64,000 nt of DNA, from positions 19,562 to 83,561 of the forward strand of contig QZJM01000020.1 in the NCBI GenBank assembly GCA_003605065.1. The letters are read 5' to 3'. Source of the DNA: Dethiobacter sp. GTDB lineage: Bacteria; Bacillota; Dethiobacteria; DTU022; UBA8154. How positions within the stretch are numbered: the first letter of the stretch is position 1; each line of letters opens with the position of its first letter. Below the pieces are notes generated by a model. That model was given only the letters and a program-made list of their open reading frames with translations, did no database searches and was not told the origin of the DNA. Shown here piece by piece: positions 1-64,000 of this stretch. Made by a program: the position numbers and the translations under genes.

Positions 1-1
1 T

Positions 2-301
2 ACACGCGCTAACGTGCTCGTTGTCGGCGAAGAAGAGGAAACCTACAGCGGTGGCCTGGTCGCGGAAGAACTGAGTTTTGTGTCCGGTAATGCTCCCCTG
101 GAGACCCTCGAAGTGGAGATCAAGATCCGCTACCGCGCCCCTCTTGTCCCCGCCACCCTCTATCCTCCGGAAGGAGACCGCGCCAGGGTGCTTTTTGCCG
201 GCAGGCAGAAAGCCGTGACCCCGGGCCAAGCGGTGGTTTTTTACCAGGGAGATGAAGTGCTGGGAGGGGGCACCATAGCTGCAGGTGTCCTGCACCCCTA
301 A
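2..301 (+). CDS. mnmA: tRNA 2-thiouridylase MnmA, C-terminal fragment (gene begins upstream of the window)
   Basis: The frame is open from the window edge. The C-terminal motifs KIRYRAP...PGQAVVFYQGDEVLGGGTI are typical of the MnmA C-terminus. It sits upstream of alaS, as in many Firmicutes. Confidence 0.7.
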   Translation, partial: TRANVLVVGEEEETYSGGLVAEELSFVSGNAPLETLEVEIKIRYRAPLVPATLYPPEGDRARVLFAGRQKAVTPGQAVVFYQGDEVLGGGTIAAGVLHP

Positions 302-334
302 AACTAAACCTGGACCTCGTCCCGATCTTTAATT

Positions 335-460
335 AATTCAACTTTCAAGACCTGCACCACCTGGGTTCATGGAGCATAACACCTAAATTCAATTTTCAAG
401 ACCTGACACCATCTGGACCTAACACCTAAATTCAATTTTCAAGACCTGACACCATCTGGA
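335..460. repeat. tandem direct repeat: two perfect 40-bp units (378-417 and 421-460) of AACACCTAAATTCAATTTTCAAGACCTGACACCATCTGGA, plus a degenerate upstream copy (335-364)
   Basis: Seen directly in the sequence. The units are joined by a CCT linker and followed by GGGG and a T-run. Confidence 0.85.
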
Positions 461-550
461 GGGGTATTTTTTTTGTTCAAAAGGGGAAATATATATTCTA
501 TTAATAAGTTATTACTATAATTATAATTAAGGAAGGAGTAAGTTTTTTCC

Positions 551-796
551 ATGTCTTGCCCGGTCTGCAAGAGTATTAACACGGGTAAAGTAGGCCACAA
601 TGCGTACTACTGTGCCGATTGTCTCCTGGAATTTACGGAAAACGACGGAGAAATAGCAATATATTATATCGATGCCGAAGGATCTTCTTATGCCCTGAGG
701 GATAAAGATGCCGCCGCCATACTGGTGAAGTCCATCCGTGAGGGCAATGATTTGCTGTTACAGGAAAGTATAGAAGAGCTGATTATAAAAAGCTAA
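551..796 (+). CDS. small zinc-ribbon protein (CPVC...CADC), hypothetical
   Basis: 81-aa ORF preceded by a GGAAGGAG RBS 12 nt upstream. It has two CxxC pairs. I could not assign a family. Confidence 0.5.
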   Translation: MSCPVCKSINTGKVGHNAYYCADCLLEFTENDGEIAIYYIDAEGSSYALRDKDAAAILVKSIREGNDLLLQESIEELIIKS

Positions 797-816
797 GCAC
801 GGAGAGGGAGAGGAAA

Positions 817-1809
817 TTGGATGGAGTCAAGGGGATCATCATTTTTCCCCTGCTTTTAGCCATAGTGGTCACTTACCTTTTGTGCCCTGTCGTAGATTAC
901 CTGGAAAGGCAGAGATTATCCAGGTCTGCGGCCATAGGAATTATCTACCTGTTTTTTGCGGCACTCTTTCTGCTCATCTGTCTCAATGTAGTGCCCTCTT
1001 TAATTGAGGAACTGCAGCAGTTGGTTTCTCTTTTGCCTGAATATACTGAAAAGTTTCTGCTTTTTGTAACACAGCTTGGAAAGGATTTCCAGAGCTTTAA
1101 CCTCCCCGAGGGCATACAAAATGCCTTGAATGAAAACATCCGGCAGCTGCAGAGTGCCCTGACCATAAACCTGGAAAAATTGTCGCAGCTTCTGATGGTC
1201 CTTTTCCGCCAGACTTTTGCCCTGCTGCTGGTACCCCTGTTTGCCTTTTATATTCTCCGGGACAACACCCTCATTAAGAGGCGCTTCCTACAGCTTTTTC
1301 CCCTGCCGTCCCGCTATATTATGGAAGACACCTTACAGGAAATAGACCGGACCCTGGGGGCTTACCTCAGGGGAATCTTTATTATCAGCCTGTCGGTGGG
1401 TGTTATGATGTACCTGGGGTTACTGATCCTGGGAGTGGAATTTGCCCTTTTTTTCGGGATTATAAACGCCCTGACCAATGTTATTCCCTACTTTGGCCCC
1501 CTCATCGGGGCGGTGCCGGTTCTCCTGGTGACCCTTCTGCATTCTTCCGAGCTCTTCTGGAGGACATTACTCTTGATCGTGATTGTTCAGCAGATCGAAA
1601 GCCAGTTCATCGCCCCCCAGGTTTTAGGCCGCAGCCTGGGCTTTCATCCCCTCACCGTAATCATCGCCCTGCTTCTGGGGGGTATATACATGGGCTTTTT
1701 CGGGCTGATCGTCATCGTGCCCCTGGCGGCCATCCTGCGCATTATTTTCCGGCATTTTTCTCCGGCAATCGTCCGGGCCGTAAAAAAAGAACAGCTGGAA
1801 AAAAAATGA
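817..1809 (+). CDS. AI-2E family transporter (PerM/YhhT-like permease)
   Basis: 330-aa polytopic membrane protein with a TTG start. The layout of its hydrophobic segments and C-terminal region (TNVIPYFGPLIG...QQIESQFIAPQV) is characteristic of the AI-2E/UPF0118 family. Confidence 0.8.
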   Translation: MDGVKGIIIFPLLLAIVVTYLLCPVVDYLERQRLSRSAAIGIIYLFFAALFLLICLNVVPSLIEELQQLVSLLPEYTEKFLLFVTQLGKDFQSFNLPEGIQNALNENIRQLQSALTINLEKLSQLLMVLFRQTFALLLVPLFAFYILRDNTLIKRRFLQLFPLPSRYIMEDTLQEIDRTLGAYLRGIFIISLSVGVMMYLGLLILGVEFALFFGIINALTNVIPYFGPLIGAVPVLLVTLLHSSELFWRTLLLIVIVQQIESQFIAPQVLGRSLGFHPLTVIIALLLGGIYMGFFGLIVIVPLAAILRIIFRHFSPAIVRAVKKEQLEKK

Positions 1810-1831
1810 TCCCCTATAATTTTCCTTTCAA

Positions 1832-1860
1832 TTGACATCCTTAATAATTGCCGATATAAT
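1832..1860 (+). promoter_or_regulatory. sigma-A type promoter for alaS: TTGACA, 17-nt spacer, TATAAT
   Basis: TTGACA at 1832-1837 and TATAAT at 1855-1860, 29 nt upstream of the alaS ATG. Confidence 0.5.
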
Positions 1861-1888
1861 TGTTTTGATTAAAATCAGGAGGACAGAG

Positions 1889-4537
1889 ATGAAAAGCAGC
1901 GAAATTCGGGATAAATTTTTAAAATTCTTCCAGGAAAAGGGTCACCTTGTTCTACCCAGTTCTTCTCTAGTACCTCAGAATGATCCCACCTTACTGCTGA
2001 TCGGAGCGGGAATGGCCCCCCTTAAGCCTTATTTTACCGGGGAGAAAACCCCTCCTCATCCCCGGGTGGCAACCTGCCAGAAGTGTGTGCGCACTCCCGA
2101 CATTGACAAAGTGGGTATTACCGCCAGGCATGCCACCTTTTTTGAGATGCTGGGCAATTTTTCCTTCGGTGATTACTTCAAAGAGGAAGCCATCAGCTGG
2201 GCGTGGGAACTGGTCACCCAAGGCTACAACATTCCCGAAGAGCGACTTTATGTAAGCATTTACGAAAATGACGACGAAGCTTTTGCCATCTGGAGGGACA
2301 AGATCGGCCTTCCGGAATCCAGGATATACCGCCTGGGTAAGGATGACAACTTCTGGGAAATAGGCCAGGGACCCTGCGGCCCATGTTCAGAGATTTACTA
2401 TGACCTCGGTCCCGAGTACGGCTGCGGCCGTCCTGACTGTGAGGTGGGCTGCGACTGTGACCGTTTCCTGGAAGTATGGAACCTTGTTTTTACCCAGTTC
2501 AACAAAGAAGCCGATGGCAGCTACAAGCCCCTCGAGCAAAAAAATATCGATACCGGCGCCGGCCTGGAGCGGCTGGCCCTGGTGCTGCAGGGAGTAAGCA
2601 ACCTGTTTGAAATAGACACCGTCAGGCCGGTCCTGGAACATTTTGCTTCCAAAGCCGGGGTTACCTATGGCCGGGACTGCAAAAAGGATATTTCCCTGCG
2701 CGTCCTGACGGAACACCTGCGTGGTGTTGCCTTTATGGTGGCTGACGGGATTATGCCCTCCAACGAGGGAAGAGGCTATGTCCTGCGGCGGATTTTGCGC
2801 CGGGCTGTAAGACACGGCAAGCTCCTGGAGCTGGAGGCTCCATTCCTCAGCGAAGCGGTCCTCCTGCTGGTAGAGCTTATGGGGGACGCCTATCCCGAGC
2901 TTAGGAAAAACAGTGACTACATTATGCGCGTCATCAGGCTGGAAGAAGAGCGCTTTAAAGAAACCCTGGAACAGGGCATGGATATACTGGAAAATCACAT
3001 CGCCGCTTTGCAAGCAGGGGGAAAAGCGGTTCTCCCCGGAGAAGTGGCTTTCAAGCTTTACGATACCTACGGTTTCCCCCTTGATTTGACCAGGGAAATT
3101 CTCGGTGAAAGCGGCCTTTCCGTTGATGAGAAAGCCTTTGACAGTTCCCTGGAGCAGCAGAGGGAAAGGGCCCGTGGGGCCGCCTTGGGCACCCAGGAAG
3201 CCGGGCAGAAAAATGTCCTGTTATCCTTCCTGGTAAAAGGGATGGTTACGCAGTTTGTGGGCTATGATACGCTGAGCGCCGAAGGGGAGGTAATCGGCAT
3301 CGTCGCCGCCGGCAGGGGAGAGCTTTTAGCGGAAGCGGATCTGCAGACCGGTGAGGAAGAGCTTTACCTGATCCTGGATCAAAGCCCTTTTTATTCCGAA
3401 AAGGGGGGACAGGTAGGAGATACGGGCCTTATCACCGCGCCGGAAGGAGTGGTCCTGGTTAAAAACACCCTACCCGGGCCCGGTGAGCAGATCCTGCATC
3501 TTGTAGAAATTAAAGAGGGCCGTATCCGCACCGGGGAAAGGGTCCGGGCCCTTGTGGAGCAAAAGCGCAGGCAGGATATCGCCAGGCACCATACCTCCAC
3601 GCACCTTCTCCACCGCGCCTTAAGAGACCTCCTGGGCGAACACGTGCATCAGGCCGGTTCCCTTGTGTCCCCCGAGCGCCTGCGCTTTGACTTTTCCCAC
3701 TTTACCCAACTGCAGGCCCAGGAAATTGCCAGGCTGGAGGAAACGGTGAACGACCTTCTGCAGAAAAATTTACCGGTGCAAACCTCCTATGTGAAGCTGG
3801 ACCAGGCCCTGGAGATGGGAGCGATGGCCCTTTTCGATGAAAAATACGGGGAAAAGGTCAGGCTGGTGCAGATTGACGATTACTCCCTGGAACTTTGCGG
3901 CGGAACCCATGTGGGCTCCACGGGGGAGATAGGGGTGTTCAAAATTCTCTCCGAAGGCGGAGTGGGTGCGGGTATGCGCCGCATCGAAGCCCTCGCCGGG
4001 GACAGCGCTTACCGCTACTTTGTCCACCGCGATGAAATCCTTAAAGAAGTTTCCATGCTGGTGAAAGCGCCGGTGGAAAAGGTATCCGAAAAACTTCAGG
4101 AAATACTGGAATCCCAGAAAGAACTGCAGCGCAGGATCAAGCAGCTTTCCCAGAAATTATCCCGTCACCAGCTGGAGGGCATCCTGGAACAGGTGGATCA
4201 TTCCCTGGGCGTGCCCGTGCTGAGCACCCGGGTGGAAGCGGAAAGCATGGAAACCCTGCGGGAGTACCTGGATAAGCTCCGTGATAAGCTGGGAAGCGGT
4301 ATTATTATGCTTGGCTCCGTTACCAACGGAAAAGTGTTCCTCGCTGCTGCTGTTACCCAGGATCTGGTCAAGAAGGGCTTCCATGCCGGCAGGCTTATCG
4401 GGGAAGCTGCCAGGATCACCGGGGGTGGAGGCGGAGGCCGTGCTGATATGGCCCAGGCTGGCGGCAAAGACCCGCAAAAACTTCAGCAGGCCCTTGCCAG
4501 TGTGCTGTCGCTGGTACAGGAGCAGCAAAAGCAATAG
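1889..4537 (+). CDS. alaS: alanine--tRNA ligase
   Basis: N-terminus MKSSEIRDKFLKFFQEKGH, the HxxxH...CGGTH editing motifs and a C-terminal DHHA1-like GGGGGRADMAQAGG stretch. AGGAGGA RBS. The track ORF begins at 1832, but the ATG at 1889 with its RBS is the likely start. Confidence 0.95.
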   Translation: MKSSEIRDKFLKFFQEKGHLVLPSSSLVPQNDPTLLLIGAGMAPLKPYFTGEKTPPHPRVATCQKCVRTPDIDKVGITARHATFFEMLGNFSFGDYFKEEAISWAWELVTQGYNIPEERLYVSIYENDDEAFAIWRDKIGLPESRIYRLGKDDNFWEIGQGPCGPCSEIYYDLGPEYGCGRPDCEVGCDCDRFLEVWNLVFTQFNKEADGSYKPLEQKNIDTGAGLERLALVLQGVSNLFEIDTVRPVLEHFASKAGVTYGRDCKKDISLRVLTEHLRGVAFMVADGIMPSNEGRGYVLRRILRRAVRHGKLLELEAPFLSEAVLLLVELMGDAYPELRKNSDYIMRVIRLEEERFKETLEQGMDILENHIAALQAGGKAVLPGEVAFKLYDTYGFPLDLTREILGESGLSVDEKAFDSSLEQQRERARGAALGTQEAGQKNVLLSFLVKGMVTQFVGYDTLSAEGEVIGIVAAGRGELLAEADLQTGEEELYLILDQSPFYSEKGGQVGDTGLITAPEGVVLVKNTLPGPGEQILHLVEIKEGRIRTGERVRALVEQKRRQDIARHHTSTHLLHRALRDLLGEHVHQAGSLVSPERLRFDFSHFTQLQAQEIARLEETVNDLLQKNLPVQTSYVKLDQALEMGAMALFDEKYGEKVRLVQIDDYSLELCGGTHVGSTGEIGVFKILSEGGVGAGMRRIEALAGDSAYRYFVHRDEILKEVSMLVKAPVEKVSEKLQEILESQKELQRRIKQLSQKLSRHQLEGILEQVDHSLGVPVLSTRVEAESMETLREYLDKLRDKLGSGIIMLGSVTNGKVFLAAAVTQDLVKKGFHAGRLIGEAARITGGGGGGRADMAQAGGKDPQKLQQALASVLSLVQEQQKQ

Positions 4538-4580
4538 ATAGATAAATAAAATATATCTATAAGCCGGGGGAGGGGTGGCA

Positions 4581-4862
4581 ATGGCTAAGGATAATAATTT
4601 CGACCATACCATGAAGTTCAATGTCAGGGCGGAAGAGGAAGTAAACGAGGCCCGCATGGTGCTGCAGGAAGTTTATGAGGCCCTCAGGGAAAAAGGATAC
4701 GATCCTATCAACCAGCTCGTGGGCTATCTTTTATCCGGGGACCCCGCCTTTATTACCAGCCACAAAAATGCCCGCAGTAACATCCGCAAACTGGAGCGGG
4801 ATGAACTGCTGGAAGAACTGGTGCGGGCCTACCTGAACAGGGAACTGGAAAAAGAAAGGTGA
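4581..4862 (+). CDS. ireB: IreB-family regulatory phosphoprotein (UPF0297, YrzL-like)
   Basis: Contains [43 protein letters not shown] and occupies the conserved position right after alaS. GGGGAGGGG RBS. Confidence 0.85.
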
Positions 4863-4869
4863 GCTTTAT

Positions 4870-5829
4870 TTGGAATACCGCCTTCTGGGGAAGACAGGCC
4901 TGCATGTTTCCAGACTCTGTTTCGGCACTTTAACGCTGGGGCCCCTTCAGGCTGACCTTCCCCTGGAGCAGGGGGCAGAACTCTTGCAGGAGGCCTATGG
5001 CTGCGGCATAAACTTTTGGGATACGGCGGAGCTGTATTTTAACTACGCTTACCTGCGCCTCGCCCTTAAAAAAATCGGGGATGTACCTGTTATTGCTACC
5101 AAATCTTATGCCTATGACCGGGAGGGGGCCAGGGCCTCCCTGGAAAAAGCGCGGCGGGAAATGGATCTGGACGTTATTCCCGTTTTCCTTTTACACGAGC
5201 AGGAATCGGCGTTAACCCTACAGGGACATAAAGAAGCCCTGGATTTTTTTTTGGAAGCTAAAGGAAAAGGGCTTATTAAGGCCGTGGGAATCTCCTGCCA
5301 CACCGTGGCCGCCGTGGAAGCTGCCGCTGATTTTGAAGGGCTTGACGTAGTTCATGCTATCGTCAACTTTAAAGGGATCGGTATCAAGGATGGTACCATC
5401 GAAGAAATGCTGGCGGCTATCGCCAGGGCCCACAGAAGCGGCTTGGGCCTATATGCCATGAAGGTTTTTGGGGGCGGGCATCTCATAGCCGAAGCGGAAA
5501 AGGCCTTTAATTTTGTCCTGGGCCTGGAAGAGCTGCACTCCCTGGCGGTGGGCATGGCCAGCTCCGAAGAACTGAGGGTAAACTTAAAGTATCTTCAGGG
5601 GATAAAACCGCCGGAGCATCTTGCCCTCAGGCTGGCCCGCAAAAAGCGGCGCCTGAAAGTGGAAGACTGGTGTATCGCCTGCGGTTCCTGTGTGGCAAAC
5701 TGCCCCCAGCAGGCCTTGTTTCTGGAAGACAGCGGGGAACAGTTGAGGGCCGCCGTGGACCCTTCCCGTTGTATTCTTTGCGGCTATTGCGGTGCCTACT
5801 GCTCCGAGTTTTGCCTGAAGATTTTTTGA
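4870..5829 (+). CDS. aldo/keto reductase fused to a C-terminal 2x[4Fe-4S] ferredoxin domain
   Basis: N-terminal AKR signature MEYRLLGKTGLHVSRLCFGT. C-terminus carries CIACGSCVANCP...CILCGYCGAYC. TTG start. Confidence 0.75.
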   Translation: MEYRLLGKTGLHVSRLCFGTLTLGPLQADLPLEQGAELLQEAYGCGINFWDTAELYFNYAYLRLALKKIGDVPVIATKSYAYDREGARASLEKARREMDLDVIPVFLLHEQESALTLQGHKEALDFFLEAKGKGLIKAVGISCHTVAAVEAAADFEGLDVVHAIVNFKGIGIKDGTIEEMLAAIARAHRSGLGLYAMKVFGGGHLIAEAEKAFNFVLGLEELHSLAVGMASSEELRVNLKYLQGIKPPEHLALRLARKKRRLKVEDWCIACGSCVANCPQQALFLEDSGEQLRAAVDPSRCILCGYCGAYCSEFCLKIF

Positions 5830-5878
5830 CTAAATGTTTAAATTAAGTTATGATGGTTAGAAAAGAAGGGCAAACTCC

Positions 5879-6301
5879 ATGAGAATATTGTGCCTGGATA
5901 TAGGAGAAAAAAGAATAGGTGTGGCCGTAAGCGATCCCCTGGGCATAACCGCCCAGGGCCTGGAAGTGATCCAGCGGCAGAGCATCTCCAAAGACCTCCA
6001 AAAAATCCGCCAGCTGTTAAAGGATTACGAGGCCGAGGAAATTGTTTTGGGTTTTCCCCGTAACATGGATGGAACGGTAGGGGAAAAAGCGCGGGAAATC
6101 TTACAGTTCAAAGAGAGGCTGGCCGGCAGTATTTCTATCCCCGTGACAACTTGGGATGAGCGCTTAACCACTGTTGCGGCGCAGCGGACTTTGCTGGAGG
6201 CCGATGTGAGCCGCAAAGGGAGAAAAAAGGTAGTGGATAAGCTGGCCGCTGTTTTGATCCTGGAGGGCTACCTGCGGTATAAGCAGCGTGAAAATGGATA
6301 A
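5879..6301 (+). CDS. ruvX: Holliday junction resolvase-like nuclease RuvX/YqgF
   Basis: MRILCLDIGEKRIGVAVSDPLGITAQGLEVI matches the YqgF family. Conserved position. Confidence 0.9.
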   Translation: MRILCLDIGEKRIGVAVSDPLGITAQGLEVIQRQSISKDLQKIRQLLKDYEAEEIVLGFPRNMDGTVGEKAREILQFKERLAGSISIPVTTWDERLTTVAAQRTLLEADVSRKGRKKVVDKLAAVLILEGYLRYKQRENG

Positions 6302-6344
6302 ACGATAAATAAATGCCAAACGACAAAAGGAAGGATGTTGTAAG

Positions 6345-6686
6345 ATGGAAGAACGCGAAGAGATCATTACGCTGGTCGATGAAGAAGGGGAAAAATTTGA
6401 CTTTGTGGTCCTGGATTATTTTAATGTAGAAAATCTGGAATATGCCGTTCTGCTGCCTTATACTAAAAACGGATCTCCTGCATTCGAACCGGAAGAGTGG
6501 GAAGACGAGGAGACAGATTCGCTGGAAAATGAAGGGGATGCAGTTATTTTTCGTGTCATCAAGGGAAATAACGGTGAAACCGTCCTGCACATGATCGAAG
6601 ACGAGGAAGAATGGGATAAAGTGGTAGAAGTTGCCTATGAAAGGCTTCTCTCAGAGGAAGAGGAAGTGGACGAAACGGAAAAGTAA
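6345..6686 (+). CDS. DUF1292 protein (YrzB-like)
   Basis: ITLVDEEGEKFDFVVLDYFNVENLEYAVLLPY motif with an acidic tail. Conserved between ruvX and mltG. Confidence 0.8.
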   Translation: MEEREEIITLVDEEGEKFDFVVLDYFNVENLEYAVLLPYTKNGSPAFEPEEWEDEETDSLENEGDAVIFRVIKGNNGETVLHMIEDEEEWDKVVEVAYERLLSEEEEVDETEK

Positions 6687-6712
6687 CTCTTACAGGGGGA
6701 GGCAATTCTTTT

Positions 6713-7777
6713 ATGCTCAGGTTAAAACCTTCCCATTATTTTCTAGTGCTGATCCTGGCGGTATTTTTTATCCTGTCCTTACTGGCCTACGAACGGATCA
6801 ATTCTCTGCTGCTGCCGGTCAGTTCTTCAACTGAAGGCCGCCTGCAGGAGATCAATATACCCTTTAATTCCTCCACAGCGCACGTTGCGGCCATATTACA
6901 GCAGGAGGGCATCATCAAAAGCGGCCTGGTTTTTCGCCTTTATGCACGCTATAAAGGTTATGACCAGAAGCTCCAGGCGGGCAGTTATCTCCTCTTTCCG
7001 GGCATGCCCCTGGAGGAGATCCTGGATAAACTGCAGCAAGGGGTCATCTGGGAAAAAGGCCTCCGGTTTACCATTCCCGAGGGCTTTACGGTGGAACAGA
7101 TCGCCGCCAGGCTGGAAAAAGAAGGGTTGGCCGAAAAGGAAGCCTTTCTTAATGCCTGCCTGGAGTATGATCGGGAGGAGCTCTTTGACTTCCCGGAGGC
7201 GGTGCCCCCCGGGGTGAAATATCCTCTGGAGGGCTACCTGTTTCCCGATACATACGAAATCCGTGAGGGCCTTACTGCTGAAGAGATCGCCGCTGTGATG
7301 CTGCGCCGCTTTAACGAAGTCTTCCATGAGGCTTTTCGCCTGCGTGCTTCGGAACTCGGGTTTTCCGTCCACGAGGTTGTAACCATTGCTTCTCTGGTGG
7401 AAAAGGAAGCCCGGGTGCCCCTGGAGCGGCCCCTCATTTCCGCCGTATTCCACAACCGACTGCAATCGAACTATATGCCCTTTCTGCAGTCCTGTGCCAC
7501 CGTGCAGTACGTTCTCGGTGAAACCAGGCCATTCCTGACCTACCAGGACCTGGAGGTCGATTCCCCTTATAACACCTACCTGTATCCAAACCTGCCCCCG
7601 GGGCCCATCGCCTCTCCCGGGCGGGAGGCGCTGGAAGCGGCCCTTTATCCCGCTGACGTAAACTACCTCTATTTTGTCTATAAAGAGGACGGCAGCGGTG
7701 AACATTACTTCAGCACCACCCTCCAGGAACATAACCACCACAAAAGCCTTGCCCAGAGAAACCGGAACAAAAGATAA
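6713..7777 (+). CDS. mltG: endolytic murein transglycosylase MltG (YceG-like)
   Basis: N-terminal TM segment followed by a YceG domain (KLQAGSYLL...YLFPDTYE...YNTYLYPNLPPGPIASPG). Confidence 0.9.
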   Translation: MLRLKPSHYFLVLILAVFFILSLLAYERINSLLLPVSSSTEGRLQEINIPFNSSTAHVAAILQQEGIIKSGLVFRLYARYKGYDQKLQAGSYLLFPGMPLEEILDKLQQGVIWEKGLRFTIPEGFTVEQIAARLEKEGLAEKEAFLNACLEYDREELFDFPEAVPPGVKYPLEGYLFPDTYEIREGLTAEEIAAVMLRRFNEVFHEAFRLRASELGFSVHEVVTIASLVEKEARVPLERPLISAVFHNRLQSNYMPFLQSCATVQYVLGETRPFLTYQDLEVDSPYNTYLYPNLPPGPIASPGREALEAALYPADVNYLYFVYKEDGSGEHYFSTTLQEHNHHKSLAQRNRNKR

Positions 7778-7798
7778 ATTCCTGTATTGGTGTAAGCG

Positions 7799-7823
7799 AC
7801 CCGGGTCCTTTCTTCCCCCGGGT
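7799..7823 (+). terminator. candidate hairpin after mltG (ACCCGGG / CCCGGGT stem) with no T-run
   Basis: 7-bp perfect stem with an 11-nt loop. The weak U-tract means it may only attenuate. Confidence 0.3.
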
Positions 7824-7878
7824 ATATTTATGCCAGAAATGGTAAAGAATAGCTGCAAAAAGGAGATCGTTTCTCTTT

Positions 7879-9552
7879 ATGCAGAGATTAAGACGGCAGC
7901 AGAGAGTGTTATACGCAGCGCTCTTTTTTTCTATGATGATCGGACTGCTCCTGATCCGGCTTGGCCATATCCAGCTTTTCAGAAGCAGCAGGCTGGCCGC
8001 GGAAGCGGTGAGACAGCGGGCACAGGCCGTTATTCTCAACTACAACCGCGGCGATGTGCTGGACCGCAGCGGTATTTCCCTCCTCGGGGGCAAAGAGGAG
8101 AAAGTCCTGGTAGTGTTTCCGGCCCTGATGGCCAAAGGTGATGCCGAGGCTGTGGAGATAGTATCCCATTTTATTCCCCAGGCAGCCATGCCCGGAACCC
8201 CTTTTATCGCCCTGCGCGGTGTGGAACCCCATGAAGAGGAGCTCTTTAAAAACTTAGTCATCCCGGGCCTGGTGGTAACGGAAGCTCGGAGGCGTTACGG
8301 GGCCGATGCCCTGGCCACCCATGTTACGGGCCACACCGGGGCCTCCGACGGCGAGGGAAAAGTGGGTCTGGAACTGGTTTTCAACCGTGAGCTTAAAGGG
8401 GCCTCCCCGACCATGCTGGCCGCCGTTATCGACGGGAAAAAAAACCTCATCGGGGGCCTGGGTTACCGGCTCTGGGAGAGCAGGGAACAGCACCAGCCCT
8501 ATGACCTTGTCCTTACCATCGATTACAACATCCAGCAAAAAGTCGAAGAGATCATGGATTCCCGGGTGGCCAGGGGGGCGGTGGTGGTCATGGATCCCCA
8601 CAATGGTGATATCCTGGCTATGGCCAGCAGGCCCAACTACCTGCAGGCCCGCCTTCCCCTCTACCTTAGCGGCGGGGAGGAATATAAGGATTATTTAAGC
8701 GCCCAGCCCTTTATCAACCGCAGTATCTTAAGCTACCCTCCCGGTTCCGTCTTCAAGATCGTTGTTGCCGCAGCCGCCCTGGATACGGGAAAAGCCTGGC
8801 TGAGCCAAAAATATTACTGCCCCGGTTTTATACAGGTGGGGGATAAAACCTTCAGCTGCCAGCACGGCCCCCACGGGGAGGTGACCCTGGCCCAGGCCTT
8901 TGCTCACTCCTGCAACTCCGTTTTTATTGAGCTGGCCCTGAGCCTGGGGAAGGAAACAATCTACCGGTATGCCACGGCCATGGGGCTGGGAATGGAAACA
9001 GGCCTGCCCCTGGGCAGCGCAGCGCAGGGAGGGGAGGTAAAAGGGATGGTACCTCTGCCTGAAGAAATCCTATTTCTGGGGGATCTGGCCCTGGCGGCAA
9101 TCGGACAGGGTCGGGTAGAGGCCACCCCCCTGCAGGTAGCCCGCCTTACCGCAGTGGCAGCCAATGGCGGCTACCTGGTGGAACCGCGGCTGGTGAAAGC
9201 CCTGCAGTCCAGGCAGGGACTGCAGGTAAAAAGGTTTCCTCCCGGGACCAGGAAGAAGATCTTAAGCCCGGTTACCGTGAGCAAGCTGCGCTATATGATG
9301 TTGGGTGTAGTGGAATATGGAACGGGCCAAGCGGCTTTCAGCAGGGTGCTGCTCCTGGGAGGTAAAACAGGGACAGCGCAGACCAGCAGGTTTTTAAACG
9401 GAAAACCCCGGACCTATTCCTGGTTTACGGGGTGTGTCCCGCTGGAAGAGAGCAGGGCCGTTATCACCGTTTTTGTGGAAGAACCCCTGCAGGGAAACGC
9501 TGCCGAAACTTTTAAACATCTGGCCCAGGCTATATATCCCTTTCTTATTTGA
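7879..9552 (+). CDS. class B penicillin-binding protein (peptidoglycan D,D-transpeptidase, FtsI/SpoVD family)
   Basis: N-terminal TM segment. Motifs SVFK (SxxK), SCN and KTGTA are present. Confidence 0.85.
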   Translation: MQRLRRQQRVLYAALFFSMMIGLLLIRLGHIQLFRSSRLAAEAVRQRAQAVILNYNRGDVLDRSGISLLGGKEEKVLVVFPALMAKGDAEAVEIVSHFIPQAAMPGTPFIALRGVEPHEEELFKNLVIPGLVVTEARRRYGADALATHVTGHTGASDGEGKVGLELVFNRELKGASPTMLAAVIDGKKNLIGGLGYRLWESREQHQPYDLVLTIDYNIQQKVEEIMDSRVARGAVVVMDPHNGDILAMASRPNYLQARLPLYLSGGEEYKDYLSAQPFINRSILSYPPGSVFKIVVAAAALDTGKAWLSQKYYCPGFIQVGDKTFSCQHGPHGEVTLAQAFAHSCNSVFIELALSLGKETIYRYATAMGLGMETGLPLGSAAQGGEVKGMVPLPEEILFLGDLALAAIGQGRVEATPLQVARLTAVAANGGYLVEPRLVKALQSRQGLQVKRFPPGTRKKILSPVTVSKLRYMMLGVVEYGTGQAAFSRVLLLGGKTGTAQTSRFLNGKPRTYSWFTGCVPLEESRAVITVFVEEPLQGNAAETFKHLAQAIYPFLI

Positions 9553-9613
9553 TTTTAGTGCTGATAAATGGTAATATTAAGGGAAGAAATTTGAAAAAAA
9601 AGGCAGGAAACCT

Positions 9614-10375
9614 ATGACAGGCCCGGCGGTTATTGAAACCCGCGACCTTAATGTCTACCTGGAAGAGCATCACATCCTGGAGAATATCAATATCAGCATC
9701 GCCTCCGGCGAAATGGCCGGCATTATCGGCCCCAACGGTGCGGGGAAGACAACCCTGATGCGCGTTCTTTTAGGGCTGGTCCGGGCCACTGCGGGACAGG
9801 TTAAAATTTTCGGCCGCACCCCGGAAATGCTGGGCGGCATGCGGGATGAAATCGGCTATATACCGCAGCGGCCTGTTTTTCACCGGCATTTTCCTGTTTC
9901 CACGCTGGATGTGGTTTTGATGGGCATGGTTACCCCTACTTCCCTGGGCAGACCCTTTTCCCGCCTGCAGCGGGAGAAGGCCCGTGACAGCCTGGAAATG
10001 GTGGGGCTGTGGGATCTGGAGGCCAAACCTTTTACGGAACTTTCCGGCGGGCAGCAGCAGCGTGCCTTCCTGGCCAGGGCGCTCTGCAGGGAACCCCGCC
10101 TGCTCTTGCTGGATGAACCCAACGCCGGACTGGATCTCCCGGCCCAGAGCCGCTTTTTTACCCTTTTGGGGGAACTCCAGCAGAGCCATAACCTCACCGT
10201 GGTAATGGTATCCCACGATTTAACTTTAATTGCCCGTTATGCCCACAAGCTGATCTGTATTAACCGCACCATGCACGTGCACGGAAGCCCGGCCGAGGTG
10301 CTCAACAGCCCTCACCTGGAAAAGGCCTACCGCTGCGAATTCGATGTCCTCTTCGGAAGCCGGGAAAGGGGGTAA
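9614..10375 (+). CDS. metal (Zn/Mn-type) ABC transporter ATP-binding protein
   Basis: Walker A GPNGAGKTT, signature LSGGQQQR and Walker B LLLLDEP. Resembles the ZnuC/TroB family. Confidence 0.85.
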   Translation: MTGPAVIETRDLNVYLEEHHILENINISIASGEMAGIIGPNGAGKTTLMRVLLGLVRATAGQVKIFGRTPEMLGGMRDEIGYIPQRPVFHRHFPVSTLDVVLMGMVTPTSLGRPFSRLQREKARDSLEMVGLWDLEAKPFTELSGGQQQRAFLARALCREPRLLLLDEPNAGLDLPAQSRFFTLLGELQQSHNLTVVMVSHDLTLIARYAHKLICINRTMHVHGSPAEVLNSPHLEKAYRCEFDVLFGSRERG

Positions 10376-10379
10376 TACT

Positions 10380-11264
10380 GTGGAGATGCTGGCGTATAGT
10401 TTTATGCAGAGAGCCTTCCTGGCGGTCCTGATGGTAGGGCTGCTCTGCTCCGTCCTCTCCTTTTTTGTGGTCTTAAACAAGCTTTCCTTCATGGGCGCCG
10501 GTATTTCCCATGCCGTTCTCGGCGGTCTGGCCATCGGAGTTTTACTGGGAGTAAACCCCCTGTATACCGGCGGGGCCTTTGCTGTTTTGATCGCCCTGCT
10601 GGTCGGCTATATCAGTAAGCACAGCAAGATTGGGACAGATACCGTTACCGGTATCTTTTTTGTAACCGGCATGGCCCTGGGGATCACTTTAATCAGCTTT
10701 AAAGAGGGCTATTATCCTGAACTCTTCAGCCTGCTTTTCGGCAATGTCCTGGCTGTGAGCGCAGCGGACCTCCGTTTCCTGGGTGTCGTCATGGCTCTGG
10801 TGCTCCTCTTTATCTTCCTCTTCTTCAAAGAACTTTTAACAATCTCCTTCGACGAGGAACTGGCCCGCGCCAGCGGCCTGCCTGTAACACCTCTGTATTT
10901 GGGCCTGCTGGTTTCCGTAGCCCTCACCGTGGTAATCTCCGTGCTGGTAGTCGGAGTGAACCTGGCCGCCGCACTCCTCGTTATACCCGCCGCGACCGGC
11001 TTCAAGCTGAGCAGGAACTACCGCGTCATGCTGCTCCTGGCAGTTGCCGTGGGCCTTATAAGCGGCCTGGGCGGCCTGGTCATTTCCTACAATTTTAACA
11101 CCCCTTCCGGTGCAGCCATTGTCCTCTGTGCCGCCGCCATCTTCTTCCTGTCTCTTCTGCGGAGCACTGCCGTCAGAATATGCTCCGCTCTGTTCTCTGC
11201 AAAAAAGACTGCGGACGCTTTCCCGGCAGCGAAGGAAAAAGTAAAAAAGCCGGGCAGGCAATAG
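10380..11264 (+). CDS. metal ABC transporter permease (ZnuB/TroC-like)
   Basis: Polytopic membrane protein of the ABC-3 family. Its start (GTG 10380 or ATG 10386) lies just after the ATPase stop. No substrate-binding protein gene is adjacent. Confidence 0.8.
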   Translation: MEMLAYSFMQRAFLAVLMVGLLCSVLSFFVVLNKLSFMGAGISHAVLGGLAIGVLLGVNPLYTGGAFAVLIALLVGYISKHSKIGTDTVTGIFFVTGMALGITLISFKEGYYPELFSLLFGNVLAVSAADLRFLGVVMALVLLFIFLFFKELLTISFDEELARASGLPVTPLYLGLLVSVALTVVISVLVVGVNLAAALLVIPAATGFKLSRNYRVMLLLAVAVGLISGLGGLVISYNFNTPSGAAIVLCAAAIFFLSLLRSTAVRICSALFSAKKTADAFPAAKEKVKKPGRQ

Positions 11265-11571
11265 TAAACTTCAATTACCCCAATATAAATCACATATTAA
11301 CATAAGTTAACAGTAGAAAGCAGCTTTTTTTCAACAGTACCAATATGTGCATTTTTAGCTAAAATAAGCCAAATTATTTTAAAAACAGGAAGGAATTAGC
11401 ATAAAAAAGTAGAATTGAAGAGTACATATAATAAACATATAAAGGAAAAATTTTCCAGTAATAAGTGTTAGCTAAAAACCCTGGTCTCAACATAGTACAA
11501 TTTATATTTAAAAGGGTTTACTTTTTTTTCAAAAAGAGCAGCAGTTTAAAGTAAGAAAAGGAAGGGAGGCA

Positions 11572-13281
11572 ATGGTTACTTTGCGTGTTGTATATACTTC
11601 TTTGAAAAAGCAGCTATCCTGGGAAGACCTGGACCTTGTCTCGCTGCTCAATTACTTTCGCTACTGCTCTTTGCTTGTTACTTCTTTTTTCTACTTTATG
11701 GGGCCTCCGTTTGTTCCTTTTTACCTTAAGGCAGGGGCATCTTTCTGCCTGTTCCTGGAGGCCTTCGTTTTTATCAGGGTCTACAAAGAAAATGAAGGTA
11801 GGTGGGTTAGAAAACTTTTAATCTTCATGGAAACCATTGGCCTGGCCTTTATCCTGATTCTTACGGGAGGGCTGGACAGTCCTTTCCTCTGGTACGCCAT
11901 CAACCCTATCCTTCTCGCTGTTACACTATTACCGGTATATTTCTGCTGGGCCATGGTCGCTGTCTTTCTCTCCTGTGCCCTTTTTTTGCAGAGGTTTACT
12001 CTTTACGGACCGGAAAATGCCCTGCCGCTGTGGCCCAATCGCTCCATATTCTTCCTGATTTTTTTTCTCAGTACTTTTGCGGCCCAGATATTTAACTATC
12101 TTATCCGCAGGCTTTCCCGGCAGGCCAAAATCATGGAAAAACAGCTTAATCATATCAAGTCTCTTTACGAAGCCATCGAGGTTTTTTCTCATCACAACGA
12201 TCCCCAGGAAGTTGCCAACCTTTTCGCTTCCTACAGTAGGACCCTGACCGGGGCCAACAAGGTAATTGTCTGGGTGGAAGGGCAGTTTGGTGCCAATGAC
12301 CCGCTGAAGAAAAATTTTTACTCAGTACGGGGCCCCATGGAGGTCCTCTCCGAGGACAGCTGGTACCCCTATATCAAGCGTATGTTTGAAGAGAGGAAAA
12401 CCGGCCAGGAAATAGATATTCACAGGCTTCCCTCGGGTTCGCACCAGGGCCTGGGGACTCTTATCACCGTAAAAGTTAAATCCAGTTCCAATATCTTCGG
12501 TGTGCTTTCTGCCTATTACCTGAACAACCGGGAAAACATGGACGAAGTAAAAAACACCCTTACATTTTTGGCAGATCTCTGCGCCGGGGCCCTGGAAAAA
12601 CGTTTCCTGGAATCCCTGGCTGAGGAGTTTTTGCTGGTAGAAGAAAAGGATCGTATCGCCGGCGAGATTCACGACAGCGTAACCCAGAATATTTTCGGGC
12701 TGGTTTACGGGTTGGATATGCTGATCAAAAAAGAGACTCTTGATGAAGCCGTGCGTATGCAGCTCAAGCTCCTGCAGAAAACGGCCCAGAGAAGCCTTAG
12801 GGATCTGAGGCTGTCTATTTACTGCATGAGCACTCTTAAAAGCAAGACGGAGCCCTTCGTGGAAGAGGTAAAAAAATACCTCACCGACCTCGGGCAGCTT
12901 AACAATGTAGACGTAAAATTTAGCTGTAACGACGGTTTCGGACCTGTTAACTCCCTGACGAGAAAATCTCTTTACCGCATCATAAGAGAGGCCACCGGAA
13001 ACGCTATTCGTCACGGCGGGTGCGACAGTATCCAGGTTTTTTTAAAGTCACACGGGAACAAGCTTAAACTTACTGTCGCCGATAATGGCTGTGGTTTTGA
13101 ACCCACCGCCGTGGAACAAAAGGGAAAGTTTGGACTGGGCCTTGTTAACATGAAGGAACTGGCCAGAAACATAGGAGGAGAACTAACCATCGAGAGTGTG
13201 CCGGGGAAGGGAACGGTAATTTCCTGTGAAATTCCCCAGGGTCAGGAAAGAAAAGTTTCTAGCGGAGAAAGGAGGGGTTGA
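11572..13281 (+). CDS. sensor histidine kinase of the NarL/DegS-type class (membrane domain, GAF-like domain, HisKA_3, HATPase)
   Basis: 5-6 N-terminal TM segments, an H-box EEKDRIAGEIHDSVTQ and HATPase motifs NAIRHGG...DNGCGF...GLGL. Confidence 0.85.
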   Translation: MVTLRVVYTSLKKQLSWEDLDLVSLLNYFRYCSLLVTSFFYFMGPPFVPFYLKAGASFCLFLEAFVFIRVYKENEGRWVRKLLIFMETIGLAFILILTGGLDSPFLWYAINPILLAVTLLPVYFCWAMVAVFLSCALFLQRFTLYGPENALPLWPNRSIFFLIFFLSTFAAQIFNYLIRRLSRQAKIMEKQLNHIKSLYEAIEVFSHHNDPQEVANLFASYSRTLTGANKVIVWVEGQFGANDPLKKNFYSVRGPMEVLSEDSWYPYIKRMFEERKTGQEIDIHRLPSGSHQGLGTLITVKVKSSSNIFGVLSAYYLNNRENMDEVKNTLTFLADLCAGALEKRFLESLAEEFLLVEEKDRIAGEIHDSVTQNIFGLVYGLDMLIKKETLDEAVRMQLKLLQKTAQRSLRDLRLSIYCMSTLKSKTEPFVEEVKKYLTDLGQLNNVDVKFSCNDGFGPVNSLTRKSLYRIIREATGNAIRHGGCDSIQVFLKSHGNKLKLTVADNGCGFEPTAVEQKGKFGLGLVNMKELARNIGGELTIESVPGKGTVISCEIPQGQERKVSSGERRG

Positions 13282-13285
13282 TTGT

Positions 13286-13921
13286 ATGAGGATCGTTATT
13301 ATTGATGATCACCCCGTGGTACGCCAGGGCGTGCAGCAGACCCTGAGCCTGGAAAAGGAAATGGAAGTTGTAGGCACAGCCAGTTCCTGTCCGGATGGAG
13401 TGGAGCTGATCAACGCCCAGAAACCAGATATGGCCATCGTGGATATGAAAATGCCCGGCGGGGGCGGACTGGAGCTGATCCGCCAGGCCAGGAAACTGGT
13501 ACCACAGTGCCGTTTTATTATCCTCTCCTCTTACGCTTCCCACCGGGAAGTCTCAGAGGCCGTTTCTGAAAATGTGGAGGGCTATATCCTCAAGGAAGCC
13601 CTGCCGGAGGAACTTATTGCCGCTGTCAGGCTCGTGGCCAGGGGCCGCCGTTATTATGATCCGGAGATCATGGACAGCATTGTGAGCAAAGAAGAGAAGG
13701 ATCCCCTTAAAGATCTTACCGGCAGGGAACTGGAGATCCTCCAGGCCCTGGCTGAGGGGCTGAACAACAGGGCCATAGCGGAAAAGCTCTATATCAGTGA
13801 GAACACGGTCAAAAAGCATATCTGTAACCTTCTTGATAAGATGGAGTTTAATGACCGCACCCAGGCGGCCCTTTATGCTTTTTCCCGGGGGCTGAGCAAG
13901 GAACAGGGTATTTCTGAATAA
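13286..13921 (+). CDS. LuxR/NarL-family response regulator (DegU-like)
   Basis: REC domain (MRIVIIDDHP...IVDMKMPGG) plus a C-terminal HTH (LTGRELEILQALAEGLNNRAIAEKLYISENTVKKH). AGGAGGGG RBS. Confidence 0.9.
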   Translation: MRIVIIDDHPVVRQGVQQTLSLEKEMEVVGTASSCPDGVELINAQKPDMAIVDMKMPGGGGLELIRQARKLVPQCRFIILSSYASHREVSEAVSENVEGYILKEALPEELIAAVRLVARGRRYYDPEIMDSIVSKEEKDPLKDLTGRELEILQALAEGLNNRAIAEKLYISENTVKKHICNLLDKMEFNDRTQAALYAFSRGLSKEQGISE

Positions 13922-13991
13922 GCCGGCAGGCCGCCCGGCCCGGCTAAATCATTAGAGACTTGATAAAGAGAAAATATATCGGCTCTTTAAA

Positions 13992-14021
13992 AACACCAGG
14001 CAGCTGAATGGTGTTTTTTTT
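13992..14021 (+). terminator. rho-independent terminator after the two-component operon
   Basis: AACACCA...TGGTGTT stem with a 10-nt loop, followed by TTTTTTTT. Confidence 0.7.
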
Positions 14022-14281
14022 ATCTGTTAGGCCGCATTTTTACCATAATATATTTTGTAATTCATAACTTTTTCTTCATATAAAAGTGTGGTCTTAAGCG
14101 TAGAAATATTGTTGAAAAAAGAATTTTTTTATTCCGTACTACTTTGGGATTATTTATAAATCATCATTTCTGCCCATAAAAATTAGTTTTAAGCGTAATG
14201 TCTTTTTTGGCGTAACAGTTTAAAATCATAGTAGAAACCAGGATGGTTTTTTAAGAGACTATTAATGCACAAACCGCGATT

Positions 14282-14710
14282 ATGCACATGCAGGCTAATA
14301 GCGTAGCGGCTATTCTTGACCCCGGCGAAAATATTATCGTAGGGGTGGAGGGAACGATAGGTAACATTTCCTTTAGCGGGACCGGCTGCATTAATGTACT
14401 GGGGGAAGAGCAGCAAAAATCGGAAAAAGAAACACCAGGAGAGGAAGAAGAATTGGAAGAAGAGGAAGAGACCGGGGACAGCCTGGTTATGCTCTCCGGT
14501 AAGCTTGCCGGTGAAGTTCCTGACGATAACGGAACAGGCGGGGATCTTGAAACTGGCGACGGAGATAGCGGAAAAAACGAGGTGCTCAATACCGGTTCCG
14601 GCGAAGTTTCCGGAAAAGATGATAAGAGCATCTGGCTGGAGCAGTCCTCGGCACTATTAGAAGGTTTACCGGTACTAATCGATAACAGCAATGACGGTCT
14701 CACGGACTGA
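14282..14710 (+). CDS. acidic repeat protein. The ORF is interrupted by an in-frame TGA at 14708-14710, and the same frame continues with a conserved motif up to the TGA at 14801.
   Basis: Gly/Glu/Asp-rich. Contains copies of an LSG-LPV-ID-NG motif that also occurs in the SipW C-terminal tail. The alternative basic frame was rejected. The start codon is uncertain. Confidence 0.4.
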   Translation: MHMQANSVAAILDPGENIIVGVEGTIGNISFSGTGCINVLGEEQQKSEKETPGEEEELEEEEETGDSLVMLSGKLAGEVPDDNGTGGDLETGDGDSGKNEVLNTGSGEVSGKDDKSIWLEQSSALLEGLPVLIDNSNDGLTD

Positions 14711-14799
14711 GAAGAAAAGGCTTTCGAACTGCTGCAGGGTTGGCCTGTGATCATTGAGGATGACGCCGGTGATTTTAGGGCAGTAAGGTGGGGGATACG

Positions 14800-16098
14800 A
14801 TGAACGATAAGCTGGGAAAAAATAAAAATCAAAAAAAGGAACAAAAAAGACCGGGGGCCCTGGTCCGCATGTTCGGAGTTTTGGGCAATATAATTTTTGT
14901 TTTAATGCTTCTGGTAATGTCGGCGCTGGTATTTTTTCTGGTACAGAGCAAGATCGCGGGAAACCCCCCCGGCGTGGCGGGTTACCAGATGCTCATAGTT
15001 ATCAGCGGCAGCATGAACCCCACCTTCGATACGGGGAGCGTGGTATTTGTGCGACCAATGGACCCAAAAAACCTTGCTGCCGGGGATATTATTACTTTTA
15101 AGGGTTCCGGGGGAAGCGACAAATTAACAACCCACCGGATAGTGGACGTGCATACGGAAGACGGCCTTGGTTTTACCACCCGCGGGGATGCCAACAATGT
15201 CAATGACCCGAACATAGTTCCGGCCCGAAACGTAGTCGGGAAAGTGGTCCTGGCCATACCTTATGCCGGCTACCTGTTCAATTATGTGCAGACCAAAGAA
15301 GGTTATATAGCTTTAATCCTGATACCCGGAGTGCTGATCATTTTTACGGAGCTGTACAAGCTCCTTAAATATGCCAGGCAGGTTGACAAAAAAGAAAGCA
15401 CCGGAAAGAAGGACAAAAGACTGGCTTCCGGAAAGCATCCAGAGGAGGCGGCAGCTGAAATAGAAAATGAAGAGGACGAAGCTGCCCTGCCCGGCGGGGA
15501 AGAACCGGCATTTGTTCCCTATTACGCTCATAAAGCAGGGTTTACGGCAGGTAATTATGAGAATGCTGACTACCCGGTCAGCCAGGTCCGTGACAGGCGT
15601 GAGAATGAAGTTAAAGAGGTGCTGGAGAAAGAAAAAATAATAGCTGCTGTGAAAAAAACTGCCGCAGTGGATGAATTAGCTTTTCTAAATAAAGCTGCGG
15701 TTGTGGATAAAACTGCCGTAGCAAATGAAGCTGCCGCTGTGGATGAAATAGCCGCTGTAGATAAAACTGACATCATAAAAGAAGCTGTCATTCTAAAAGA
15801 AACTGCCGTCGTAAATGAAGCTGTCGTCATAGATGAAATAACTGTTCTAGATAAGATAGCCGCTCTCCCCGCCCAGAGCAGCGAATTCACCCCCGTGACC
15901 AGCCGTAAGCCTTACCACGGCGGGAATGAAGAAGCCAGGGAAAAAATTTGGAGAGAGCGGGCTTTTGCCATCTTGAGCGGTCTGCCCGTGGTTGTGGATG
16001 AAAATGGAGAAGAAAGGGTCTGGAAAGAGCGTGCCTTCGCCATGCTGAGCGGTTTGGCCGTGGTTATTGATGATTCCGGGAAAGAAGAGGTTAGCTAG
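14800..16098 (+). CDS. sipW: SipW-type signal peptidase I (S26B, archaeal/ER-type) with a roughly 240-aa C-terminal repeat-rich extension
   Basis: N-terminal TM segment, catalytic box VISGSMNPTFDTGSVVFV and a second TM (GYIALILIPGVLIIF). AAGGTGGGGG RBS. The extension contains Ala/Val/Asp-rich tandem repeats and two WxERAFAxLSGLPVVxD motifs. Confidence 0.8.
   Translation: MNDKLGKNKNQKKEQKRPGALVRMFGVLGNIIFVLMLLVMSALVFFLVQSKIAGNPPGVAGYQMLIVISGSMNPTFDTGSVVFVRPMDPKNLAAGDIITFKGSGGSDKLTTHRIVDVHTEDGLGFTTRGDANNVNDPNIVPARNVVGKVVLAIPYAGYLFNYVQTKEGYIALILIPGVLIIFTELYKLLKYARQVDKKESTGKKDKRLASGKHPEEAAAEIENEEDEAALPGGEEPAFVPYYAHKAGFTAGNYENADYPVSQVRDRRENEVKEVLEKEKIIAAVKKTAAVDELAFLNKAAVVDKTAVANEAAAVDEIAAVDKTDIIKEAVILKETAVVNEAVVIDEITVLDKIAALPAQSSEFTPVTSRKPYHGGNEEAREKIWRERAFAILSGLPVVVDENGEERVWKERAFAMLSGLAVVIDDSGKEEVS
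15640..15860 (+). repeat. in-frame tandem nucleotide repeats (about 30-60 bp units) encoding an AAVDE/AVVNE-type low-complexity segment inside sipW
   Basis: Seen in the sequence: units such as aaaactgccg-agt-gatgaa-tagc recur about six times. Confidence 0.6.
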
Positions 16099-16102
16099 CC
16101 CT

Positions 16103-16360
16103 ATGACCCAAAGAATCATGGTAAGTATAACAATCCTTACGCTTATGGCGGTGCTGATCGGCGGCGCCACCATGGCCTGGTTTACAGCCCAGGCGGAAAT
16201 AACCGATAACGTATTCCAGGCCGGGACACTGACCATTGACGCACAAGAAACGTGGGCATACGAAAGCGGGCCGTTGACTAACTGGAACCCCGTTTTCAAC
16301 GGGACAAGCAATAAAAACCTCAAAATTGGGGCAGGACTGCTGCAGGGTATGCCGGAATAG
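16103..16360 (+). CDS. short TasA/camelysin-family secreted protein with a SipW-cognate signal peptide
   Basis: Its signal peptide ends in GGATMAWFTAQAEITDNVFQAGTLTID, the SipW-cognate class. It lies immediately downstream of sipW. It is only about 86 aa, against about 260 aa for TasA. Confidence 0.6.
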   Translation: MTQRIMVSITILTLMAVLIGGATMAWFTAQAEITDNVFQAGTLTIDAQETWAYESGPLTNWNPVFNGTSNKNLKIGAGLLQGMPE

Positions 16361-16678
16361 GTGATATCGGCAATGCACCTGTATTTATGGAAACAAGGGA
16401 CATTAAAGGGTTTTTTTAAGGAAATACATTGAAAATTGTAAAAATCTGCAGGAATTTACATTACTTTCATCGAACTAAAGCATCAGAAAACGGTGGAAGA
16501 GAATGACGAGCTTTAGAGTTGCAGGGGCAAATAGGTTTTAATCTAAGGATCCCGGCCGGTGTTACCGGGACGACCGGAACCTGGTACAGCATGCCTTCTA
16601 CCGAACGTCAAAAAACCCTTTTTATTTCTTATAGAGCACCTGTTATTTAAAAAAATTAAAGCGGGCGGTGTAAAAAAA

Positions 16679-18820
16679 ATGGAGCGGAAGAAGCGTCTGG
16701 ATGAAATACATGGGCAGATCATGGAGCTTAAAGATCGTTTTAAACATTTGGGCTACAGGCTGATCCAAGAGGGGGAAAGACTTAAAAACCCCGGTTGTCC
16801 GCCGGACGATGTTCTCTTTCAGGAGGTTGCGGAGGAGACCAAAAAATTTAAACTCCTGACGGAAAAACTGGCAGCGGCGGGAAGAGCATTATCCTGGTCC
16901 GGGCTTAATGGCGGAGTTGATTCCCTGGACAAAATGGAGGAAATGTGGAAAGGTCTTGCCGGGCATTTAACCTACCTATATGTACTGGAACAACAAACGG
17001 AGCAGGCCATTGCTCTTGTTAAAAGAGCTATGCAAGCAACCCTGCCGGGAAAACAATTATCGGCAGAACTGGAGTCTTTCAAGAAAAAACTGCGCTATTA
17101 CGAAGAAGTTCTTTCCCGGAATGTGGATGATGAAGAAGCGGCGGAAATGCGCCGCCAGTTCTTGACGGGGGTTCACCCCCTGATCGCTTTTTTAAGGCTG
17201 GCGGAGGAGTACCTGGGAGACCATGAAGAAGCTTCAGAACTTTTTCTGGTGTCAGCGCGGGAATTTGGAAACTTGCTTACCGTAGCAGCGGCAAGGGGAA
17301 ACCTTATTCTTCCTCAGTCAGATCAAAAAGGTGCAGAAAGAAATGAAGAGGAAGTAAAAATAAAATACGAAGCAAAAAAGGTTAAAGAAGTAGAAAAAAA
17401 GGAAAGCGGAAGTAAGAGTTACAGCGGTTATTTAGATGAAATGAATGTCGAACCGGTGGCCGGCAGGAAGCTGAATCAGCGTGAGAGGCTGGTAGAGCAG
17501 ATCTTTAACCTGATCAGGGATGGTAAGCTGGGACCGGCTTTTTGGCTGAATTGTTACTGTGAACAGGTATGGGAAAAGGCGCCGCTGCCTTCCTGGCTGA
17601 TAAAAGCCGTAGAGATTGCGGAAGTTGTCGAAGGCGATGGCGGCGTGGCCGCCGGATGGCTTTCTTACATTTACAAGCACAATAATTTTGAGAGCCTGCT
17701 GGAAAAGAAAACTGGAGGAGAAAATAAGTTGGTGTTCAGTCTTTTCTCAGCTGCTTCCCTGTTGAGACCGGCCCTGGTGGCACCCGGAAGTGGTGCACCT
17801 CTCCTCCTGAAAAAAATAGGTGGTCTGCCCGGGGGTATTCAGGAACTCTGCGCTGTGCTGGCCGGTAACGGGGAGCAGGTTGGATTGGATTGGAAAAAGG
17901 AATTACAGGCGCTCTCCCACGAGGTAACGACCTGGCAGAAACGGAACCAGAAGTTGACCCTGGCCTCCCCCCTGGCGGTAAAGTTATGGGAGAAGATGCA
18001 GGAAGAAGGAGAATTACTCTATAAACTCCTGCAGCCTGTGAAAGAAAACGCAAAGGGTGCCCTAGAAGATATCCGCATGCTTGTCTCCTACCTGCGTGAA
18101 GAAAACAATCTCAAGAAGGAAGTGGCCGATCTTTATTACGGAATGCAGGATTCAAAAGAGTCCCTGGAAATTTTCCATATACCTGGGTCCTGGCAGGTGC
18201 TGGCCCGTTTAAGAGAGGCTTTAAAGCTGGCTGAACGCTGGTTAAAGCTCCACGAGAGAATTACCAAAAATAAGGAAGCAAGAACTCCCCAGAAAGATGA
18301 TTTGCGGGAACCCCTGTTGTCAGCCAGGAAGGACCTGGAGGGGGCGGCCAGGAAGTATGGGGATGATACCATGGTTAGTGCGGGAATCGCTTTATGCGAG
18401 CGTGTGTTTGATTCCCTGGAAAAATATTTTCAGGAAAGAAGGACGGAAATTCCCACAGCAGAAGTACTGTCTGCTCTGGAGTTGAGCAAGAACCCCCAGT
18501 TGAAACTTAAACCATCCTGGAAGCCTAAAGCAGAAACTGTGGAAAAGCTGGGAAAAGCCCTGGTGGAACTTTTAAATGAAGGAGAAGTAAATACCGGAAA
18601 GGCAGAGACAAAAAACGATGATCTGGAATTTGCTGTGAGAAAAGAGGCCGGCACTTATAATCTTTCGAATAACGATACAGCACTTCCGACCCCTAATCTG
18701 AGAAAGACGTGGGAAAGAGATGAAGTATTATCACCACAGGAACGGGATTTTTTAATGAACACCCTGAGAAGCTTTTATAAGGAAAGAACCGAACAGCAAC
18801 AAGACTTAAATGAAAGCTAA
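16679..18820 (+). CDS. large hypothetical soluble protein (about 713 aa) with no domain I recognise
   Basis: Long ORF, Glu/Lys-rich and predicted helical. Its stop overlaps the start of the next gene, which suggests translational coupling. The track ORF begins at 16559, but MERKKRLDEI at 16679 is the first plausible start. Confidence 0.55.
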   Translation: MERKKRLDEIHGQIMELKDRFKHLGYRLIQEGERLKNPGCPPDDVLFQEVAEETKKFKLLTEKLAAAGRALSWSGLNGGVDSLDKMEEMWKGLAGHLTYLYVLEQQTEQAIALVKRAMQATLPGKQLSAELESFKKKLRYYEEVLSRNVDDEEAAEMRRQFLTGVHPLIAFLRLAEEYLGDHEEASELFLVSAREFGNLLTVAAARGNLILPQSDQKGAERNEEEVKIKYEAKKVKEVEKKESGSKSYSGYLDEMNVEPVAGRKLNQRERLVEQIFNLIRDGKLGPAFWLNCYCEQVWEKAPLPSWLIKAVEIAEVVEGDGGVAAGWLSYIYKHNNFESLLEKKTGGENKLVFSLFSAASLLRPALVAPGSGAPLLLKKIGGLPGGIQELCAVLAGNGEQVGLDWKKELQALSHEVTTWQKRNQKLTLASPLAVKLWEKMQEEGELLYKLLQPVKENAKGALEDIRMLVSYLREENNLKKEVADLYYGMQDSKESLEIFHIPGSWQVLARLREALKLAERWLKLHERITKNKEARTPQKDDLREPLLSARKDLEGAARKYGDDTMVSAGIALCERVFDSLEKYFQERRTEIPTAEVLSALELSKNPQLKLKPSWKPKAETVEKLGKALVELLNEGEVNTGKAETKNDDLEFAVRKEAGTYNLSNNDTALPTPNLRKTWERDEVLSPQERDFLMNTLRSFYKERTEQQQDLNES

Positions 18821-21386
18821 AGAGAAAGGAATGATTAATTCCTTGCCTTCTCCTATCAATGCTACGGGAATACTTTTACACGGCAGCTTGAAGGAGCCTC
18901 CTCTTGCCGAAGAGGCCTTAAGGGCCTTAAATTCAGAGGCTTATTCTTCGGCGGGGTTTAAAAAGGCTGCCGGTTCGGATTATTACTCCTACAGGCAGCT
19001 GGAAGAACTTATTTGTACCCTCACGGAAGCTGAGGATGTCCTGGTGGTTAATAACCTCATGGCGGCGGCCTTTCTAGTTTTCCATACCCTGGCGCGGGGC
19101 AGGGAGATTATTGTTTCCAGGAGGGATCTGCACCAAAATGCTTTTTCCGCTTCCCTGGCCGGGGTTGCCCAGAGTTGTGGGGCATACCTGAAAGAAGTGG
19201 GAGGGAAGGAAACCGCCGCACCCGGGGATTATCAGGGTGCTGTTACGGAGCAGTCGGCCCTGTTTTTGACGATTAACAGTCTGGGCAGTTCTAAAAGGGA
19301 AGCTTTCCATGAAGGTATGCCTGCCGGCTTGGGGAAGCCTGAGCTGGCAGTGGTGGGTATTCTTGATAATGCTGCGCTGCTGGATCTGGCACCTTTCGGG
19401 CTGCCCGACGTGCTGCAGGTCCAAAAGCTGATCACCGGAGGGTTTGACATTGTTGTTTTTAGGGGCGATAAGCTCCTGGGAGGGCCCCCGGCAGGAATTA
19501 TAGCCGGAAAAGGCAGGTATCTTTCCCTGCTTAAGCAGGCAACGCTGGCTTCCGCTTTAAGCGCTGGCAGGATCGATAGGGCGACGCTGGAAGCGACTTT
19601 GGCATTATACCTGGACAAGGAAGAGGCTCTGAAGAAAATCCCTTTGCTGAGCATGATTTCGGCGCCACCCCCCCGTATTGAAAAACGGGCCTGGAAACTT
19701 GTTGAAGAGCTGAAGGATTCACTGGAAGGGGTGTTTAATATCAGTATGACTGCCGGGGAAGCCCATATCACTGAGGAAAGCAACGGTCTGGGGGCACTCC
19801 CCAGTTTTCAGGTGTCTATCAGTTCAGAGAAGCTTTCTGCCGCTCAGATTTCTGAACTGCTGACTAAAGGTAATCCACCGGTAATTCCATGTGAATTGAA
19901 AGAGGCGATTTTGCTTGATCTCAGATCTGTCCAGGAAAAAGAAGATGATCTTTTACTTAATTCCATACTTGATTCCCTGGGAGGAGACCGCAAGGAAATC
20001 CGGGTGCTCGATACAGTTCCCAGTCCCATCTGGACGTTAAATGAAGAGAATACCTTTATTTATGCCAACAAAGCCTGTGAGAATTTCTGGGGGTTGGAGA
20101 ACAGCAGCATCTTAGGTAAAGCAATAAGTGAGATTCTTGCCCCGGGAGAGGCAGGAGCCTTATTAAAGAGTATAAAGACGGTAATGAAAAGCAAAGAAAA
20201 AATCGCCATCGAACTAAAGATGAAATCTTTTGGGAACAAGGATAAATGGATGGATATTATTCTTGTACCGCTCTTAAATGGTCAGGAAGAAATTTCCGGG
20301 GTTACATTTACGGCGCATGATGTTACAGAGCGCAAGCGTACTGAAGAAGAATTGAAATATATCAGTATGCATGATTCACTGACGGGTCTTTATAACCGGG
20401 TTTATTTTGAAGAGGAGATGCGTCGGCTAAACACTCACCGGCACTACCCCCTAAGCATTATTGTCTGTGATGTGGACGGTTTGAAGTTTACAAATGATAT
20501 CCTGGGACATGAAAAAGGAGACAAGCTTTTAAAGACGGCGTCTAATCTTATTAAAAAGCCTTTTCGTACATCCGATGTGGTGGCCAGGGTAGGAGGAGAC
20601 GAGTTTGCCATTATTCTGCCCCGGACCAATGAAAAGACCGCGGAGGAGATCTGTGAACGTATAAAAAAGAATGTCGAAAAATACAACCAGGAAAAGAAAG
20701 GTATTCCCTTGAGCCTTCCCCTTGGTTTTGCCACAGGAGAAGAGGCCTCCGGGGGAATTCTGGAAATATTTAAAAATGCGGACAGCAATATGTATAAAAA
20801 TAAATTTGCCCATGGCAAAGCAGTGAAAAGGCAGGTTTTTGAATCTCTGCTGGAAATTCTGGCGGAGAAAGACTTTATGAGCAAGAGTAAAGCAGAACGA
20901 CTGCAGGAAATGCTGCTGTTGCTTGGACAGGCTGTGGGGATGTCACCGGGGGAAATAAAAAATATTTTATTGCTGTCCAGGGTATATGATATTGGCAAGG
21001 TGAATATCGATGATTCCATTCTCTTTAAAGAAGGAGCGTTAAGTGACGCAGAGTGGGAGGAAATTAAACGCCACCCGGAAACAGGTTATCGTATTGCCCG
21101 TTTTTCAGCGGAAATGAACCCCATCGCCGATTTCATTATGCAGCACCATGAATGGTGGGACGGGAATGGTTATCCTGCCGGCTTAAAGGGGAAGGATATC
21201 CACCTTTACCCCCGCATTTTGGCTATTGTGGACGCCTATCAGGCCATGACCAGTCACAGGCCTTACAGGGAGCTACTTTCCCGTGAAGAAGCCATTCAGG
21301 AACTGAAGAGATGCAGCGGAATTCAGTTCGATCCCCGGCTGGTAGAGATCTTTATAAACTTAATCGACCAGGAGAACTTAGTTTAA
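18810..21386 (+). CDS. multidomain signalling protein: degenerate SelA-like domain, PAS, GGDEF (diguanylate cyclase) and HD-GYP (c-di-GMP phosphodiesterase)
   Basis: The N-terminal roughly 300 aa align to selenocysteine synthase SelA (VLVVNNLMAAAFLV...REIIVSRRDL...FRGDKLLGGPPAGIIAGK...RATLEATLALYL). A PAS domain follows. The GGDEF domain carries RVGGDEFAIIL. The HD-GYP domain carries HHEWWDGNGYPAGLKG. An alternative start is the ATG at 18831. Confidence 0.85.
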   Translation: MKAKEKGMINSLPSPINATGILLHGSLKEPPLAEEALRALNSEAYSSAGFKKAAGSDYYSYRQLEELICTLTEAEDVLVVNNLMAAAFLVFHTLARGREIIVSRRDLHQNAFSASLAGVAQSCGAYLKEVGGKETAAPGDYQGAVTEQSALFLTINSLGSSKREAFHEGMPAGLGKPELAVVGILDNAALLDLAPFGLPDVLQVQKLITGGFDIVVFRGDKLLGGPPAGIIAGKGRYLSLLKQATLASALSAGRIDRATLEATLALYLDKEEALKKIPLLSMISAPPPRIEKRAWKLVEELKDSLEGVFNISMTAGEAHITEESNGLGALPSFQVSISSEKLSAAQISELLTKGNPPVIPCELKEAILLDLRSVQEKEDDLLLNSILDSLGGDRKEIRVLDTVPSPIWTLNEENTFIYANKACENFWGLENSSILGKAISEILAPGEAGALLKSIKTVMKSKEKIAIELKMKSFGNKDKWMDIILVPLLNGQEEISGVTFTAHDVTERKRTEEELKYISMHDSLTGLYNRVYFEEEMRRLNTHRHYPLSIIVCDVDGLKFTNDILGHEKGDKLLKTASNLIKKPFRTSDVVARVGGDEFAIILPRTNEKTAEEICERIKKNVEKYNQEKKGIPLSLPLGFATGEEASGGILEIFKNADSNMYKNKFAHGKAVKRQVFESLLEILAEKDFMSKSKAERLQEMLLLLGQAVGMSPGEIKNILLLSRVYDIGKVNIDDSILFKEGALSDAEWEEIKRHPETGYRIARFSAEMNPIADFIMQHHEWWDGNGYPAGLKGKDIHLYPRILAIVDAYQAMTSHRPYRELLSREEAIQELKRCSGIQFDPRLVEIFINLIDQENLV

Positions 21387-21452
21387 TTTATTCAAGTTTA
21401 CGGGTTTTAAGGTAGAGACAAAAATGTGTCAGCCGTAAGGGAGTGAAAAGAA

Positions 21453-22667
21453 ATGGCAGAAGTGGTTATTACCGGTTTAGGTCCTGTGGCCCCCAACGGT
21501 GTAGGTAAAGAGAGCTTCTGGAATGCCCTTAAAGAAGGGAAGTCGGGTATTCGCCGCATCAGCCGCTTTGACCCGGACGGTAGTATTTCCCGGATAGCCG
21601 GTGAGGTTCCACCTGAATGGGTGGAGGCTATCAGCCCCTTTCCCGGAACAAAAAGAGCCTGGAGCACCCATATGGTTATAACTGCGGCACACCTGGCCAT
21701 GGATGATGCTGGCATAAGCAAAGCGGAATTTTCCAAGAGCCTGTCCGGTATCTATGTGGGGATCAGCACCAATGACATGGAGTTTGGTGAACGGGAATAT
21801 GAAACGTTTAAACACTCCGGTTCCACCAAAGCTAATGTTATCTCTTCTTCCTTTCCTCATGCCGCTGCCAGTGAAATAGCCGGCGAATTTAAGTGTGCGG
21901 GGCGGGTAATGACTGTCTCTACGGCATGTTCTTCCGGTATTTTGAGTATCATCTCTGGTGCGGAATCTATCCTGAGGGGCGAGAACGATCTGGTTTTAGC
22001 CGGCGGAGGGGATGCCCCCCTGACTCCCTTTGTTGTTTCCTGTTTTTCCTCTGCGGGCCTTCATCCCACCTCTTATAATGACAGTCCCCTTATGGCCAGC
22101 AGGCCTTTTGATGCTAAAAGGGACGGAGGCGTTTTATCCGAGGGGGCGGGAATGATCGTTATCGAAAACTCCGAGAGGGCTCGTTTAAGGGGGGCAAAGG
22201 TTTATGCCAGGATCAGCGGCTGGGGAGTTGCCAACGCCACTTCCCCGTTGTCTGTGACTTTATCTTTTGTCTCTTCCATAACCCAGGCTCTGCAAAAAGC
22301 CAAACTACCCCTGAATATGCTGGATTATATCTGTGCCCATGCACCCGGCATTAAATTTACAGATAAAGTCGAAACAGAAGCGATTAAAAATGTTTTTGGA
22401 CAGTACGCTTACAACCTGCCGGTTAGCTCCATTAAATCTATGATAGGCAACCCCCTGTCTGCGGCAGGCCCTTTGCAGGTAATTACCACAGCCCTGGTTA
22501 TACAAAATAAGTTTATCCCACCCACCGTAAACTATGAGCACCCTGACCCGGCCTGCGATCTGGATTACGTTCCCAACAGGGGGCGTGTGGCCAGGGTAAG
22601 AAATGCCCTGATAAACCTTTTAGGTGTTGGTGGCTGCATTGTTTCCATGGTTATAACCGAGCCATAG
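21453..22667 (+). CDS. beta-ketoacyl-ACP synthase I/II (FabF/FabB)-like thiolase-fold protein with a non-canonical active site
   Basis: KAS N- and C-domains with VSTACSSG (Cys) and CAHAPG (His). The second catalytic His is replaced by Asn (KSMIGNPLSAAG against canonical KSMTGHLLGAAG). No other fab genes are nearby. Confidence 0.8.
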   Translation: MAEVVITGLGPVAPNGVGKESFWNALKEGKSGIRRISRFDPDGSISRIAGEVPPEWVEAISPFPGTKRAWSTHMVITAAHLAMDDAGISKAEFSKSLSGIYVGISTNDMEFGEREYETFKHSGSTKANVISSSFPHAAASEIAGEFKCAGRVMTVSTACSSGILSIISGAESILRGENDLVLAGGGDAPLTPFVVSCFSSAGLHPTSYNDSPLMASRPFDAKRDGGVLSEGAGMIVIENSERARLRGAKVYARISGWGVANATSPLSVTLSFVSSITQALQKAKLPLNMLDYICAHAPGIKFTDKVETEAIKNVFGQYAYNLPVSSIKSMIGNPLSAAGPLQVITTALVIQNKFIPPTVNYEHPDPACDLDYVPNRGRVARVRNALINLLGVGGCIVSMVITEP

Positions 22668-22670
22668 AGA

Positions 22671-25160
22671 ATGGAGAAAAGTATGATTATTTTTACTATT
22701 GTATTGTTAGCTCTGATAGCAGTGGCTCACGTAGTAATGGGCACAATTATTTATAAAAAGGCTCCCCGTGCTATGCTCAACCGTTTATGCCTGGGTTTTG
22801 CGCTAAATGCCAGTTTATGGAGTGTTTCTGTTCTTTTTGTTATTCTGCAAAATGATTACGAGCAGGCCCTTTTCTGGATTAGAATGTCACATGCCTTGGC
22901 GGCGACTACACCCTCGTTTATGTTTGCCCTGGTTTATTGTTTTAAAGCCGGGATTAAGTATCCTTACAGAAAAGTGTTCTGGGTTTTTTTGTTCAGCCTG
23001 GCACTGGCCTTGTTGTGTTTGACGCCTGCCGTTATTAAGGATGTAGTCCTGGCCGCGGAAGGTAAAATTAAGATTTATGGCCCCGTTTTCCCTCTTTATA
23101 CGATCTTTTTCGCAGTGGTGCCTGTCCTTTCCCTGTACAACCTTTTCCGGCAGCTGCGCCAGTCACGGGGCCTGGTTCGTTTCCAAATACGTTATTTTTT
23201 CGGTGGTATTCTTATTGCTTTTATTTTAGGTAGCCTTGTTAACCTTTTTCTTCCGCTGATGGGCATTACAACAGATAACCTGCGCAGTTTGGGGCCTGTA
23301 TTTACGCTTATAAGCGTTATCTCCATTACTTATGCCATTGCTAAGTACCGTCTGATGGATATAAGCTTAGCCCTTCGCCGGATCATTGCCAATTCCCTGT
23401 CCATAATGCTGGTGGCCGGGATTTATATCTTGGCAATTTTCCTGGCAAAAAAGCAATTTATGGCTTATTCGGATTATTTAACATTATTTTTAATTATTCT
23501 GCTGGTTGTTTCATTCCAGACAATAAAGAACCAGGTACAGTCATTAATTGACCGGTACTTTTTCCGTGGTGCTTATAATTACTTTACGACTCTGAGAAAT
23601 GTTACTAAAGCCATGGTTTCCATTCTTAACAGGGAAAAGCTCCTTTCCTTTCTGACAGACAAGATTATGGAGACTATTTATATCCGGGGGGCTGCTTTTT
23701 TTCTAAGGGAACAAGACGGCTCCTTTACCGCTGTAACAAAAAAATATCTAGCACCTTTTCTTCCTTTGGAGAAAGAATACAGCAAATTGGAGCCCGAAAA
23801 CCCCCTGATCCTGCTCCTGGAAAAAAGGGGAGATGTACTGCTGAAAACTGATTTAAGGGGCGTTGAGCCTGAAGAAAAAAGAGAACTTCTTGTGGGAGAA
23901 ATGAAAAAACTTCATTCTGAAGTGGCTGTGCCGCTGTTTATAGAAGGGAAAATGGACGGTGTTTTTTTCCTGGGTTACAAATTGTCGGGAGAGCCGTATT
24001 CCAAGGAGGATGTAAACCTGCTTTCCACTTTAAGTTATCAGATTGCCGTTTCTCTAAAGAATGCCCGGCTTTACCATGAGATCCTGGAGATTAAGCAATA
24101 TCTGGAGAATGTCCTGGAAAATATGGGTAACGGGTTGATAGCCGTTAATGCGGGGGGAAGGATCACTACTTTTAACAGCACAGCGGAGAAACTTACAGGT
24201 TTAAAAGCCAGGGAGGTACTGGGTAAAAAGGTGGATAAAACCCTTGATCCCGGGTTGTCCTGGCAGTTGCTGCAGACCTTAAATAACGGTCAGAGGAGAA
24301 GTGAAGTGGAAGTAGAGGTGCCGGTAGGTAACTTGACATGCTTTTTGTGCTGCAGCACGGCCCTGGTAGAGTTGAACGATTCAAGGGAACGCGGAGCGAT
24401 TATGGCTCTAAGCGATATCACCCGTATTAAAGAGCTGGAGAGAGAAAAAAGCGAAGTGCAAAGGCTGGCTTCCCTGGGGGAAATGGCCGCAGGAATGGCG
24501 CACGAAATAAAAAACCCGCTTGTATCCATTAAAACCTTTGCGGAACTCCTGCCAGAAAAATACGAAAACCATGAGTTTCGTTACAGTTTTTCCCAGATAG
24601 TATCCCAGGAAATAGAACGTATCAACAACCTGGTCATGGGGCTTCTTAAAATTTCCAGAGATCAGCAGGTCTATAATTATGATGAGGTTAATATTGAAGT
24701 TCTGCTGGACGAAATTTTTCTTTTAGTACTTCCCCAGCTTAATGCGCAAAATATAGGCGTTTATAAGCATTATGAACCGGACGTTCCCGTTATTCAGGCT
24801 GACAGGGAACAGTTAAAACAAGCTCTTTTTAATATATGTTTAAATGGAATTCAGGCCATGCCCGGGGGTGGGGAGCTGAGGGTGGAAATTTTACCTGTTA
24901 TGGTTCTCGCTGGTGAGACGGCCGGCGTTCTTTCCCCGGGGAAAAAGGTAAAGATAGTGATTGAAGATACGGGAATAGGGATTTCTTCTCCGGAAAAAGA
25001 AAAGATATTTGATCCATTTTTTACTACCAAGGCTGATGGGGTGGGAATCGGCTTGAGTATAAGCCATCGTGTGATCACCAGCCATGGGGGGAGCATTCAG
25101 GTCCGCAGCAGTAAAGGTGAAGGGACTGTTTTTGAGATTTACCTTCCGGCCGGGGATTAA
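22671..25160 (+). CDS. sensor histidine kinase: N-terminal 7TM sensor, GAF, PAS, HisKA, HATPase
   Basis: Seven N-terminal TM segments, an H-box AHEIKNPLVSIKTFAELL and complete N/G1/G2 boxes (DTGIGI, GVGIGLS). It starts 4 nt after the KAS-like gene. Confidence 0.85.
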   Translation: MEKSMIIFTIVLLALIAVAHVVMGTIIYKKAPRAMLNRLCLGFALNASLWSVSVLFVILQNDYEQALFWIRMSHALAATTPSFMFALVYCFKAGIKYPYRKVFWVFLFSLALALLCLTPAVIKDVVLAAEGKIKIYGPVFPLYTIFFAVVPVLSLYNLFRQLRQSRGLVRFQIRYFFGGILIAFILGSLVNLFLPLMGITTDNLRSLGPVFTLISVISITYAIAKYRLMDISLALRRIIANSLSIMLVAGIYILAIFLAKKQFMAYSDYLTLFLIILLVVSFQTIKNQVQSLIDRYFFRGAYNYFTTLRNVTKAMVSILNREKLLSFLTDKIMETIYIRGAAFFLREQDGSFTAVTKKYLAPFLPLEKEYSKLEPENPLILLLEKRGDVLLKTDLRGVEPEEKRELLVGEMKKLHSEVAVPLFIEGKMDGVFFLGYKLSGEPYSKEDVNLLSTLSYQIAVSLKNARLYHEILEIKQYLENVLENMGNGLIAVNAGGRITTFNSTAEKLTGLKAREVLGKKVDKTLDPGLSWQLLQTLNNGQRRSEVEVEVPVGNLTCFLCCSTALVELNDSRERGAIMALSDITRIKELEREKSEVQRLASLGEMAAGMAHEIKNPLVSIKTFAELLPEKYENHEFRYSFSQIVSQEIERINNLVMGLLKISRDQQVYNYDEVNIEVLLDEIFLLVLPQLNAQNIGVYKHYEPDVPVIQADREQLKQALFNICLNGIQAMPGGGELRVEILPVMVLAGETAGVLSPGKKVKIVIEDTGIGISSPEKEKIFDPFFTTKADGVGIGLSISHRVITSHGGSIQVRSSKGEGTVFEIYLPAGD

Positions 25161-25213
25161 TTAATTTGCAGGGTGTTATTCAAAAATAAGTCGCGAGAGA
25201 TAGATTATCCACA

Positions 25214-27226
25214 TTGGAAAGGCAGTTGTATAAGTTGAAGCTGGTTGTGCTCATTTCCCAAAAAGAAAGTATCTTAAGGAAAATTAAAGAGTTTATCCCG
25301 GAAGACTATATCCTCCTGGAGGGTGAACCCGGGCCGAAAGGTTTACAGCTGCTGGGGAATATAGTTTCCGGTGTTATCCTGGTGGATACCAGTATCCACG
25401 GTATTCAAATGTGGATCGGAGAGGCCTTGCGGCTGAGAGCTGATTTAACCTACCTGGGAATTGCCGATAGAGCGGCTGCTGAAAATTTTCCATTCCCATT
25501 GTTTTATGACTTCATTTCTCCGCCTTTTAATTCCCGGCAGGTAAGCAGTTTGCTCGAGCGGGCCTGGGAAAGGGGTCAGCTTAATTTTGAACTTAAGACG
25601 CTTAAAAAAAATCCCGGGGGTAATGATGTAAACAGCTCTTTAAACAGCTCTTCCTCCCATCGCCTCAAGGAGCATGTTTTGTGTGAATTCTCCAGGGCGT
25701 TGAGTAATAATTTTAACCGGAACCGTCTCCTGGAGCTTTTTATGGATGCCGTTGCAGAACTGGTACCTGTGGGGAAATTATCACTTTTGTTATTTAACGA
25801 GAACCTGAATAAGTTTATAATTTCGGCGCAAAGAGGGCTGGATCCGCTTTACTGTTCCGGATTACTGTTTAATCCTTCCTCGGGGCTGCTTGCCTGGTTA
25901 ACCGGGGAGGGACGCATCCTTCGTACCGAAGAAGCAGCGGGCTTTGCTAAAACTTCCTCAGAAGTCCTCCAGGAGATGAAGCTGCTGCAGGCTGTCGTTT
26001 GTATACCGCTGGTGGTCCATGGGCAGTTGGTGGGAACTCTTAACCTGGGTCCCAAGGTGACCGGTTCGCTGTTCTCTGACGATGAGCTTGAGGTGCTTTA
26101 TATACTGTCCGGAAATGTTGCTATGGCCTTACGAGATATTGAGCTGCATCACCAGATACGCTATCAAAAATATTTTATTGAAAATATTCTTCAGCGTATG
26201 AATAGCGGTGTTATAGCTATAAACCAGGAAAATCTGATCATAACTTTCAACTATCGCGCCGGAAAAATACTGTCTTTTCAGCCGGAAGAGGTAATGGGTA
26301 AGGATCTGCGTTGTTTGCCCAGCCCCCTTGGAGATTTGCTCTATGACACCCTTACTATGGGCAGGGTGTATCATAAAGAGGAGATTATACTGGCATTCGG
26401 GCATATTCCCCTGGAATTCAGTACCTATCAATTGCTGGATGAAGAGCGGGCTGTTGCCGGGAGTGTGATGATCTTTGATGATATATCAGAAAGAAAACAG
26501 CTGGAGGTAGAGCGCCGCCAGGCCGATCAACTGGATGTTCTTAACAAGTTTGTGGGGCAGCTGGCTCATGAAATTAAAAATCCGATGGTGGCTATACAGA
26601 CTTTTTGCGAACTTTTACCGGAAAAATATGAAGACAGCTCTTTCCGTGATTTTTTTACCCATACCGTTCGCCAGGAAGTTCAGAGGTTAAATGAACTGGT
26701 GGAGCAGCTTATTGCTTTTTCCACTTCACTTTCCTACAAGTTCATGCCTGTAGAGATTCATGAGACCCTGGACAGGGCCCTCTTAATGCTGCAGGAACAG
26801 GGTAAGGGGCAGAAGACCTCCGTTAATACTTCTTATTCACCGGATAAGTTTAACATTAGGGCTGATAAAATCTTACTGGCCAGGTCTTTTTCTTATCTCC
26901 TGAGAAACTCTTTTCAGGCTATGGAAAAAGGAGGCAGCCTTTTTATCCATACATTTTTTGATGGCTCTTTATTTGAAAATGGAGGCGTTGGTATTCACTT
27001 CTGGGATTCCGAAACAAAAACGGAGATCAGTAACGTGGAGAAATTATTTAATCCCCTTTGTGCCCGGGAGAGCGGGTATATATCCCTGGAGCTGCCGGTT
27101 TGCCGTAAAATTATTGAGGATCACGGCGGACATGTCCGAGCGTCTTTAACCAAGGACAAATATCTTAAGTTTGAGGTATATTTGCCGATATTTTCTGGTG
27201 AAGGGGGTGAAAATGTTGCCACATAA
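25214..27226 (+). CDS. paralogous cytoplasmic sensor histidine kinase (pseudo-receiver-like N-terminus, GAF, PAS, HisKA) with a degenerate ATP-binding domain
   Basis: H-box LAHEIKNPMVAIQTFCELL is present. The G1 (DxGxG) and G2 (GxGxGL) boxes of the HATPase domain are not recognisable. The TTG start is uncertain. Confidence 0.7.
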   Translation: MERQLYKLKLVVLISQKESILRKIKEFIPEDYILLEGEPGPKGLQLLGNIVSGVILVDTSIHGIQMWIGEALRLRADLTYLGIADRAAAENFPFPLFYDFISPPFNSRQVSSLLERAWERGQLNFELKTLKKNPGGNDVNSSLNSSSSHRLKEHVLCEFSRALSNNFNRNRLLELFMDAVAELVPVGKLSLLLFNENLNKFIISAQRGLDPLYCSGLLFNPSSGLLAWLTGEGRILRTEEAAGFAKTSSEVLQEMKLLQAVVCIPLVVHGQLVGTLNLGPKVTGSLFSDDELEVLYILSGNVAMALRDIELHHQIRYQKYFIENILQRMNSGVIAINQENLIITFNYRAGKILSFQPEEVMGKDLRCLPSPLGDLLYDTLTMGRVYHKEEIILAFGHIPLEFSTYQLLDEERAVAGSVMIFDDISERKQLEVERRQADQLDVLNKFVGQLAHEIKNPMVAIQTFCELLPEKYEDSSFRDFFTHTVRQEVQRLNELVEQLIAFSTSLSYKFMPVEIHETLDRALLMLQEQGKGQKTSVNTSYSPDKFNIRADKILLARSFSYLLRNSFQAMEKGGSLFIHTFFDGSLFENGGVGIHFWDSETKTEISNVEKLFNPLCARESGYISLELPVCRKIIEDHGGHVRASLTKDKYLKFEVYLPIFSGEGGENVAT

Positions 27227-28247
27227 GCCCAGAATACTGATCGTCGATGATGAACTGGGACCAAGGGAAGCGCTGAGGATGATTTTATCTGATGATTACG
27301 ATGTGGTTGCGGCCAGTAACGGGAATCAGGCCATGGAAAACCTTTCCCGGTTAGAATTTGATCTGGTGATACTGGATATCAGGATGCCCGATATCAGCGG
27401 TATTGACCTTCTGGCCGAGGTGAGGAAAAAAGCTCCGGATACGGAGGTTGTTATGATTACCGCTTATGCCTCCGTGGATACGGCTACCAATGCCCTGCGA
27501 CTCGGTGCCCTGGATTATCTCATTAAACCATTTGATCGGCATTCCGTGAAGGAGGCCGTGGAAAAAGGCCTTTCACGCCGCAGTAAAACTAAAACGCTTA
27601 AGAGTAAGCTGGACGAACTTGAGCTTGTCAACGAGTCCCTGAAAGCGGAAGCTGAAAATGCTTACAATAATATCCACAAGCATTATACGGAAACGGTGCG
27701 GTCGCTGGTAACAGCCATCGATGCTAAAGATTCCTATACCAAGGGGCACCAGGAAAGGGTCGCCATTTATGCTATGCTCCTGGCGGTGGAAGTAAATCTT
27801 TCTGTCGGTGAAATGAGCCTGCTCCAACAGGCAGCGGTACTCCATGATATAGGAAAGATCGGGGTGCTGGAGAACATTCTCAGGAAAAAAGGGCCGCTTA
27901 CACCGGAGGAGTTTAAATTAATTAAACAGCATCCTGTCATTGGGGCGGGGATTATTTCTCCTGTAGAGTTCCTTAAAGAAGCAGTCCCCATAGTTCTTCA
28001 TCATCACGAGAAATTTGATGGGACGGGCTATCCCCGGGGTCTTAAGGGTTTGCACATACCAGAAGGTGCCAGGATCATCACAATTGCCGATGCTGTAGAT
28101 GCCATGTTAACTGAACGCCCTTATGCGCAGGCTAAAACACCCTCGCAGGTAAGAGAGCAGCTGCTCCTCTGCTCGGGAACACAGTTTGATCCCCGGCTGG
28201 TAAGGATTGCTTTAAAAATAGACCTGCCTTCCAGACGTATACTCTAA
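27213..28247 (+). CDS. response regulator with an HD-GYP output domain (c-di-GMP phosphodiesterase class)
   Basis: REC domain (ILIVDDE...LVILDIRMPD) followed by HD-GYP (HHHEKFDGTGYPRGLKG). It overlaps the previous kinase by 14 nt. GGGGG RBS. Confidence 0.85.
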   Translation: MLPHKPRILIVDDELGPREALRMILSDDYDVVAASNGNQAMENLSRLEFDLVILDIRMPDISGIDLLAEVRKKAPDTEVVMITAYASVDTATNALRLGALDYLIKPFDRHSVKEAVEKGLSRRSKTKTLKSKLDELELVNESLKAEAENAYNNIHKHYTETVRSLVTAIDAKDSYTKGHQERVAIYAMLLAVEVNLSVGEMSLLQQAAVLHDIGKIGVLENILRKKGPLTPEEFKLIKQHPVIGAGIISPVEFLKEAVPIVLHHHEKFDGTGYPRGLKGLHIPEGARIITIADAVDAMLTERPYAQAKTPSQVREQLLLCSGTQFDPRLVRIALKIDLPSRRIL

Positions 28248-28281
28248 AATAAATAAATAACATAGAATATCATAAAAGATT

Positions 28282-28310
28282 CCTTAAGGAAGGTTTAAGG
28301 GTCTTTTTTT
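28282..28310 (+). terminator. probable rho-independent terminator after the signalling operon
   Basis: CCTTAA...TTAAGG hairpin followed by a T7 run. Confidence 0.5.
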
Positions 28311-28323
28311 CTTTATGGGCAGG

Positions 28324-28332
28324 TGATATAAT
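28324..28332 (+). promoter_or_regulatory. extended -10 element TGaTATAAT upstream of apgM and the pil cluster
   Basis: Sequence motif only. No clear -35. Confidence 0.3.
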
Positions 28333-28384
28333 TTTTAAATAGTAGTTTCTGCCTGTTTTTATCAGCCTGAAAGGAGATTAAACT

Positions 28385-29584
28385 GTGAAATATATAGTGA
28401 TCCTGGGGGACGGTATGCCTGATTATCCACTGGAGGAACTGGGAGGGAAGACGCCCCTGCAGTATGCCCGTACCCCTTATATGGATAAGCTTGCCAAACA
28501 GGGGGAGATGGGCATGGTCAAGACTGTACCCCAGGGCATGCCGGCGGGGAGCGACGTGGCCAACCTCTCCGTGATGGGCTACGACCCGGCAAGATATTAT
28601 ACCGGGCGCTCTCCCATCGAAGCGGTAGCTATGGGTGTAAAGCTGGCCGAAGAGGACATGGCCTTTCGCTGTAACCTGGTAACGCTTTCCGGGGAGGGGC
28701 CTTATAAAAAAAGAAGGATGCTTGATTACAGTTCCGATGAGATCAGCACCCCCGAGGCCCGGGAAATTATAGAAGAAGTAGCGGCAAGGCTGGGAAATGA
28801 AACTTTTAACTTCTATACCGGCATCAGCTACCGGCATCTGATGGTCTGGAGGGGAGGGCCGGACGGCTTTGACCTTACACCACCCCATGATATTACGGGT
28901 AAAGAGATTGCCGCCTATCTTCCCGAGGGAGAGAATGGCCCGGTATTGCTCCGGTTCATGGAAGAGAGCTGCAGCTTCCTGCCTGAGCATACTGTCAACA
29001 GGGAGCGCCAGTCCCGGGGGCTTAGACCGGCTAATTCCATCTGGTTATGGGGGCAGGGGAGGCGGCCCCGCCTGGATAGTTTTAAAGAAAAATACGGGGT
29101 GGAGGGGGCGGTTATCTCCGCCGTGGACCTTATTAAAGGCCTGGGTATCCTGGCCGGGCTGGAGGTTGTAAATGTCCCCGGAGCTACGGGGAATATAAGC
29201 ACAAATTTCCGGGGGAAGGCCCTTAAAGCTGTGGAAGCATTAAAGGAGGGCCGTGATTTTGTCTTTATTCACATCGAGGCTCCCGACGAGGCCGGACACC
29301 GGGGAGAACTGGAAATAAAAATAAGGGCCATCGAAGAGATCGACGAGAAGGTGGTGGGGGAAGTCCTGCGCGGGCTGGAGGAGTTTCCGGAGTACAGGCT
29401 CATGGTCCTCTCCGACCACCCCACCCCGCTTACACTGCGCACGCATACGGCGGAACCCGTGCCTTTCTGCATCTATAATAAGGGAGACGCTGTCAAAAAC
29501 CCGCAGGGCGAATTCAGCGAAAGCTTTGCCGCCGGAGGGGTATTCTTTCCGGAAGGTTACCGGCTGATGGATCATTTCCTCTAA
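28385..29584 (+). CDS. apgM: cofactor-independent phosphoglycerate mutase, archaeal type (ApgM family metalloenzyme)
   Basis: MKYIVILGDGMPDYP...KTPLQYARTPYMD... matches the ApgM family. GTG start with an AAAGGAG RBS. Confidence 0.85.
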   Translation: MKYIVILGDGMPDYPLEELGGKTPLQYARTPYMDKLAKQGEMGMVKTVPQGMPAGSDVANLSVMGYDPARYYTGRSPIEAVAMGVKLAEEDMAFRCNLVTLSGEGPYKKRRMLDYSSDEISTPEAREIIEEVAARLGNETFNFYTGISYRHLMVWRGGPDGFDLTPPHDITGKEIAAYLPEGENGPVLLRFMEESCSFLPEHTVNRERQSRGLRPANSIWLWGQGRRPRLDSFKEKYGVEGAVISAVDLIKGLGILAGLEVVNVPGATGNISTNFRGKALKAVEALKEGRDFVFIHIEAPDEAGHRGELEIKIRAIEEIDEKVVGEVLRGLEEFPEYRLMVLSDHPTPLTLRTHTAEPVPFCIYNKGDAVKNPQGEFSESFAAGGVFFPEGYRLMDHFL

Positions 29585-29664
29585 AAAAGGAAATTGTTTT
29601 TTAATGTTGAAATAATAGTTAAATTTAACTTAATTATTCTAGGCTGGATAAAGGTGTAAAATTT

Positions 29665-30213
29665 ATGAGTGAAAGTAAAAGTCCTTTTAAAGGGGAAATA
29701 AACTTAATCCCGGGGGATCTGCTGGCATTACGGCAGAAAAAAAGGGAAAAGTATTTCTTGTCAGTAGGGCTGTCTATAACCGTGCTTTTTTTTGTAGTAC
29801 TTTATTTTTATCCCGAAATTATAATACGCAGCTATGAGCATGATCTGGCGCACGGGAAGGAAATTCAAGACAGGGTGAAAAATCAGGAAGAGCAGTATAA
29901 ATCCTTATTATCCAGGAAAAAGGAATGTGAACATGTTGCAGAGGTATTTAAAAAAATTGAAAAGCGCACCATAAGCATCGAAGAACTTTTAAATACATTC
30001 AGTTCCGTATTGCCCCGGGATATTAAAATAGAGTCTTTTAATCTACAGGGCAATGAGAGAATCGATATTTCTTTTCAGGTTCATAATCCTGTCCAGGTTG
30101 CCGAGCTGATAGTCATTTTAAATAATTTAAAAACCTTTAGAGTGGAAAATCCTGTAAAGATGCCCCTGCGAGACCGGGAAGAAATTGTTACGTTTATTCT
30201 TTATTTCAACTAA
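29665..30213 (+). CDS. pilN: type IV pilus assembly protein PilN-like
   Basis: N-terminal EINLIP motif, one TM segment and a periplasmic domain. Same operon as pilO. Confidence 0.7.
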   Translation: MSESKSPFKGEINLIPGDLLALRQKKREKYFLSVGLSITVLFFVVLYFYPEIIIRSYEHDLAHGKEIQDRVKNQEEQYKSLLSRKKECEHVAEVFKKIEKRTISIEELLNTFSSVLPRDIKIESFNLQGNERIDISFQVHNPVQVAELIVILNNLKTFRVENPVKMPLRDREEIVTFILYFN

Positions 30214-30234
30214 ATAGTATTTACCGGAGGTAAA

Positions 30235-30885
30235 ATGGAAAGATTTATTTCAGCTTTAAAACAAAAGAGAAGGGCAGTTATCTTTCTTTCCATATTAGTA
30301 GTGGCAGCATACTTCTATATGCAGCATGTTTTTTTAAACCAAATGTTTAGATTGCAACAGGTAATCCACCAACTGGATATACAAAACGAAACTACTGCTC
30401 GCTTTTTCAGTTTGCAGGAAGAGATTTCCCGCCTGGAGGCCGAGGTGTCGGCGTATGATTTTGAAATAGCGGCGATGAAAGCTTCACTGCTCCCTTATTT
30501 GGATATACCCGGTCTGACGGTAGGACTTTACCGTCTGGTACAAGAGCACAACCTGACAGGGGATTATCTAATTTTTGACTCTTTAATTAAAGAAGAAAAT
30601 TTTAGTTACTGTACCATGGAGTTGGCTGTAATCGGAGCTAGTGAAAATGTTTATAATTTTCTCGTTGAACTGGAAAGGCCTCCCCTGAGCTTTGGTTTCG
30701 TTGATCTTCTTCTCAAAACGGCAGGAGAAAATACTTTAGAAGCCAGGCTGCTGCTGGAGGTTTATGTCCTTCCTCAACCGGAAAGCGAACCGACTCCATA
30801 CAAGTTCTTCACTGGAGAGTACGGATATCCTCATCCCTTTGATATGTTTGGGCTTGTAAGAGAAGCTGACCGGGAAGACTTTTAA
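30235..30885 (+). CDS. pilO: type IV pilus assembly protein PilO-like
   Basis: Single N-terminal TM, coiled coil, and a C-terminal domain of PilO size. Confidence 0.55.
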   Translation: MERFISALKQKRRAVIFLSILVVAAYFYMQHVFLNQMFRLQQVIHQLDIQNETTARFFSLQEEISRLEAEVSAYDFEIAAMKASLLPYLDIPGLTVGLYRLVQEHNLTGDYLIFDSLIKEENFSYCTMELAVIGASENVYNFLVELERPPLSFGFVDLLLKTAGENTLEARLLLEVYVLPQPESEPTPYKFFTGEYGYPHPFDMFGLVREADREDF

Positions 30886-30888
30886 GTT

Positions 30889-31266
30889 TTGGGAAGCACA
30901 ATCCTTTTTCTATGGCTGCTTTTCTGGCAAATATTTTACCCCTCTATGTCCCACGGATCAGCCTTGGCCGGATTTCTTACCGGGGGAGGTTTATTTTATG
31001 CTATCGCTCTTTTGAGCCGGAACGGGATGGGGGGCGGTGACGTCAAATTAATGGCTGTCCTGGGTTTGGGGGCAGGGTGGCCTTACGTGATTGTGGTAGT
31101 ACTGCTGTCATTTGTACTGGGGGCTGTTACGGATCTAGTTTTACTGGCTTTAAAACTTACCACGCGTAAATCGCCCCTGGCCTTTGCTCCTTTTCTTTCC
31201 CTGGCCTTCCTGCTGTCAACTTTCTGGGGGGCGAAGATCTGGCAGTGGTATTTTTCTTTTCTGTAA
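30889..31266 (+). CDS. short A24-family prepilin peptidase-like membrane protein (peptidase core only, TadV/CpaA-like length)
   Basis: GMGGGDVKLMAVLGLGAGW motif and about 5 TM segments. The N-terminal half of a canonical PilD is absent. TTG start with no RBS. Confidence 0.5.
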   Translation: MGSTILFLWLLFWQIFYPSMSHGSALAGFLTGGGLFYAIALLSRNGMGGGDVKLMAVLGLGAGWPYVIVVVLLSFVLGAVTDLVLLALKLTTRKSPLAFAPFLSLAFLLSTFWGAKIWQWYFSFL

Positions 31267-31386
31267 TTAATTCCCGGGGGAAATAAGATTGGAAGAGGTT
31301 TACCATGTTTAAGTTCGGACTATAATGATGACCCGTAAGATCATGGACGTTGTATAAAAATATTTCTCCTCCTTATAATACCTTTA

Positions 31387-31415
31387 TTGACAATATTTAC
31401 TTATGATGCTATACT
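31387..31415 (+). promoter_or_regulatory. sigma-A type promoter (TTGACA, 17-nt spacer, TATACT) upstream of pilB
   Basis: TTGACA at 31387-31392 and TATACT at 31410-31415. Confidence 0.5.
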
Positions 31416-31501
31416 GCTTGGTAATAATATAGGAGTTTTAAAAATTTTTTAGCGATAAAAGTCGATATTTTATTATGTTTTTCGGGGAGGAACCGCTTTT
31501 G

Positions 31502-33184
31502 ATGCGGGCAGTTAAAAAAAGGCTTGGGGACATTTTAATTGAAATCGGAGCTATTACGGAAGAACAGCTTAAGGCAGCGCTGGTGGAGCAGAAAAAAAGC
31601 AAAAAACGCCTGGGCCGGGTTCTTATTGAGAAAAATTTTCTTTCTGAAGAAAAGTTATTGAAGGGCCTGGAGGAACAGCTAAAAATACCGCGGGTTGATT
31701 TGGACAAGCTTACTATAAATACGGAAGCGGTTTACTCCATTCCTTATACGATGGCCAGGAGATATAATGTTCTTCCCGTTAAAAGGGAAGGGAAGAACCT
31801 GACTGTGGCCACAGCAGATCCGCTTAACGTTATTGCTTTTGATGATATTGCCGTACTAACCGGATGTAAAGTTTCTGCCGTTATCGCTACGGATGAAGAA
31901 ATCAGAAAGGCCATCCCTCGTTATTTCGGCTTAGCGGAATCTGCAGCGGCTGCAGGGTCGGTCTTTACAGAAGATGTCAGGGAAGAAAGCGCCTTCCCCC
32001 CGGAAGAATTTACGGAAGAGGCCCCTGTGGTACAATTGGTTAATTCGCTCCTGGATAAGGCTATTAAAGAGGATGCCAGCGATATCCACCTGGAACCGGT
32101 CGAAAAAGGCCTGAGAGTCCGCCTGCGTATCGACGGCGTTCTCCGGGATTATCCTTCACCTTCCAAAGAGGCCATGCCTTTGATTTTGTCCCGTCTCAAA
32201 ATTCAGGCTGGGATGAATATTGCGGAAAAAAGGCTTCCCCAGGATGGGAATATCCAGATGGAATGGCATAAGAAAGATATTAATATCCGTGTTTCCACCC
32301 TGCCTACCATCTACGGGGAAAAACTGGTCCTGCGCCTGCTCCACCCTGATAAAGTGATTATGCCCATTGATGTCCTGGGCTTCAACATTAAAAACCGTCA
32401 GCGCTATCTTAAGTTTTTGGATAACGCTTACGGCCTGATCCTTGTTACGGGACCCACTGGCTGCGGCAAAACAACTACCCTTTATTCCACGCTGCATTAT
32501 ATTAATAAACCCGAATTAAATATTATCACTGTCGAAGATCCCGTGGAATACAGGCTCGACGGTATTAACCAGGTCCAGGTAAATAATAAAATAAACCTGA
32601 CCTTTGCCAATGCCCTGCGCACCATGCTGCGCCAGGATCCCAATGTGATCATGGTCGGGGAGATCCGTGACGTGGAAACAGCGGAGATCGCCACCAGGGC
32701 AGCGCTTACCGGCCACCTGGTCTTCTCCACACTGCATACTAACGACGCTCCCCGGACGGTCACAAGGCTTTTGGACATGGGAGTGGAACCCTTTCTTTTA
32801 ACATCTTCACTTCTAGGGGTTGTAGCCCAGCGCCTGGTAAGGCTTACCTGCAGGAGCTGTAAAACTGAATATGTTCCCGCTGAAGAAGAGCTGGCCTTGT
32901 TCCGGGAAATAAGCGGAGATAAAGACCTTCCCGTTTTTTTCAAGGGCAGGGGATGCCAAAAATGTAATTTTTCCGGATTCAAGGGGCGTACTGCTATCCA
33001 TGAGGTCATGCCGGTAGACGGAAAAATGCGGCAGCTTATCCTCAAAAGCAGAGATACGGAGGAAATCAGGAGCCACGCCGTGGCTTTGGGCATGCAGTCC
33101 CTCATGGAGGACGGAATCCAAAAGGTCCGGGAGGGTATCACAACATTAAGTGAGCTCATGCAGGCAGCCTATAACGTCTTTTAA
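31502..33184 (+). CDS. pilB: type IV pilus assembly ATPase PilB (GspE family)
   Basis: N-terminal T2SSE_N domain, Walker A GPTGCGKTT, a tetracysteine motif and Asp/His boxes. Confidence 0.9.
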   Translation: MRAVKKRLGDILIEIGAITEEQLKAALVEQKKSKKRLGRVLIEKNFLSEEKLLKGLEEQLKIPRVDLDKLTINTEAVYSIPYTMARRYNVLPVKREGKNLTVATADPLNVIAFDDIAVLTGCKVSAVIATDEEIRKAIPRYFGLAESAAAAGSVFTEDVREESAFPPEEFTEEAPVVQLVNSLLDKAIKEDASDIHLEPVEKGLRVRLRIDGVLRDYPSPSKEAMPLILSRLKIQAGMNIAEKRLPQDGNIQMEWHKKDINIRVSTLPTIYGEKLVLRLLHPDKVIMPIDVLGFNIKNRQRYLKFLDNAYGLILVTGPTGCGKTTTLYSTLHYINKPELNIITVEDPVEYRLDGINQVQVNNKINLTFANALRTMLRQDPNVIMVGEIRDVETAEIATRAALTGHLVFSTLHTNDAPRTVTRLLDMGVEPFLLTSSLLGVVAQRLVRLTCRSCKTEYVPAEEELALFREISGDKDLPVFFKGRGCQKCNFSGFKGRTAIHEVMPVDGKMRQLILKSRDTEEIRSHAVALGMQSLMEDGIQKVREGITTLSELMQAAYNVF

Positions 33185-33196
33185 GGGGATAAAAAG

Positions 33197-34216
33197 ATGG
33201 ATATCGACGATCTGTTAAGACAGGCAGTGGACCGGAAAGCTTCTGATTTGCATTTAACTGTGGGGGCGCCTCCTATTTTAAGGTTGAATGGTGCTTTAAC
33301 TCCTGTAAATACCCTACCGCTTAAACTTGAAGATACCCGGGCGCTGGCAGAGCAGATGTTGAACAAGGAAGAATATAATTCTTTTCAGGAGAAAGGGGAG
33401 GTAGATCTATCTTACAGTATAACCGGGGTAGGAAGGTTTCGTGTCAACATTTACCGGCAGCGGGGGACGGTCAGTATCGCGGCCAGGGTTTTAAATACGG
33501 AAATTCCCACCATTTCCTCTCTTGGGCTTCCGGAGATCTTATGCGAACTGGTCAAGAGCCCGAAAGGGTTAATTCTGGTTACCGGCCCCACGGGGAGCGG
33601 AAAGTCAACCACCCTGGCCGCCATGATCGATTACATTAACGAAAACAGTGCCCTGCACATTCTGACACTGGAAGATCCCATCGAATACCAGCACAAACAT
33701 AAAAAAAGTATTGTCAACCAGAGAGAAATGGGAGCGGACAGTAAATCTTTTCCCAATGCCCTGCGGGCAGCGCTGCGTCAGGATCCTGATGTTATCCTGG
33801 TGGGAGAAATGAGGGATCTGGAAACCACTGCCATTGCCATGACCGCAGCAGAGACGGGACACCTGGTTATGGCTACGCTGCATACGATCGACGCGCCCCA
33901 GACCATTGACCGGATTATTGATGTTTTCCCTCCCAGCCAGCAGCAGCAGATCCGCGTGCAGCTCTCCAACACCCTGGCAGGGATTATCTCCCAGCGTCTT
34001 CTGCCCCGCAAAGACGGTAAGGGCAGGGTCGCGGCACTGGAAATATTAGTCAGTACTCCGGCGGTGCGCAATTTAATCAGGGAAGGGAAAATTCATCAAA
34101 TTTATTCCGTTTTACAGACCGGGTCCAAGTTTGGTATGCAGACCATGGAGAGCCACCTGCAGCACCTTTATGACAAGGGCCTGGTCAGGGATGTGGACTC
34201 CTTGAACCGGCGGTAA
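33197..34216 (+). CDS. pilT: twitching motility (retraction) ATPase PilT
   Basis: Walker A GPTGSGKST, the conserved AIRNLIREGK motif and a size of about 340 aa. Confidence 0.95.
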   Translation: MDIDDLLRQAVDRKASDLHLTVGAPPILRLNGALTPVNTLPLKLEDTRALAEQMLNKEEYNSFQEKGEVDLSYSITGVGRFRVNIYRQRGTVSIAARVLNTEIPTISSLGLPEILCELVKSPKGLILVTGPTGSGKSTTLAAMIDYINENSALHILTLEDPIEYQHKHKKSIVNQREMGADSKSFPNALRAALRQDPDVILVGEMRDLETTAIAMTAAETGHLVMATLHTIDAPQTIDRIIDVFPPSQQQQIRVQLSNTLAGIISQRLLPRKDGKGRVAALEILVSTPAVRNLIREGKIHQIYSVLQTGSKFGMQTMESHLQHLYDKGLVRDVDSLNRR

Positions 34217-34311
34217 ACAGGAAATCAAACAGGAAGCAGTTCTTTATCCGGAGCAACCGCAGTTTAAAGAAGCAGAAGAGCAGTAATTACAGGTTTTAAG
34301 GGGAGGTACCT

Positions 34312-35583
34312 GTGCCTGTCTACAATTTTCGTGCTAAAAACTGGAATGGTGTATGGAAGGAAGGGGTTGTCACCGCCGATGAAAAGCGGGAGGCGGCCCG
34401 AAGCCTGGGTGAGCGGGGTCTTGTCGTCATCAGCATCAAAGATTATCGCGGCCTGCACAAACTCGGAAAAATAAAAGTACCCCGCAGCCTGAGCAGGGAA
34501 GCTTTCGTAAATCTTGGCAAGACGGTAAAGTTTTCTTCCATTTTAAAGACCCGCCCCGGGACCAGGGATTTAATGTTCTTCAGCCGCCAGTTTTCCACGA
34601 TGATCGATGCCGGCATAACCATTCTTAACGGCCTGCAGCTGCTGAAAGAACAGATGGAACACCCCGTCTTGAAAAAGAAACTGGGGGATGTGGCCAAAAG
34701 CGTGGAAGAGGGAAATTCGCTGGCCGAGTCATTCCGGGCCCAAAACGGTATTTTCCCTTCCCTTTTTATAAACATGATCGAAGCCGGTGAATCAAGCGGA
34801 GCCCTGGAAACGGTCCTTAAAAGAATGGCTCTGCATTTCGAAAAACAGCATGACCTGGAACAGAAGATTAAGTCCGCGACTATCTATCCCAAGTTTATTA
34901 TCACCGTCATATTTTTGGCCGTAATCTTTTTGATGACGGTAGTGCTGCCCAGAATTACGGGGATGTTTGAAGGTATGAACGTAAAACTGCCGGCGACGAC
35001 CAGGATGCTCCTGGTCATGGGAGAAGTCCTGAGTTCATACTGGCACCTTGTTTTGTTGGCACTGCTGCTCATCTACTTTGGCCTGAACAGATTTTTAACA
35101 ACGGAAAAAGGTGTTTATTATAGGGACAGGCTGCGCCTCTCCCTGCCCCTGTCCGGCTCTATTTACCGCAAGATCTTAATTGCCCGCTTCAGCCGCACCC
35201 TGGGCATGCTGCTGGCCAGCGGTGTGGGCCTGCTGCAGGCTTTGGAGCTTGTGGAAAAGGTAACCGGCAATATGGTTTTTGAGGATATCATTAAACAGGC
35301 CCGGGAGGGGATTGCAGAAGGGCAGCCCATGGCTGAACCCCTGGCTGCGGCCGCTTTTTTCCCGTCCATGGTCATTGAAATGATCAGCATCGGGGAACAG
35401 ACGGGCACTTTGGATGGCATGCTAATCAAGGCGGCGGAATTTTTTGAGGCCGATGTCTCCTACGTCGTAGAGCGCCTCAGCTCCCTGACCGAACCGGTCT
35501 TAATCCTTTTCATGGCCGGAATTATCGGTTTTATCGCCGTATCCATCCTCATGCCCATGCTTGAAGTTTACCAGCTTTTTTAA
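34312..35583 (+). CDS. pilC: type IV pilus platform protein PilC (GspF family)
   Basis: Two T2SSF domains and three TM segments. GTG start with an AGGGGAGG RBS. Confidence 0.9.
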   Translation: MPVYNFRAKNWNGVWKEGVVTADEKREAARSLGERGLVVISIKDYRGLHKLGKIKVPRSLSREAFVNLGKTVKFSSILKTRPGTRDLMFFSRQFSTMIDAGITILNGLQLLKEQMEHPVLKKKLGDVAKSVEEGNSLAESFRAQNGIFPSLFINMIEAGESSGALETVLKRMALHFEKQHDLEQKIKSATIYPKFIITVIFLAVIFLMTVVLPRITGMFEGMNVKLPATTRMLLVMGEVLSSYWHLVLLALLLIYFGLNRFLTTEKGVYYRDRLRLSLPLSGSIYRKILIARFSRTLGMLLASGVGLLQALELVEKVTGNMVFEDIIKQAREGIAEGQPMAEPLAAAAFFPSMVIEMISIGEQTGTLDGMLIKAAEFFEADVSYVVERLSSLTEPVLILFMAGIIGFIAVSILMPMLEVYQLF

Positions 35584-35666
35584 GGGGGTGATCTTATGAA
35601 GGAAAAACAATCTTTTTAAAAACGGCAGGTTTAAGAAATTATATCAAATAATAAATCTTAAAGGAG

Positions 35667-36096
35667 ATGAAGAACAATAAATTTTAGGAAAAAGTTATTC
35701 CTGCCCGGGAAAAATGAAAAAGGTTTTACGCTGATCGAACTCTTAATCGTTATCGCTATCATCGGGGTTTTAGCGGGGATAGCCATTCCCAGTTTTACCG
35801 GGCAAGTTGATACGGCCAGGGTAAAAGCAGACGATGCCAGCATGACAGCAATAGCCAATGCCGTCAGGGTTTATTATGCTGAACATAACAAATGGCCCGG
35901 CGGGCTCATTAATGATAGTGTTGGTATCAAGTTGGATCCTGATGAGGTTAATACGGATAATAAATTGGCAAAAGATCTTAAAACTTATTTGGATACTATC
36001 CCCAAGCCACAACAGGGTACTGACAAATTTTTCTGGGTAAGAATATCCGCTGGAAAAGTAGAAGTAAAAGTTGGAGGAGCTGCTAGTCCCTTCTAA
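35667..36096 (+). CDS. pilA: type IV major pilin (PilA-like). The frame encoding the pilin is open from 35671 but has no ATG/GTG/TTG before the G|FTLIELLIVIAIIG processing site. The nearest ATG (35667) is in the -1 frame.
   Basis: Prepilin motif KG|FTLIELLIVIAIIGVLAGIAIP plus a conserved C-terminal domain. The start needs a +1 shift in the TTTT run at 35682-35685 or a rare start codon. Confidence 0.6.
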
Positions 36097-36471
36097 GCGT
36101 CATAAAGATAATATAATTTAGATAATATAATTTATTTATCCGGCACGTTATAAGGATGAAATAACTGCTTTTCGTATCAGCCGAACCAGGGGAAATAAAT
36201 TAGGTCTAACCTGATTAACGCTCATAACAGTTCTTTTCGGTCCGGTGCAAAGGCACAGCCATCTTACTTGTTAAGAATCAACTCTAATAATATTCATAGA
36301 AATTAACGGGATTTAAAGAAAAGCGCCGGTGCTCGTTAAAGGTAGGACCCGGAGGTTCCCGGCACTTTAAAACTCTGCCTGGGCTGCTCAGGCCTGGTTT
36401 GGACGTAAAATTATAAGCATGCTGCGCAAACTGCATAAAAGGCCGGGACCTTACGGTAAGAGGTATAAATT

Positions 36472-36894
36472 ATGAGGAAATTGACCCCGGAAGATGGGTT
36501 TACGCTGATTGAAATTGCTGTTACCATTGCTATTCTGGGCCTAGTTATGATTACCTTTGGCTCTTTTTTTACCGGCAGTTATGTCAATGTCTTTGCTGCC
36601 GGGCGTAAAACCCAGGCCCTGAACCTGGCCCAGGAGAAAATGGAGGAATTAAAGTCCAGGGGTTATCATAGCTTAGGGAATGAATACCTGGAAGATAAGG
36701 AGAATTACTCTTTTGCGGAAGAATATCCGGAGTTTGGAGAGACGCAAGGGTTCAGGAGAGAGTTTCGCCTGCAGAGGGAGTCTTTAATGATCAAGGGATA
36801 CGAAGCGGCGGGGATAAAAGTGGAGGTGTCGGTTTCTTACCAGAGCAACAGACGGTCTGTTTCCCTAACCTCCTTTATTAAAGAAGGGAATTAA
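36472..36894 (+). CDS. minor pilin / pseudopilin (prepilin-type N-terminal cleavage/methylation domain)
   Basis: DGFTLIEIAVTIAILGLV N-terminus. 140 aa. Confidence 0.7.
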   Translation: MRKLTPEDGFTLIEIAVTIAILGLVMITFGSFFTGSYVNVFAAGRKTQALNLAQEKMEELKSRGYHSLGNEYLEDKENYSFAEEYPEFGETQGFRREFRLQRESLMIKGYEAAGIKVEVSVSYQSNRRSVSLTSFIKEGN

Positions 36895-36895
36895 A

Positions 36896-37393
36896 GTGAA
36901 CGGGTTTATAACGGCCAAAAAGGGTTTTATTTTAGTAGAAGTTATGGTGGTGGTTACCCTTTTAGCCCTGGTTTTTGGCGCCATCTTTTCTTTGTATTTT
37001 TTTGGTGTAAACTCTTTCGTCAGGGGAACGGTCCGGACGGATATCCAGCAGAATGTTCGGGTTGCCGCTTCCTATATCATTCAGGAAATCCGTTTTGCCA
37101 ATTCTTTAAAAGTATTAAACGAGGGAGTAGAGGGAAGCCCCGGTAATGAAATCGAGTACACAAAACCCGGGGATCCCAGCAACAGGAAGTATAAAATAAA
37201 GAGGAATATAAAAAATGAGGTTGTTTTGCTTACGATTACCGGTTCGTTAACTTCCTCCAATATTATTGCCTACGGGATGTCTGAACTTAGTTTTGAACGG
37301 GGGCTTGAGCATACCCTTGAATTTGCCCTGACCGGCACCGAAGGTGGACAGGATTTCCGGGTGCAGGGCGCTATTCGTCCCAGAAATTTGTAG
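36896..37393 (+). CDS. minor pilin, PilW/FimU-like
   Basis: KKGFILVEVMVVVTLLALV prepilin-type N-terminus. GTG start abutting the previous stop. Confidence 0.55.
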   Translation: MNGFITAKKGFILVEVMVVVTLLALVFGAIFSLYFFGVNSFVRGTVRTDIQQNVRVAASYIIQEIRFANSLKVLNEGVEGSPGNEIEYTKPGDPSNRKYKIKRNIKNEVVLLTITGSLTSSNIIAYGMSELSFERGLEHTLEFALTGTEGGQDFRVQGAIRPRNL

Positions 37394-37406
37394 GTGGGGG
37401 CTGTAC

Positions 37407-37784
37407 ATGCTGCTCTACAAGAACGAGGAAGGCTCAGCGCTGACGCTGGTGATCTTTGTTACGCTGGCGTTATTATTTCTGGGAACTTCCCTGGCTACGC
37501 TCAGCACCACGGAGGTGAGAATTGCCGCCAGCCAGGAGAGAGGGACCCAGGCTTTCTATCTGGCTGAATCGGGGGCAGAAGCTGCCTGGAGGATTCTGGA
37601 GAATGTTCCCGCTTTCCGGGAAAGCTTTCAGGAAAATTATGGCCCGGGAAGATTTGCGGTAACTTTTAGGGATGAACCTGGCAATAAGGTGGTTATCACT
37701 TCGACCGGTATTGTAGGCAGTGCCACAGAGACCGTAGTCCTGGAGTTGGTTCGAGGCTTCCGGGCTGTGTGGATAAGCCAGTAG
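37407..37784 (+). CDS. PilX-like minor pilin
   Basis: N-terminus MLLYKNEEGSALTLVIFVTLALLFLGTSLATL is typical of PilX N-terminal domains. GGTGGGGG RBS. Confidence 0.5.
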   Translation: MLLYKNEEGSALTLVIFVTLALLFLGTSLATLSTTEVRIAASQERGTQAFYLAESGAEAAWRILENVPAFRESFQENYGPGRFAVTFRDEPGNKVVITSTGIVGSATETVVLELVRGFRAVWISQ

Positions 37785-37924
37785 TTTCCAACGTCCCGCC
37801 CACACCTGCTCCTGATCATGAGCATACAAAATACGGGTGTGATCTTGTCCCCCCGTGGTACAGAAGTTCAAATGGTGCCAAATTTTAATGTCACTTATGG
37901 TTTGCTTAAGATAATACAGCGAAA

Positions 37925-38980
37925 ATGGGGTATTCCATGATGCTGAGGAAAAGATATTCACCTGTCGGCCTGGATTTTGCAGATAAAACAATCAGGGCCG
38001 TGCAGTTAAGGCAGGAAAAAAGGAGTGTTACCTTATCCAATTATAAGATTGTTCATGTACCGGACGGCTGCCTGCAGGCAGGGATTATCCAGGACCCGGA
38101 GGAACTAAAAAATATTTTAAGCGAGCTTGTCAAAAGCGAGACTTTTAAAGGGCGAACGGTGAATTTTAACATCAGCGCCCAGCAGGTACATTTCCGTACG
38201 ATTATTTTACCCCGGTTAACGCCGCAGGAGCTTGCCGAAGCTATTTACTGGGAAGCCGATAAATACCTGGAAGGATCTCTGGAAGATCCGGTTGTAGATT
38301 ACCTTACCCTCGGGGAGAAGGAAGATGCGGGAAGAACAGTACTGGAGGTACTGCTCCTGGCCTCTTCCCGGAAGGTTGTAGAGGGTTATGTTAAACTCCT
38401 GGATAGCGCCGGATTAGAGCCTCTGTCCCTGGAAATTAAGCCGGTTTCCTTGTTTAGACTAATGAAACAAATTTACCCCCTCAGTCAGAAGCATTTTGAA
38501 AAGGAATGTTTAATGACCCTGGATATAGGTGATGAGGGGACCACCCTGATCATTATGGACGAGGGCAAATTGCTTTTTGCCAGGAATATTAATTTTGGAA
38601 GAGATTATATTATGAACAAGATTATGGAATCAAACGGGAAAGGAATGCCTCCAGAGGGTCAATTTGCAGAAGATGAAGTTCTTGTGGCGGCGGCAGAGGC
38701 TTTACTGGTGGAAGTGGAACGCTCCCTGGAGTATTTTACCTATTATATGGAAAACAGGGAAAAAGTTGTAAGGCATCTCTGCTTTACCGGTACCGGTTCC
38801 CGTATGCATGGCCTTACCTCTTTTTTAAGCATGAATCTTAATATGGAAAGCCATCATGCCGATCTCTTTTCCTTTCTGGACTTCACGGGACAGCTAAAAA
38901 AGGAAGAGATCGCGGAAGATGCTTTTCAACTGGCGGTGGCACTGGGCTCTTCCCTGCGGCAATGGCCTGCCGGGAAATAG
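37925..38980 (+). CDS. pilM: type IV pilus assembly protein PilM (actin-like ATPase fold)
   Basis: VGLDFADKTIRAVQL N-terminus and an ASKHA fold of PilM size. Confidence 0.8.
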   Translation: MGYSMMLRKRYSPVGLDFADKTIRAVQLRQEKRSVTLSNYKIVHVPDGCLQAGIIQDPEELKNILSELVKSETFKGRTVNFNISAQQVHFRTIILPRLTPQELAEAIYWEADKYLEGSLEDPVVDYLTLGEKEDAGRTVLEVLLLASSRKVVEGYVKLLDSAGLEPLSLEIKPVSLFRLMKQIYPLSQKHFEKECLMTLDIGDEGTTLIIMDEGKLLFARNINFGRDYIMNKIMESNGKGMPPEGQFAEDEVLVAAAEALLVEVERSLEYFTYYMENREKVVRHLCFTGTGSRMHGLTSFLSMNLNMESHHADLFSFLDFTGQLKKEEIAEDAFQLAVALGSSLRQWPAGK

Positions 38981-39007
38981 GTTAAAGAACATCTTGAGGA
39001 GGTTTTT

Positions 39008-42000
39008 ATGGGTTTACGCCTTGTCCTGGGGAGGGCCGGGAGCGGCAAAAGCGAGCTTTGCCTGGGGGAAATTTCCAGAGAGCTGAAGGAGAGGCCGGAC
39101 GGTTACCCCCTGATATATATCGTTCCGGAGCAGGCCACTTTCCAGGCGGAGTATGCCCTCGCTGCTTTTTACGGGCTGGGGGGGACAATTCGTGGCCAGG
39201 TGTTGAGCTTTCGCCGCCTGGCCTGGAAAGTGATGCAGGAGGCCGGGAGCGGGAAGGCCCTCTTTATCGATGATGCCGGCAAGGGTATGGTGCTGCGCAA
39301 GGCCCTGGAAAAGCTTAAGGGGGAGCTCAGGGTGTTCAGGCATGCCGGGGAGCAGGTAGGGGTGCTGGATAACCTCGTGCAGCTGTACAACCAATTGAAA
39401 CGTTCCTGTATAGATGTTTGCCGGTTAAAGGAAACCTTTCATAAGCACGCAGAGACAGGGGAAGGCCTGTCTTCTTTGTTTAAAGAGAAAATGAAGGATC
39501 TTATCCTTATCCTGGAGGAAGCGGAGGGCGAACTGACCGGGCGCTATCTGGATAATGAGGATTACCTGAACCTGCTGGCCTTGCAAATGCCGGGCTCTTC
39601 TTTTTTGAAGGGGGCTGAAGTGTGGGTCGATGGTTTTTACAGCTTTAACAGCCAGGAGTACCTGGTGCTGGAGGGCCTTCTAAAGATCTGCCGGCGGGTT
39701 ACCGTTACTGTCTGCCTGCACCGGGACTGTTCTCCCGGAGAAAAAGTAGACGAGCTGGACCCCTTTTATCCTGCAGCCATAACCTGCCAGAAGCTGCAGC
39801 AAAGGGCCAAAGCCGGAGGCCTTTACCTGGAAAAGGTTATCCTGGCGGAGGAGAACCTGCCCCGCTTTAGGGGGAGGCCGGGCCTGAGTTACCTGGAGAG
39901 AAACCTGCACTGTTACCCGGTTAAACCTTTTGAGGGGGAGGTATCGTCCCTGCGCCTGGCGGCCGCACCACATCGCCGCGGCGAGGTGGAATACCTGGCC
40001 CGCGAGTTGATCGGGCTGATACGGGATGGGGGCTGGCGCTGGCGGGATATGGCTGTAATTGTCAGCAGCCCGGATGATTACCGGGATATTATTTCCACAG
40101 TTTTTGGCGACTACCAAATCCCTTTTTTCCTGGATCAAAAGCGCCCCGTGATACATCACCCCCTGGTGGAATTTATCCGCTCGTCCCTGGAAGTGGTAAA
40201 CCGCAACTGGCGGTACGAGGCTGTTTTTCGCTGTATCAAGACGGAATTTCTCCTTCCCTTTGCTGAGGATAAAAACGAGAGACAGAAGTGGCGGGAGAGG
40301 GCTGACAGGCTGGAAAATTATGTCCTGGCCTTTGGCATCCAGGGCGCTCTCTGGCTGGGGGAAGAGCCCTGGAAATTCCGCCTGAGGGATACGCTGGAAG
40401 AAGAGGACGAAGGGGAAGGGACACTTTCCGGGGGAGAGGAAGCCTACCTGAGGCTGATTAATGAAACAAGGCGAATGGTAAGCGCGCCGCTGATACGTTT
40501 CCGGGAAAAGTTCAAAGTTGCCGGAACGGTTAGGGAGAAAACGATGGCCGTATATGAGCTTTTAAGCGATGCCAGGGCCTGGGATCGCCTGGAGTTGTGG
40601 AGGGGGGAAGCCCTGTACCGGGGCAATCCCGAGAAAGCCAGGGAGCACCTGCAGGTATATAAAGGGGTTATCAACCTCATGGATCAACTGGTGGAAATTA
40701 TGGGGGAACAAAAAATGCCTGCTACTCTCTACGCGCGCATTGTAGAAGCGGGGCTGGAGTCCCTGCGCCTCAGCCTGGTCCCTCCCTCTCTGGACCAGGT
40801 CTTTGTCGGCGATGTGGAAAGGAGCAGGCCGGGGGCGGCCAGCTTTGTTTTTCTCCTGGGGGTGAATGACGGTGTGCTGCCTTCCCGTCCCCGGGAGGAC
40901 GGTATCTTTTCCGAGGAGGAGCAGGAAGCTGTAAGCAGTTGGGGGTTGGAACTGGCACCGGGGGAACGGCGCCGCCTGCTTGACGGGCAGTTCCTAATTT
41001 ACATGGCCTTAACCCGCGCGGCACGCGGTCTGTGGGTAAGCTATCCCCTGGCCGACGAGGAAGGTCGGGCGCTGGTCCCCTCCCTGCTCATGGCCCACCT
41101 GAAAGAGCTCTTTCCTTCCCTGCAGGAAGAACTGCTGGCAGCAGAACCGGATGATGAAGATAATTTGTGGGGGCAGGTTGCTCCTTGCAGTTGTACCGGA
41201 AGACATGGAGATAGTTTTGAAGAAAGCCCTGCCGGTTATGGTGGTGACAGCAGCGTAATTAAATATGCCGGCGCTGCCGGCAGTGAGAGGGAAGGCAGGT
41301 ATGCAGCGGCTTTATGGCCGCATGTGGTTCACCCCCGCCGGACACTGTCGCACCTGGCTGTGAAGCTCAGCCGCTGGAAGACAGGAGCAAAAATTCACTC
41401 TCTCTGGTGGGAGGTTTACAACTGGTATGCTGCGGAAGAACTCTGGCGTGGGCAGGCGAAGCGCCTGCTGGGGGGAATCTTTTATGAGAACCGTGAAAAG
41501 CCGCTGTCCTCAAAGACCAGTCTGCAGCTCTACGGGAAGGAGTTCAAAGCCAGCGTTTCCCGTCTGGAAAGGTACCGGGCCTGTCCCTTTTCCCATTTTA
41601 TTTCCCACGGCCTGCGACTCCGGGAGCGCCAGCTCTACCGGCTGGAGTCGCCGGATATCGGGCGTTTTTTTCACGCCGCCCTGCGCAATTTTGCCCTGTC
41701 CCTGCAGGAAAAAAAGCTGGAGTGGGGGGATCTGGAAAGTCAAAAATGCCTGCAGCTGGCGGCCGAAGAGGTGGAACGGCTGGTACCGCGGCTGCAGAAG
41801 GAGATCCTGCTTAGTTCCAGCCGCTACCGCTATCTGGCCGGAAAGCTGAATAAAACCGTCGGGCAGGCCGTGCTGATGCTGGGGGAACATGCCAGGCGCA
41901 GCAGCTTCAAGCCTGTGGGACTGGAGCTCGCCTTCGGTCCGGGGGGAGACCTGCCCGGTGCAGGCTTTGAGCTGGAAAACGGCTGCCAGGTGGAGCTGGC

Positions 42001-42700
42001 CGGGCGCATTGACAGGGTGGATGTAGCTCACGATAAGGAAGGGCAGGCTTACCTGTGCGTCATCGATTATAAATCGGGACGGACGCAGCTTAAGCTGCCG
42101 GAGATATATTTCGGCCTCTCGCTGCAGGTGTTAACCTACTTGGATATTGTTTTGACCAATGCCCTGACGTGGCTGGGGGAGGAGGCCCTCCCGGCAGGCG
42201 TCCTGTACTTCCGCGTCCACACCCCCCTGATCAGCTCCGGGGTGGTTTTACCCCCCGATAAAATAGAGCAGGAGCTGCGCAGGCGCTATAAAATGAAGGG
42301 GCTGGTGCTGGAGGACCGGGAAATAGTGCGTATGATGGATAACCGCCTGGAAATGGGGTATTCCGAGGTCATCCCCGTGGGGCTGACCAGGGAAGGGAGT
42401 TTTTACCGGAATTCGGCTGCTTTGAGCAGGGAGCGTTTTGCCCTGCTGCGCGAGCACGTACGCCACCTTATTAAGGCTGCGGCAGGGGAAATTGCCGGGG
42501 GGCTGGTGGAGATCGCGCCCTACCGCCTGGGCAGGAGCAAGGCCTGTACATACTGCTCCTATCAGGCGGTATGCCAGTTTGATACGGCGCTGGAAGGGAA
42601 CGGCTTTCGCCTGTTAAAGGGCGGGGAAGCGGAAGGCATCTGGCAGGGCCCGGAAAAAAGGACGGGAAAAGGGAGGGGTAAGGAAGATGACAGGCAGTGA
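39008..42700 (+). CDS. addB: ATP-dependent helicase/nuclease subunit B (AddB/RexB)
   Basis: N-terminal Walker A GRAGSGKS and a C-terminal PD-(D/E)xK nuclease with an Fe-S cysteine cluster (CPFSHF...CTYCSYQAVCQ). Confidence 0.9.
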   Translation: MGLRLVLGRAGSGKSELCLGEISRELKERPDGYPLIYIVPEQATFQAEYALAAFYGLGGTIRGQVLSFRRLAWKVMQEAGSGKALFIDDAGKGMVLRKALEKLKGELRVFRHAGEQVGVLDNLVQLYNQLKRSCIDVCRLKETFHKHAETGEGLSSLFKEKMKDLILILEEAEGELTGRYLDNEDYLNLLALQMPGSSFLKGAEVWVDGFYSFNSQEYLVLEGLLKICRRVTVTVCLHRDCSPGEKVDELDPFYPAAITCQKLQQRAKAGGLYLEKVILAEENLPRFRGRPGLSYLERNLHCYPVKPFEGEVSSLRLAAAPHRRGEVEYLARELIGLIRDGGWRWRDMAVIVSSPDDYRDIISTVFGDYQIPFFLDQKRPVIHHPLVEFIRSSLEVVNRNWRYEAVFRCIKTEFLLPFAEDKNERQKWRERADRLENYVLAFGIQGALWLGEEPWKFRLRDTLEEEDEGEGTLSGGEEAYLRLINETRRMVSAPLIRFREKFKVAGTVREKTMAVYELLSDARAWDRLELWRGEALYRGNPEKAREHLQVYKGVINLMDQLVEIMGEQKMPATLYARIVEAGLESLRLSLVPPSLDQVFVGDVERSRPGAASFVFLLGVNDGVLPSRPREDGIFSEEEQEAVSSWGLELAPGERRRLLDGQFLIYMALTRAARGLWVSYPLADEEGRALVPSLLMAHLKELFPSLQEELLAAEPDDEDNLWGQVAPCSCTGRHGDSFEESPAGYGGDSSVIKYAGAAGSEREGRYAAALWPHVVHPRRTLSHLAVKLSRWKTGAKIHSLWWEVYNWYAAEELWRGQAKRLLGGIFYENREKPLSSKTSLQLYGKEFKASVSRLERYRACPFSHFISHGLRLRERQLYRLESPDIGRFFHAALRNFALSLQEKKLEWGDLESQKCLQLAAEEVERLVPRLQKEILLSSSRYRYLAGKLNKTVGQAVLMLGEHARRSSFKPVGLELAFGPGGDLPGAGFELENGCQVELAGRIDRVDVAHDKEGQAYLCVIDYKSGRTQLKLPEIYFGLSLQVLTYLDIVLTNALTWLGEEALPAGVLYFRVHTPLISSGVVLPPDKIEQELRRRYKMKGLVLEDREIVRMMDNRLEMGYSEVIPVGLTREGSFYRNSAALSRERFALLREHVRHLIKAAAGEIAGGLVEIAPYRLGRSKACTYCSYQAVCQFDTALEGNGFRLLKGGEAEGIWQGPEKRTGKGRGKEDDRQ

Positions 42701-45700
42701 GCACGAGAAAGAGCCGCAAAAGCCCGCAGGGAGCAACTGGACGGAGGAGCAGTGGCAGGCTATTACCTGCCGGGGGAAGAATACCCTGGTGACAGCCGGG
42801 GCCGGCTCGGGAAAGACCAGGGTGCTGGTGGAGCGGGTCCTGCAGCTTATCACGGAGGGGAACAACCCCGTGGAGATAGACAGGCTGCTGGTTGTTACCT
42901 TCACTACCACCGCGGCTGCGGAGATGAAGCAGCGCATCGGGGGCGCTCTGGAAAAAGCTATTAAGGAAAACCCCCGCCTTCCCCACCTGCGCCGCCAGCT
43001 TTTGCTGCTGAACAAGGCGTCGATCAGCACCGTTCATTCCTTTTGCCTGGAAGTTATCAGGCGTTATTACTACCTGCGCAACCTGGATCCTTCCTTCCGG
43101 ATTCTGGAAGAAACAGAAGCCGAACTGCTGAGACAGGAAATAATGGAAGAGATCCTGGAGGAGTATTACGAGAGCCAGGAGGCGGACAGCCCTTTTTACC
43201 GCCTGGTGGAGGTATACAGCACCGACCGCGGGGATCAGGCTTTGCAGATGCTGGTGCAGCGCCTCTATCTTTTTTCCAGGAGCCATCTTCAGCCCGCCGC
43301 ATGGCTGCGGGCACAAGCAGGCACTTTTATGGTAAAAGACGCCGAGGAACTGGAACAAACATCGTGGGTAAAGGAACTGCTGCTAGATTGCCGGCTGCAG
43401 TTGGAAAATTTTATCGAACGGATGCAGGAGGCCCTGCAGATTGCCTGCCGGCTGGGGGGGCCGGTGCCATATGTGGAAAACCTGGAAGAAGAGCTTAAGG
43501 CGCTGCAGGTTATGAGGGAAGCCTCCTTCCATTCCTGGGGGGAGCTTTTTGACGCCATGCAGGCGCCTGTTTTCGGCCGTTTGCGGGCCTGCAGGGGGAA
43601 CGAATATGACCCCCTTATAAAAGAAAAAGTTGCCAAAAGCCGTGAGGCCTGTAAGCAAGAACTGCGCAGGCTTAAAGAGGAGCTTTTCCAGCGCTCCCTG
43701 GAGGAGCAGGCGGCGGAGCTAAAGCTCCTCGCTCCTTTGCTGGATATCCTGGTGGAGCTGGTTTTGGCTTTTGAAGGGCGCTACCGCCAGGCCAAGGAAG
43801 AAAAGGGTGCTGCCGACTTTTCCGACCTGGAGCATTATGCGCTGCAGATTTTGAGCCGTCCTGATGCTGCTCCCGGTTCCCTGGAACCTTCAGAGGCGGC
43901 CCTGGAGTACAGGAAACAGTTTAGCGAGGTGCTGGTGGACGAATACCAGGATATAAACCAGGTGCAGGAGGCTATCCTGCGGCTGGTTTCCCTGCCGGAA
44001 CCCGGGGGGAATCTCTTCATGGTGGGAGATGTAAAGCAGAGCATCTACCGTTTCCGCCTGGCCGAGCCGGAGCTTTTCCTCTATAAGCTGCGCGCTTATA
44101 CCTGTGGGCTTTTCCCGGGAATGTGCATTGCCCTTACCCATAATTTTCGCAGCCGCCGGGAAATCCTGGCGGGAGTGAATTTTCTTTTCAGCCAGATTAT
44201 GGACGAGACCGTGGGAGAGATAGAGTACGACCGCAGGGCCTGGCTGCATTACGGCGCATCCTACCCGCCGGTGCCGCAGGAGGGGCCCAGGGACTCCTTT
44301 GCTGTAGAAGCCCTTTTGATCTCCTCTTCCGGGGAAACTGTTTGTGAGGATGGCGCTGCGGATAATGATGAAGAAGTTCGCGATGCATTCAGCAGCGGGG
44401 AAGGTTTTGCCGCGGAGGGAGAAACGGAAGACCCCCTGCAGGAAGCAGAAGAGGAAGAACTGGAAAAAGCCAGCCTGGAGGGCCGCCTCATAGCTCAGAA
44501 AATAAAGGGACTTATGGGGGAAAACGGGGAGGAGCCTTTTCGTATCCTCGATGGCCGAACCAATAAGCAGCGCCCTGTAACCTACCGGGATATGGTTATC
44601 TTGCTGCGCTCGGCCCGGAACTGGGCCATGCCTGTCCTGGAAGAGCTGCGCCGGGCTGGAATACCTGCCTACGCGGAGTTAAGTACAGGCTATTTTGCGG
44701 CCACAGAGGTAGAGGTGATGCTTTCTCTTTTGAGGATCATCGATAACCCCTTTCAGGAAATCCCCTTGGCTGCGGTGCTCCGTTCACCTCTGCTGGGGTT
44801 AACCGCCGAAGAACTGGCGCTTCTCCGCATGGAGGCCCCGGGGGCGAACTATTATGAGGCGCTGCAGTCGTACTGCGCGGGCGCTGAAGATGACGGGGAT
44901 CCCCTGCGGAAGAAGTTAGAAAATTTCCTGCGGGATCTGTGCAGGTGGCAGGACGAGGCCCGGCAGGGCTCCCTGGCCGGACTGATCTGGCAGGTGTACA
45001 GTGATACGGGCTATTATGATCTGGTAGGAGGCATGCCGGGAGGCAACCAGCGTCAGGCCAACCTGCGGGCTTTGTACGACCGTGCTCGTCAGTATGAGGC
45101 TACCTCCCTGCGGGGATTGTTCCGTTTCCTGCGTTTTATGGAGAGGATCAAAGAGCGGGGAGGCGACCTGGGAGCGGCGCGGGCGCTGGGAGAGCAGGAG
45201 AACGTTGTGCGTATTATCACCGTGCATAAGAGTAAGGGATTGGAGTTCCCCGTGGTCTTTGTAGCGGGGCTGGCCAGGCAGTTTAATATGCAGGACCTGC
45301 GGGAGGATTTTCTCCTGCACAAAGAACTGGGCTTTGGACCGAAATTTGTAGATACCGAACGGCGCCTGGTTTATCCTACCCTCCCCTGGCTGGCGCTCAA
45401 AAAACGCCTGCTGCGGGAGCTGCTGGCGGAAGAAATGCGCATTCTGTACGTGGCCCTGACGCGGGCCCGGGAAAAATTAATTCTCATCGCCACAGTCCAT
45501 GATTTAGCAAAAGAGGTACAAAAATGGGAACCCCCGGCACGGGGGAAGGAGCTGCTCTTTCCCGCTTATTACCGGGCACGGGGCAAAAGTTACCTGAACT
45601 GGATCGGGCCAGCCCTGCTGCGCCATCCCCGGGCCGTTGTTTTGCGGGAGATGCCGGGGATAGCTGCTGCGCTGCCCTGCCTGGAGGAAAAAGAGCCTTC

Positions 45701-46580
45701 TTCCTGGCGTGTGCAGGTGTTATCTTTCCGGGAGGCAGCAGGTGGGGCAGGGCTTGTTAAAGAGGAAGGTGAAGGGAGAAAATGGCGGGAACAGGTGGCG
45801 CGCCTGGAACCGGTCCCCGTTGGCAGGAGGTGGGCGGAAGAAATTGCGCGGCGCCTGTCCTGGCGCTACCCTCACCAGGCGGCGGAAAGCCATTTTGCCA
45901 AGATGTCCGTCTCCGAATTGAAGAAGCTCCTGGCGGCGGGGTTAGGGGGGGAGGATGCCGCCGAAGCACCCTGGTTTAAATTTTTCCCCGGTACAGGGCT
46001 GCGTCCCCGTTTCCTGGGGGAAAGCAGCCTGACTGCGGCGGAGAGGGGAACGGCCTATCATGCTGTTATGCAGCATCTCAGGCTTGAACCTCCACCTGAT
46101 GCAGGGGATATACGCTGTCAGTTGGAGGAAATGGCTGCCCGTGGTCATTTAACCCCTCAGGAAAAGGAAGCGGTGGACCCGGAGTCCATAGCCGCTTTTT
46201 TTCAGACCCCCCTGGGACAAAGAATCACCGGCGCCCTGCGGGTAAGGCGCGAGGTTGCTTTCAGCCTGGCTCTTCCTGCCGCCGGGGTTTATCCGGACTG
46301 GCCGGGAGACAGAGAGGATCGTAAAAATTCGTTGCAGGGGGAAGACCAGGTGCTCATCCAGGGAGTCATCGACTGCCTGGCATGGGAAGATGACGGGCTA
46401 TTGCTGGTTGACTACAAGACCGACAATACGGCCGGACTGGAGGACGAAACCCTGAAAAACCGTTACCGCCTGCAGCTTGATCTTTACTCCCGGGCCGTGG
46501 AATTAATCTGGAATGTAAAAGTAAAGGGCAAATACCTGTACTTCTTTGACAACCGGCAGGTAGTGGCCCTGGAAAAATAG
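42687..46580 (+). CDS. addA: ATP-dependent helicase/nuclease subunit A (AddA)
   Basis: UvrD-like helicase motifs (TAGAGSGKT, VDEYQD) and a C-terminal nuclease domain. It overlaps addB by 14 nt. Confidence 0.95.
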   Translation: MTGSEHEKEPQKPAGSNWTEEQWQAITCRGKNTLVTAGAGSGKTRVLVERVLQLITEGNNPVEIDRLLVVTFTTTAAAEMKQRIGGALEKAIKENPRLPHLRRQLLLLNKASISTVHSFCLEVIRRYYYLRNLDPSFRILEETEAELLRQEIMEEILEEYYESQEADSPFYRLVEVYSTDRGDQALQMLVQRLYLFSRSHLQPAAWLRAQAGTFMVKDAEELEQTSWVKELLLDCRLQLENFIERMQEALQIACRLGGPVPYVENLEEELKALQVMREASFHSWGELFDAMQAPVFGRLRACRGNEYDPLIKEKVAKSREACKQELRRLKEELFQRSLEEQAAELKLLAPLLDILVELVLAFEGRYRQAKEEKGAADFSDLEHYALQILSRPDAAPGSLEPSEAALEYRKQFSEVLVDEYQDINQVQEAILRLVSLPEPGGNLFMVGDVKQSIYRFRLAEPELFLYKLRAYTCGLFPGMCIALTHNFRSRREILAGVNFLFSQIMDETVGEIEYDRRAWLHYGASYPPVPQEGPRDSFAVEALLISSSGETVCEDGAADNDEEVRDAFSSGEGFAAEGETEDPLQEAEEEELEKASLEGRLIAQKIKGLMGENGEEPFRILDGRTNKQRPVTYRDMVILLRSARNWAMPVLEELRRAGIPAYAELSTGYFAATEVEVMLSLLRIIDNPFQEIPLAAVLRSPLLGLTAEELALLRMEAPGANYYEALQSYCAGAEDDGDPLRKKLENFLRDLCRWQDEARQGSLAGLIWQVYSDTGYYDLVGGMPGGNQRQANLRALYDRARQYEATSLRGLFRFLRFMERIKERGGDLGAARALGEQENVVRIITVHKSKGLEFPVVFVAGLARQFNMQDLREDFLLHKELGFGPKFVDTERRLVYPTLPWLALKKRLLRELLAEEMRILYVALTRAREKLILIATVHDLAKEVQKWEPPARGKELLFPAYYRARGKSYLNWIGPALLRHPRAVVLREMPGIAAALPCLEEKEPSSWRVQVLSFREAAGGAGLVKEEGEGRKWREQVARLEPVPVGRRWAEEIARRLSWRYPHQAAESHFAKMSVSELKKLLAAGLGGEDAAEAPWFKFFPGTGLRPRFLGESSLTAAERGTAYHAVMQHLRLEPPPDAGDIRCQLEEMAARGHLTPQEKEAVDPESIAAFFQTPLGQRITGALRVRREVAFSLALPAAGVYPDWPGDREDRKNSLQGEDQVLIQGVIDCLAWEDDGLLLVDYKTDNTAGLEDETLKNRYRLQLDLYSRAVELIWNVKVKGKYLYFFDNRQVVALEK

Positions 46581-46674
46581 ATACTAACTCCCGAGAATTT
46601 AATAACATCCGGTGTCTTTTTGTGATATAATAATTTTGATGGTGGTATTTATTTTAAGGGGGTATTATCCGAGA

Positions 46675-47550
46675 ATGCGTTATGAAGGCGCTGTTTACCG
46701 TCCTCCCAGTGAGGCCGGCAGCCTGATCCTGCAGGCTGCTATCGGCTGTTCTCATAACCGCTGTATCTTCTGCGTTTCCTATCTAGACAAGAAATTCCGT
46801 GAGAGAAAAATGGAGGAGATTGTAGAGGATATCGATTATGCTGCTGCACATGTAAAAGGTGTGCACAGGGTTTTTCTGGCTGACGGCAATGCCATGGTTA
46901 TGGATACGGCCAAGCTGCTGGCCATACTGGATAAGCTCCACGAGGCCTTTCCCAGGTTGGAGCGGGTGGGCATTTATGCTACTCCCCGGGACCTGCTCCA
47001 TAAGAAACAAGAAGAGCTGGTGGAGTTAAGGCAGGCAGGGCTAAATATTGTTTACCTGGGAGTGGAAACGGGAAACGAGGAACTTCTGGCCTGGATTCGT
47101 AAAGGCGCTACGCGGCAGGAAGTCAGCGAGGCCGGCAGGCGGGCCAGGGAAGCCGGCCTTATTCTCTCCGTTACCGTGATTAACGGGCTGGGGGGCAGGG
47201 AAAAGATGGCTGTCCATGCCCGCGATACGGCCACGCTTATAAACGAGATTGATCCTGATTACCTGGGCCTGTTGACACTGATGGTCTGCCAGGGGACATC
47301 CCTGGCCAGGCAGGTGCAAAAAAACCTGTTCCAGGTTCCCGAGCCCATGGAGATCCTGAAAGAGATTGAAATGATGATCGAACCGCTGGAGCTGAGCAAC
47401 TGTGTCTTCCGCTGCAACCACGCTTCCAACTACCTCCCTCTGAAGGGGACCTTTCCCCGGGATAAACAGAGACTGCTCGATACCCTGCGCTCTGTGCACT
47501 ACAGCGGTGATACCGGCGTCCTGCGCCCGGAATACTTGCGCGGCCTCTAG
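46675..47550 (+). CDS. radical SAM family protein
   Basis: YRPPSEAGSLILQAAIGCSHNRCIFCVSY cysteine cluster near the N-terminus. GGGGG RBS. Confidence 0.7.
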   Translation: MRYEGAVYRPPSEAGSLILQAAIGCSHNRCIFCVSYLDKKFRERKMEEIVEDIDYAAAHVKGVHRVFLADGNAMVMDTAKLLAILDKLHEAFPRLERVGIYATPRDLLHKKQEELVELRQAGLNIVYLGVETGNEELLAWIRKGATRQEVSEAGRRAREAGLILSVTVINGLGGREKMAVHARDTATLINEIDPDYLGLLTLMVCQGTSLARQVQKNLFQVPEPMEILKEIEMMIEPLELSNCVFRCNHASNYLPLKGTFPRDKQRLLDTLRSVHYSGDTGVLRPEYLRGL

Positions 47551-47687
47551 TAAGAATATGACCGGAAAGTTATTGTTGCTTTAGCAATGATAACTTTTCC
47601 GTCCAAATAAAATATAGACACGCACAAAATCCCTTTTCGCCCCATATACTTATACAGTGACCCTTTTAAAAGGTGGGGGGGAAAGGG

Positions 47688-48392
47688 ATGTTTGCTGTAC
47701 TGGCAGCGGTGGCCCTGGTTCTGAAGAGCATCATGCTTCTCGTTTCCTATATTACCAACGATTCATTTCCCCAGCCCCTGAAGTCCCAGGAAGAAAGGCA
47801 TTTCCTGCAGCTTTTGAGCAATGGTAACGAGGAGGCCAGGCAGGTTCTTATTGAGCGTAACCTTCGCCTGGTAGCACATGTGGTTAAGAAATTTGAAAAC
47901 ACCGGGGAGGATAAGGAGGATCTTATTTCCATCGGAACGATCGGTTTGATTAAGGCTATCAATACTTTTGATAACTCCAAAGGAGCACGGCTGGCCACTT
48001 ATGCCGCCAAGTGCGTGGAAAACGAGATACTGATGCATATCAGGGCCGGCAAGAAGACAAGGCAGGAAATATCTCTCCATGAGCCCATCGGTATTGACAA
48101 GGACGGGAACGAGATTACCCTGGAGGACATACTGGGGAGCAATACTGATGAGGTGCTGGATGAGGTCGAGATGATTCTTCTTGATGAAAAACTTAAAAGG
48201 GTAATTAAAAAATTGAAACCCAGGGAGCGTAAGGTTTTAATGATGCGCTACGGCCTGGAAGGAAAGAAAAAGTATACACAGAGGGAAATAGCCGTTGAGC
48301 TGGGTATCTCCCGTTCCTATGTCTCCAGGATAGAAAAAAAAATACTGTGCAAAATAGCCGAAGAATTCCAGCTTGATGGCTTCCAAAACTGA
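47688..48392 (+). CDS. sigK: RNA polymerase sporulation sigma factor sigma-K (pro-sigma-K), uninterrupted
   Basis: Pro-sequence MFAVLAAVALVLKSIMLLVSYITNDSFPQPL with the NxFPQPL processing motif. Sigma-70 regions 2 through 4 are present. GGTGGGGGGG RBS. Confidence 0.85.
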   Translation: MFAVLAAVALVLKSIMLLVSYITNDSFPQPLKSQEERHFLQLLSNGNEEARQVLIERNLRLVAHVVKKFENTGEDKEDLISIGTIGLIKAINTFDNSKGARLATYAAKCVENEILMHIRAGKKTRQEISLHEPIGIDKDGNEITLEDILGSNTDEVLDEVEMILLDEKLKRVIKKLKPRERKVLMMRYGLEGKKKYTQREIAVELGISRSYVSRIEKKILCKIAEEFQLDGFQN

Positions 48393-48486
48393 ATTTAAAA
48401 ACATGTCGAATTGACACTATTGCCTCGGAAATAACCAAAAAGCGAATAGAGCCCAATGTTCGGAAGGTACAAATGCTGCTTTGTCC

Positions 48487-48515
48487 TTGTTAAAACTTTT
48501 TTTTATATGTATACT
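48487..48515 (+). promoter_or_regulatory. sigma-A-like promoter (TTGTTA, 17-nt spacer, TATACT) followed by a roughly 230-nt leader before the yqeG-like gene
   Basis: Sequence motif only. Confidence 0.35.
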
Positions 48516-48745
48516 GGGTGAAGAGATACGCGATCTTTGGCAGGACAGGAGGGTACTAATACCGGCTTTTTTTGACGGCCGTAGATTAATGTACAAGGGT
48601 TTTTCGGAATGTACGGGTTGTATCCCGGCCTATTTTGGTTAACTTTTCCTGGTGGGGGAAGAAATATTATTGTTCAGGATTATATATCTTAATTAAGAAG
48701 AGGTTTAAAACTAAACTTCCTGCCTTACAGGAGGAGGGTTAAAGC

Positions 48746-49252
48746 ATGTGGAAATACTTGTGTCCAAAACAATATGTGGAGGACGTCCACGGGATAGATT
48801 TGCAGGAGCTTAAGGAAAAAGGCATTAAGGGAATTATTTTGGATCTGGATAACACTCTGGTACCCTGGAATGACAAAGCTGTTTTCCCGGAGGTAAAGGA
48901 GTGGATTCAACAGGTCAAAGAGGCCGGCTTCAGTACCTGTATCGTTTCTAACAATAACCTCCGGCGGGGAGGGGAGTTTTCGGAAATCCTGGAAATACCG
49001 GCGTTTTGGAAAGCGGTTAAACCCCGCCGAAGGGCTTTCCGCAAGGCCCTCAAACTGATGGGGCTCAAGCCTTCCCAGGCGGCTGTGATAGGAGATCAGG
49101 TTTTTACCGATATCCTGGGGGGGAATCGACTGGGACTTCACACTATCCTGGTGCGTCCTTTAAACCAGAGGGAATTTTTAGGGACAATGTGCGTGCGGAA
49201 AGTGGAAAAAGCCGTGCTTTCCAGTTTAAAGCGCAAGGGGTATTTGAAATAA
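48746..49252 (+). CDS. yqeG: YqeG-family HAD-IIIA phosphatase
   Basis: GIILDLDNTLVPW (the DxD motif) and the characteristic YqeG C-terminus. Confidence 0.8.
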   Translation: MWKYLCPKQYVEDVHGIDLQELKEKGIKGIILDLDNTLVPWNDKAVFPEVKEWIQQVKEAGFSTCIVSNNNLRRGGEFSEILEIPAFWKAVKPRRRAFRKALKLMGLKPSQAAVIGDQVFTDILGGNRLGLHTILVRPLNQREFLGTMCVRKVEKAVLSSLKRKGYLK

Positions 49253-49279
49253 TCCTGGCCGGAAATTCTTCAGAAGGTT

Positions 49280-49498
49280 TCACTCAAAATAAACCTTTAG
49301 TTTAAGGTTGCCTGCTGCATCGCGCAGAAATGACAGTTCGGTAATGTTCAGCCCTGCTACGCAGGGCTCTTCATTTTTGATATCTTCCAGAGCTTTGCGT
49401 ACAGCCTGAAGGAGGAGAGCAATGCTGTTAAGGTCTTTTTTGGCTTCAAGATAGGAATCCAGTTTCCTGGTAACGGTGATCTTATTTACAGCCGGCAT
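49280..49498 (-). CDS. small hypothetical protein (72 aa), the only credible minus-strand gene in the window
   Basis: It is convergent with yqeG. I could not assign a family. Confidence 0.35.
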   Translation of the reverse strand: MPAVNKITVTRKLDSYLEAKKDLNSIALLLQAVRKALEDIKNEEPCVAGLNITELSFLRDAAGNLKLKVYFE

Positions 49499-49702
49499 GA
49501 TTCAATCGCTCCAATTTTTATAGAATATGCTTTTACTAGTTATTTTGCCAAATATTTGTAAAAAAACACCTTATGACTCTGGTCATAAAATTTGTCCATT
49601 TTTGAAGGAAAGATAGAATATTTGTGGAAATAATATCTTTAATTAAATTGGTAAAAAAAAGCCCAAAGAAGAATGCGGGCCAGAGATTTTAGAAGGAGTG
49701 TC

Positions 49703-50185
49703 ATGTTTTTTAAACAGGTGAACGAAAACAGCAGGCAAAATAGAGGCTTTACCGTAATTGAGCTGCTGACAGTGCTGGCCATAATGGCGATTATGGCTGC
49801 AGTGGTACTGCCCCGGGTAACGGTTCTTTCCCGTTGGAAACTGGAATCGGCGGCCAAGGGCCTGGCCAGTGACCTGCGCCTGGTACGCCAGGAGGCCATT
49901 ACCACCGGCCAGGTCAGTAGGGTAGTTTTTTATGTTTTTACAAACCGTTACCAGGTACGACTACCGGGGGAAGACCGCTGGGTTAACCTTCCGGAAGGGG
50001 TTTCTTATGAGGGTTCAACAACCTTCTCGGGGAACCCTCCCAATGTGCACTTTAACAAGCAGGGACACCCCAGCGGTGGAGGAACGGTAATATTCAAATC
50101 GGACCAGGGTGAAAAGCGTTATATAATTGTTACCCCGGTAACCGGAAGGGTCAGGATATCCAAAGTACCGCCTGAACATTGGTAA
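49703..50185 (+). CDS. GspH/FimT-like pseudopilin (prepilin-type N-terminal domain)
   Basis: RG|FTVIELLTVLAIMAIMAAVVLP N-terminus. AGAAGGAG RBS. It is isolated from the main pil cluster. Confidence 0.65.
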   Translation: MFFKQVNENSRQNRGFTVIELLTVLAIMAIMAAVVLPRVTVLSRWKLESAAKGLASDLRLVRQEAITTGQVSRVVFYVFTNRYQVRLPGEDRWVNLPEGVSYEGSTTFSGNPPNVHFNKQGHPSGGGTVIFKSDQGEKRYIIVTPVTGRVRISKVPPEHW

Positions 50186-50424
50186 GAGATTTTATTCAAG
50201 TGAATACAATGTTTCAAAATTACCGATATTTTAAAACTTTAGCAGGATTTTCCCCCTGAAAGTGGAATTTAAAAATAGCTATGGGCATAGTAAAGAATGG
50301 CTAGAAATGTATTTAAAATTATCTGGCTTTATTTAAGCAAATCCTTAAGAAACACAAAAATAAAAGAAGAATATGGAGGAAAACAGTTACGCATAAAAAG
50401 AGGTTAAATATTATCCGGCAAAAA

Positions 50425-51462
50425 ATGCTGGAAAAAAACGTCGCAGCTATTCTAGTTTCCCACCGTTCCAACGTTTTTTATTTAAGCGGGTTTACGGGCA
50501 GTAGTGGTTTTTTGCTGGTAACTCCTGAAGAGGCTCTGCTTTATACGGATTTTCGCTATTTAGAGCAGGCCGGAGAACAGTCTCCCGCTTTTGAGGTTGT
50601 GAAGGTAGAGAGTTCTACTGATTATTCCCGGGCAGCCGGCCTGCTTTCCCAAAGGGGGCTGCCAAACCTGGCCGTGGAAGAGGCCCGTTTGACTTTAAGA
50701 GAATACAATATGCTTAAAGAGGCTGTCTCTGGTACTGCACTGCTTCCCCTGTATAATTTTTTTGAGGAAATCAGGGCTGTAAAGGAAGAACCGGAGGTGG
50801 AGTTAATAGCAAGGGCGGCGCGTATAGCCGTTGAAGCCTGGCAGGATGTGCTTTCTCTGCTCAAGCCCGGTATCAGTGAGCTGGAAGTGGCTTATGAACT
50901 GGAGTATCGTTTGCGCAAAAGGGGCTCAGAAAGATTGCCATTTGAGATCATTGTCGCTTCCGGCGAGCGTTCGGCCCTGCCCCATGGGATAGCCAGCACC
51001 AGGATAATCCGGGAAGGAGAACTGGTTGCTGTTGATTTTGGAGCAGTATCTGGCGGTTACTGCTCTGATATGACCAGGACTTTCCTCCTGGGAGAGCCTT
51101 CGGAAAAGCAGCAGGAAATCTATAACCTGGTACATGAAGCTCAGGAAATGGCTTTTAAAATGATCAAGGCGGGGCAGGAATGTGCCGGTGTGGATGCCGT
51201 GGTACGCCAGTACTTTCAGCAGCAGGGTTACGGAGCGCACTTTGGCCACGGGCTGGGCCACGGTGTAGGGTTGGATGTCCATGAACTTCCCACCCTGTCA
51301 CCGAAAGGGCAGGAAACATTACAGGAAATGATGGTCTTTAGTGTCGAACCGGGTATATATATCGAGAAATGGGGAGGGGTTAGGATAGAAGATCTCGTTG
51401 TCCTGCGTCACGGTGGACTGCAAATTCTCACGGGAAGCGACAGGAAACTTTTGTTGGGTTAA
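50425..51462 (+). CDS. Xaa-Pro aminopeptidase / M24 family peptidase (YqhT-like)
   Basis: Creatinase N-domain plus a pita-bread fold. Metal ligands are present in HGLGHGVGLDVHE...SVEPGIY...RIED. Conserved N-terminal residues appear to be encoded upstream of the first ATG. Confidence 0.85.
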   Translation: MLEKNVAAILVSHRSNVFYLSGFTGSSGFLLVTPEEALLYTDFRYLEQAGEQSPAFEVVKVESSTDYSRAAGLLSQRGLPNLAVEEARLTLREYNMLKEAVSGTALLPLYNFFEEIRAVKEEPEVELIARAARIAVEAWQDVLSLLKPGISELEVAYELEYRLRKRGSERLPFEIIVASGERSALPHGIASTRIIREGELVAVDFGAVSGGYCSDMTRTFLLGEPSEKQQEIYNLVHEAQEMAFKMIKAGQECAGVDAVVRQYFQQQGYGAHFGHGLGHGVGLDVHELPTLSPKGQETLQEMMVFSVEPGIYIEKWGGVRIEDLVVLRHGGLQILTGSDRKLLLG

Positions 51463-51488
51463 ATATAAAATGGGGAGTGATTTAATGA

Positions 51489-52046
51489 ATGATATCTACT
51501 AATGATTTCCATACCGGGTTAACCATCGAATTAGACGGGGATGTCTATATCGTGATCGAATTCCAGCATGTCAAACCCGGAAAGGGTTCCGCTTTTGTGC
51601 GCTCGCGTTTGAAAAATATGCGCAGTGGTGCTACTACGGAAAGGACCTTCAGGGCGGGGGAAAAGGTTTCCCGGGCCATCATTGAGAGGAAAGGAATGGA
51701 ATATCTCTATAACGCAGGGGAAGAATATATTTTAATGGATATGGAAAGCTATGAACAGATCTCCCTTGGTTCTCACAAGCTGGGAGACAGCTTGAAATAT
51801 TTGAAGGAAAATATGCGCCTTAATATATTGCTTTTCAAAGATGATGTCATCGGTATCGAGCTTCCGAATTCCGTTGAGCTGAAAGTTGTGGAGACGGATC
51901 CGGGGTTTAAAGGTGATACCGCCGCCGGTGGAAGCAAGCCGGCCAGGCTGGAAACGGGCCTGATTGTGCAGGTGCCTTTCTTTATCAATGAGGGGGATAT
52001 TCTTAAAATAGATACCCGTACCGGTGCTTATCTTGAGCGCGTTTAG
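51489..52046 (+). CDS. efp: elongation factor P
   Basis: [20 protein letters not shown]...[17 protein letters not shown], including the KPGKG loop. Confidence 0.95.
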
Positions 52047-52095
52047 TTAAAAATATAGTTGGTGTTTATTATTAAATTTTAAGGGGGTTTTATTA

Positions 52096-52602
52096 ATGGA
52101 AGATCTTAATACCAGGATGGGTTACTTGAGGGGCTTGGCTGAAGGGCTGGGGATAAACGATGATACCAGGGAAGGAAAAATTATCAACCAGATAATTTCT
52201 GTACTTGATGATATCGTGGATTCCGTGGAAACTATGAAAGAAGATTACGACGAACTGTTTTCTTATGTGGAAGCCATTGATGAAGATCTGACCGATCTGG
52301 AGAACGACTTCGAAGACGCTGAAGACGCTGAAGATGATGAAGATGATGAAGATGATGAAGATGACTTCGACGATGAAGAGGATGAGGATGAAGACGAGGA
52401 TGACGGGGATTACGATGTAAGTTTTACGGTGGAATGCCCGGAATGCCGCCAGGAAGTGATTATCGACGAAGATATCCTGGAGGACGAGGAGTCCCTGGAG
52501 GTGCTCTGCCCCAACTGTGGGAGGGTAGTCTTTATAAATGACGAAGAGTGGGAAGAAGAGCTTGAAGGAACAGAGAAGGAAGATGATAAAGAGGGTGAAT
52601 AA
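52096..52602 (+). CDS. highly acidic protein with a C-terminal CxxC...CxxC zinc ribbon (position of B. subtilis YqhV)
   Basis: Contains the D/E run DAEDAEDDEDDEDDEDDFDDEEDEDEDEDD followed by CPECRQEV...CPNCGRV. Confidence 0.55.
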   Translation: MEDLNTRMGYLRGLAEGLGINDDTREGKIINQIISVLDDIVDSVETMKEDYDELFSYVEAIDEDLTDLENDFEDAEDAEDDEDDEDDEDDFDDEEDEDEDEDDGDYDVSFTVECPECRQEVIIDEDILEDEESLEVLCPNCGRVVFINDEEWEEELEGTEKEDDKEGE

Positions 52603-52665
52603 TCCCTTTTCCAGTACGTAAGCAGGTGAAATAGCCTGAAGACGGCAAGCCCTTGTACATAAATA

Positions 52666-52697
52666 CTCCCGGTTTTTTAGACCGGGAGTTTTTTTTT
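52666..52697 (+). terminator. rho-independent terminator (CTCCCGGT / ACCGGGAG stem followed by T9)
   Basis: Perfect 8-bp stem, 7-nt loop and nine Ts. Confidence 0.8.
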
Positions 52698-52803
52698 AAA
52701 ATAATCTGCCTGTCAGCATAAAAAGTAATTTTTTGAAATACTTATTCCTAAGAGGGAGAGTGTCCAGGCCTTACCTTTATGCCAATGGAGGGTGAAGCTA
52801 TCC

Positions 52804-53799
52804 GTGCGTGATGCTGCTTATAATATTAAAAAACAGATAGGCCATTTCCTGGCTCCTAAAGTCCGCTTGATTATAGAAAATTTGCCAGATGAGCTTTTGG
52901 AAAAAACAGAAGAAATACGCTTAAGACATTCCAGGCCCCTTATCATCTTCTGGGCCGGAGGAGAATCCTACCTCAGTGAAAAAGGTCCCGTTCCCACACC
53001 CAGGGAGGCTTATCTCACCGACGGAGAAGATCTGGAAAAAACGCTGGATTTGCTCAGCAACTATTCCCTTTATGCTTATGAGGAAGAACTGAGGCAGGGA
53101 TATCTGACTATTCCCGGCGGGCACCGCGTAGGGCTGGCGGGAAGAGCGGTGCTTGAGGGAGGCAGGATCAAGGTTTTGCGGGATATAAGTTCTTTAAATT
53201 TTCGCGTGGCGCGCCAGGTTAAAGGAGTGGGTGAAAAAGTACTGGCTTTTATCTTTGACAGGCGAATGGGACGTATCATGCATTCCCTTATTATTTCTCC
53301 TCCCCAGGGGGGGAAGACAACTCTGCTTCGGGACCTGGCCCGGCTGATCAGTGAGGGCACCGGCATTCTGGGCCAGGCAGGGAAAAAAGTGGGCATTGTT
53401 GACGAACGTTCCGAAATAGCGGGCTGTTACCAGGGAATTCCCCAGCTCGATGTGGGGTTCAGGACAGATGTGCTGGATGCCTGTCCTAAGGCGGAGGGAG
53501 TGATGCTTATGCTGCGCTCTCTTTCCCCGCAGGTGATCATTACGGATGAAATCGGACGGGGGGAAGATGTAAATGCCATTGAAGAGGCTATCCATGCCGG
53601 TGTATCTGTAATAGCCTCGGCTCACGGTTCCAGCCTGGAAGAAATCTGCCAGAGACCAATCCTGGGCGGGCTGCTGTTAAAAAATTATTTTGAAAGGCTG
53701 ATTTTTCTAAGCAACAGCAGAGGGCCGGGGACGCTGGAGATGATCATCGAGGGGGAGCGGGGATTACCCCTTTATTCTTCACGTCAAGGAGGAGAGTAA
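52804..53799 (+). CDS. spoIIIAA: stage III sporulation protein AA (AAA+ ATPase)
   Basis: Walker A PPQGGKTTLLRD and the SpoIIIAA-typical N-terminus (EEIRLRHSRPL). GTG at 52804 with a GGAGGGTG RBS. The track ORF begins at 52792. Confidence 0.85.
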   Translation: MRDAAYNIKKQIGHFLAPKVRLIIENLPDELLEKTEEIRLRHSRPLIIFWAGGESYLSEKGPVPTPREAYLTDGEDLEKTLDLLSNYSLYAYEEELRQGYLTIPGGHRVGLAGRAVLEGGRIKVLRDISSLNFRVARQVKGVGEKVLAFIFDRRMGRIMHSLIISPPQGGKTTLLRDLARLISEGTGILGQAGKKVGIVDERSEIAGCYQGIPQLDVGFRTDVLDACPKAEGVMLMLRSLSPQVIITDEIGRGEDVNAIEEAIHAGVSVIASAHGSSLEEICQRPILGGLLLKNYFERLIFLSNSRGPGTLEMIIEGERGLPLYSSRQGGE

Positions 53800-54320
53800 T
53801 GTACCTGAAATTCTGGGGAGCCTCTTTGATCATTTTGGCCGCATATTTTTTTGGTCATAACATATCTTCCATGTACCGTAATCGTGTCTGCCAGCTGGAA
53901 GAGCTGCTGCTGGGGCTGGAGATGTTTCTTACGGAGATAACTTACGGCCTTACTCCTTTACCGCAGGCTTTTATAAATATTGGCAAAAAATTAAAAGACC
54001 CTGTGGGCAGGCTTTTTTCCGATACTGCCTGGATAATGCAAAAAAGCAGGGGACTGAGCGCCCGGGAGTGCTGGAAAAAGGCTTTAAAAAATAACTCCGG
54101 CGCCCTGGAATTTTTCGGGGGGGGGCTGGAGCTGCTGGATAGGCTGGGGTTTATCTGGGGTAAAGGTGATAAAAGCGGGCAGCTGAGGCAAATAGCTTTA
54201 ATGCAGGAATTATTAAGACAGGCCCACCGGGAGGCGCAACAAGATTATCAAAAAAACGAAAAAATGTGGAAATACCTGGGGTTGCTGGGCGGATTAACCC
54301 TGGTAATCTTTCTTATCTAA
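53799..54320 (+). CDS. spoIIIAB: stage III sporulation protein AB
   Basis: Position and size fit, with one N-terminal TM segment. ATG overlaps the spoIIIAA stop (TAATG). Confidence 0.75.
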   Translation: MYLKFWGASLIILAAYFFGHNISSMYRNRVCQLEELLLGLEMFLTEITYGLTPLPQAFINIGKKLKDPVGRLFSDTAWIMQKSRGLSARECWKKALKNNSGALEFFGGGLELLDRLGFIWGKGDKSGQLRQIALMQELLRQAHREAQQDYQKNEKMWKYLGLLGGLTLVIFLI

Positions 54321-54350
54321 ATATTTTTATCCGGGGAAAGGGGTAATAAA

Positions 54351-54554
54351 ATGAATGCCTTGAGAGTGGACCTCCTCTTTCAGATTGCCGGGATCGGGAT
54401 TTTTATTTCCGTCCTTAATATCGTTCTAAAACAGGCGGGAAAGGAAGAACAAGCTCAGATGCTCACACTGGTTGGAGTAGTAATTGTCCTGTTGCTGGTT
54501 TTGCAGCTGGTAGGAGACCTTTTTACTAACATGCGTGTTATTTTTAATTTCTGA
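54351..54554 (+). CDS. spoIIIAC: stage III sporulation protein AC
   Basis: 67-aa two-TM protein (IFQIAGIGIFISVLN...DLFTNM) similar to B. subtilis SpoIIIAC. Confidence 0.85.
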   Translation: MNALRVDLLFQIAGIGIFISVLNIVLKQAGKEEQAQMLTLVGVVIVLLLVLQLVGDLFTNMRVIFNF

Positions 54555-54580
54555 GCCTTTTAAGAGCAGGTGTTCTCTTT

Positions 54581-54967
54581 ATGGAAATAGCCCAGATTGT
54601 AGTTTTTGGGGTTATAGCTGCCATTTTCATCACCTTTATTCGCCAGAGCCGACCGGAGATAGCACAACTGCTTTCTCTGGCTGTTGGTATCGTTATTGTG
54701 GCTTACCTTCTCGGCTACCTCAAAATGATTATTGATGTTATTACTGATCTGGCCCTGGAGGCTGAGATAAATACTGTTTTCCTGAGGACTCTTTTACGGG
54801 TTATCGGAGTAGCTTACCTGGCTGAGTTCGGCGCCCAGATCTGCCGGGACGCCGGGGAGGGAAGCATTGCCGTGAAGATTGAATTTGCCGGAAAGCTTAT
54901 CATCCTGGTGATGGCCATACCTATTCTTATCGCCGTTCTGCAGGGCATTGTTAATTTTATACCTTAG
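54581..54967 (+). CDS. spoIIIAD: stage III sporulation protein AD
   Basis: MEIAQIVVFGVIAA...IGVAYLAEFGAQICRDAGEGSIAVKIEFAGKLIIL aligns closely to B. subtilis SpoIIIAD. Confidence 0.9.
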   Translation: MEIAQIVVFGVIAAIFITFIRQSRPEIAQLLSLAVGIVIVAYLLGYLKMIIDVITDLALEAEINTVFLRTLLRVIGVAYLAEFGAQICRDAGEGSIAVKIEFAGKLIILVMAIPILIAVLQGIVNFIP

Positions 54968-55005
54968 TATGGCGGAAAAGCACTAAATTGAGGTGGCAGG
55001 TAGTA

Positions 55006-56217
55006 GTGTTAAAAAGGCTTTTGCTGTCAAGAATCGGCGTTTTACTTCTGCTGGTACTGTTGTTTTCGGGGATACCCTTTCTTCCGGCTGCCGCGGAGGA
55101 AGAAGCCCGAACGCAGGTGCTTAAGCCCGGAGAAAATGCCGGTGAAGAGATCTCTTCCCTGGAGGGGTGGGAACAGGTGGAAAAGTACTGGCGTGAACTG
55201 GAAGCAGAAGTGGGGGAATTTTTGCCTTCCTGGAATATAAGAGATATCTGGAAAAAAGATGAGGGTGGAATAGTTCCCGGAGTTGGCGAAATATTAAGGG
55301 GACTGTGCCGGTATCTTTTTATGGAAATTGTGGCCAATCTTGGACTGCTGGGCCAGTTAATTCTCCTGGCAGTGGCTGCTGCTTTATTAAAAAGCCTGCA
55401 GGGGGCTTTTGGCAGTGAGGAGGTAGCCAGGATAACGGAAGCCGTCGCTTTTTTTGTTCTGCTGGGGCTGGCCTTAAAAAGTTTTACCGTTGCCCTGGAC
55501 ATAGGCAGGAGCGCGGTAGACAGTATGGTCAATTTTATGATGGCCCTTCTTCCCGTATTATTTACTTTACTGGCATCTTTGGGTCATATTACTTCTGCCA
55601 CCCTGTTTCATCCCTTTATCATTTTTTCTGTTAATATTATGGCTTCGTTGGTACGTAATGTTTTGTTCCCTCTTATTTTTTTCGCTACCATTCTCTACCT
55701 GGTAAATCATTTTTCACCGCATTTTAAGATTAACCGGTTAGCAGATCTTTTCAGGGACATCAGCATCTGGGCACTGGGTTTGATGCTAACTCTCTTTGTA
55801 GGCCTTACGGCACTTCAAGGAGTTGCCGGGGGGATAGGGGATGCGCTCTCTTTAAGGACGGCCAAATTTATGACCGGAGTCTTTATTCCCGTAGTGGGGA
55901 AAATGCTGGCCGATGCCGTGGAAACGGTCCTGGGGTATTCCCTGCTTTTGAAAAACAGCGCGACTGTTGCCGGGCTGGCAATGCTTTCTTTAATGATCGC
56001 CTTTCCCCTGCTTAAACTCCTTTCACTGATCATAATTTATAAATTTTCCGGTGCTCTGATCCAGCCCCTGGGGGAAACAACCCTGGGAGAGGCCCTGCAT
56101 ACCATGAGCAATTGTCTGATTATGGTTTTTGCTGCGGTGGCAACGGTAGCGCTGGCCTTTTTTATTGGTATTGCCATTATTGTAGGTGCCAGCAATGCTA
56201 CCATTATGCTGCGCTAA
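55006..56217 (+). CDS. spoIIIAE: stage III sporulation protein AE
   Basis: Signal peptide plus 7 TM segments of SpoIIIAE-like size. GTG at 55006 with a GAGGTGG RBS. The track ORF begins at TTG 54988. Confidence 0.8.
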   Translation: MLKRLLLSRIGVLLLLVLLFSGIPFLPAAAEEEARTQVLKPGENAGEEISSLEGWEQVEKYWRELEAEVGEFLPSWNIRDIWKKDEGGIVPGVGEILRGLCRYLFMEIVANLGLLGQLILLAVAAALLKSLQGAFGSEEVARITEAVAFFVLLGLALKSFTVALDIGRSAVDSMVNFMMALLPVLFTLLASLGHITSATLFHPFIIFSVNIMASLVRNVLFPLIFFATILYLVNHFSPHFKINRLADLFRDISIWALGLMLTLFVGLTALQGVAGGIGDALSLRTAKFMTGVFIPVVGKMLADAVETVLGYSLLLKNSATVAGLAMLSLMIAFPLLKLLSLIIIYKFSGALIQPLGETTLGEALHTMSNCLIMVFAAVATVALAFFIGIAIIVGASNATIMLR

Positions 56218-56235
56218 AAATGTCCTTCTTAAAAG

Positions 56236-56907
56236 GTGAGCGAGATGATTGAAGCAACCGGAAACCTTATTCGTTATATTGTTATTCTACTTTTTTTAAG
56301 CACCCTTTTGGAGATGATTTTGCCCCAGGGAGTTTTTCGCCGTTATTTGCGTATGATCGTGGGAATTTTATTGATCTTCACCCTGCTTACACCATTGCAA
56401 AAGATTATGCGCATGGCCCCGTACTGGGAGATGCCGGCCCTGTCAGGAGGCGTGCAGAATGATAAAGAGCTAAGCGCCATACTTCAGCAGGGAGGAGAAA
56501 TGTACAGGGAAAATATAAACATTGCCCTGGAAGATTACCGCTACAAGATATTTTCATTGCTGGAGAATGAGTTCGACAGGAAATTCGGGCAAAAACTGCT
56601 TCACCTGGAAGTATCAATGGAGGAGAATCCTGAAAGCAGGGAATTCGGTTCTCTAAAGGGCATTTATGCCGTAGTCCGGGAGAAAGGAACTGTTGATACC
56701 GGAAAAAGCGGGGGAAAGGTGGAAGAGGTCAGGATTACCGTGAATTTAACGGGTAAAAACGGGAGCACTTCCCGGGGGGGCGTTCTGGAAGAAAAGGAGT
56801 TCATGCCTGACGATATTTACTTGGATAAAGCTCTGGATATGCACAGGTATATCGCTGCTTATTTCCAACTTCCTTCTGAAAAAGTTGAAGTAAAAATTTT
56901 GCCTTGA
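56236..56907 (+). CDS. spoIIIAF: stage III sporulation protein AF
   Basis: Two N-terminal TM segments plus a soluble domain. Position fits. Confidence 0.75.
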   Translation: MSEMIEATGNLIRYIVILLFLSTLLEMILPQGVFRRYLRMIVGILLIFTLLTPLQKIMRMAPYWEMPALSGGVQNDKELSAILQQGGEMYRENINIALEDYRYKIFSLLENEFDRKFGQKLLHLEVSMEENPESREFGSLKGIYAVVREKGTVDTGKSGGKVEEVRITVNLTGKNGSTSRGGVLEEKEFMPDDIYLDKALDMHRYIAAYFQLPSEKVEVKILP

Positions 56908-56919
56908 GGAGTGAAAAAA

Positions 56920-57552
56920 GTGTCTGACAGGAAAGAAAAAAATAATCTCCTTGATTATCTAAAAATTTTTTGGAAGGAGGGGCAGGTAGGCGGCAGGAAG
57001 AAAAATTATTTTTTGTTATCATTACTGCTTTTGGGAATAATATTAATGTTTACCAGCTCTTTTTTTGCACCGCAAAAAAAGTTGCCTTCGTACAGCTCTA
57101 TTCCCGCTGATAAGGTGCAGGAGTCGCCGGTTTCCGGGGATACTTATGAAAAAGATTTGCTGAGATCGCTGCAGCAGGTTCTGGAGAATATAGATGGAAT
57201 CAGCCAGGTTCACGTTTTTATCAGTTATGACAGCGGCAAGGAATCATTTTATGCCAGGGTTAACGAGGAAAGCAACCGCCAGACGACAGAGCGTGATCGT
57301 GAAGGGGGAACGCGGGAAATCTTTGAGACTAACAGCAAAGAGGATTATGTTTTGCTGCGGGAGGCGGGAGGAGGAGAAAAGCCTCTTCTGCTCAGTGAGA
57401 ACATGCCCAGGGTCAGCGGGATCCTGGTTGTGGCCAGGGGCGTAGAAAACAGTCTCCTGCGCCTGAAGGTAGTACGCGCCATCCAGAGCGTGCTGAAGTT
57501 GCCTGTTCACAGAATAGCCGTTCTACCCCTTGGAGACAACAAGAACAGGTGA
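56920..57552 (+). CDS. spoIIIAG: stage III sporulation protein AG
   Basis: N-terminal TM segment and a C-terminal SpoIIIAG/YscJ-like ring domain. GTG at 56920 with a GAGGAG RBS. Confidence 0.75.
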   Translation: MSDRKEKNNLLDYLKIFWKEGQVGGRKKNYFLLSLLLLGIILMFTSSFFAPQKKLPSYSSIPADKVQESPVSGDTYEKDLLRSLQQVLENIDGISQVHVFISYDSGKESFYARVNEESNRQTTERDREGGTREIFETNSKEDYVLLREAGGGEKPLLLSENMPRVSGILVVARGVENSLLRLKVVRAIQSVLKLPVHRIAVLPLGDNKNR

Positions 57553-57573
57553 AAGGGGGTGATTTAAAAGGTA

Positions 57574-58104
57574 ATGAACAGGAAAACAGTGTGGTTTCTC
57601 AGTATATTTTTAGTGGCAGTCGTTACTTATTTTTTTGTAGGCGGTCTGGAAAAAGAGATGAGCCGGATTGAAATAGCCCCGGACGAAGAGATATTCCGGC
57701 CCATCCTTTCCGGAGATTTATCCGATGATCCTGCCAAATGGCAATTTGACGATGCTCATGCTTTTTTTGTAGAGTATCGCCTGGAAAGGGATCGGGTCCG
57801 GGGGCAGGAAGTGGAGATGCTCAACGAAATGATCAATAATCCCCAGGTGGGGGCAGAAGCGCGGAATGAGGCAGAGAAGCAGCTTTTAAATTTAGTTGAT
57901 CTTATGGAAAAAGAACTGATCATCGAGAACATGTTAAAAGCGCAGGGGTATAATGATGCCCTGTTATTTGCCCGCAAAGGGGTGGCCACGGTAATGATCC
58001 ATGCAGAGCAGCTGAGTGAGGGGGATTTTATAAGGATAACCGAGATGGTATCTGCCATTTCAGGGGTTTCCAGGGAGCAGGTCCAGATAATCCAGCACAA
58101 ATAA
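57574..58104 (+). CDS. spoIIIAH: stage III sporulation protein AH
   Basis: MNRKTVWFLSIFLVAVVTYFFV N-terminus with a TM anchor and a C-terminal YscJ/FliF-like domain. Confidence 0.8.
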   Translation: MNRKTVWFLSIFLVAVVTYFFVGGLEKEMSRIEIAPDEEIFRPILSGDLSDDPAKWQFDDAHAFFVEYRLERDRVRGQEVEMLNEMINNPQVGAEARNEAEKQLLNLVDLMEKELIIENMLKAQGYNDALLFARKGVATVMIHAEQLSEGDFIRITEMVSAISGVSREQVQIIQHK

Positions 58105-58230
58105 AATTGAAATTTTTATTAAAAAATAAATTGTTGGGAATAAAAAAATTGAAACAGCACAGCAAAATCTGATATAATTGGATTATGTTATAAAGTATGT
58201 TAATTTTATTATACATAAGGAGGAAAAGGT

Positions 58231-58617
58231 ATGGGTGAAGGACGTAACCTTCCTTCGGAACTGGGTGTGGTTCGTATTGCTGACGAGGTTGTTTCCATTA
58301 TTTCCGGCCTGGCAGCTACGGAGGTTGACGGTGTGGCCAGCATGAGTGGAGGTATCGCCGGGGGTATTGCCGAGGCTCTGGGACGTAAAAACTTATCCAA
58401 GGGAGTAAAAGTGGAAGTAGGTGAAGAAGAGGCCGCCGTGGATTTATACTTAATAGTTCGCTATGGTTCGCGCATACCCGATGTGGCCTGGGCGGTCCAG
58501 GAGAATGTAAAAAAAGCCATTGAGAATATGACCGGCTTAAATGTTGTGCGGGTGAATGTTCATGTGCAGGGAGTCAGTTTCCCGCAGCAAAAAACAGAAG
58601 AAGAAGGAATTAAATAG
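58231..58617 (+). CDS. Asp23/Gls24-family alkaline shock protein (YqhY-like)
   Basis: GVVRIADEVVSIISGLAATEVDGVASMSGG matches the Asp23 family. AAGGAGG RBS. Confidence 0.85.
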   Translation: MGEGRNLPSELGVVRIADEVVSIISGLAATEVDGVASMSGGIAGGIAEALGRKNLSKGVKVEVGEEEAAVDLYLIVRYGSRIPDVAWAVQENVKKAIENMTGLNVVRVNVHVQGVSFPQQKTEEEGIK

Positions 58618-58623
58618 CAATGC

Positions 58624-58887
58624 TTAAGCTAACCTTCTGATTCGGGGACATTCCCCGACACCTCTTAGGTAAGGGGACACACCTCTTTAGGTAAGGGGAC
58701 ACACAGAGGAATGTCCCCATGGAATGTCCCCATGGAATGTCCCCATACACCTTAAGGGGACATTCCCCGATGCTTTAACAGGGATGTGTCCCCATACACC
58801 TTAAGGGGACATTCCCCGACGCTTTAACAGGGGTGTGTCCCCATACCTTATAACAGGGGTGTGTCCCCATACCTTAAAGGTTAGCTT
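58624..58887. repeat. complex mosaic repeat element built from GGGGACA/TGTCCCC heptamers in both orientations, with sub-repeats (3 x 13 bp, 2 x 24 bp, 2 x 49 bp, 2 x 28 bp), bounded by 11-bp perfect inverted repeats AAGCTAACCTT (58626-58636) and AAGGTTAGCTT (58877-58887)
   Basis: Seen directly in the sequence. It lies in the asp23-amaP intergenic region. Confidence 0.85.
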
Positions 58888-58915
58888 TGCTTTATTTGAA
58901 AGGAGATTAGTTTCT

Positions 58916-59455
58916 ATGGGAACGGGAAAACGTATCATACTGGTTGTCCTCGGATTACTTGCCCTCTTAGGCGGTCTGGTTTTAATATTTGCCACACTGG
59001 GAGTTCTCGACGGAACGGCTCTTTATAACTTGTTTCGATATACCGGAGATTTGCGTTATACCGCTCTGGGCTTCCTGATCCTGCTCGCAGGAGTTATCTT
59101 GCTGGCCTTCTCCACGCAGGGCGGGAAAAAGAAAGAGGGCGGTACTATTGTCAGCTTTACGGAAATCGGGGAGATTCGCATTTCTTTTAAGGCAATCGAA
59201 AATATGGTTTTGACTGCCTCCCGTAAAATTAAAGGTATCAGGGAAGTAAACACGCGTATTGATTTTATTGAACAGGGGCTGGTTATCTACATGCGTATAA
59301 AAGTTATTCCTGATGTGGCCATTCCCGGTCTGGTTAGTGAACTGCAGGGAAAGGTTCGGGAATATGTTCAAGAGATCAGCGGGGCAAGTGTGGCCGAGAT
59401 AAAAGTCCTGGTAGAAAATATTGCCCAGGAAAAAATAGAAAAGAATGTTCGTTAA
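58916..59455 (+). CDS. amaP: alkaline shock response membrane anchor protein AmaP
   Basis: MGTGKRIILVVLGLLALLGGLVLIF plus a second TM segment. It is a conserved partner of Asp23. AAAGGAGA RBS. The track ORF begins at 58835 inside the repeat element. Confidence 0.75.
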   Translation: MGTGKRIILVVLGLLALLGGLVLIFATLGVLDGTALYNLFRYTGDLRYTALGFLILLAGVILLAFSTQGGKKKEGGTIVSFTEIGEIRISFKAIENMVLTASRKIKGIREVNTRIDFIEQGLVIYMRIKVIPDVAIPGLVSELQGKVREYVQEISGASVAEIKVLVENIAQEKIEKNVR

Positions 59456-59469
59456 GGGTGTGAAGAGCA

Positions 59470-59694
59470 ATGGATGATCATATTTTAAAATTTTTAAATG
59501 AAAATTTCGGTAAAATTGTGGGCGGTTTTCTGGGGCTGCTTATAGCGCTGATTATTGTTATCTTTGGCTTTTGGAAAGGTATATTTATAATTTTTTGTAT
59601 CCTGGTGGGAATTTTTATTGGTGCCAAAGTAGAAAAGCACGAAGGTCTGCGTAATTTTCTAGACAGGTTCCGGTTTTCGCGGGAGCGTTTTTAA
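59470..59694 (+). CDS. DUF2273 small integral membrane protein
   Basis: 74 aa with two TM segments (GFLGLLIALIIVIFGFWKGIFIIFCILVGIFIGA). Commonly found with asp23 and amaP. Confidence 0.7.
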   Translation: MDDHILKFLNENFGKIVGGFLGLLIALIIVIFGFWKGIFIIFCILVGIFIGAKVEKHEGLRNFLDRFRFSRERF

Positions 59695-59756
59695 CCTTTT
59701 TAAAAACCACCTGCAAAGGGGTTTTTTACTTTTTACGGGGAAGGAGTAAGGCAAAT

Positions 59757-60155
59757 TTGAAAAGAAGGTTGTCCAGGGAATGTGCTTTTAAGGCTCTTTT
59801 TATGATTGATCTAGGCAATAACAACCAGGAAGGCGCCTTAAATTATGTTTTAAGAGATGCCGGCCTTTCTGAGAAGGAGCAGTTGTATTGTGTTAACCTG
59901 GTAAAAGGGGTCTTGGGCAAAAAGAAGGAGCTTGATGAAATCCTGTCAGGCTACCTCGTTAACTGGCAATTTGACCGCCTGGCGGTAACGATACGCAATA
60001 TACTGCGACTGGCACTTTATGAAATGCTCTATCACGATGATGTTCCCCCCCCTGTTTCCATTAACGAAGCCATAGAAATGGCCAAGGTATACCAGGATAG
60101 TGAGGCATCGCGTTTTGTTAACGGTATTTTGGACAAGATCAGGAAAAGCACTTAA
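59757..60155 (+). CDS. nusB: transcription antitermination factor NusB
   Basis: MKRRLSRECAFKALFMIDL... aligns across the full length of NusB. TTG start with a GGAAGGAG RBS. Confidence 0.9.
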   Translation: MKRRLSRECAFKALFMIDLGNNNQEGALNYVLRDAGLSEKEQLYCVNLVKGVLGKKKELDEILSGYLVNWQFDRLAVTIRNILRLALYEMLYHDDVPPPVSINEAIEMAKVYQDSEASRFVNGILDKIRKST

Positions 60156-60173
60156 AAAAGGTGGTTAAAAATC

Positions 60174-61121
60174 ATGTTTTTCCTGGGGATGGATACCTCT
60201 AATTACGTAACCTCCATGGCTGTCATCCAGGCAGGCCCGGAGGATTTTTTTCGCCTGCACTGGGAAAAAAGGATTAGCCTGGAAGTAATTAGAGGCGGAA
60301 AGGGATTAAGACAGGGCGAGGCCGTTTTCCAGCATTTAAGGAACATGCCCCTGTTGTGGGAAGAAGCGGCTGAGCACCTGCCTGCAGAGAAACTGAAGGG
60401 TATAGCTGCTTCCATAAGACCCCGGCCCGTTGAAGGTTCATACATGCCCGTGTTTCAGGTAGGGAAGAGCTTTGGCGGGAGCGCTGCTGCTCTCCTGGGA
60501 ATCCCTTTTTATGCCTGCAGCCACCAGGAAGGTCATATTGCCGCGGGAGTGTGGTCAGCGCGGTGTTTTGCCAGGGATTTTCTGGCTTTACATCTTTCGG
60601 GAGGCACTACGGAACTTTTACAGGTTAACAGGGTTTCCCGGGGAGAATTTCAGATAAGGCTTCTGGGGGGAACAACTGATTTGAATGCCGGCCAGTTTGT
60701 GGATCGTATTGGTGTAAAACTGGGTTTTTCTTTTCCCGCCGGAAGAGAGCTGGAACAGCTTGCGGCCCGGAGTAAAGAAGGAGGGCTAAAAGTTCCTGTT
60801 TTCGTGAAGGGCTATGATACCAGTTTTTCCGGTCCCGCCACCTTCGCAGAGAGGGCTATTGATGAAGGTGCTCCGGCAGCAGAGGTTGCCAGGGGAGTAG
60901 AGGTATGCCTGGCCCGTTCTTTACTGGAAATAGTCCGTAAGGCTGCCAGGGACAAGGAATTGAAAAGTGTGCTGGTAGTTGGAGGCATTGCAGCAAATGC
61001 TTTTATCAGAAAAAACCTTGTGGAAGGTTTGCCGCTGGTTAAGTTTTTCTTTCCGGAACCGGCTTTTGCTGGTGACAACGCTGTGGGGGCAGCGCTCCTG
61101 GCCGGATATAACATGGCATGA
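60174..61121 (+). CDS. divergent TsaD/Kae1/YgjD-family (ASKHA) protein
   Basis: GMDTSNYVTSMAVI, the HxEGH metal-binding motif (SHQEGHIAAG), LSGGTTEL and C-terminal VVGGIAANAFIR...GDNAVGAALLAGY. It is shorter (315 aa) than canonical TsaD and diverges from it. Confidence 0.6.
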   Translation: MFFLGMDTSNYVTSMAVIQAGPEDFFRLHWEKRISLEVIRGGKGLRQGEAVFQHLRNMPLLWEEAAEHLPAEKLKGIAASIRPRPVEGSYMPVFQVGKSFGGSAAALLGIPFYACSHQEGHIAAGVWSARCFARDFLALHLSGGTTELLQVNRVSRGEFQIRLLGGTTDLNAGQFVDRIGVKLGFSFPAGRELEQLAARSKEGGLKVPVFVKGYDTSFSGPATFAERAIDEGAPAAEVARGVEVCLARSLLEIVRKAARDKELKSVLVVGGIAANAFIRKNLVEGLPLVKFFFPEPAFAGDNAVGAALLAGYNMA

Positions 61122-61304
61122 CAGCTTTAGCTTTTGCCGCCTTAGTATTTAAGGAATATTGCGAATATATGAGGCGGAAAGGAAAATTTCGTTAAGATAG
61201 CGAAATTATTAGCGTAAAATTCCAAGGAAATTTATTTTTAATTTCTACTTTGGACAGGCAAAAAAGAGTAATAATCTGTTGAATTAAAAAGGATTCTAAT
61301 TCAC

Positions 61305-61322
61305 TTGTGGCGAATATCACAA
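61305..61322 (+). promoter_or_regulatory. candidate Rex (NADH/NAD+ redox-sensing repressor) operator TTGTGgcgaatatCACAA
   Basis: Both half-sites of the TTGTGAAnnnnnnTTCACAA consensus are perfect. It lies 54 nt upstream of the NuoE-like gene. Confidence 0.45.
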
Positions 61323-61375
61323 GGTGGTTTAGGCTTGGTATTATTTGAAACCTTCTAAAAAGGAGTTGTTGTTTT

Positions 61376-61885
61376 ATGGCCAAAAGCGGAACTCTGGAGG
61401 TGGGTGCAATCCCTTATGATGTGTTCGACACGGTTATTGCCAAGTATAACGGGGATCCCACAGCAATTATCTCTATTCTCCAGGACATTCAAGAACATTT
61501 AGATTATGTTCCCAAGGATGGCATCTCTTATCTTGCGGAAAAGCTTGGTGTCTCTCCGGCAAAAATTTATGGTATAGTAACGTTTTATGCCCAGTTCAGG
61601 CTGCAGCCCAAGGGCAAATACATTATTATGCTTTGCGAAGGTACTGCCTGCCATGTTAACGGTGCTAAAATGGTGGGTAAGGCTATTGAGGAAGAGTTGA
61701 ATATTAAAGGCGGAGAAACAACAGGCGATGGCAATTTTACCCTGGAAAAGGTTGCCTGTATAGGCTGCTGCAGCCTTTCTCCAGTAATGGTCATTAATGA
61801 GGAAACTTATGCTAAGTTAACACCTGAAAGTACTCGTAAAATATTGAAGGAATACCAGGAACGGGAAGCAGCTGCCCAAAATTAA
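61376..61885 (+). CDS. NuoE/HndA-like [2Fe-2S] thioredoxin-fold subunit of an NADH-dependent hydrogenase or formate dehydrogenase
   Basis: CEGTACHVNG...CIGCCSLSPVMVINE cysteine motif. AAAGGAG RBS. Confidence 0.85.
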   Translation: MAKSGTLEVGAIPYDVFDTVIAKYNGDPTAIISILQDIQEHLDYVPKDGISYLAEKLGVSPAKIYGIVTFYAQFRLQPKGKYIIMLCEGTACHVNGAKMVGKAIEEELNIKGGETTGDGNFTLEKVACIGCCSLSPVMVINEETYAKLTPESTRKILKEYQEREAAAQN

Positions 61886-61911
61886 GGTGAGGGAACGAGG
61901 AGGTGCCTGTA

Positions 61912-63678
61912 TTGCAACAAGGAAAAACAGTTATTAAAGTAGGCTTCAGCACTTGCGGTATAGCCGCTGGCGGTAACAAGGTTTATGAGGTACTGACAAA
62001 AGGAATTGCCAAAGACAATTTGCAGGTAGTGCTCCAGAAAACAGGCTGTATCGGCATGTGTTATCTTGAGCCCATTGTGGATGTCATTACCCCGGAGGGA
62101 AACCTGTTTTCCTACGGGGGGGTAACGGAAGAGAATGCCATCAGGATCATGGAGGAGCATATCAAACAAGGGCAGCCGCCCGAAGATTTGTTAATTAACA
62201 AAGAGAGAGAAGAAGTTGTAGGACAGCAGGTTAGGATAGCTTTACGCAACTGCGGTATTATTGATCCCGAATCCATGAATGATTACAGAGAAAGCGGAGG
62301 ATATAAAGCTATTGAAAAAGCTCTCCTGGAGATGACCCCTGAAAAAGTTATAGATGAAGTTCTTCGCTCGGGTCTCCGGGGCAGGGGAGGAGCCGGATTC
62401 CCCACCGGATTGAAGTGGCGATTTACCAGGCAGTATCAAAGCAATCAAAAATATTTAGTCTGTAATGCCGATGAAGGAGACCCCGGGGCTTTTATGGACC
62501 GCAGTATTATCGAAGGGGATCCCCATGCAGTCCTGGAGGGGATGATGATTGCCGCTTATGCCATCGGGGCTTCGGAAGGGCATATTTATGTGCGTGCGGA
62601 ATACCCCCTGGCTATTATTCGCCTTGATAAGGCAATTAAGGATATGAAAGAGGCAGGCCTGCTGGGTAACAATATCCTTGGCAGCGGGTTTAATTTCACT
62701 TTAAAAATTAAAAAGGGAGCCGGGGCATTTGTTTGCGGGGAGGAAACTGCTCTCATCGCTTCCCTGGAGGGAGAAAGGGGCATGCCCAGGTTGAAGCCTC
62801 CTTTCCCGGCTGAAGCAGGGCTTTGGAAAAAACCCACCTGTATCAATAACGTAGAAACTTTTGCCAATGTACCCTGGATTATTTTAAATGGAGCGGAGAA
62901 GTACGCCGCTTACGGGACAGAAAAGAGCAAGGGAACAAAGGTTTTTGCCCTGGCCGGCAAAGCGAAGCGAGGCGGGCTGATCGAGGTTCCCATGGGTATT
63001 ACCCTGAAAGAAGTAATTTTTGGAGTTGGCGGGGGTATCCGCGACGACAAAAAGTTTAAAGGTGTACAGCTCGGTGGCCCTTCGGGAGGCTGTATCCCGG
63101 AAAGCCTTCTGGACACTCCTGTAGACTATGACTCTGTCGGAAAAACCGGTGCCATCATGGGGTCCGGCGGTATGATCGTTATGGACGAGACTACATGTAT
63201 GGTGGACATGGCTCGTTTCTTCTCCAATTTTGTCCAGAACGAGTCCTGTGGGAAGTGCATCCACTGCAGGTTGGGGACGAAGAGGATGCTGGAGATCCTG
63301 AACCGTATTACAGAGGGCAAGGCCCAGCCGGAGGAACTGGACTTACTGGAAGAGATTGCTTATAACGTCAAAGAAGGGGCTTTATGCGGACTGGGTCAAA
63401 CTGCTCCCAACCCTGTACTGACCACTCTTAACTATTTCCGGGAAGAATATGTGTCCCATATTATGGATCGCAAATGCCCGGCAAAGGTTTGTTATGAGCT
63501 CCTAACTTATACCATTGACCCTGAGTTGTGCAACGGCTGCCGGCGTTGCAGCAAGCGCTGCCCGACGGAGGCTATTTCAGGCAACAAGAAGGAGCCTCAT
63601 GTTATTGACCAGGAAAAGTGTATTAAGTGCGGCAATTGCTTTGATACCTGCAGGTTTAAGGCGGTTTTGGTGGATTAA
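61912..63678 (+). CDS. NuoF/HndC-like NADH-binding flavoprotein subunit (FMN, [4Fe-4S], N-terminal [2Fe-2S], C-terminal 2x[4Fe-4S])
   Basis: GRGGAGFPTGLKW (NADH/FMN site), a SLBB domain, the CGKCIHCRLG cluster and C-terminal ferredoxin motifs CNGCRRCSKRCP...CIKCGNCFDTC. TTG at 61912 with a GAGGAGG RBS. The track ORF begins at GTG 61903. Confidence 0.9.
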   Translation: MQQGKTVIKVGFSTCGIAAGGNKVYEVLTKGIAKDNLQVVLQKTGCIGMCYLEPIVDVITPEGNLFSYGGVTEENAIRIMEEHIKQGQPPEDLLINKEREEVVGQQVRIALRNCGIIDPESMNDYRESGGYKAIEKALLEMTPEKVIDEVLRSGLRGRGGAGFPTGLKWRFTRQYQSNQKYLVCNADEGDPGAFMDRSIIEGDPHAVLEGMMIAAYAIGASEGHIYVRAEYPLAIIRLDKAIKDMKEAGLLGNNILGSGFNFTLKIKKGAGAFVCGEETALIASLEGERGMPRLKPPFPAEAGLWKKPTCINNVETFANVPWIILNGAEKYAAYGTEKSKGTKVFALAGKAKRGGLIEVPMGITLKEVIFGVGGGIRDDKKFKGVQLGGPSGGCIPESLLDTPVDYDSVGKTGAIMGSGGMIVMDETTCMVDMARFFSNFVQNESCGKCIHCRLGTKRMLEILNRITEGKAQPEELDLLEEIAYNVKEGALCGLGQTAPNPVLTTLNYFREEYVSHIMDRKCPAKVCYELLTYTIDPELCNGCRRCSKRCPTEAISGNKKEPHVIDQEKCIKCGNCFDTCRFKAVLVD

Positions 63679-63737
63679 AGAAATGCCGGTCTGAGGCCAG
63701 TTAATTATTTTTAAAGTAAAGGGGTTGAGTAAAGCGC

Positions 63738-64000
63738 ATGAGTCGAGTACGCATTAATATAAACGGTCAGGAATTATCCGGCCATGACGATCAAACCATT
63801 CTGGATCTAGCCAGGGAAAATGCCATTTATATTCCCACGCTTTGTTTTAGTGGCGATCTGGAAATATATGCTTCCTGCGGTCTTTGCCTGGTTGAAGTGG
63901 AGGGGATGCCCCGCTTGGCCAGGGCATGTGCCACAAAAATTAGTGATGGGATGGTAATCCAGACGGAGAATGATAAAATCAGCAAAGCCAGGAAACTGGC
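63738..64000 (+). CDS. NuoG-like catalytic large subunit, N-terminal [2Fe-2S] ferredoxin domain (either [FeFe]-hydrogenase HydA or formate dehydrogenase alpha). The gene continues past the window edge.
   Basis: ININGQELSGHDDQTILDLARENAIYIPTLCF...CGLCLVEVEG pattern. Confidence 0.75.
   Translation, partial: MSRVRININGQELSGHDDQTILDLARENAIYIPTLCFSGDLEIYASCGLCLVEVEGMPRLARACATKISDGMVIQTENDKISKARKL

Follow-up and report, generated by a model that had tools for sequence, protein, structure and literature searches.

The investigated gene is encoded on the forward strand of the window, by which we denote the whole 64-kb stretch of DNA that was analysed, where it extends as an uninterrupted open reading frame from position 18810 to 21386, corresponding to 858 residues if counted from the ATG at 18810. 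A stop codon is found immediately 5' of this ATG and the true start is probably located at M8 (18831), which is the start shared by all orthologues and by the gene predicted on a contig of 99% identity. The gene product is identical to RJX27995.1, a protein from a metagenome-assembled genome of Dethiobacter sp. deposited at NCBI and annotated only as "diguanylate cyclase", and would act as a cytoplasmic c-di-GMP signalling protein. Its Pfam matches comprise, in this order, the core of a selenocysteine synthase (SelA), a PAS, a GGDEF and an HD-GYP domain. The SelA-derived pseudoenzyme module encompasses residues 11-385 (18840-19964), as defined by the match to PF03841, the match to a SelA structure in the PDB, an AF2 model and a Foldseek search, and it contains in FRGDKLLGGPPAG the codon of K221 (19470-19472), which in an alignment to the SelA structure 3w1h is the equivalent of the Schiff-base lysine K285 of AaSelA. 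The module precedes a PAS sensor domain (residues 398-512; 20001-20345; PAS_4, E=1.6e-13, Pfam match 400-510), a GGDEF diguanylate cyclase domain (residues 516-668; 20355-20813; PF00990, E=1.2e-35, match 520-667) and a degenerate HD-GYP domain (residues 675-854; 20832-21371; HD_5, E=6e-29, match 680-844), all on the forward strand. A search for the same domain architecture, for which we use the term SelA-DGC, has identified six other distinct orthologues whose gene order is conserved, amounting to a family of seven members.

The gene is embedded in a signalling cluster whose members are all transcribed from the forward strand. Directly upstream, and overlapping with its start by 11 nucleotides, is an orphan reading frame (16679-18820; longest ORF from 16559), whose homologues are found immediately 5' of the cyclase in all orthologous loci and form a family of nine clusters. 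This partner has no match in Pfam or NCBIfam, and neither of two identities considered for it, the source of a missing N-domain of SelA or a SelB-like protein, found support in a family match; its AF2 model is all-helical, with low confidence (pLDDT 58, pTM 0.30). Further upstream, Pfam and NCBIfam matches define a HisKA_3 kinase (11572-13281) and a LuxR-type response regulator (13226-13921), a HisKA_3 and GerE pair that recurs in L001 and L003, followed by a SipW-type signal peptidase (14788-16098) and a cognate TasA/camelysin-like ORF (16067-16360). On the downstream side, a FabF-like beta-ketoacyl synthase (21453-22667; Pfam and NCBIfam), which is 58% identical in the P0122 locus and also found in L004, L005, L167 and L169-L172, is succeeded by Pfam-assigned signalling genes encoding a HisKA_7TM-GAF-PAS histidine kinase (22671-25160), a GAF-PAS histidine kinase (25214-27226) and an RpfG-type REC-HD-GYP protein with a full HD motif (27171-28247), an arrangement shared by L005 and L169-L171. 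In a scan of the window, 25 ORFs in the neighbourhood are related to signalling, biofilm, cell-wall or housekeeping functions or are without family match. None of them is a sel gene and the window contains no tRNA gene of any kind, hence no tRNA-Sec, which distinguishes the surroundings of the module from what would be expected for a canonical SelA.

Relation of the N-terminal module to SelA

The N-terminal module descends from SelA, more precisely from its tRNA-dependent branch. Residues 16-374 of the protein match positions 2-366 of the 367 positions of PF03841 with an E-value of 7.6e-61 (206.6 bits compared to a cut-off of 22.8), and the structure of SelA (3w1h) is matched with E=1.8e-42. 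The initial annotation had already described a SelA-derived module ahead of PAS-GGDEF-HD-GYP domains, and its alignment of residues 60-340 reflects a genuine similarity that has turned out to be more extensive, reaching from residue 11 to 385. The module is confidently modelled in the SelA fold (AF2, pLDDT 88.4, pTM 0.88), with N-linker, core and C-terminal domains represented in the same order as in the canonical enzyme and TM scores in Foldseek of 0.85-0.88 across SelA structures, including 0.88 to SelA-deltaN (3wco). Its sequence identity amounts to 28-30% to these solved structures and to 33-37% to the closest canonical SelAs, and it has kept the SelA motifs INATG, VVNN, EVG, DY, GDKLLGGP.AG and LEATL.LYL, which include the VVNN and GDKLLGG motifs listed initially.

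In contrast to canonical SelA, the module forms part of a signalling protein and lacks the tRNA-binding N-domain (PF12390), which was not matched by Pfam in the window protein or in any orthologue. The protein instead begins at the N-linker, with stop codons located directly upstream. It also scores below the threshold of the NCBIfam equivalog TIGR00474 (225 bits compared to a cut-off of 267.9), of which only positions 72-452 are matched. No other family of PLP-dependent proteins provides a better description, as the Pfam matches to Beta_elim_lyase (E=0.048) and Cys_Met_Meta_PP (E=0.2) are both insignificant. D-glucosaminate-6-phosphate ammonia-lyase (DgaE, 7lc0) and Cap15 (8t7j) are dimeric fold-type-I members of the SelA superfamily that also lack a tRNA-binding domain, but their structures are far more distant (TM 0.59-0.66 at 16-17% identity, with 0.66 for DgaE and about 0.6 for Cap15) and they are active PLP enzymes.

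Loss of the N-domain is a feature that the module shares with the SelAs of Helicobacter pylori and H. acinonychis and of some Frankia, where it has occurred independently within the main SelA lineage and where the dimer-dimer contacts of the ring have decayed while intradimer contacts were kept (PMC4607533). HpSelA is a stand-alone protein in which K285, R86, R312, R315, R119 and D284 as well as the binding of PLP have been retained, and it is regarded as an enzyme that acts on a different substrate (PMC4607533). The module differs from HpSelA by the loss of all four arginines and by its fusion to PAS-GGDEF-HD-GYP.

Residues for catalysis, cofactor binding and ring assembly

The module has diverged from SelA at functional positions, for which we have taken the assignment of residue roles in SelA from two previous studies (PMC4607533; PMC11047290). 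In AaSelA, R86, R312 and R315 are selenophosphate-binding and catalytic arginines and R119 is a positioning residue (PMC4607533). The equivalent positions in the window protein are E29 (R86), S60 (R119), S248 (R312) and S251 (R315), and the arginines are lost throughout the family except for one Arg at position 29 in L171 and one Lys at position 248 in L170. R86, which works together with the PLP-lysine, is replaced by Glu, Lys or Ser in six of the seven members. A similar erosion is found at the cofactor site, where S282 is changed to R218 (Arg, Pro or Gly in 6/7 members) and where the segment containing S217 and H215 is replaced or deleted. In the window protein, VHTSN reads INSLG with a deletion and EVGTTNKT reads EVGGKETA, in line with the decay of catalytic stretches noted initially. 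The invariant Asp of EDLGSG (D247) is I184 in the window protein and Ile, Val, Leu or Trp in all seven members. By comparison to fold-type-I enzymes in general, we take this aspartate to be the partner of the pyridine N1 of PLP. K221 in GDKLLGG is the sole PLP contact that the alignment leaves in the window protein, within a confidently predicted fold. The lysine is present in five lineages, including that of the window, and replaced by Arg in P0122 and by Gly in P0123, and its conservation therefore does not extend across the family.

Altogether, the window protein deviates at 46 of 98 SelA-invariant columns, and 29 of the 98 have been lost by the entire family of seven, whereas the 17 columns retained by all of them are mostly Gly or Pro. 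The replacing residues are themselves conserved inside the core subclade, as exemplified by KEPPL. Changes also concern regions corresponding to residues 191-199 and 218-224 of AaSelA, which mediate dimer-dimer contacts in the pentamer-of-dimers ring (PMC11047290), with T191/T192 being replaced by G132/K133 and the 218-224 segment being about 5-7 residues shorter in core members. Judged from these substitutions, the module is catalytically dead as SelA. The initial proposal that the binding of PLP or a seryl ligand might link selenium to c-di-GMP is consequently not supported, and such a link to PLP or selenium appears unlikely in light of the variable lysine, the loss of the arginines and of the other PLP contacts in essentially all members and the absent N-domain.

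Still, the GDKLLGGP loop is strictly kept, with its Asp-Lys pair, in five lineages whose modules are only about 50% identical, and some function of this loop would therefore persist. It could be envisaged that Dethiobacter and its four closest lineages form an internal aldimine at K221, sense an amino compound and signal to the cyclase, with an amino acid, an aminoacyl moiety or a B6 vitamer as candidate ligands. A precedent is provided by MocR, GabR and PdxR, where a GntR-type winged helix-turn-helix domain is combined with an aminotransferase-like domain in an established dimerising sensory module of fold-type I that binds PLP (PMC5320631; PMC6917764), and the retention of VVNN and INATG near the cofactor site of SelA would be consistent with such a role. 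However, these regulators are related to aspartate aminotransferase, have retained PLP for ligand sensing and act by binding DNA, whereas our module matches SelA better than aminotransferase classes I/II and has lost the contacts described for S282, S217/H215, the EDLGSG aspartate and, in most members, R86. Moreover, the two orthologues with Arg or Gly in place of the lysine have preserved the whole architecture. We thus consider a PLP sensor rather unlikely, although a cofactor-like ligand is conceivable in the five-lineage subclade that carries GDKLLGGP. A related and similarly speculative idea, to which we would attribute little probability, is that the pocket of these lineages binds a phosphorylated or amino ligand at K221, which may be PLP, another B6 vitamer or an aminoacyl or nucleotide compound, and that its occupancy would switch the geometry of the dimer and the output of the cyclase. 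If true, this would define a hitherto unrecognised class of sensory input into c-di-GMP signalling that originates from a tRNA-modifying enzyme, and it would tie the amino-acid or B6 status of the cell to biofilm formation.

Selection, distribution and loss of the module

The question of whether the module has remained functional is addressed by its evolutionary rates. Values of dN/dS, which are approximate as dS is about 1 and thus near saturation, are 0.21-0.26 for the SelA-like module, 0.24-0.27 for PAS, 0.06-0.07 for GGDEF and 0.07-0.09 for HD-GYP. The module and the PAS domain are the fastest-evolving parts of the protein and diverge at a like pace. This rapid change could be taken as a sign of a functionless leftover of the fusion, which is held in frame only for downstream translation and is heading for deletion. 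Such a view might further be based on P0124, a syntenic orthologue in which the module is missing except for the last approximately 35 residues, a remnant of the final strand and helix, and on the comparison of two strains of 99% identity, where we find five non-synonymous and two synonymous changes in the module and zero and one, respectively, in the remainder. The latter weakly hints at relaxed constraint, and with only eight substitutions the dN/dS of this pair is uninformative. In contrast, a ratio of about 0.2, which is much smaller than 1 and does not differ from the value for PAS, points to a selected pseudoenzyme instead of a relic. In addition, seven lineages still give matches to the SelA profile over its entire length (E=1e-22 to 1e-72), the fold is predicted with confidence and the members of the subclade have their substituted positions in common, which together make a decaying relic decidedly improbable.

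The conserved replacements may alternatively indicate that the altered pocket supports a novel reaction independent of PLP or accommodates an RNA or tRNA-like ligand, with turnover being coupled to c-di-GMP. In place of the SelA catalytic motifs, the family contains the motifs KEPPL, SRE/DDL..KFS and S.NGW, and it has been argued that homologues of SelA with a truncated N-terminus could possess different activities (PMC4607533). However, these motifs are not shared by the two most divergent members, they do not contain a candidate catalytic constellation, and the positively charged residues for phosphate and RNA binding have been lost along with the N-domain, so that a novel enzyme of this kind appears highly improbable.

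The SelA-DGC fusion is very rare and conserved in a few uncultured Bacillota. Its members were recovered only by an exhaustive HMMER search and subsequently via the upstream partner gene. When the N-terminal module or a profile built from three members was used in word-indexed homology searches, the matches were canonical stand-alone SelAs and included no family member. Scans of a collection of species-representative genomes contained no fused member, and the matches listed from a metagenome scan, for which the full-length alignment served as query, were all PAS-GGDEF-HD-GYP relatives that lack the SelA module. The chance that a frameshift or misassembly has created the fusion from a selA pseudogene and a separate gene for PAS-GGDEF-HD-GYP, as might be suspected from the metagenomic origin of the genome and an abrupt break in identity to a sister strain at about 21367, is practically negligible, because independent contigs from NCBI, JGI and Logan, which represent at least seven distinct lineages, all carry this architecture as one continuous reading frame that runs through the junction, and since the break coincides with the 3' end of the gene, away from the SelA/PAS junction.

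Relatives without SelA module include P0124, P0126 and P0128, with an identity of 44-49% over the C-terminal 460 residues. P0124 has the upstream orphan gene, KAS and kinases in common with the SelA-DGC loci, and a secondary loss is suggested by the short remnant of the module in this protein, the NJ tree placing it neither inside nor outside the SelA-bearing members. At least one syntenic orthologue can thus do without the module.

Output domains and proposed function

The GGDEF domain is intact in its sequence. The GGDEF motif at 595-599 (within RVGGDEF), whose integrity was correctly recognised at the outset, and the I-site R586-T-S-D589 located five residues upstream are invariant in all seven members, and the domain would synthesise c-di-GMP with product inhibition via RxxD. 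In the HD-GYP domain, which we have compared by alignment to PmGH (4mcw) and to the intact neighbouring REC-HD-GYP protein, HHExxDGxGYP is present (H779-H780-E-W-W-D-G-N-G787-Y-P789), and the metal ligands H755, H779-H780 and D808 as well as G787-Y788-P789 are kept. H189 of PmGH, in contrast, is replaced by K694 and by Lys, Gly, Gln or Tyr across the family, so that the first metal-binding histidine is absent in all members. At the position of H221, the window protein contains Tyr (Y726-D727), a residue found in three lineages, with Leu in one and His in three, and the HD motif of P0123 reads YN. As all members lack one metal-binding histidine and the window protein lacks a second, phosphodiesterase activity, as assigned in the initial annotation, has become doubtful. 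The loss of a single histidine is not always inactivating, since an RpfG without one key His was reported to be active, and the domain, whose sequence is strongly conserved, is probably either a weakened phosphodiesterase or engaged in c-di-GMP sensing or protein interactions. The degeneracy at K694 and Y726 had initially been overlooked.

Another example of a degenerate HD-GYP domain is the YN-GYP protein PA2572 of Pseudomonas aeruginosa. In this protein and inactive members of the RpfG family, the His of the HD motif is likewise replaced and GYP retained; the present case differs in that the degenerate domain follows an intact GGDEF on the same chain, that three members of SelA-DGC keep HD and that all are without the first histidine. 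It also differs from P0126, P0128 and more distant SelA-less relatives, which have an intact HD motif. Degenerate HD-GYP domains have been reported to work by binding and protein-protein interactions and not by hydrolysis (bioRxiv 10.1101/2021.11.05.467447). A fusion to SelA is not mentioned in this survey of HD-GYP architectures by Galperin and Chou. In the literature searched, covering SelA combined with GGDEF, selenocysteine synthase pseudoenzymes and SelA-like proteins in connection with PLP, the architecture is not described either, which agrees with the initial statement that no description of a SelA-like domain in signal-transduction proteins was known, except that the protein itself was already deposited under its generic name.

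Proteins of fold-type I that bind PLP are obligate tight dimers, and diguanylate cyclases are active only when two GGDEF domains meet. Because of both properties, we infer that the module would most likely play a dimerising or regulatory role, as an input scaffold that sets the geometry of two PAS-GGDEF arms. The trigger might be a ligand in the remodelled pocket or the all-helical protein encoded directly upstream, and the enzymatic output would be c-di-GMP produced by the intact, product-inhibited GGDEF domain. The conserved cluster with its kinases, RpfG-type regulator and biofilm-matrix genes suggests that this output would likely affect biofilm and surface behaviour. Taken as a whole, a SelA-derived pseudoenzyme that serves as dimerising or regulatory scaffold for a functional cyclase, with the HD-GYP domain being weakened or used for sensing and biofilm as output, is the account that we consider reasonably probable.

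The signals to which c-di-GMP enzymes respond are determined by their N-terminal input domains, of which the catalogue continues to grow. In the present case, an enzyme of the translation machinery has lost its tRNA-binding domain, the residues for catalysis and, apparently, the contacts of its ring and was then kept under selection in front of a cyclase, which offers a clean and datable example of the recruitment of SelA and adds it to the short list of PLP folds drawn into signalling, of which MocR/GabR is the classic case. Since the family is tiny, with a handful of uncultured Bacillota, and its function predicted, the impact of this finding is limited. For annotation, where automated procedures say only "diguanylate cyclase", it implies that a Pfam match to SelA is here no evidence for the use of selenocysteine. 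Finally, the family constitutes a natural series in the evolution of a pseudoenzyme, with the lysine being kept in five lineages and replaced in two, and the whole module being deleted in one.

Domain organization and distribution

The single open reading frame at positions 18810-21386 (+, 858 codons) encodes a protein in which, by Pfam, a SelA domain (PF03841, residues 16-374, E=7.6e-61, profile positions 2-366 of 367) is followed by PAS_4 (residues 400-510), GGDEF (residues 520-667, E=1.2e-35) and HD_5/HD domains (residues 680-844, E=6e-29). The SelA-derived N-terminal domain proposed in the initial annotation is thus borne out, and all motifs quoted there were found as given, although the similarity is broader than the assigned residues of about 60-340 and spans residues 11-385. 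Solved SelA structures are matched by this module at E of about 1e-42, and no other fold-type-I PLP family showed a significant Pfam match (Beta_elim_lyase, E=0.048). The protein is 100% identical to RJX27995.1 (NCBI), whose record title 'MAG: diguanylate cyclase [Dethiobacter sp.]' makes no reference to SelA.

Word-indexed searches returned only stand-alone SelAs with an identity of at most 37-38%. An exhaustive search with HMMER, covering 1.84 billion representatives, identified three full-length relatives, namely P0121, which is the same protein with a start at M8 (99% identical, SelA match recorded in the contig index with E at most 1e-5), P0122 (46% identical, 854 aa, SelA E=3.1e-35) and P0123 (40% identical, 841 aa, SelA E=2.2e-22). 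A homologous ORF of 550-750 aa without annotation (E=1e-76, 9e-40) precedes the gene in each of their contigs, and a search with this upstream protein led to an orphan family of nine clusters, where four of the five inspected loci (L169-L172) contain SelA-PAS-GGDEF-HD-GYP genes of 846-850 aa with SelA E-values of 1e-56 to 1e-72. Common to these four is the gene order orphan ORF, SelA-DGC, (SAM methyltransferase), FabF-like KAS and HisKA_7TM kinase, and L170 also contains the housekeeping genes found upstream in the window. The database search for the architecture thus revealed at least seven distinct lineages carrying the fusion. The family is very small, with no fused member in scans of species-representative genomes or among the matches listed in a metagenome scan. 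In the literature, we found no signalling protein, of c-di-GMP or otherwise, described with a module derived from SelA; the initial annotation knew of none either.

Remodelling of the SelA fold

The predicted model of the module (pLDDT 88.4, pTM 0.88, from a 62-sequence alignment) finds its top structural matches in SelA and N-truncated SelA (TM 0.85-0.88), compared to TM values of 0.59-0.66 for the small-molecule SelA-family enzymes DgaE and Cap15, so that the module is a descendant of the tRNA-dependent SelA branch that has retained the fold and not the chemistry. The protein does not belong to the functional SelA family, failing four of its defining features (N-domain, arginine set, PLP ligands, equivalog cut-off). 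The tRNA(Sec)-binding N-domain (PF12390) is missing from the module, the reading frame is shut directly 5' of the ATG and no N-domain was found in the upstream ORF. TIGR00474, the NCBIfam selA equivalog, is matched only at positions 72-452, with 225 bits versus a cut-off of 267.9. An alignment with 120 canonical SelAs contains 98 columns with at least 95% invariance, and the module deviates in 46 of them. With residue roles taken from the Aquifex protein AaSelA (PMC4607533, PMC11047290), K285, which forms the Schiff base with PLP, and D284, which positions R86, are kept as K221 and D220. Replaced are S282 at the PLP phosphate (R218), S217 of VHTSN at PLP O3' (segment INSLG, with a deletion), R86 of selenophosphate binding and proton relay (E29), R119, which positions R312 (S60), and the selenophosphate-binding R312 (S248) and R315 (S251). 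The invariant Asp of EDLGSG, which by analogy to fold-type-I enzymes in general would be the partner of pyridine N1, has become I184.

Across the family, 29 of the 98 columns are lost in all seven members, including R116, R119, R312 and R315. HTNLGR, where R86 is retained in L171 alone, has equally lost its TN and G throughout, and the same holds for the E-IGG-FR-P loop, TTN-T, H-SN, D-G-G of EDLGSG, Q of GGPQ, K of RxDK and GGG-P. No more than 17 columns persist in every member, mostly Gly, Pro and other structural positions. The Schiff-base lysine is found in five lineages, with R in P0122 and G in P0123, and the D247 equivalent is I, V, L or W in all members. Since the replacement residues are themselves conserved among the five closer lineages (GR.PL to KEPPL, SRE/DDL..KFS, S.NGW), the changes indicate remodelling instead of random decay. 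The equivalent of AaSelA 218-224, a segment described as vital to dimer-dimer contacts, is about 5-7 residues shorter in core members, and the equivalents of T191 and T192, two sites of depentamerising mutations in AaSelA (PMC11047290), are replaced; the INA(T/S)G motif of the N-linker is kept in six of seven members (FNVSG in P0123). The module would thus have retained the tight dimer and lost the decameric ring, the same pattern as in H. pylori SelA. Its nearest evolutionary precedent is found in H. pylori and Frankia, whose N-truncated SelA keeps the catalytic residues and PLP and stands alone (PMC4607533). The nearest functional precedent, the aminotransferase-like sensory domain of MocR/GabR, has kept PLP and drives DNA binding (PMC5320631, PMC6917764).

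Selection, output domains and proposed role

Amino-acid identity to the window protein amounts to 26-52% in the SelA-like part, 28-51% in PAS, 61-72% in GGDEF and 53-65% in HD-GYP, with respective dN/dS values of 0.21 and 0.26, 0.27 and 0.24, 0.07 and 0.06, and 0.09 and 0.07 (Nei-Gojobori, two closest informative pairs, dS about 1.0-1.1). As judged from these rates, the module is under purifying selection at a level typical of a sensory input domain. In the 99% strain pair, five non-synonymous and two synonymous changes fall in the module and zero and one elsewhere, numbers too small to interpret.

The syntenic orthologue P0124 (L004:10001-11512, 503 aa) does not contain the module. It resides with an orphan ORF (39% identity, E=8e-74), followed by a KAS, a 7TM kinase and a GAF kinase, and clusters with the SelA-bearing proteins at 82% bootstrap in a tree that leaves its position unresolved. 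In its first ~40 residues, P0124 can still be aligned with the final beta-strand and helix of SelA (ILVDLKT..EKKEEPLLNLLLSSL; BLASTP to the window protein E=9e-6; hhalign to SelA profile positions 441-472 E=0.005) in what looks like the scar of a deletion, and we read P0124 as a secondary loss. Whether or not this is the case, the module is accessory to the core signalling function.

No member deviates in the GGDEF motif (G595-F599), described as intact RVGGDEF in the initial annotation, or in the RxxD I-site (R586-D589), from which a product-inhibited diguanylate cyclase should be expected. The HD-GYP domain, assigned there as phosphodiesterase, is present but degenerate. Compared to PmGH (4mcw) and the RpfG-type REC-HD-GYP encoded 6 kb downstream (27171-28247), which contains the full motif set, it has lost two histidines, with K694 (20889-20891; K, G, Q or Y across the family) replacing the first metal-binding histidine and Y726 (20985-20987; Y in three lineages, L in one, H in three) that of the HD motif. 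H755, HH779-780, GYP787-789 and D808 are kept; P0123 carries YN-GYP with HR instead of HH, and the HD is intact in more distant SelA-less relatives. By dN/dS only the GGDEF domain is more constrained, so the HD-GYP has a function. Since inactive HD-GYPs acting by protein-protein interaction and an RpfG active despite a missing key histidine are both on record (Galperin and Chou, bioRxiv 10.1101/2021.11.05.467447), its phosphodiesterase activity is doubtful.

In the reading that we consider reasonably probable, the module would place two PAS-GGDEF arms relative to each other, as a dimeric scaffold or as regulatory input, and may do so in response to the helical protein encoded upstream or to a ligand bound in its remodelled pocket, with the HD-GYP acting as weak phosphodiesterase or as c-di-GMP-sensing or interaction domain. 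A PLP-binding sensor in the subclade that keeps the lysine is a distinctly less likely alternative, and the proposed link of PLP or selenium to c-di-GMP is unlikely in light of the lost catalytic and cofactor ligands. That the module is a neutral relic is improbable given its purifying selection, a neo-enzyme or RNA binder would be more improbable still, and an assembly artefact is ruled out by the recurrence of the fusion in distinct lineages. We regard it as a GGDEF protein of several domains whose input module, a pseudoenzyme, is of a new type; its sequence was already public under a generic name. The exaptation of an enzyme as scaffold is clear and well supported in this case, although its weight is limited by the tiny family, the lack of a cultured representative, the improbable PLP/selenium link and a mechanism that we only infer.

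Genomic neighbourhood

The neighbouring genes, which encode a HisKA_3 kinase, a LuxR-type regulator, a SipW-type signal peptidase with a TasA/camelysin-like ORF, the orphan partner, a FabF-like KAS, two further histidine kinases and the RpfG-type REC-HD-GYP, and in the locus of P0122 a PilZ protein, relate to c-di-GMP and biofilm and not to selenium; the window contains neither a tRNA gene nor a selenium-related one. The orphan partner ORF (16559-18820, +, likely start 16679) overlaps the SelA-DGC gene by 11 nt. Its product is predicted to be alpha-helical throughout, matches no Pfam or NCBIfam family and has a poor AF2 model (pLDDT 58). All orthologous loci, the SelA-less one among them, contain a member of its family directly upstream of the cyclase, and L168 contains a member with no cyclase downstream.

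The Logan contig L167 is 98.6% identical in nucleotides to window positions 14062-21367 and diverges abruptly thereafter, 19 nt 5' of the SelA-DGC stop codon (21384-21386), so that the last six residues differ. It contains a SAM methyltransferase gene missing from the window and a KAS with 70% nucleotide and 67% amino-acid identity. The break reflects either a strain recombination breakpoint or a chimeric join in one assembly.

The SipW-type signal peptidase (14788-16098, +) is extended at the C-terminus by about 240 residues, a stretch with many A/V/D/E repeats in which ERVWKERAFAxLSGL segments are duplicated. Its gene overlaps a 97-aa ORF (16067-16360, +) that has a signal peptide of the SipW-cognate type and matches camelysin/TasA over a short stretch. 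Compared to the about 260 aa of TasA this ORF is far shorter, and it may be truncated or encode another matrix protein. The stand-alone FabF-like beta-ketoacyl synthase (21453-22667, +; fabF equivalog 317 bits versus a cut-off of 494) is found directly downstream of the cyclase, or one methyltransferase gene further, in all orthologous loci, which associates a KAS with a c-di-GMP signalling cluster. Finally, the genes of a GAF-PAS histidine kinase (25214-27226, +) and of the REC-HD-GYP (27171-28247, +) share up to 56 nt in the coordinates given here, which suggests either that the kinase is translationally coupled with its RpfG-type partner or that a TTG start was called too far 5'.

Follow-up and report, generated by a model that had tools for sequence, protein, structure and literature searches.

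A KAS II-fold ketosynthase with a Cys-His-Asn active site, encoded with HisKA_7TM sensor kinases, suggests an undescribed lipid-like signalling system

In a 64-kb stretch of DNA from Dethiobacter sp. (the whole stretch analysed, hereafter the window), a ketosynthase gene (KS) is predicted to be co-transcribed with the gene of a polytopic HisKA_7TM kinase, and its product belongs to a separate clade of KAS II-fold enzymes that spans several phyla. Comparison of sequences and gene orders strongly supports the view that this KS, far from being a housekeeping FabF, is a condensing enzyme that has been remodelled and is functionally part of a signalling operon. The linkage between KS and kinase points away from ordinary fatty-acid synthesis and towards a lipid-like signalling system not yet described. 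We found no description of the KS family or of its gene cassette in the literature or in curated families. The features concerned, in window positions, are the following.

16559..18820, + strand: 753-aa protein without a match in Pfam or NCBIfam, its 3' end overlapping the start of the next gene
18810..21386, + strand: SelA-like PLP domain fused to PAS-GGDEF-HD-GYP, Lys motif FRGDKLLGGPPAG retained
21387..21452, + strand: 66-nt spacer between the GGDEF gene and KS, with the KS ribosome-binding site (GGGAG)
21453..22667, + strand: KS, a KAS II-fold condensing enzyme of the 'KSMIGNP' family (Cys159 / His296 / Asn333, Lys328)
21927..21929, + strand: TGT codon of the nucleophilic Cys159 (FabF Cys163), motif STACSSG, Cys in 120/120 homologues
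22338..22340, + strand: codon of His296 (FabF His303), motif CAHAPGIKFTD, assigned by alignment column
22449..22451, + strand: AAC codon of Asn333 (FabF His340 column), motif KSMIGNPLSAAG, Asn in 110/120 homologues and never His
22671..25160, + strand: sensor kinase 1, with HisKA_7TM (about residues 1-290), GAF, PAS, HisKA and an intact HATPase, from Pfam and transmembrane segments
25214..27226, + strand: soluble kinase-like protein 2, with a degenerate receiver-like N-terminus, GAF, PAS and HisKA with H-box
27171..28247, + strand: response regulator REC-HD-GYP (RpfG architecture), Response_reg plus HD_5/HD by Pfam

The KS open reading frame begins with ATG, 8 nt downstream of the GGGAG ribosome-binding site, and encodes 404 amino acids. 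Only the KAS I/II Pfam domains match it (ketoacyl-synt N, PF00109, 4e-44; C, PF02801, 9e-24), with no match to the ACP_syn_III or Chal_sti_synt domains of KAS III and chalcone synthases (CHS). The nearest solved structures are those of FabF, aligned from end to end (3o04, 1.4e-69), and the AF2 model (pLDDT 95.4) gives a TM score of 0.95 against B. subtilis FabF (4ls5); act KS-alpha is also among the top structural and sequence matches. The KAS I/II fold, the STACSSG cysteine and the CAHAPG histidine read by the first-pass annotation are confirmed. It had also proposed that the second catalytic histidine is an asparagine; HMMER alignments to three FabF structures all place Asn333 in the column of that histidine, and no His lies within five residues of it, so that the residue has been replaced and not shifted; a displacement by one position is thereby ruled out. 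By alignment column, the protein has Cys159 and His296 with Asn333 in place of His340, which is the Cys-His-Asn triad of the KAS III/CHS type and not the Cys-His-His triad of FabF. The GTSTP loop after the first His was rightly described as replaced and reads H-A-P-G-I, and the GFGG of FabF is GVGG. The fabF equivalog model TIGR03150 matches with 1.6e-94 and 316.9 bits, below its curated cut-off of 493.75, and the protein lies under the cut-off of every other KAS model. A label as trans-AT KS0-like domain was rejected because the KS is stand-alone and keeps the first His. The base composition of the cassette (45-48% GC) is like that of the remainder of the window and therefore gives no evidence of recent transfer.

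Residue counts for the family were taken from the 120 best KS homologues (42-100% identity). None of them has His in the FabF His340 column, and 110 have Asn; the Asn state defines the family and is not a one-off mutation. Cys163, Asp311 and Glu314 are kept in all 120, Lys335 is kept in 119 and Asn396 of the catalytic scaffold is invariant or nearly so. Glu349 is replaced by Gln in 118/120 and Thr305 by Pro in 112/120, Thr305 and Thr307 being both replaced in the family; gating loop 2 is shortened and Asp265 changed. The basic patch by which FabF docks ACP consists of Lys65, Arg68, Lys69, Arg127, Lys128 and Arg206 (PMC7138838). In the family, Arg206 has become Gly in 98/120 homologues, Lys65 has become Leu or Phe and Arg127 Thr or Ala, which leaves position 128 as the sole docking site that is often basic. 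At the level of residues, the family has kept the acyl-accepting Cys and the Lys/Asp/Glu scaffold, whereas the part of the active site that takes the extender (malonyl) has been rebuilt. The FabF His303 column contains His in 83 homologues, Cys in 22, Asn in 11 and Ser in 3, and sister lineages linked to histidine kinases have Gln or even Ile in the Asn333 position; the chemistry is therefore not fixed, and the family may have lost decarboxylative condensation. When the family alignment was run as a profile against 1.84 billion representatives, the best 150 matches were giant multi-KS polyketide synthases with summed scores. Three short profile matches (P0163, P0180 and P0183) are KS-CLF fusions and not members of the family.

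In the window, the cassette has the order KS-HK7TM-HK2-RR. The KS stop ends at 22667 and the ATG of kinase 1 is at 22671, which leaves a gap of 3 nt where 4 nt had been annotated, while the 66-nt distance from the GGDEF gene was exact; the KS and HisKA_7TM kinase genes are probably translationally coupled. Kinase 1 has an H-box (HEIKNP) and its G1 and G2 boxes, the latter being absent from the ATP-binding domain of kinase-like protein 2, whose start is at 25235 in the JGI gene call. The regulator has a receiver followed by HD-GYP, as in the RpfG family, with intact HD (residue 225), HHE (278) and GYP (286) motifs, and its true start is likely the ATG at 27213. A promoter and terminator scan of positions 16000-29000 gave counts equal to those of shuffles, with none inside the intergenic gaps, and so neither proves nor disproves a single operon. 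As already remarked in the first-pass annotation, fab and ACP genes are lacking nearby: we found none in the 64 kb, either by Pfam scans of all large ORFs or by tblastn searches using FabF from E. coli and ACP from both E. coli and B. subtilis, and no second KS in the window. Neither the window cassette nor that of locus L084 encodes a tailoring enzyme, a carrier protein, a thioesterase or an exporter, and KS alone would therefore have to make and release any molecule there. On the 5' side, a SelA-like-PAS-GGDEF-HD-GYP gene precedes the cassette in about 8 Bacillota loci and is co-conserved with the 753-aa protein in about 7; a published HD-GYP census does not mention SelA fusions. The place of the spacer at 21387..21452 is occupied in most Bacillota relatives by a gene for a SAM methyltransferase of ~251 aa, missing in the window.

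The KS gene occurs in about 147 of 185,579 species genomes, scattered among phyla, and neighbourhoods were counted in 80 species genomes or loci from about eight phyla. Since these loci were retrieved by KS motifs only, the linkage to the kinase is unbiased. A homologue of the HisKA_7TM-GAF-PAS kinase lies 3' of KS on the same strand in 59 of the 60 loci with enough DNA, and in the sixtieth (L054) ORF clustering finds a kinase ORF directly downstream too; the kinase start lies at a median distance of -4 nt from the KS stop. The 7TM kinase is followed by another kinase, whose ATP-binding boxes are degenerate, and then by a response regulator, a REC gene being present after the cassette kinases in 45/47 loci, of REC-HD-GYP type in Bacillota and NtrC-type elsewhere. 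Directly 5' of KS and on its strand, 25 loci have a class I SAM methyltransferase and 28 a B12-binding radical SAM enzyme, the median gap between tailoring gene and KS being 13.5 nt; most Bacillota cassettes read MT-KS-HK-(REC-like)HK-RR. The methyltransferase of the relatives is under every curated cut-off (best, the DVU_1556 family with 68 bits vs 155; BioC, 49). A FadL/TodX outer-membrane channel is encoded in 23 diderm loci. No ACP or fab gene was found in the neighbourhoods of the 80 loci. Two Thermodesulfobacteriota loci (L062 and L078) have a canonical Cys-His-His FabF-like gene directly 5' of the variant KS, with no ACP upstream of the tandem in any of the frames read. Independent gene calls and Pfam annotations agree with this cassette content.

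We also searched in reverse, from the 7TM domain, by a metagenome scan with an alignment of 12 Bacillota 7TM sequences; a protein search with the 7TM region alone returned 2 weak matches and not even the query itself, which makes it uninformative, probably as an effect of the word pre-filter. In HisKA_7TM relatives without KS, other enzymes occupy the same upstream position. Among 36 such neighbours are 5 KAS III-like enzymes, 4 heme-oxygenase-like diiron enzymes, 2 HMG-CoA reductases and 2 acyltransferases of the BioF/Kbl/CqsA superfamily (L137 and L141), together with methyltransferases and radical SAM enzymes, and 8 of the 36 are fused to a c-di-GMP-binding PilZ domain. A PlsC acyltransferase, PEMT/ICMT methyltransferases and a GDSL lipase were also found 5' of related 7TM kinases. 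The KAS, HMG-CoA reductase, PlsC and PEMT enzymes in this position fit membrane-lipid remodelling equally well, which counts against reading them as synthases of a signal.

The altered ketosynthase inside a regulatory operon had been taken to suggest either synthesis of an acyl signal or a condensing enzyme used as ligand sensor. Its non-housekeeping and operon-tied character is borne out by the family-wide Asn state and the conserved gene order, and the two roles are not separable by sequence alone. In our opinion the best explanation, to which we give a little less than an even chance, is that KS makes a hydrophobic acyl-derived ligand sensed by the adjacent kinase, a role read from its genomic context. 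Synthesis of a hydrophobic molecule is favoured because tailoring enzymes are encoded directly upstream, FadL is nearby and the Cys and Lys are invariant, and because unrelated acyl enzymes precede related 7TM kinases at the same position. An acyl thioester would be loaded on Cys159 and converted into a hydrophobic acyl-derived product, likely of beta-keto or ketone type, which in relatives would then be methylated by the SAM methyltransferase or B12-radical-SAM enzyme encoded next to KS. The product would partition into membranes and be perceived by the 7TM region of kinase 1; this kinase and the ATPase-degenerate kinase-like protein 2 would then set the phosphorylation of the REC-HD-GYP regulator, which would hydrolyse c-di-GMP. 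A broader proposal, which we put forward more tentatively, is that the KSMIGNP ketosynthases could be the autoinducer synthases of an unrecognised cross-phylum class of lipid-type signalling systems, with the HisKA_7TM kinases as receptors for hydrophobic ligands. The maker of the ligand would be whichever acyl enzyme is encoded directly 5' of the kinase, be it KAS II-like, KAS III-like, AONS/CqsA-like, an HMG-CoA reductase or a diiron oxygenase. In this broader proposal, the synthase would often be under c-di-GMP control through a fused PilZ domain.

The upstream enzymes also bear on a reading in terms of lipid homeostasis, which we regard as unlikely. In B. subtilis, a desaturase gene beside desK-desR adjusts acyl chains; in the same manner the 7TM kinase could sense a physical or compositional property of the membrane, and KS (with the methyltransferase or radical SAM enzyme in relatives) could be the lipid-modifying effector that adjusts acyl chains. 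It would agree with the enzymes found 5' of related 7TM kinases, mostly from membrane-lipid families (KAS II/III, HMG-CoA reductase, PlsC, PEMT/ICMT, GDSL lipase), with FadL as a fatty-acid importer and with a sensor that is a polytopic membrane domain without known ligand. However, the REC-HD-GYP regulator of Bacillota has no DNA-binding domain and therefore cannot control the enzyme transcriptionally, and the KS and kinase genes overlap or abut, so that the kinase does not regulate KS but is expressed together with it. Moreover, to feed the housekeeping FAS cycle KS would need the ACP-docking residues and malonyl-site threonines of FabF, which it lacks, and neither ACP nor reductive enzymes are encoded nearby.

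The same tight coupling to the kinase gene, which suggests stoichiometric co-production, would fit a protein acting by contact. Stand-alone H-NOX or NosP sensors, encoded 5' of their kinases, act by direct contact, and KS could likewise be a catalytically limited acyl-thioester binder, acylated on Cys159, that reports the acyl-CoA or acyl-ACP status to kinase 1. The constant loss of the malonyl-decarboxylation His, with Ile or Gln there and Cys or Asn at the first His in some lineages, would be compatible with limited catalysis; the changed FabF-type docking surface could mean a new partner, and the minimal cassettes contain no other biosynthetic gene. We nevertheless find this role improbable: a methyltransferase or radical-SAM gene lies directly 5' of KS in 53 loci, which is hard to explain for a pure sensor, the kinase already has three sensor modules (7TM, GAF and PAS), and Lys335, Asp311, Glu314 and Asn396 are invariant or nearly so.

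The tandem genes of L062 and L078 resemble a KS-alpha/KS-beta pair, and act KS-alpha is among the best matches, as would be expected if KS were the partner subunit of a small type II polyketide or fatty-acid pathway (a KS/CLF-like heterodimer) making a secondary metabolite, with the kinases as mere neighbours or regulators. This seems very improbable, for a second KS is present in only 2/80 loci and no ACP, ketoreductase, cyclase or phosphopantetheinyl transferase in any; chain-length factors, which usually have Gln for the Cys and an adjacent KS-alpha and ACP, lack the cysteine that is invariant here. Finally, it is hardly credible that KS is the housekeeping FabF of the organism with an unusual but functional triad: FabF is indeed its best match (TIGR03150, 1.6e-94) and Cys-His-Asn is functional in other condensing enzymes, namely KAS III and chalcone synthases, but the score of 317 is far under the equivalog cut-off of 494, the ACP-docking residues are lost, the gene is found beside kinases and never beside acpP or fab genes in the 80 loci, its about 147 carriers among 185,579 species genomes are scattered over phyla, and L062 and L078 have a canonical FabF-like gene beside it.

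If KS is a ligand synthase paired with the kinase, an enzyme of fatty-acid synthesis has been recruited as signal synthase, and the HisKA_7TM kinases, an orphan class of membrane sensors, acquire a ligand hypothesis that can be tested. The broader proposal would in addition give this orphan sensor domain a ligand logic and imply a family of synthase-receptor pairs in Dethiobacteria, Syntrophomonadaceae, Omnitrophota, Ratteibacteria, Verrucomicrobiota, Kiritimatiellia and others. Nearly all carriers are uncultured anaerobes (serpentinite and subsurface Dethiobacteria, syntrophs, Omnitrophota and PVC bacteria), in which, to our knowledge, nothing is known of cell-cell or lipid signalling. As the cassette is small (four genes), portable and simple to read out, through c-di-GMP hydrolysis or a sigma-54 activator, it is directly testable by heterologous expression. 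For enzymology, the family offers a natural example, strongly conserved, of a Cys-His-Asn active site within a KAS II scaffold; it is relevant to the long debate on what each of the two histidines does in decarboxylative condensation.

Among known enzymes, FabF/KAS II and type II PKS KS-alpha share with KS the two-domain thiolase fold from end to end (TM 0.95, 30-36% identity) and, for FabF, the Cys nucleophile, the first His, Lys335, Asp311, Glu314, Asn396 and the G-x-G-G loop. Unlike FabF, KS has Asn for the second His and Gln for Glu349, replacements of Thr305 and Thr307, an altered Asp265 and shortened gating loop 2, no Arg206, Lys65 or Arg127, a score below the cut-off, no fab or ACP context and an obligate kinase neighbour. 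The Cys-His-Asn triad is that of KAS III and chalcone synthases, some of which form quorum-sensing molecules from acyl thioesters, such as PqsD, PpyS and DarB (see also PMC13220807). KS, however, belongs to a different branch of the thiolase superfamily, its triad having arisen by substitution inside a KAS II scaffold, and it is paired with a co-transcribed 7TM kinase whereas the known signal-making KAS III-type enzymes pair with LuxR-type or PqsR receptors.

Pairs of a lipid signal and a sensor kinase have precedents (PMC5391125, PMC8578825, PMC11960443, PMC13220807), and by analogy the overall logic of the cassette would be that of CqsA/CqsS, RpfF/RpfC/RpfG and PhcB/PhcS with a different synthase family. 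As in these systems, the candidate synthase is encoded beside a polytopic kinase (59/60 loci) and a regulator (45/47), but it is of KAS II fold and not of the CqsA (AONS), RpfF (crotonase) or PhcB (methyltransferase) family. In CqsA/CqsS of Vibrio and LqsA/LqsS/LqsT/LqsR of Legionella, the gene of an acyl-thioester-condensing synthase likewise lies beside that of a polytopic sensor kinase; kinases of the CqsS/LqsS type sense the hydrophobic alpha-hydroxyketone product, and Legionella has two kinases and one regulator (PMC5289986, PMC13220807). CqsA and LqsA are PLP-dependent acyltransferases and not ketosynthases, and enzymes of the BioF/Kbl/CqsA superfamily are found in the KS position before related HisKA_7TM kinases in L137 and L141. 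The Rpf/DSF system combines a fatty-acid-derived signal with two components found also in the KS cassette, namely a sensor kinase in the membrane and a regulator of REC-HD-GYP type, which in Rpf lowers c-di-GMP (PMC5391125, 10.1101/2021.11.05.467447), and in Burkholderia RpfF/RpfR a PAS-GGDEF-phosphodiesterase protein is encoded beside the synthase, as it is beside the candidate synthase in the window (PMC13220807); in contrast, RpfF is a crotonase-family dehydratase/thioesterase and RpfC a hybrid kinase with a different membrane domain. Finally, the phcBSRQ operon of Ralstonia, whose signal is a fatty-acid methyl ester (methyl 3-hydroxymyristate or 3-hydroxypalmitate), has the order methyltransferase, sensor kinase, receiver-kinase hybrid, regulator (PMC8578825, PMC11960443). 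It has no ketosynthase, and the window itself has no methyltransferase, but most Bacillota KS cassettes share with it the methyltransferase-led order of kinase, receiver-like kinase and regulator.

The condensing enzyme of the KAS II fold studied here (hereafter KS) lies in the following gene arrangement (window numbering):

14788-16098, + strand, SipW-type signal peptidase match limited to residues 32-210 of a 436-aa ORF
16559-18820, + strand, 753-aa protein with no Pfam/NCBIfam match
18810-21386, + strand, 858-aa protein, SelA-like fold-type-I PLP domain fused to PAS-GGDEF-HD-GYP
21453-22667, + strand, KS, 404 aa, ATG eight nt past a GGGAG Shine-Dalgarno
22671-25160, kinase 1, about seven or more TM segments matching the membrane sensor domain HisKA_7TM, plus GAF and PAS
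25214-27226, + strand, kinase-like protein 2, soluble, H-box kept
27171-28247, response regulator, REC-HD-GYP with HD, HHE and GYP motifs intact
31475-38980, + strand, type IV pilus cluster, 3 kb 3' of the cassette (KS, the two kinases and the regulator)

Both ketoacyl-synthase Pfam domains are matched by KS, and its best solved relatives, aligned end to end, are FabF enzymes (3o04 at 1.4e-69); act KS-alpha gives 6.6e-68 and FabB only about 1e-39. The AlphaFold2 model (49 homologues, pLDDT 95.4) superposes on B. subtilis FabF with a TM of 0.95 and an rmsd of 1.9 Å. The motifs reported by the first-pass annotation were all recovered, namely STACSSG with Cys159, CAHAPGIKFTD with His296 and KSMIGNPLSAAG with Asn333. 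Its claim that the second catalytic His is replaced by Asn holds, as three independent HMMER alignments place Asn333 in the FabF His340 column (E. coli numbering), with no displaced His in the surroundings. The 66-nt gap to one neighbouring gene was measured at the same length (the other gap is 3 nt), and the absence of fab and ACP genes extends to the whole 64-kb window. The same protein sequence is on record for a Dethiobacter sp. MAG and for JGI contig Ga0394679_062941.

An alignment of E. coli FabF with the best 120 database matches (42-100% identity) was read at the functional positions of FabF, with residue roles taken from PMC7138838. Cys163, Asp311 and Glu314 are kept in all 120 homologues, Lys335 in 119 and Asn396 in 118, and the G-x-G-G loop is retained. 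The His340 column contains no His (Asn 110, Ser 6, Tyr 2, Thr 1, Asp 1). Glu349 is replaced by Gln in 118 and Thr305 by Pro in 112; the Thr307 position holds Asp (72), Ile (24) or His (12), and the His303 position His (83), Cys (22), Asn (11) or Ser (3). Asp265 is mostly Ala, gating loop 2 is shorter, and the ACP-docking residues Arg206, Lys65 and Arg127 are mostly missing (Arg206 to Gly in 98). These counts show that the Asn state marks a family, rather than one mutation, that this clade is distinct, and that its acyl-accepting active-site half is strictly conserved; the extender-binding/decarboxylation half and the ACP surface are consistently rebuilt. The signature was absent from the solved relatives searched. 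The hydrogen bond that His340 gives to the thioester carbonyl can come from an Asn or Gln carboxamide instead, as it does from Asn in KAS III and chalcone synthases, so that condensation by KS is still possible.

Two family-specific peptide motifs, run against 185,579 species with a single genome each, yielded 147 KS relatives, and 80 loci were taken with 10-kb flanks. All come from MAGs, labelled Dethiobacteria, other Bacillota, Syntrophomonadaceae, Armatimonadota, Omnitrophota, Ratteibacteria, Verrucomicrobiota, Kiritimatiellia, Lentisphaerota and Thermodesulfobacteriota. Since these loci were picked by KS alone, their neighbourhood is an unbiased read-out. Among the 60 loci with at least 2.5 kb of DNA downstream of KS, a homologue of the window's 7TM kinase starts within 1.2 kb 3' on the same strand in 59; in the other (L054) a kinase ORF also follows directly, the tblastn match starting deeper in the protein. 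Between KS stop and kinase start the gap has a median of -4 nt (58 of 68 gaps at most 30 nt), and the two genes are probably translationally coupled. A second kinase-like gene follows, and after it, in 45 of 47 loci, a receiver-domain gene. KS is obligately linked both to a polytopic kinase and to a two-component pathway.

De novo clustering of neighbouring ORFs, with Pfam/NCBIfam searches on representatives, distinguished two cassette types. Type A (Bacillota) comprises an optional 753-aa protein and SelA-like-PAS-GGDEF-HD-GYP protein, a class I SAM methyltransferase, KS, 7TM kinase, kinase 2 and REC-HD-GYP. Type B (PVC bacteria, Omnitrophota, Ratteibacteria) comprises a B12-binding radical SAM protein, KS, 7TM kinase, kinase 2 and an NtrC-type sigma-54 activator, with an optional divergent front end of a receiver-kinase hybrid and a FadL/TodX outer-membrane channel. 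Gene calls and Pfam annotations in three independent public records agree with this cassette and include no PP-binding protein. Tailoring enzymes and a hydrophobic-compound channel are frequent around KS, and there is no carrier protein. In the methyltransferase cluster representative (L017:7734-8486) the Rossmann domain is followed by an extended hydrophobic segment (LLWIFPLCGQILWVSPSLLLFLLINRII), which suggests membrane association and a lipid-soluble substrate.

The window holds a reduced type A cassette lacking the methyltransferase, as do its closest relatives: in a comparison with L005-L031, the gene is missing 5' of KS in the window (21387-21452), L001-L004, L010 and L084, and it is present in 25 loci. 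L084 is reduced to the four cassette genes, at a chromosomal site matching that of the window (mltG-PBP ... apgM-addB). Where the methyltransferase is missing, KS mostly has Ile in place of Asp at FabF position Thr307, and Ile or Val in place of Asn at Asn404. Which residue stands at these two positions may depend on what the second substrate is, and active-site residues may co-vary with the tailoring enzyme. L082 has, just 5' of its methyltransferase-KS-kinase cassette and on the opposite strand (5039-8725, -), genes for a class II lanthipeptide synthetase with DUF4135 and LANC_like matches and for a Nif11-type precursor, probably by coincidence.

Kinase 1 has an H-box (HEIKNP) and intact G1/G2 boxes. 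Kinase-like protein 2 of the window, like about two-thirds of its orthologues, lacks the G1/G2 nucleotide-binding boxes; the H-box is retained in 45 of 49 orthologues (L001-L080), and the N-terminus, a receiver domain in Omnitrophota (48.5 bits), is degenerate in the window. With its receiver or pseudo-receiver N-terminus, the protein has the look of a conserved pseudokinase or a phospho-relay element and recalls PhcR. The regulator shares the architecture of RpfG (10.1101/2021.11.05.467447), and because its HD, HHE and GYP motifs are intact, c-di-GMP hydrolysis is most likely the output in Dethiobacter sp.

A metagenome scan with the 7TM-region alignment alone gave more than 542 relatives, of which 80 were retained (including L087-L164). 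Five have a KS upstream: a family member in L085; a KS with Gln in the His340 column, directly 5' of the kinase, in L126:2371-3588 and L130:3621-4838; one with Asn at the first His and Ile at the second, also directly 5', in L097:110-1321; and a canonical, non-adjacent KS in L154. What kinase-linked KS lineages have in common may be that His340 is lost, rather than that Asn is gained; with the first His variable and Ile found at the second, the chemistry is not fixed, though condensation is possible. In 36 KS-less loci with an upstream gene on the same strand within 350 nt of the 7TM kinase, this gene usually encodes another acyl/lipid enzyme (for instance L102:739-2487, L116:3093-4628, L091:3469-4878, L137:3436-4623):

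KAS III-like, 5 loci
methyltransferases, about 5 loci
heme-oxygenase-like diiron, 4 loci
HMG-CoA reductase, 2 loci
BioF/Kbl/CqsA-superfamily PLP acyltransferase, 2 loci
radical SAM, 2 loci
PlsC acyltransferase, aldehyde dehydrogenase, GDSL lipase, 1 locus each

Eight of the 36 upstream proteins carry an N-terminal PilZ (c-di-GMP-binding) domain. In these 36 loci, taken without a control set, the pairing of a changing acyl enzyme with a HisKA_7TM kinase just 3' of it is striking, and the PLP acyltransferase version mirrors the CqsA/CqsS arrangement.

The remaining window is an ordinary spore-forming Bacillota chromosome (alaS, mltG, PBP, type IV pilus genes, addAB, efp, spoIIIA operon); the C-terminal half of the 14788-16098 ORF has no family match. 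The SelA-like domain scores 225 bits with TIGR00474, under the cut-off of 268, and retains the PLP-lysine motif FRGDKLLGGPPAG. About 8 Bacillota loci have a protein of this fused architecture 5' of the cassette. The fusion could be a PLP enzyme or amino-acid sensor controlling c-di-GMP; SelA did not come up in a term search of an HD-GYP domain census. The 753-aa gene, whose 3' end overlaps the start of the fusion gene, is kept with it in about 7 loci (L007, L008, L009, L011, L016, L018, L021). The pilus cluster encodes PilT, PilC, PilM, a pilin and a PilB-type ATPase whose MshEN domain is of a type known to bind c-di-GMP. In four distant loci (L060, L072, L073, L075) PilB/PilT/PilC homologues are found no more than 10 kb from the cassette, and L084 has a T2SSE ATPase and a pilin near it; type IV pili may be what the c-di-GMP branch acts on.

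We tentatively favour, at somewhat short of even chances, a model in which KS would make a hydrophobic acyl-derived ligand, the 7TM kinase would perceive it and the regulator would decrease c-di-GMP. A Des-like lipid-homeostasis loop is unlikely, given a regulator that is not DNA-binding and the co-transcription of KS and kinase. Equally improbable is KS as an acyl-thioester co-sensor bound to the kinase, against which the tailoring enzymes in the loci argue. In two Thermodesulfobacteriota MAGs (L062:8638-11230, L078:8640-11239) a canonical Cys-His-His FabF-like gene (42% identity to E. coli FabF) lies directly 5' of the Asn-variant KS, a tandem that resembles a KS-alpha/KS-beta pair and has no ACP gene found next to it. 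A KS/CLF-like biosynthetic pair is very doubtful, the canonical partner occurring only in these two loci. That KS is a housekeeping FabF is barely credible; it scores 317 bits against the fabF equivalog cut-off of 494, lies under the cut-off of every other curated KAS model and reaches that of no NCBIfam model.

Full-text literature searches aimed at the KS family or cassette found no description, term searches of a 2026 quorum-sensing review did not find a ketosynthase-kinase cassette, and for HisKA_7TM the literature found consists of censuses only, with no ligand assigned. We rate the cassette as a putative lipid-type synthase/receptor-kinase system with an apparently new synthase family; the evidence is comparative throughout, yet unusually consistent. 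In the Gram-positive agr and com systems, biosynthetic enzyme, polytopic kinase and regulator are likewise in a single transcript. The same operon logic of biosynthetic enzyme, polytopic kinase and regulator is shared with the Cqs/Lqs systems, with Rpf/DSF (PMC5391125) and with Phc (PMC8578825, PMC11960443).

Follow-up and report, generated by a model that had tools for sequence, protein, structure and literature searches.

The block of nested palindromes lying between asp23 and amaP in the 64-kb window (the window being the whole stretch of Dethiobacter sp. DNA analyzed here, 64,000 nucleotides) is most probably a conserved intercistronic RNA hairpin of the terminator/attenuator type that has been expanded in situ by slippage and template switching. 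What is new here is best filed as a conserved hairpin between two cistrons that is uncatalogued and whose quasi-palindromic expansion is exceptional and lineage-specific. The evidence comes from the anatomy of the block, from the homologous spacers of about 20 related lineages and from the closest relative, in which a putative intermediate state of the expansion can be found.

With both strands counted, the 64-kb window contains 21 copies of the heptamer GGGGACA or its complement TGTCCCC, against a mean of 9.96 and a maximum of 18 in shuffled sequence. Eleven of these 21 copies fall, in both orientations, within the 225 bp of 58644-58868, while the remaining 10 are scattered at chance level. 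The start-to-start steps between the clustered heptamers (29, 22, 17, 13, 13, 18, 31, 18, 31, and 26 nt) are irregular and follow no helical phase. Larger repeats are nested in the same interval, namely a perfect 13-nt tandem of three GGAATGTCCCCAT (58708-58746), two copies of TTAGGTAAGGGGACACAC at 58665-58682 and 58687-58704, which form the core of 22-nt units, a 49-nt unit present twice with 96% identity (58738-58835; TRF period 49, score 204), and a perfect 26-nt tandem of two TAACAGGGGTGTGTCCCCATACCTTA (58825-58876; TRF period 26, 100% matches), of which a diverged third copy is found at 58776. The self-complementary GGGGACATTCCCC occurs three times, at 58644, 58756, and 58805. The whole is bounded by AAGCTAACCTT (58626-58636) and AAGGTTAGCTT (58877-58887), which form a perfect 11-nt inverted repeat, and the 5-nt direct repeat TGCTT can be read from the sequence outside both arms, at 58621-58625 and 58888-58892. 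The initial annotation of the block (58624-58887), made by reading the sequence, had described 11 heptamers, nested sub-repeats and perfect 11-bp inverted repeats at the ends; the heptamer count and the repeat finders agree with it, except that the true 26-nt unit TAACAGGGGTGTGTCCCCATACCTTA is slightly unlike the version then given. It had also been right in setting aside a CRISPR array, as the repeats are heterogeneous (13, 22, 26, and 49 nt), lie in both orientations and abut one another without unique spacers. The block folds far below shuffles on the + strand (about -137 to -139 kcal/mol, z = -8.8), with a slightly better fold on the - strand (about -145 to -146 kcal/mol, z = -8.4), and it is the sole nested inverted-repeat cluster of the 64-kb window.

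Regarding the transcription unit (Table 1), the gene order spoIIIAF/AG/AH-asp23-amaP-DUF2273-nusB is constant among the fetched relatives. No strong promoter-like site other than the sigma-70-like sequence upstream of asp23 precedes asp23-amaP; the + strand scanned from 58178 to 59564 contains no promoter-like site, and thus none between the hairpin and amaP. A gap of 8 nt separates the asp23 stop codon (TAG, 58615-58617) from the basal stem, and the spacer from this stop to the amaP ATG amounts to 298 nt. The amaP start at 58916, already proposed in the initial annotation, is confirmed by the match of the product to NCBIfam NF033218 (84.4 bits, cut-off 55) and by its 100% identity to RJX28028.1, the 179-aa AmaP of a Dethiobacter sp. 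MAG. Since the 179-aa AmaP starting there matches both, the 206-aa GTG open reading frame at 58835-59455 is an over-extension, while the one at 58801-58995 on the - strand shares sequence with both the array and the start of amaP; both are artefacts, as had been suspected, and the block is indeed without coding capacity.

Table 1. Features of the asp23-amaP region, with coordinates of the window.
Feature	Coordinates	Strand	Basis or remark
Sigma-70-like promoter (TTGAAA, 18-nt spacer, TG, TATAAT)	58149..58178	+	11/12 hexamer matches, extended -10 TG
asp23, Asp23/YqhY-type, 128 aa	58231..58617	+	Pfam PF03780
Basal stem 5' arm AAGCTAACCTT, initially the left "TIR"	58626..58636	+	Homologous to GCTAACCTCCTG, 20 lineages, covariation
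Mini-hairpin hp1 copy a, GGGGACATTCCCC	58644..58656	+	Putative ancestral copy; present in L010 too
Inverted-copy block, 2 x 22-nt (TTAGGTAAGGGGACACAC core) and first of 3 x 13-nt GGAATGTCCCCAT	58660..58737	+	TRF periods 22 and 13
Two direct 49-nt copies of putative ancestral hp1 - GAYGCTTTAACA - hp2	58738..58835	+	Map to plus strand of L010 spacer
26-nt tandem duplication TAACAGGGGTGTGTCCCCATACCTTA, hp2 unit	58825..58876	+	TRF; one unit absent in L001
Basal stem 3' arm AAGGTTAGCTT, initially the right "TIR"	58877..58887	+	Inverted repeat, covariation
T-rich tail TGCTTTATTTG, terminator-like U-tract directly 3' of stem	58888..58898	+	Read from sequence
amaP ribosome binding site GAAAGGAG	58898..58905	+	10 nt before ATG 58916; kept in alignment of relatives
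amaP, 179 aa, membrane anchor for Asp23	58916..59455	+	NCBIfam NF033218
DUF2273 small membrane protein, third gene of cluster	59470..59694	+	PF10031

The loci of AmaP relatives were obtained from exact-protein look-ups and one metagenome scan, and the asp23-amaP spacer was extracted from each of them. About 20 distinct Dethiobacteria-like lineages, in which AmaP is 47-85% identical, harbor the same stem between asp23 and amaP. In its simple form, the spacer of the relatives is 65-83 nt long and consists of GCTAACCTCCTG, a loop of 6-18 nt, CAGGAGGTTAGC and a T-rich tail, with GAAAGGAG about 10 nt further; the stem consensus is GCUAACCUCCUG / CAGGAGGUUAGC, with 12-15 bp. Around 18 of the stem-bearing lineages are devoid of any heptamer, the only heptamers in relatives being those of two hairpins in lineage L010. 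When the stems of the 20 lineages are aligned, the window and L010 spacers having first been stripped of their interior, pairing holds in 96.7% of the cells of the 12-pair helix, versus 30-58% once the partner is displaced by 1-3 columns. Double changes are found in five stem pairs, and none of 500 shuffles reaches the observed percentage paired or the covariation score. RNAalifold, run independently, returns the same helix, here of 15 pairs, and finds compensatory changes in eight. The stem pair table, as counted from the RNAalifold output, contains 38 G·U versus 7 A·C cells, and folding of the simple hairpins is usually more favorable on the + strand (e.g., -32.4 kcal/mol for L029 versus -21.4 kcal/mol on the - strand), which indicates that the stem is selected in the sense RNA and not as a DNA palindrome. 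The "terminal inverted repeats" are identified in this way as the basal stem of a resident hairpin.

A comparison of the asp23-amaP region in relatives had been proposed in the initial annotation, where a single-copy sequence conserved at this position with covariation was to be taken as the mark of a leader RNA, as opposed to a MITE. This is nearly what is found: the basal stem is kept at the site and covaries, whereas the heptamer array is lineage-specific. The structured RNA of the asp23-amaP operon that had been offered as a second choice thus holds in so far as the RNA is structured and belongs to this operon, but it is an intercistronic hairpin and neither a 5' leader nor a free-standing sRNA. 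In addition, the stem sequence is conserved beyond what pairing requires, which hints at an extra constraint, e.g., a protein or an alternative pairing with the Shine-Dalgarno (SD) sequence. The window and 15 related loci have no Rfam match at gathering threshold, and E-values up to 10 bring only chance-level matches in 58100-59400, all well below gathering scores. The conserved basal hairpin, uncatalogued in Rfam, can be regarded as a candidate cis-element for the control of expression within the Asp23/AmaP/DUF2273 cluster, which is widespread.

The interior of the block can be compared with that of L010, the closest relative (AmaP 85% identical, flanks with 86% nucleotide identity). The L010 spacer, 116 nt long, shares both arms and both junctions, left and right, with the window, and between the arms it contains only two mini-hairpins, hp1 (GGGGACATTCCCC) and hp2 (GGGGTGTGTCCCC). 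Read from the sequence, hp1 is identical to the reverse complement of hp2 at 11 of 13 positions, and in the predicted fold of L010 they pair with each other, forming a second tier atop the basal stem. The window corresponds to the L010 state with about 161 nt added between two copies of GGGGACATTCCCCGAC (58644-58659 and 58805-58820) and with a 26-nt tandem duplication. These 161 nt (58660-58820) are covered to 88% by 12-mers of the L010 spacer, at most one mismatch being allowed, versus 0.6% in shuffles. The 12-mers are inverted over 58667-58737 and direct from 58738 onward; the modules of 58660-58737 are reverse complements of hp2 and hp1, with 12-mers that match the L010 spacer on its minus strand, and the right-hand modules recur as an inverted copy in the left third of the array. 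Judging from these matches, the block is free of foreign DNA and is made of the locus's own hairpin, duplicated in both orientations.

From the same comparison we infer an order of events and a mutational mechanism for the duplications. The top of the hairpin would first have been extended by two mutually complementary G4-N5-C4 mini-hairpins, a state kept in L010, and growth to the 298-nt spacer would then have proceeded by at least one inverted duplication (fold-back, template-switch) and several tandem ones (slippage). Slippage would account for the tandem 13-, 22-, 26-, and 49-nt units and intrastrand template switching for the inverted block, the end product being a 240-nt nested quasi-palindrome whose base would still be closed by the ancestral stem, where the loop formerly had about 15 bases. 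That RNA hairpin stems can be created and extended by template switching has been documented (PMC8794818), and quasipalindromes are mutational hotspots in bacteria (PMC7202029). Further intermediate states were sought in the close relatives P0036, P0055, P0026, P0067, and P0003, in which only contig-truncated, simple-hairpin or other-type spacers were found. In a MAFFT alignment of L010 with the simple hairpins, the extra 37 nt are placed as one insertion after CCTTCTG; alternatively, TTTA(A/T)CAGGGG in the array could plausibly correspond to the ancestral junction between the loop and the 3' arm.

Variation of the spacer can be followed down to the level of strains. L001, 99.9% identical to the window over 5.1 kb, has one 26-nt unit fewer and one A more, and the unit number is still changing among near-identical strains. 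The sister lineages L015, L016, L020, L053, and L054 (AmaP 77-79%) have a different long hairpin, made of GGAAGTTGG/CCAACTTCC repeats, the unit number of which varies too, and spacers of 118-168 nt of other sequence again are found in L017, L018, and L051. On the basis of these alignments, the spacer is a remodelling hotspot in the clade around the window, the more distant lineages retaining the simple form. The heptamer array is found in the window lineage and, as two hairpins, in one other (L010) only. Because the stability of the array shows no strand bias and near-identical strains vary, the expansion is probably recent and neutral or mildly modulatory. A small ORF in the 75-nt loop of a sister lineage was also considered and rejected, its frame, compared by eye, not being conserved across L015, L016, and L053.

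As the source is a metagenome-assembled genome, the nested repeats could have been created or mis-counted by the metagenome assembler, all the more so as another assembly breaks in the array and the central 83 nt (58734-58816) come from a single one. Such an artefact is nonetheless very unlikely, since about 110 nt of the left end of the array are exact in an independent assembly of another run (the Logan assembly of SRR22388160, in which L002 exactly matches 58617-58733), and the right end (about 45 nt) is matched there with a variant by L001. The two-module core is moreover seen independently in L010, and unique sequence flanks the block on both sides inside a long contig. Short-read assemblies break inside the block, which we infer to be caused by internal repeats longer than the word length of the assembler; this word length is k = 31 for the Logan assembly. 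These breaks can also be counted in favor of the MITE or REP/BIME-type element, inserted between asp23 and amaP, that the initial annotation had preferred, together with the perfect 11-nt inverted repeat at the ends, the TGCTT beside both arms, which resembles a target-site duplication, and the palindromic, REP-like modules. Insertion of such an element has become highly improbable. The arms, with compensatory changes in about 18 heptamer-free lineages, belong to the site and not to an insert, and the interior is built from the locus's own sequence. The apparent target-site duplication is not kept in L010, where the flanks read TGTTG on the left versus TGCTT on the right, and the right-hand TGCTT belongs to the conserved T-rich tail. 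Neither the 64-kb window nor the Dethiobacteria-type loci contain another copy outside this spacer. Elsewhere in the window, searches with 1-3 mismatches find the modules only at this locus, apart from chance-level scatter; with at most one mismatch, GGGGACATTCCCC occurs in the 64-kb window only at the asp23-amaP locus, and GGGGTGTGTCCCC has one further one-mismatch match, at 9429, with no other array parts around it. Over the other loci that were fetched, about 197 kb in total, the modules are found only at the homologous spacers, in addition to isolated hp1 palindromes in seven scan-retrieved loci. Among 185,579 species-representative genomes, which do not include the source genome, the exact 18-mer TAAGGGGACATTCCCCGA occurs as seven isolated palindromes without any array; these seven matches are at chance level and come from unrelated taxa (Desulfovibrio, Faecousia, Aminicenantes, and one intergenic site of Syntrophomonadaceae). 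In viral contigs, two exact array strings gave zero matches each, the exact strings in both searches being drawn from parts of the element. The block is single-copy in all sequence available.

A resident hairpin expanded in place leads to the question of its role. The form of an intrinsic terminator is recognizable, with a conserved stem of 12-15 bp and a T-rich tail on the sense strand after asp23, the 240-nt loop of the window being atypical. Across lineages, 8-20 nt lie between the stop codon of asp23 and the stem. If the stem is prolonged for as long as pairing continues, 12 of 20 lineages show at least five T in the 8 nt behind it; with a fixed 12-bp core the number is about 16 of 20 (a count made by hand and not computed by a tool), the background being 5.7% of all 8-mers of the window. 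In the distant relative L047, an unrelated canonical hairpin with a T-run stands at the same place. The U-tract is interrupted in the window (TTTGCTTTATTT) and poor in 4-8 of the 20 lineages, and, given the 240-nt loop, a standard terminator finder does not call the window hairpin. In the L015-type long hairpin the T-run is absent altogether, so that a pure terminator role is not universal and a role in processing or stability, or none, is possible.

The chances are about even that the hairpin acts as a partial terminator of transcription from asp23 into amaP-DUF2273, as a protection of the asp23 3' end, or as both. In the model predicted from its form, the hairpin would be a leaky intrinsic terminator and a 3'-end stabilizer, both activities being deduced from sequence features. 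Transcription from the single promoter at 58149-58178 would then yield more asp23 message than amaP/DUF2273 message, and Asp23 would be in excess over its anchor protein. In the window, where the basal stem has to close around 240 nt, pairing is long range and termination should, if anything, be weakened.

It can also be hypothesized that the expansion itself is a functional, selected regulatory RNA, whether as an RNase III/processing platform, as a pH- or temperature-responsive fold, or as a translational switch in which the anti-SD-like, pyrimidine-rich 5' arm would pair in turn with the SD-like 3' arm and with the true SD of amaP. The very stable fold is consistent with this, as is the conservation of the stem sequence beyond pairing needs. 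The 5' arm consensus GCUAACCUCCU, which resembles the 3' end of 16S rRNA, contains CCUCC, the 3' arm is SD-like, and complementarity of the 5' arm extends to the region of the amaP RBS (GGAGAUUAG) in three cases, the window, L010 and L021. The lineage is moreover of the alkaliphile type and the operon is the alkaline-shock cluster. However, selection of the expansion for such a function is unlikely, as the array is present in one other lineage only and differs in unit number between 99.9% identical strains, with a stability that is without strand bias. Exact GGAGG is found in the 3' arm of only 8 of 20 lineages, with GGCAGG in two, the complementarity to the RBS beyond the SD is limited to the closest clade, and Rfam gives no match. 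A more elaborate proposal, rather a long shot, is that of an undescribed cis-RNA of Dethiobacteria whose 5' arm would mimic the 16S 3' end and whose 3' arm would serve as a decoy SD; in some lineages it would be a hypermutable rheostat, where gain and loss of units would tune read-through or processing and, through it, the ratio Asp23:AmaP(:NusB). At the level of DNA, the 11 heptamer copies found in 225 bp in both orientations could form an array of GGGGACA binding sites for a transcription factor or nucleoid protein regulating amaP. This is scarcely credible, given that their spacing is irregular and out of helical phase, that the heptamers are by-products of duplicated 13-49 nt units and are absent from relatives save for the two hairpins of L010, that amaP has no promoter-like site of its own, and that G·U wobble in the conserved part points to RNA and not to duplex DNA.

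A BoxA-like sequence is also found in the array. The BoxA consensus of gamma-proteobacteria is GYTCTTTAANA (PMC5725501), and ACGCTTTAACA, which occurs twice via the 49-nt duplication, matches it at 9 of 11 positions, although this consensus is gamma-proteobacterial and may not be that of Dethiobacteria. The counterpart of ACGCTTTAACA in L010 is GCTTTATCA, and the other lineages are without it. An autoregulation by BoxA/NusB, with GCTTTAACA in the array and nusB three genes downstream, was considered and rejected, the motif not being conserved and an 8-mer being expected by chance.

The terminator/attenuator-type hairpin expanded in situ can be set against several known systems. Like intrinsic or partial terminators within operons, the block has a stem-loop after a stop codon, a U-rich tract, the next RBS close by and no separate promoter. 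Unlike usual terminators, its stem sequence is conserved over wide divergence, its U-tract is interrupted, and its loop is made of 240 nt of nested hairpins versus 3-8 nt. Enterobacterial REP/BIME, such as the malE-malF intergenic REPs, stabilize the upstream mRNA and can establish differential expression in an operon; REPs are present in hundreds of dispersed copies and are often linked to a RAYT transposase. Similarly to REP/BIME, the block is an intercistronic cluster of imperfect palindromes in alternating orientation, and by analogy a role as 3' stabilizer may plausibly be alike. In contrast to them, it is confined to a single locus, with modules derived from its own hairpin and no other copies found. 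The pneumococcal BOX and RUP and the Neisseria Correia elements are multi-copy, show insertion polymorphism and have TIRs that are part of the element. The block resembles them by its intergenic mosaic of short modules, variable unit number, TIRs and strong predicted RNA fold, but its "TIRs" pre-exist in module-free lineages. The likeness to quasipalindrome or template-switch products is that nearby sequence is copied as its reverse complement and that hairpin stems are made or lengthened (PMC8794818; PMC7202029). The products described so far mostly stem from one event involving a few to tens of bases, whereas in the block such events are repeated, together with tandem duplications, up to 240 nt within one bacterial hairpin.

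With regard to annotation, perfect "TIRs", an apparent target-site duplication and mosaic palindromes offered a tempting label, which is corrected here to a resident hairpin grown in place; it was the comparative data, and not the anatomy of the block, that settled the question of mobile versus resident. The locus provides a clear natural series of hairpin growth, from a 12-bp hairpin through a two-tier hairpin to a 240-nt nested rod, with unit-number polymorphism ongoing, while the arguments for a lengthening of hairpins by slippage and template switching have so far relied mostly on small events. Any effect of the expansion on read-through would make it a new route to the heritable tuning of operon polarity. 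Should the rheostat hold true, it would amount to a mechanism resembling that of contingency loci which acts via terminator geometry and not via a coding or promoter repeat.

The asp23-amaP spacer of the sister lineage (AmaP 77-79%) takes the form of a long hairpin unlike that of the window: it measures 158-170 nt and is composed of GGAAGTTGG and CCAACTTCC repeats flanking a conserved loop of ~75 nt. One additional CAACTT unit is found in the hairpin of L054, one of four loci of this lineage listed below. The sister-lineage hairpin has no T-run on its 3' side, and CTAACCTT is located immediately 5' of the RBS in the spacer. A short ORF with an ATG start can be found inside the conserved loop; as read by eye, its frame is not conserved.

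Coordinates of hairpins, contig portions and short repeats
Feature	Locus	Coordinates	Source
Sister-lineage long hairpin	L015	1838-2000	
Sister-lineage long hairpin	L016	556-721	
Sister-lineage long hairpin	L053	1111-1268	
Sister-lineage long hairpin	L054	329-498	
Contig portion ending within the array	L001	1-45	Logan SRR22388160
Contig portion ending within the array	L002	3487-3602	Logan SRR22388160
~43-nt unit, two perfect tandem copies	window	377-460	
~43-nt unit, one diverged copy	window	~330-372	

Within the array, the nested heptamer-repeat block of the window, ACGCTTTAACA (58819-58829 and 58770-58780) agrees at 9 of 11 positions, CTTTAA core included, with the gamma-proteobacterial BoxA consensus GYTCTTTAANA (PMC5725501). 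The gene nusB (59757-60155) lies three genes downstream of this match. The match is not kept in relatives, the closest of which (L010) carries GCTTTATCA there.

Regarding other repeats, a lone GTAAGGGGACATTCCCCGATAGG palindrome occurs at positions 53-70 of L009, a locus from the exact 18-mer genome scan (Syntrophomonadaceae MAG JAQUXM010000105.1), where it is intergenic and upstream of an ORF that we take, by eye, to resemble a PAAR/DUF4280-type gene. Of the seven scan matches, no other was seen to be intergenic and from a related order, and the palindrome in L009 is probably due to chance. Elsewhere in the window, a ~43-nt unit, AATTCAAyTTTCAAGACCTG(A)CACCAyCTGG, is present in three copies (330-460) within the intergenic region 302-550. 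Close by on the 3' side of the copies come a T-run, a promoter-like stretch rich in AT, and ORF 551-796(+); the copies could form a regulator-binding array or be a further product of slippage. Tandem repeats of 9 nt and 27 nt (GAAGATGAT and similar) succeed one another at 52312-52417; this run would, if coding, give an acidic Asp/Glu-rich stretch, and is probably an ordinary low-complexity region.

In a 99.9% identical strain assembled from short reads (Logan SRR22388160), the array is interrupted by contig ends on both sides, and many AmaP homologues in the database are carried on contigs of ~1 kb. Since short-read contigs end within the array, the spacer is likely absent from, or truncated in, many public assemblies at similar loci.

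With regard to the basal stem that closes the array, the conserved 5' arm (58626-58636 in the window; consensus GCUAACCUCCU) is similar to the 3' terminus of 16S rRNA. The 3' arm (58877-58887 in the window), AGGAGGUUAGC, forms a strong SD-like sequence. In the window, L010 and L021, the 5' arm has a second complement in the amaP RBS region, GGAGAUUAG (58898-58910 in the window), and this complementarity suggests that an alternative pairing of the arm may be possible.
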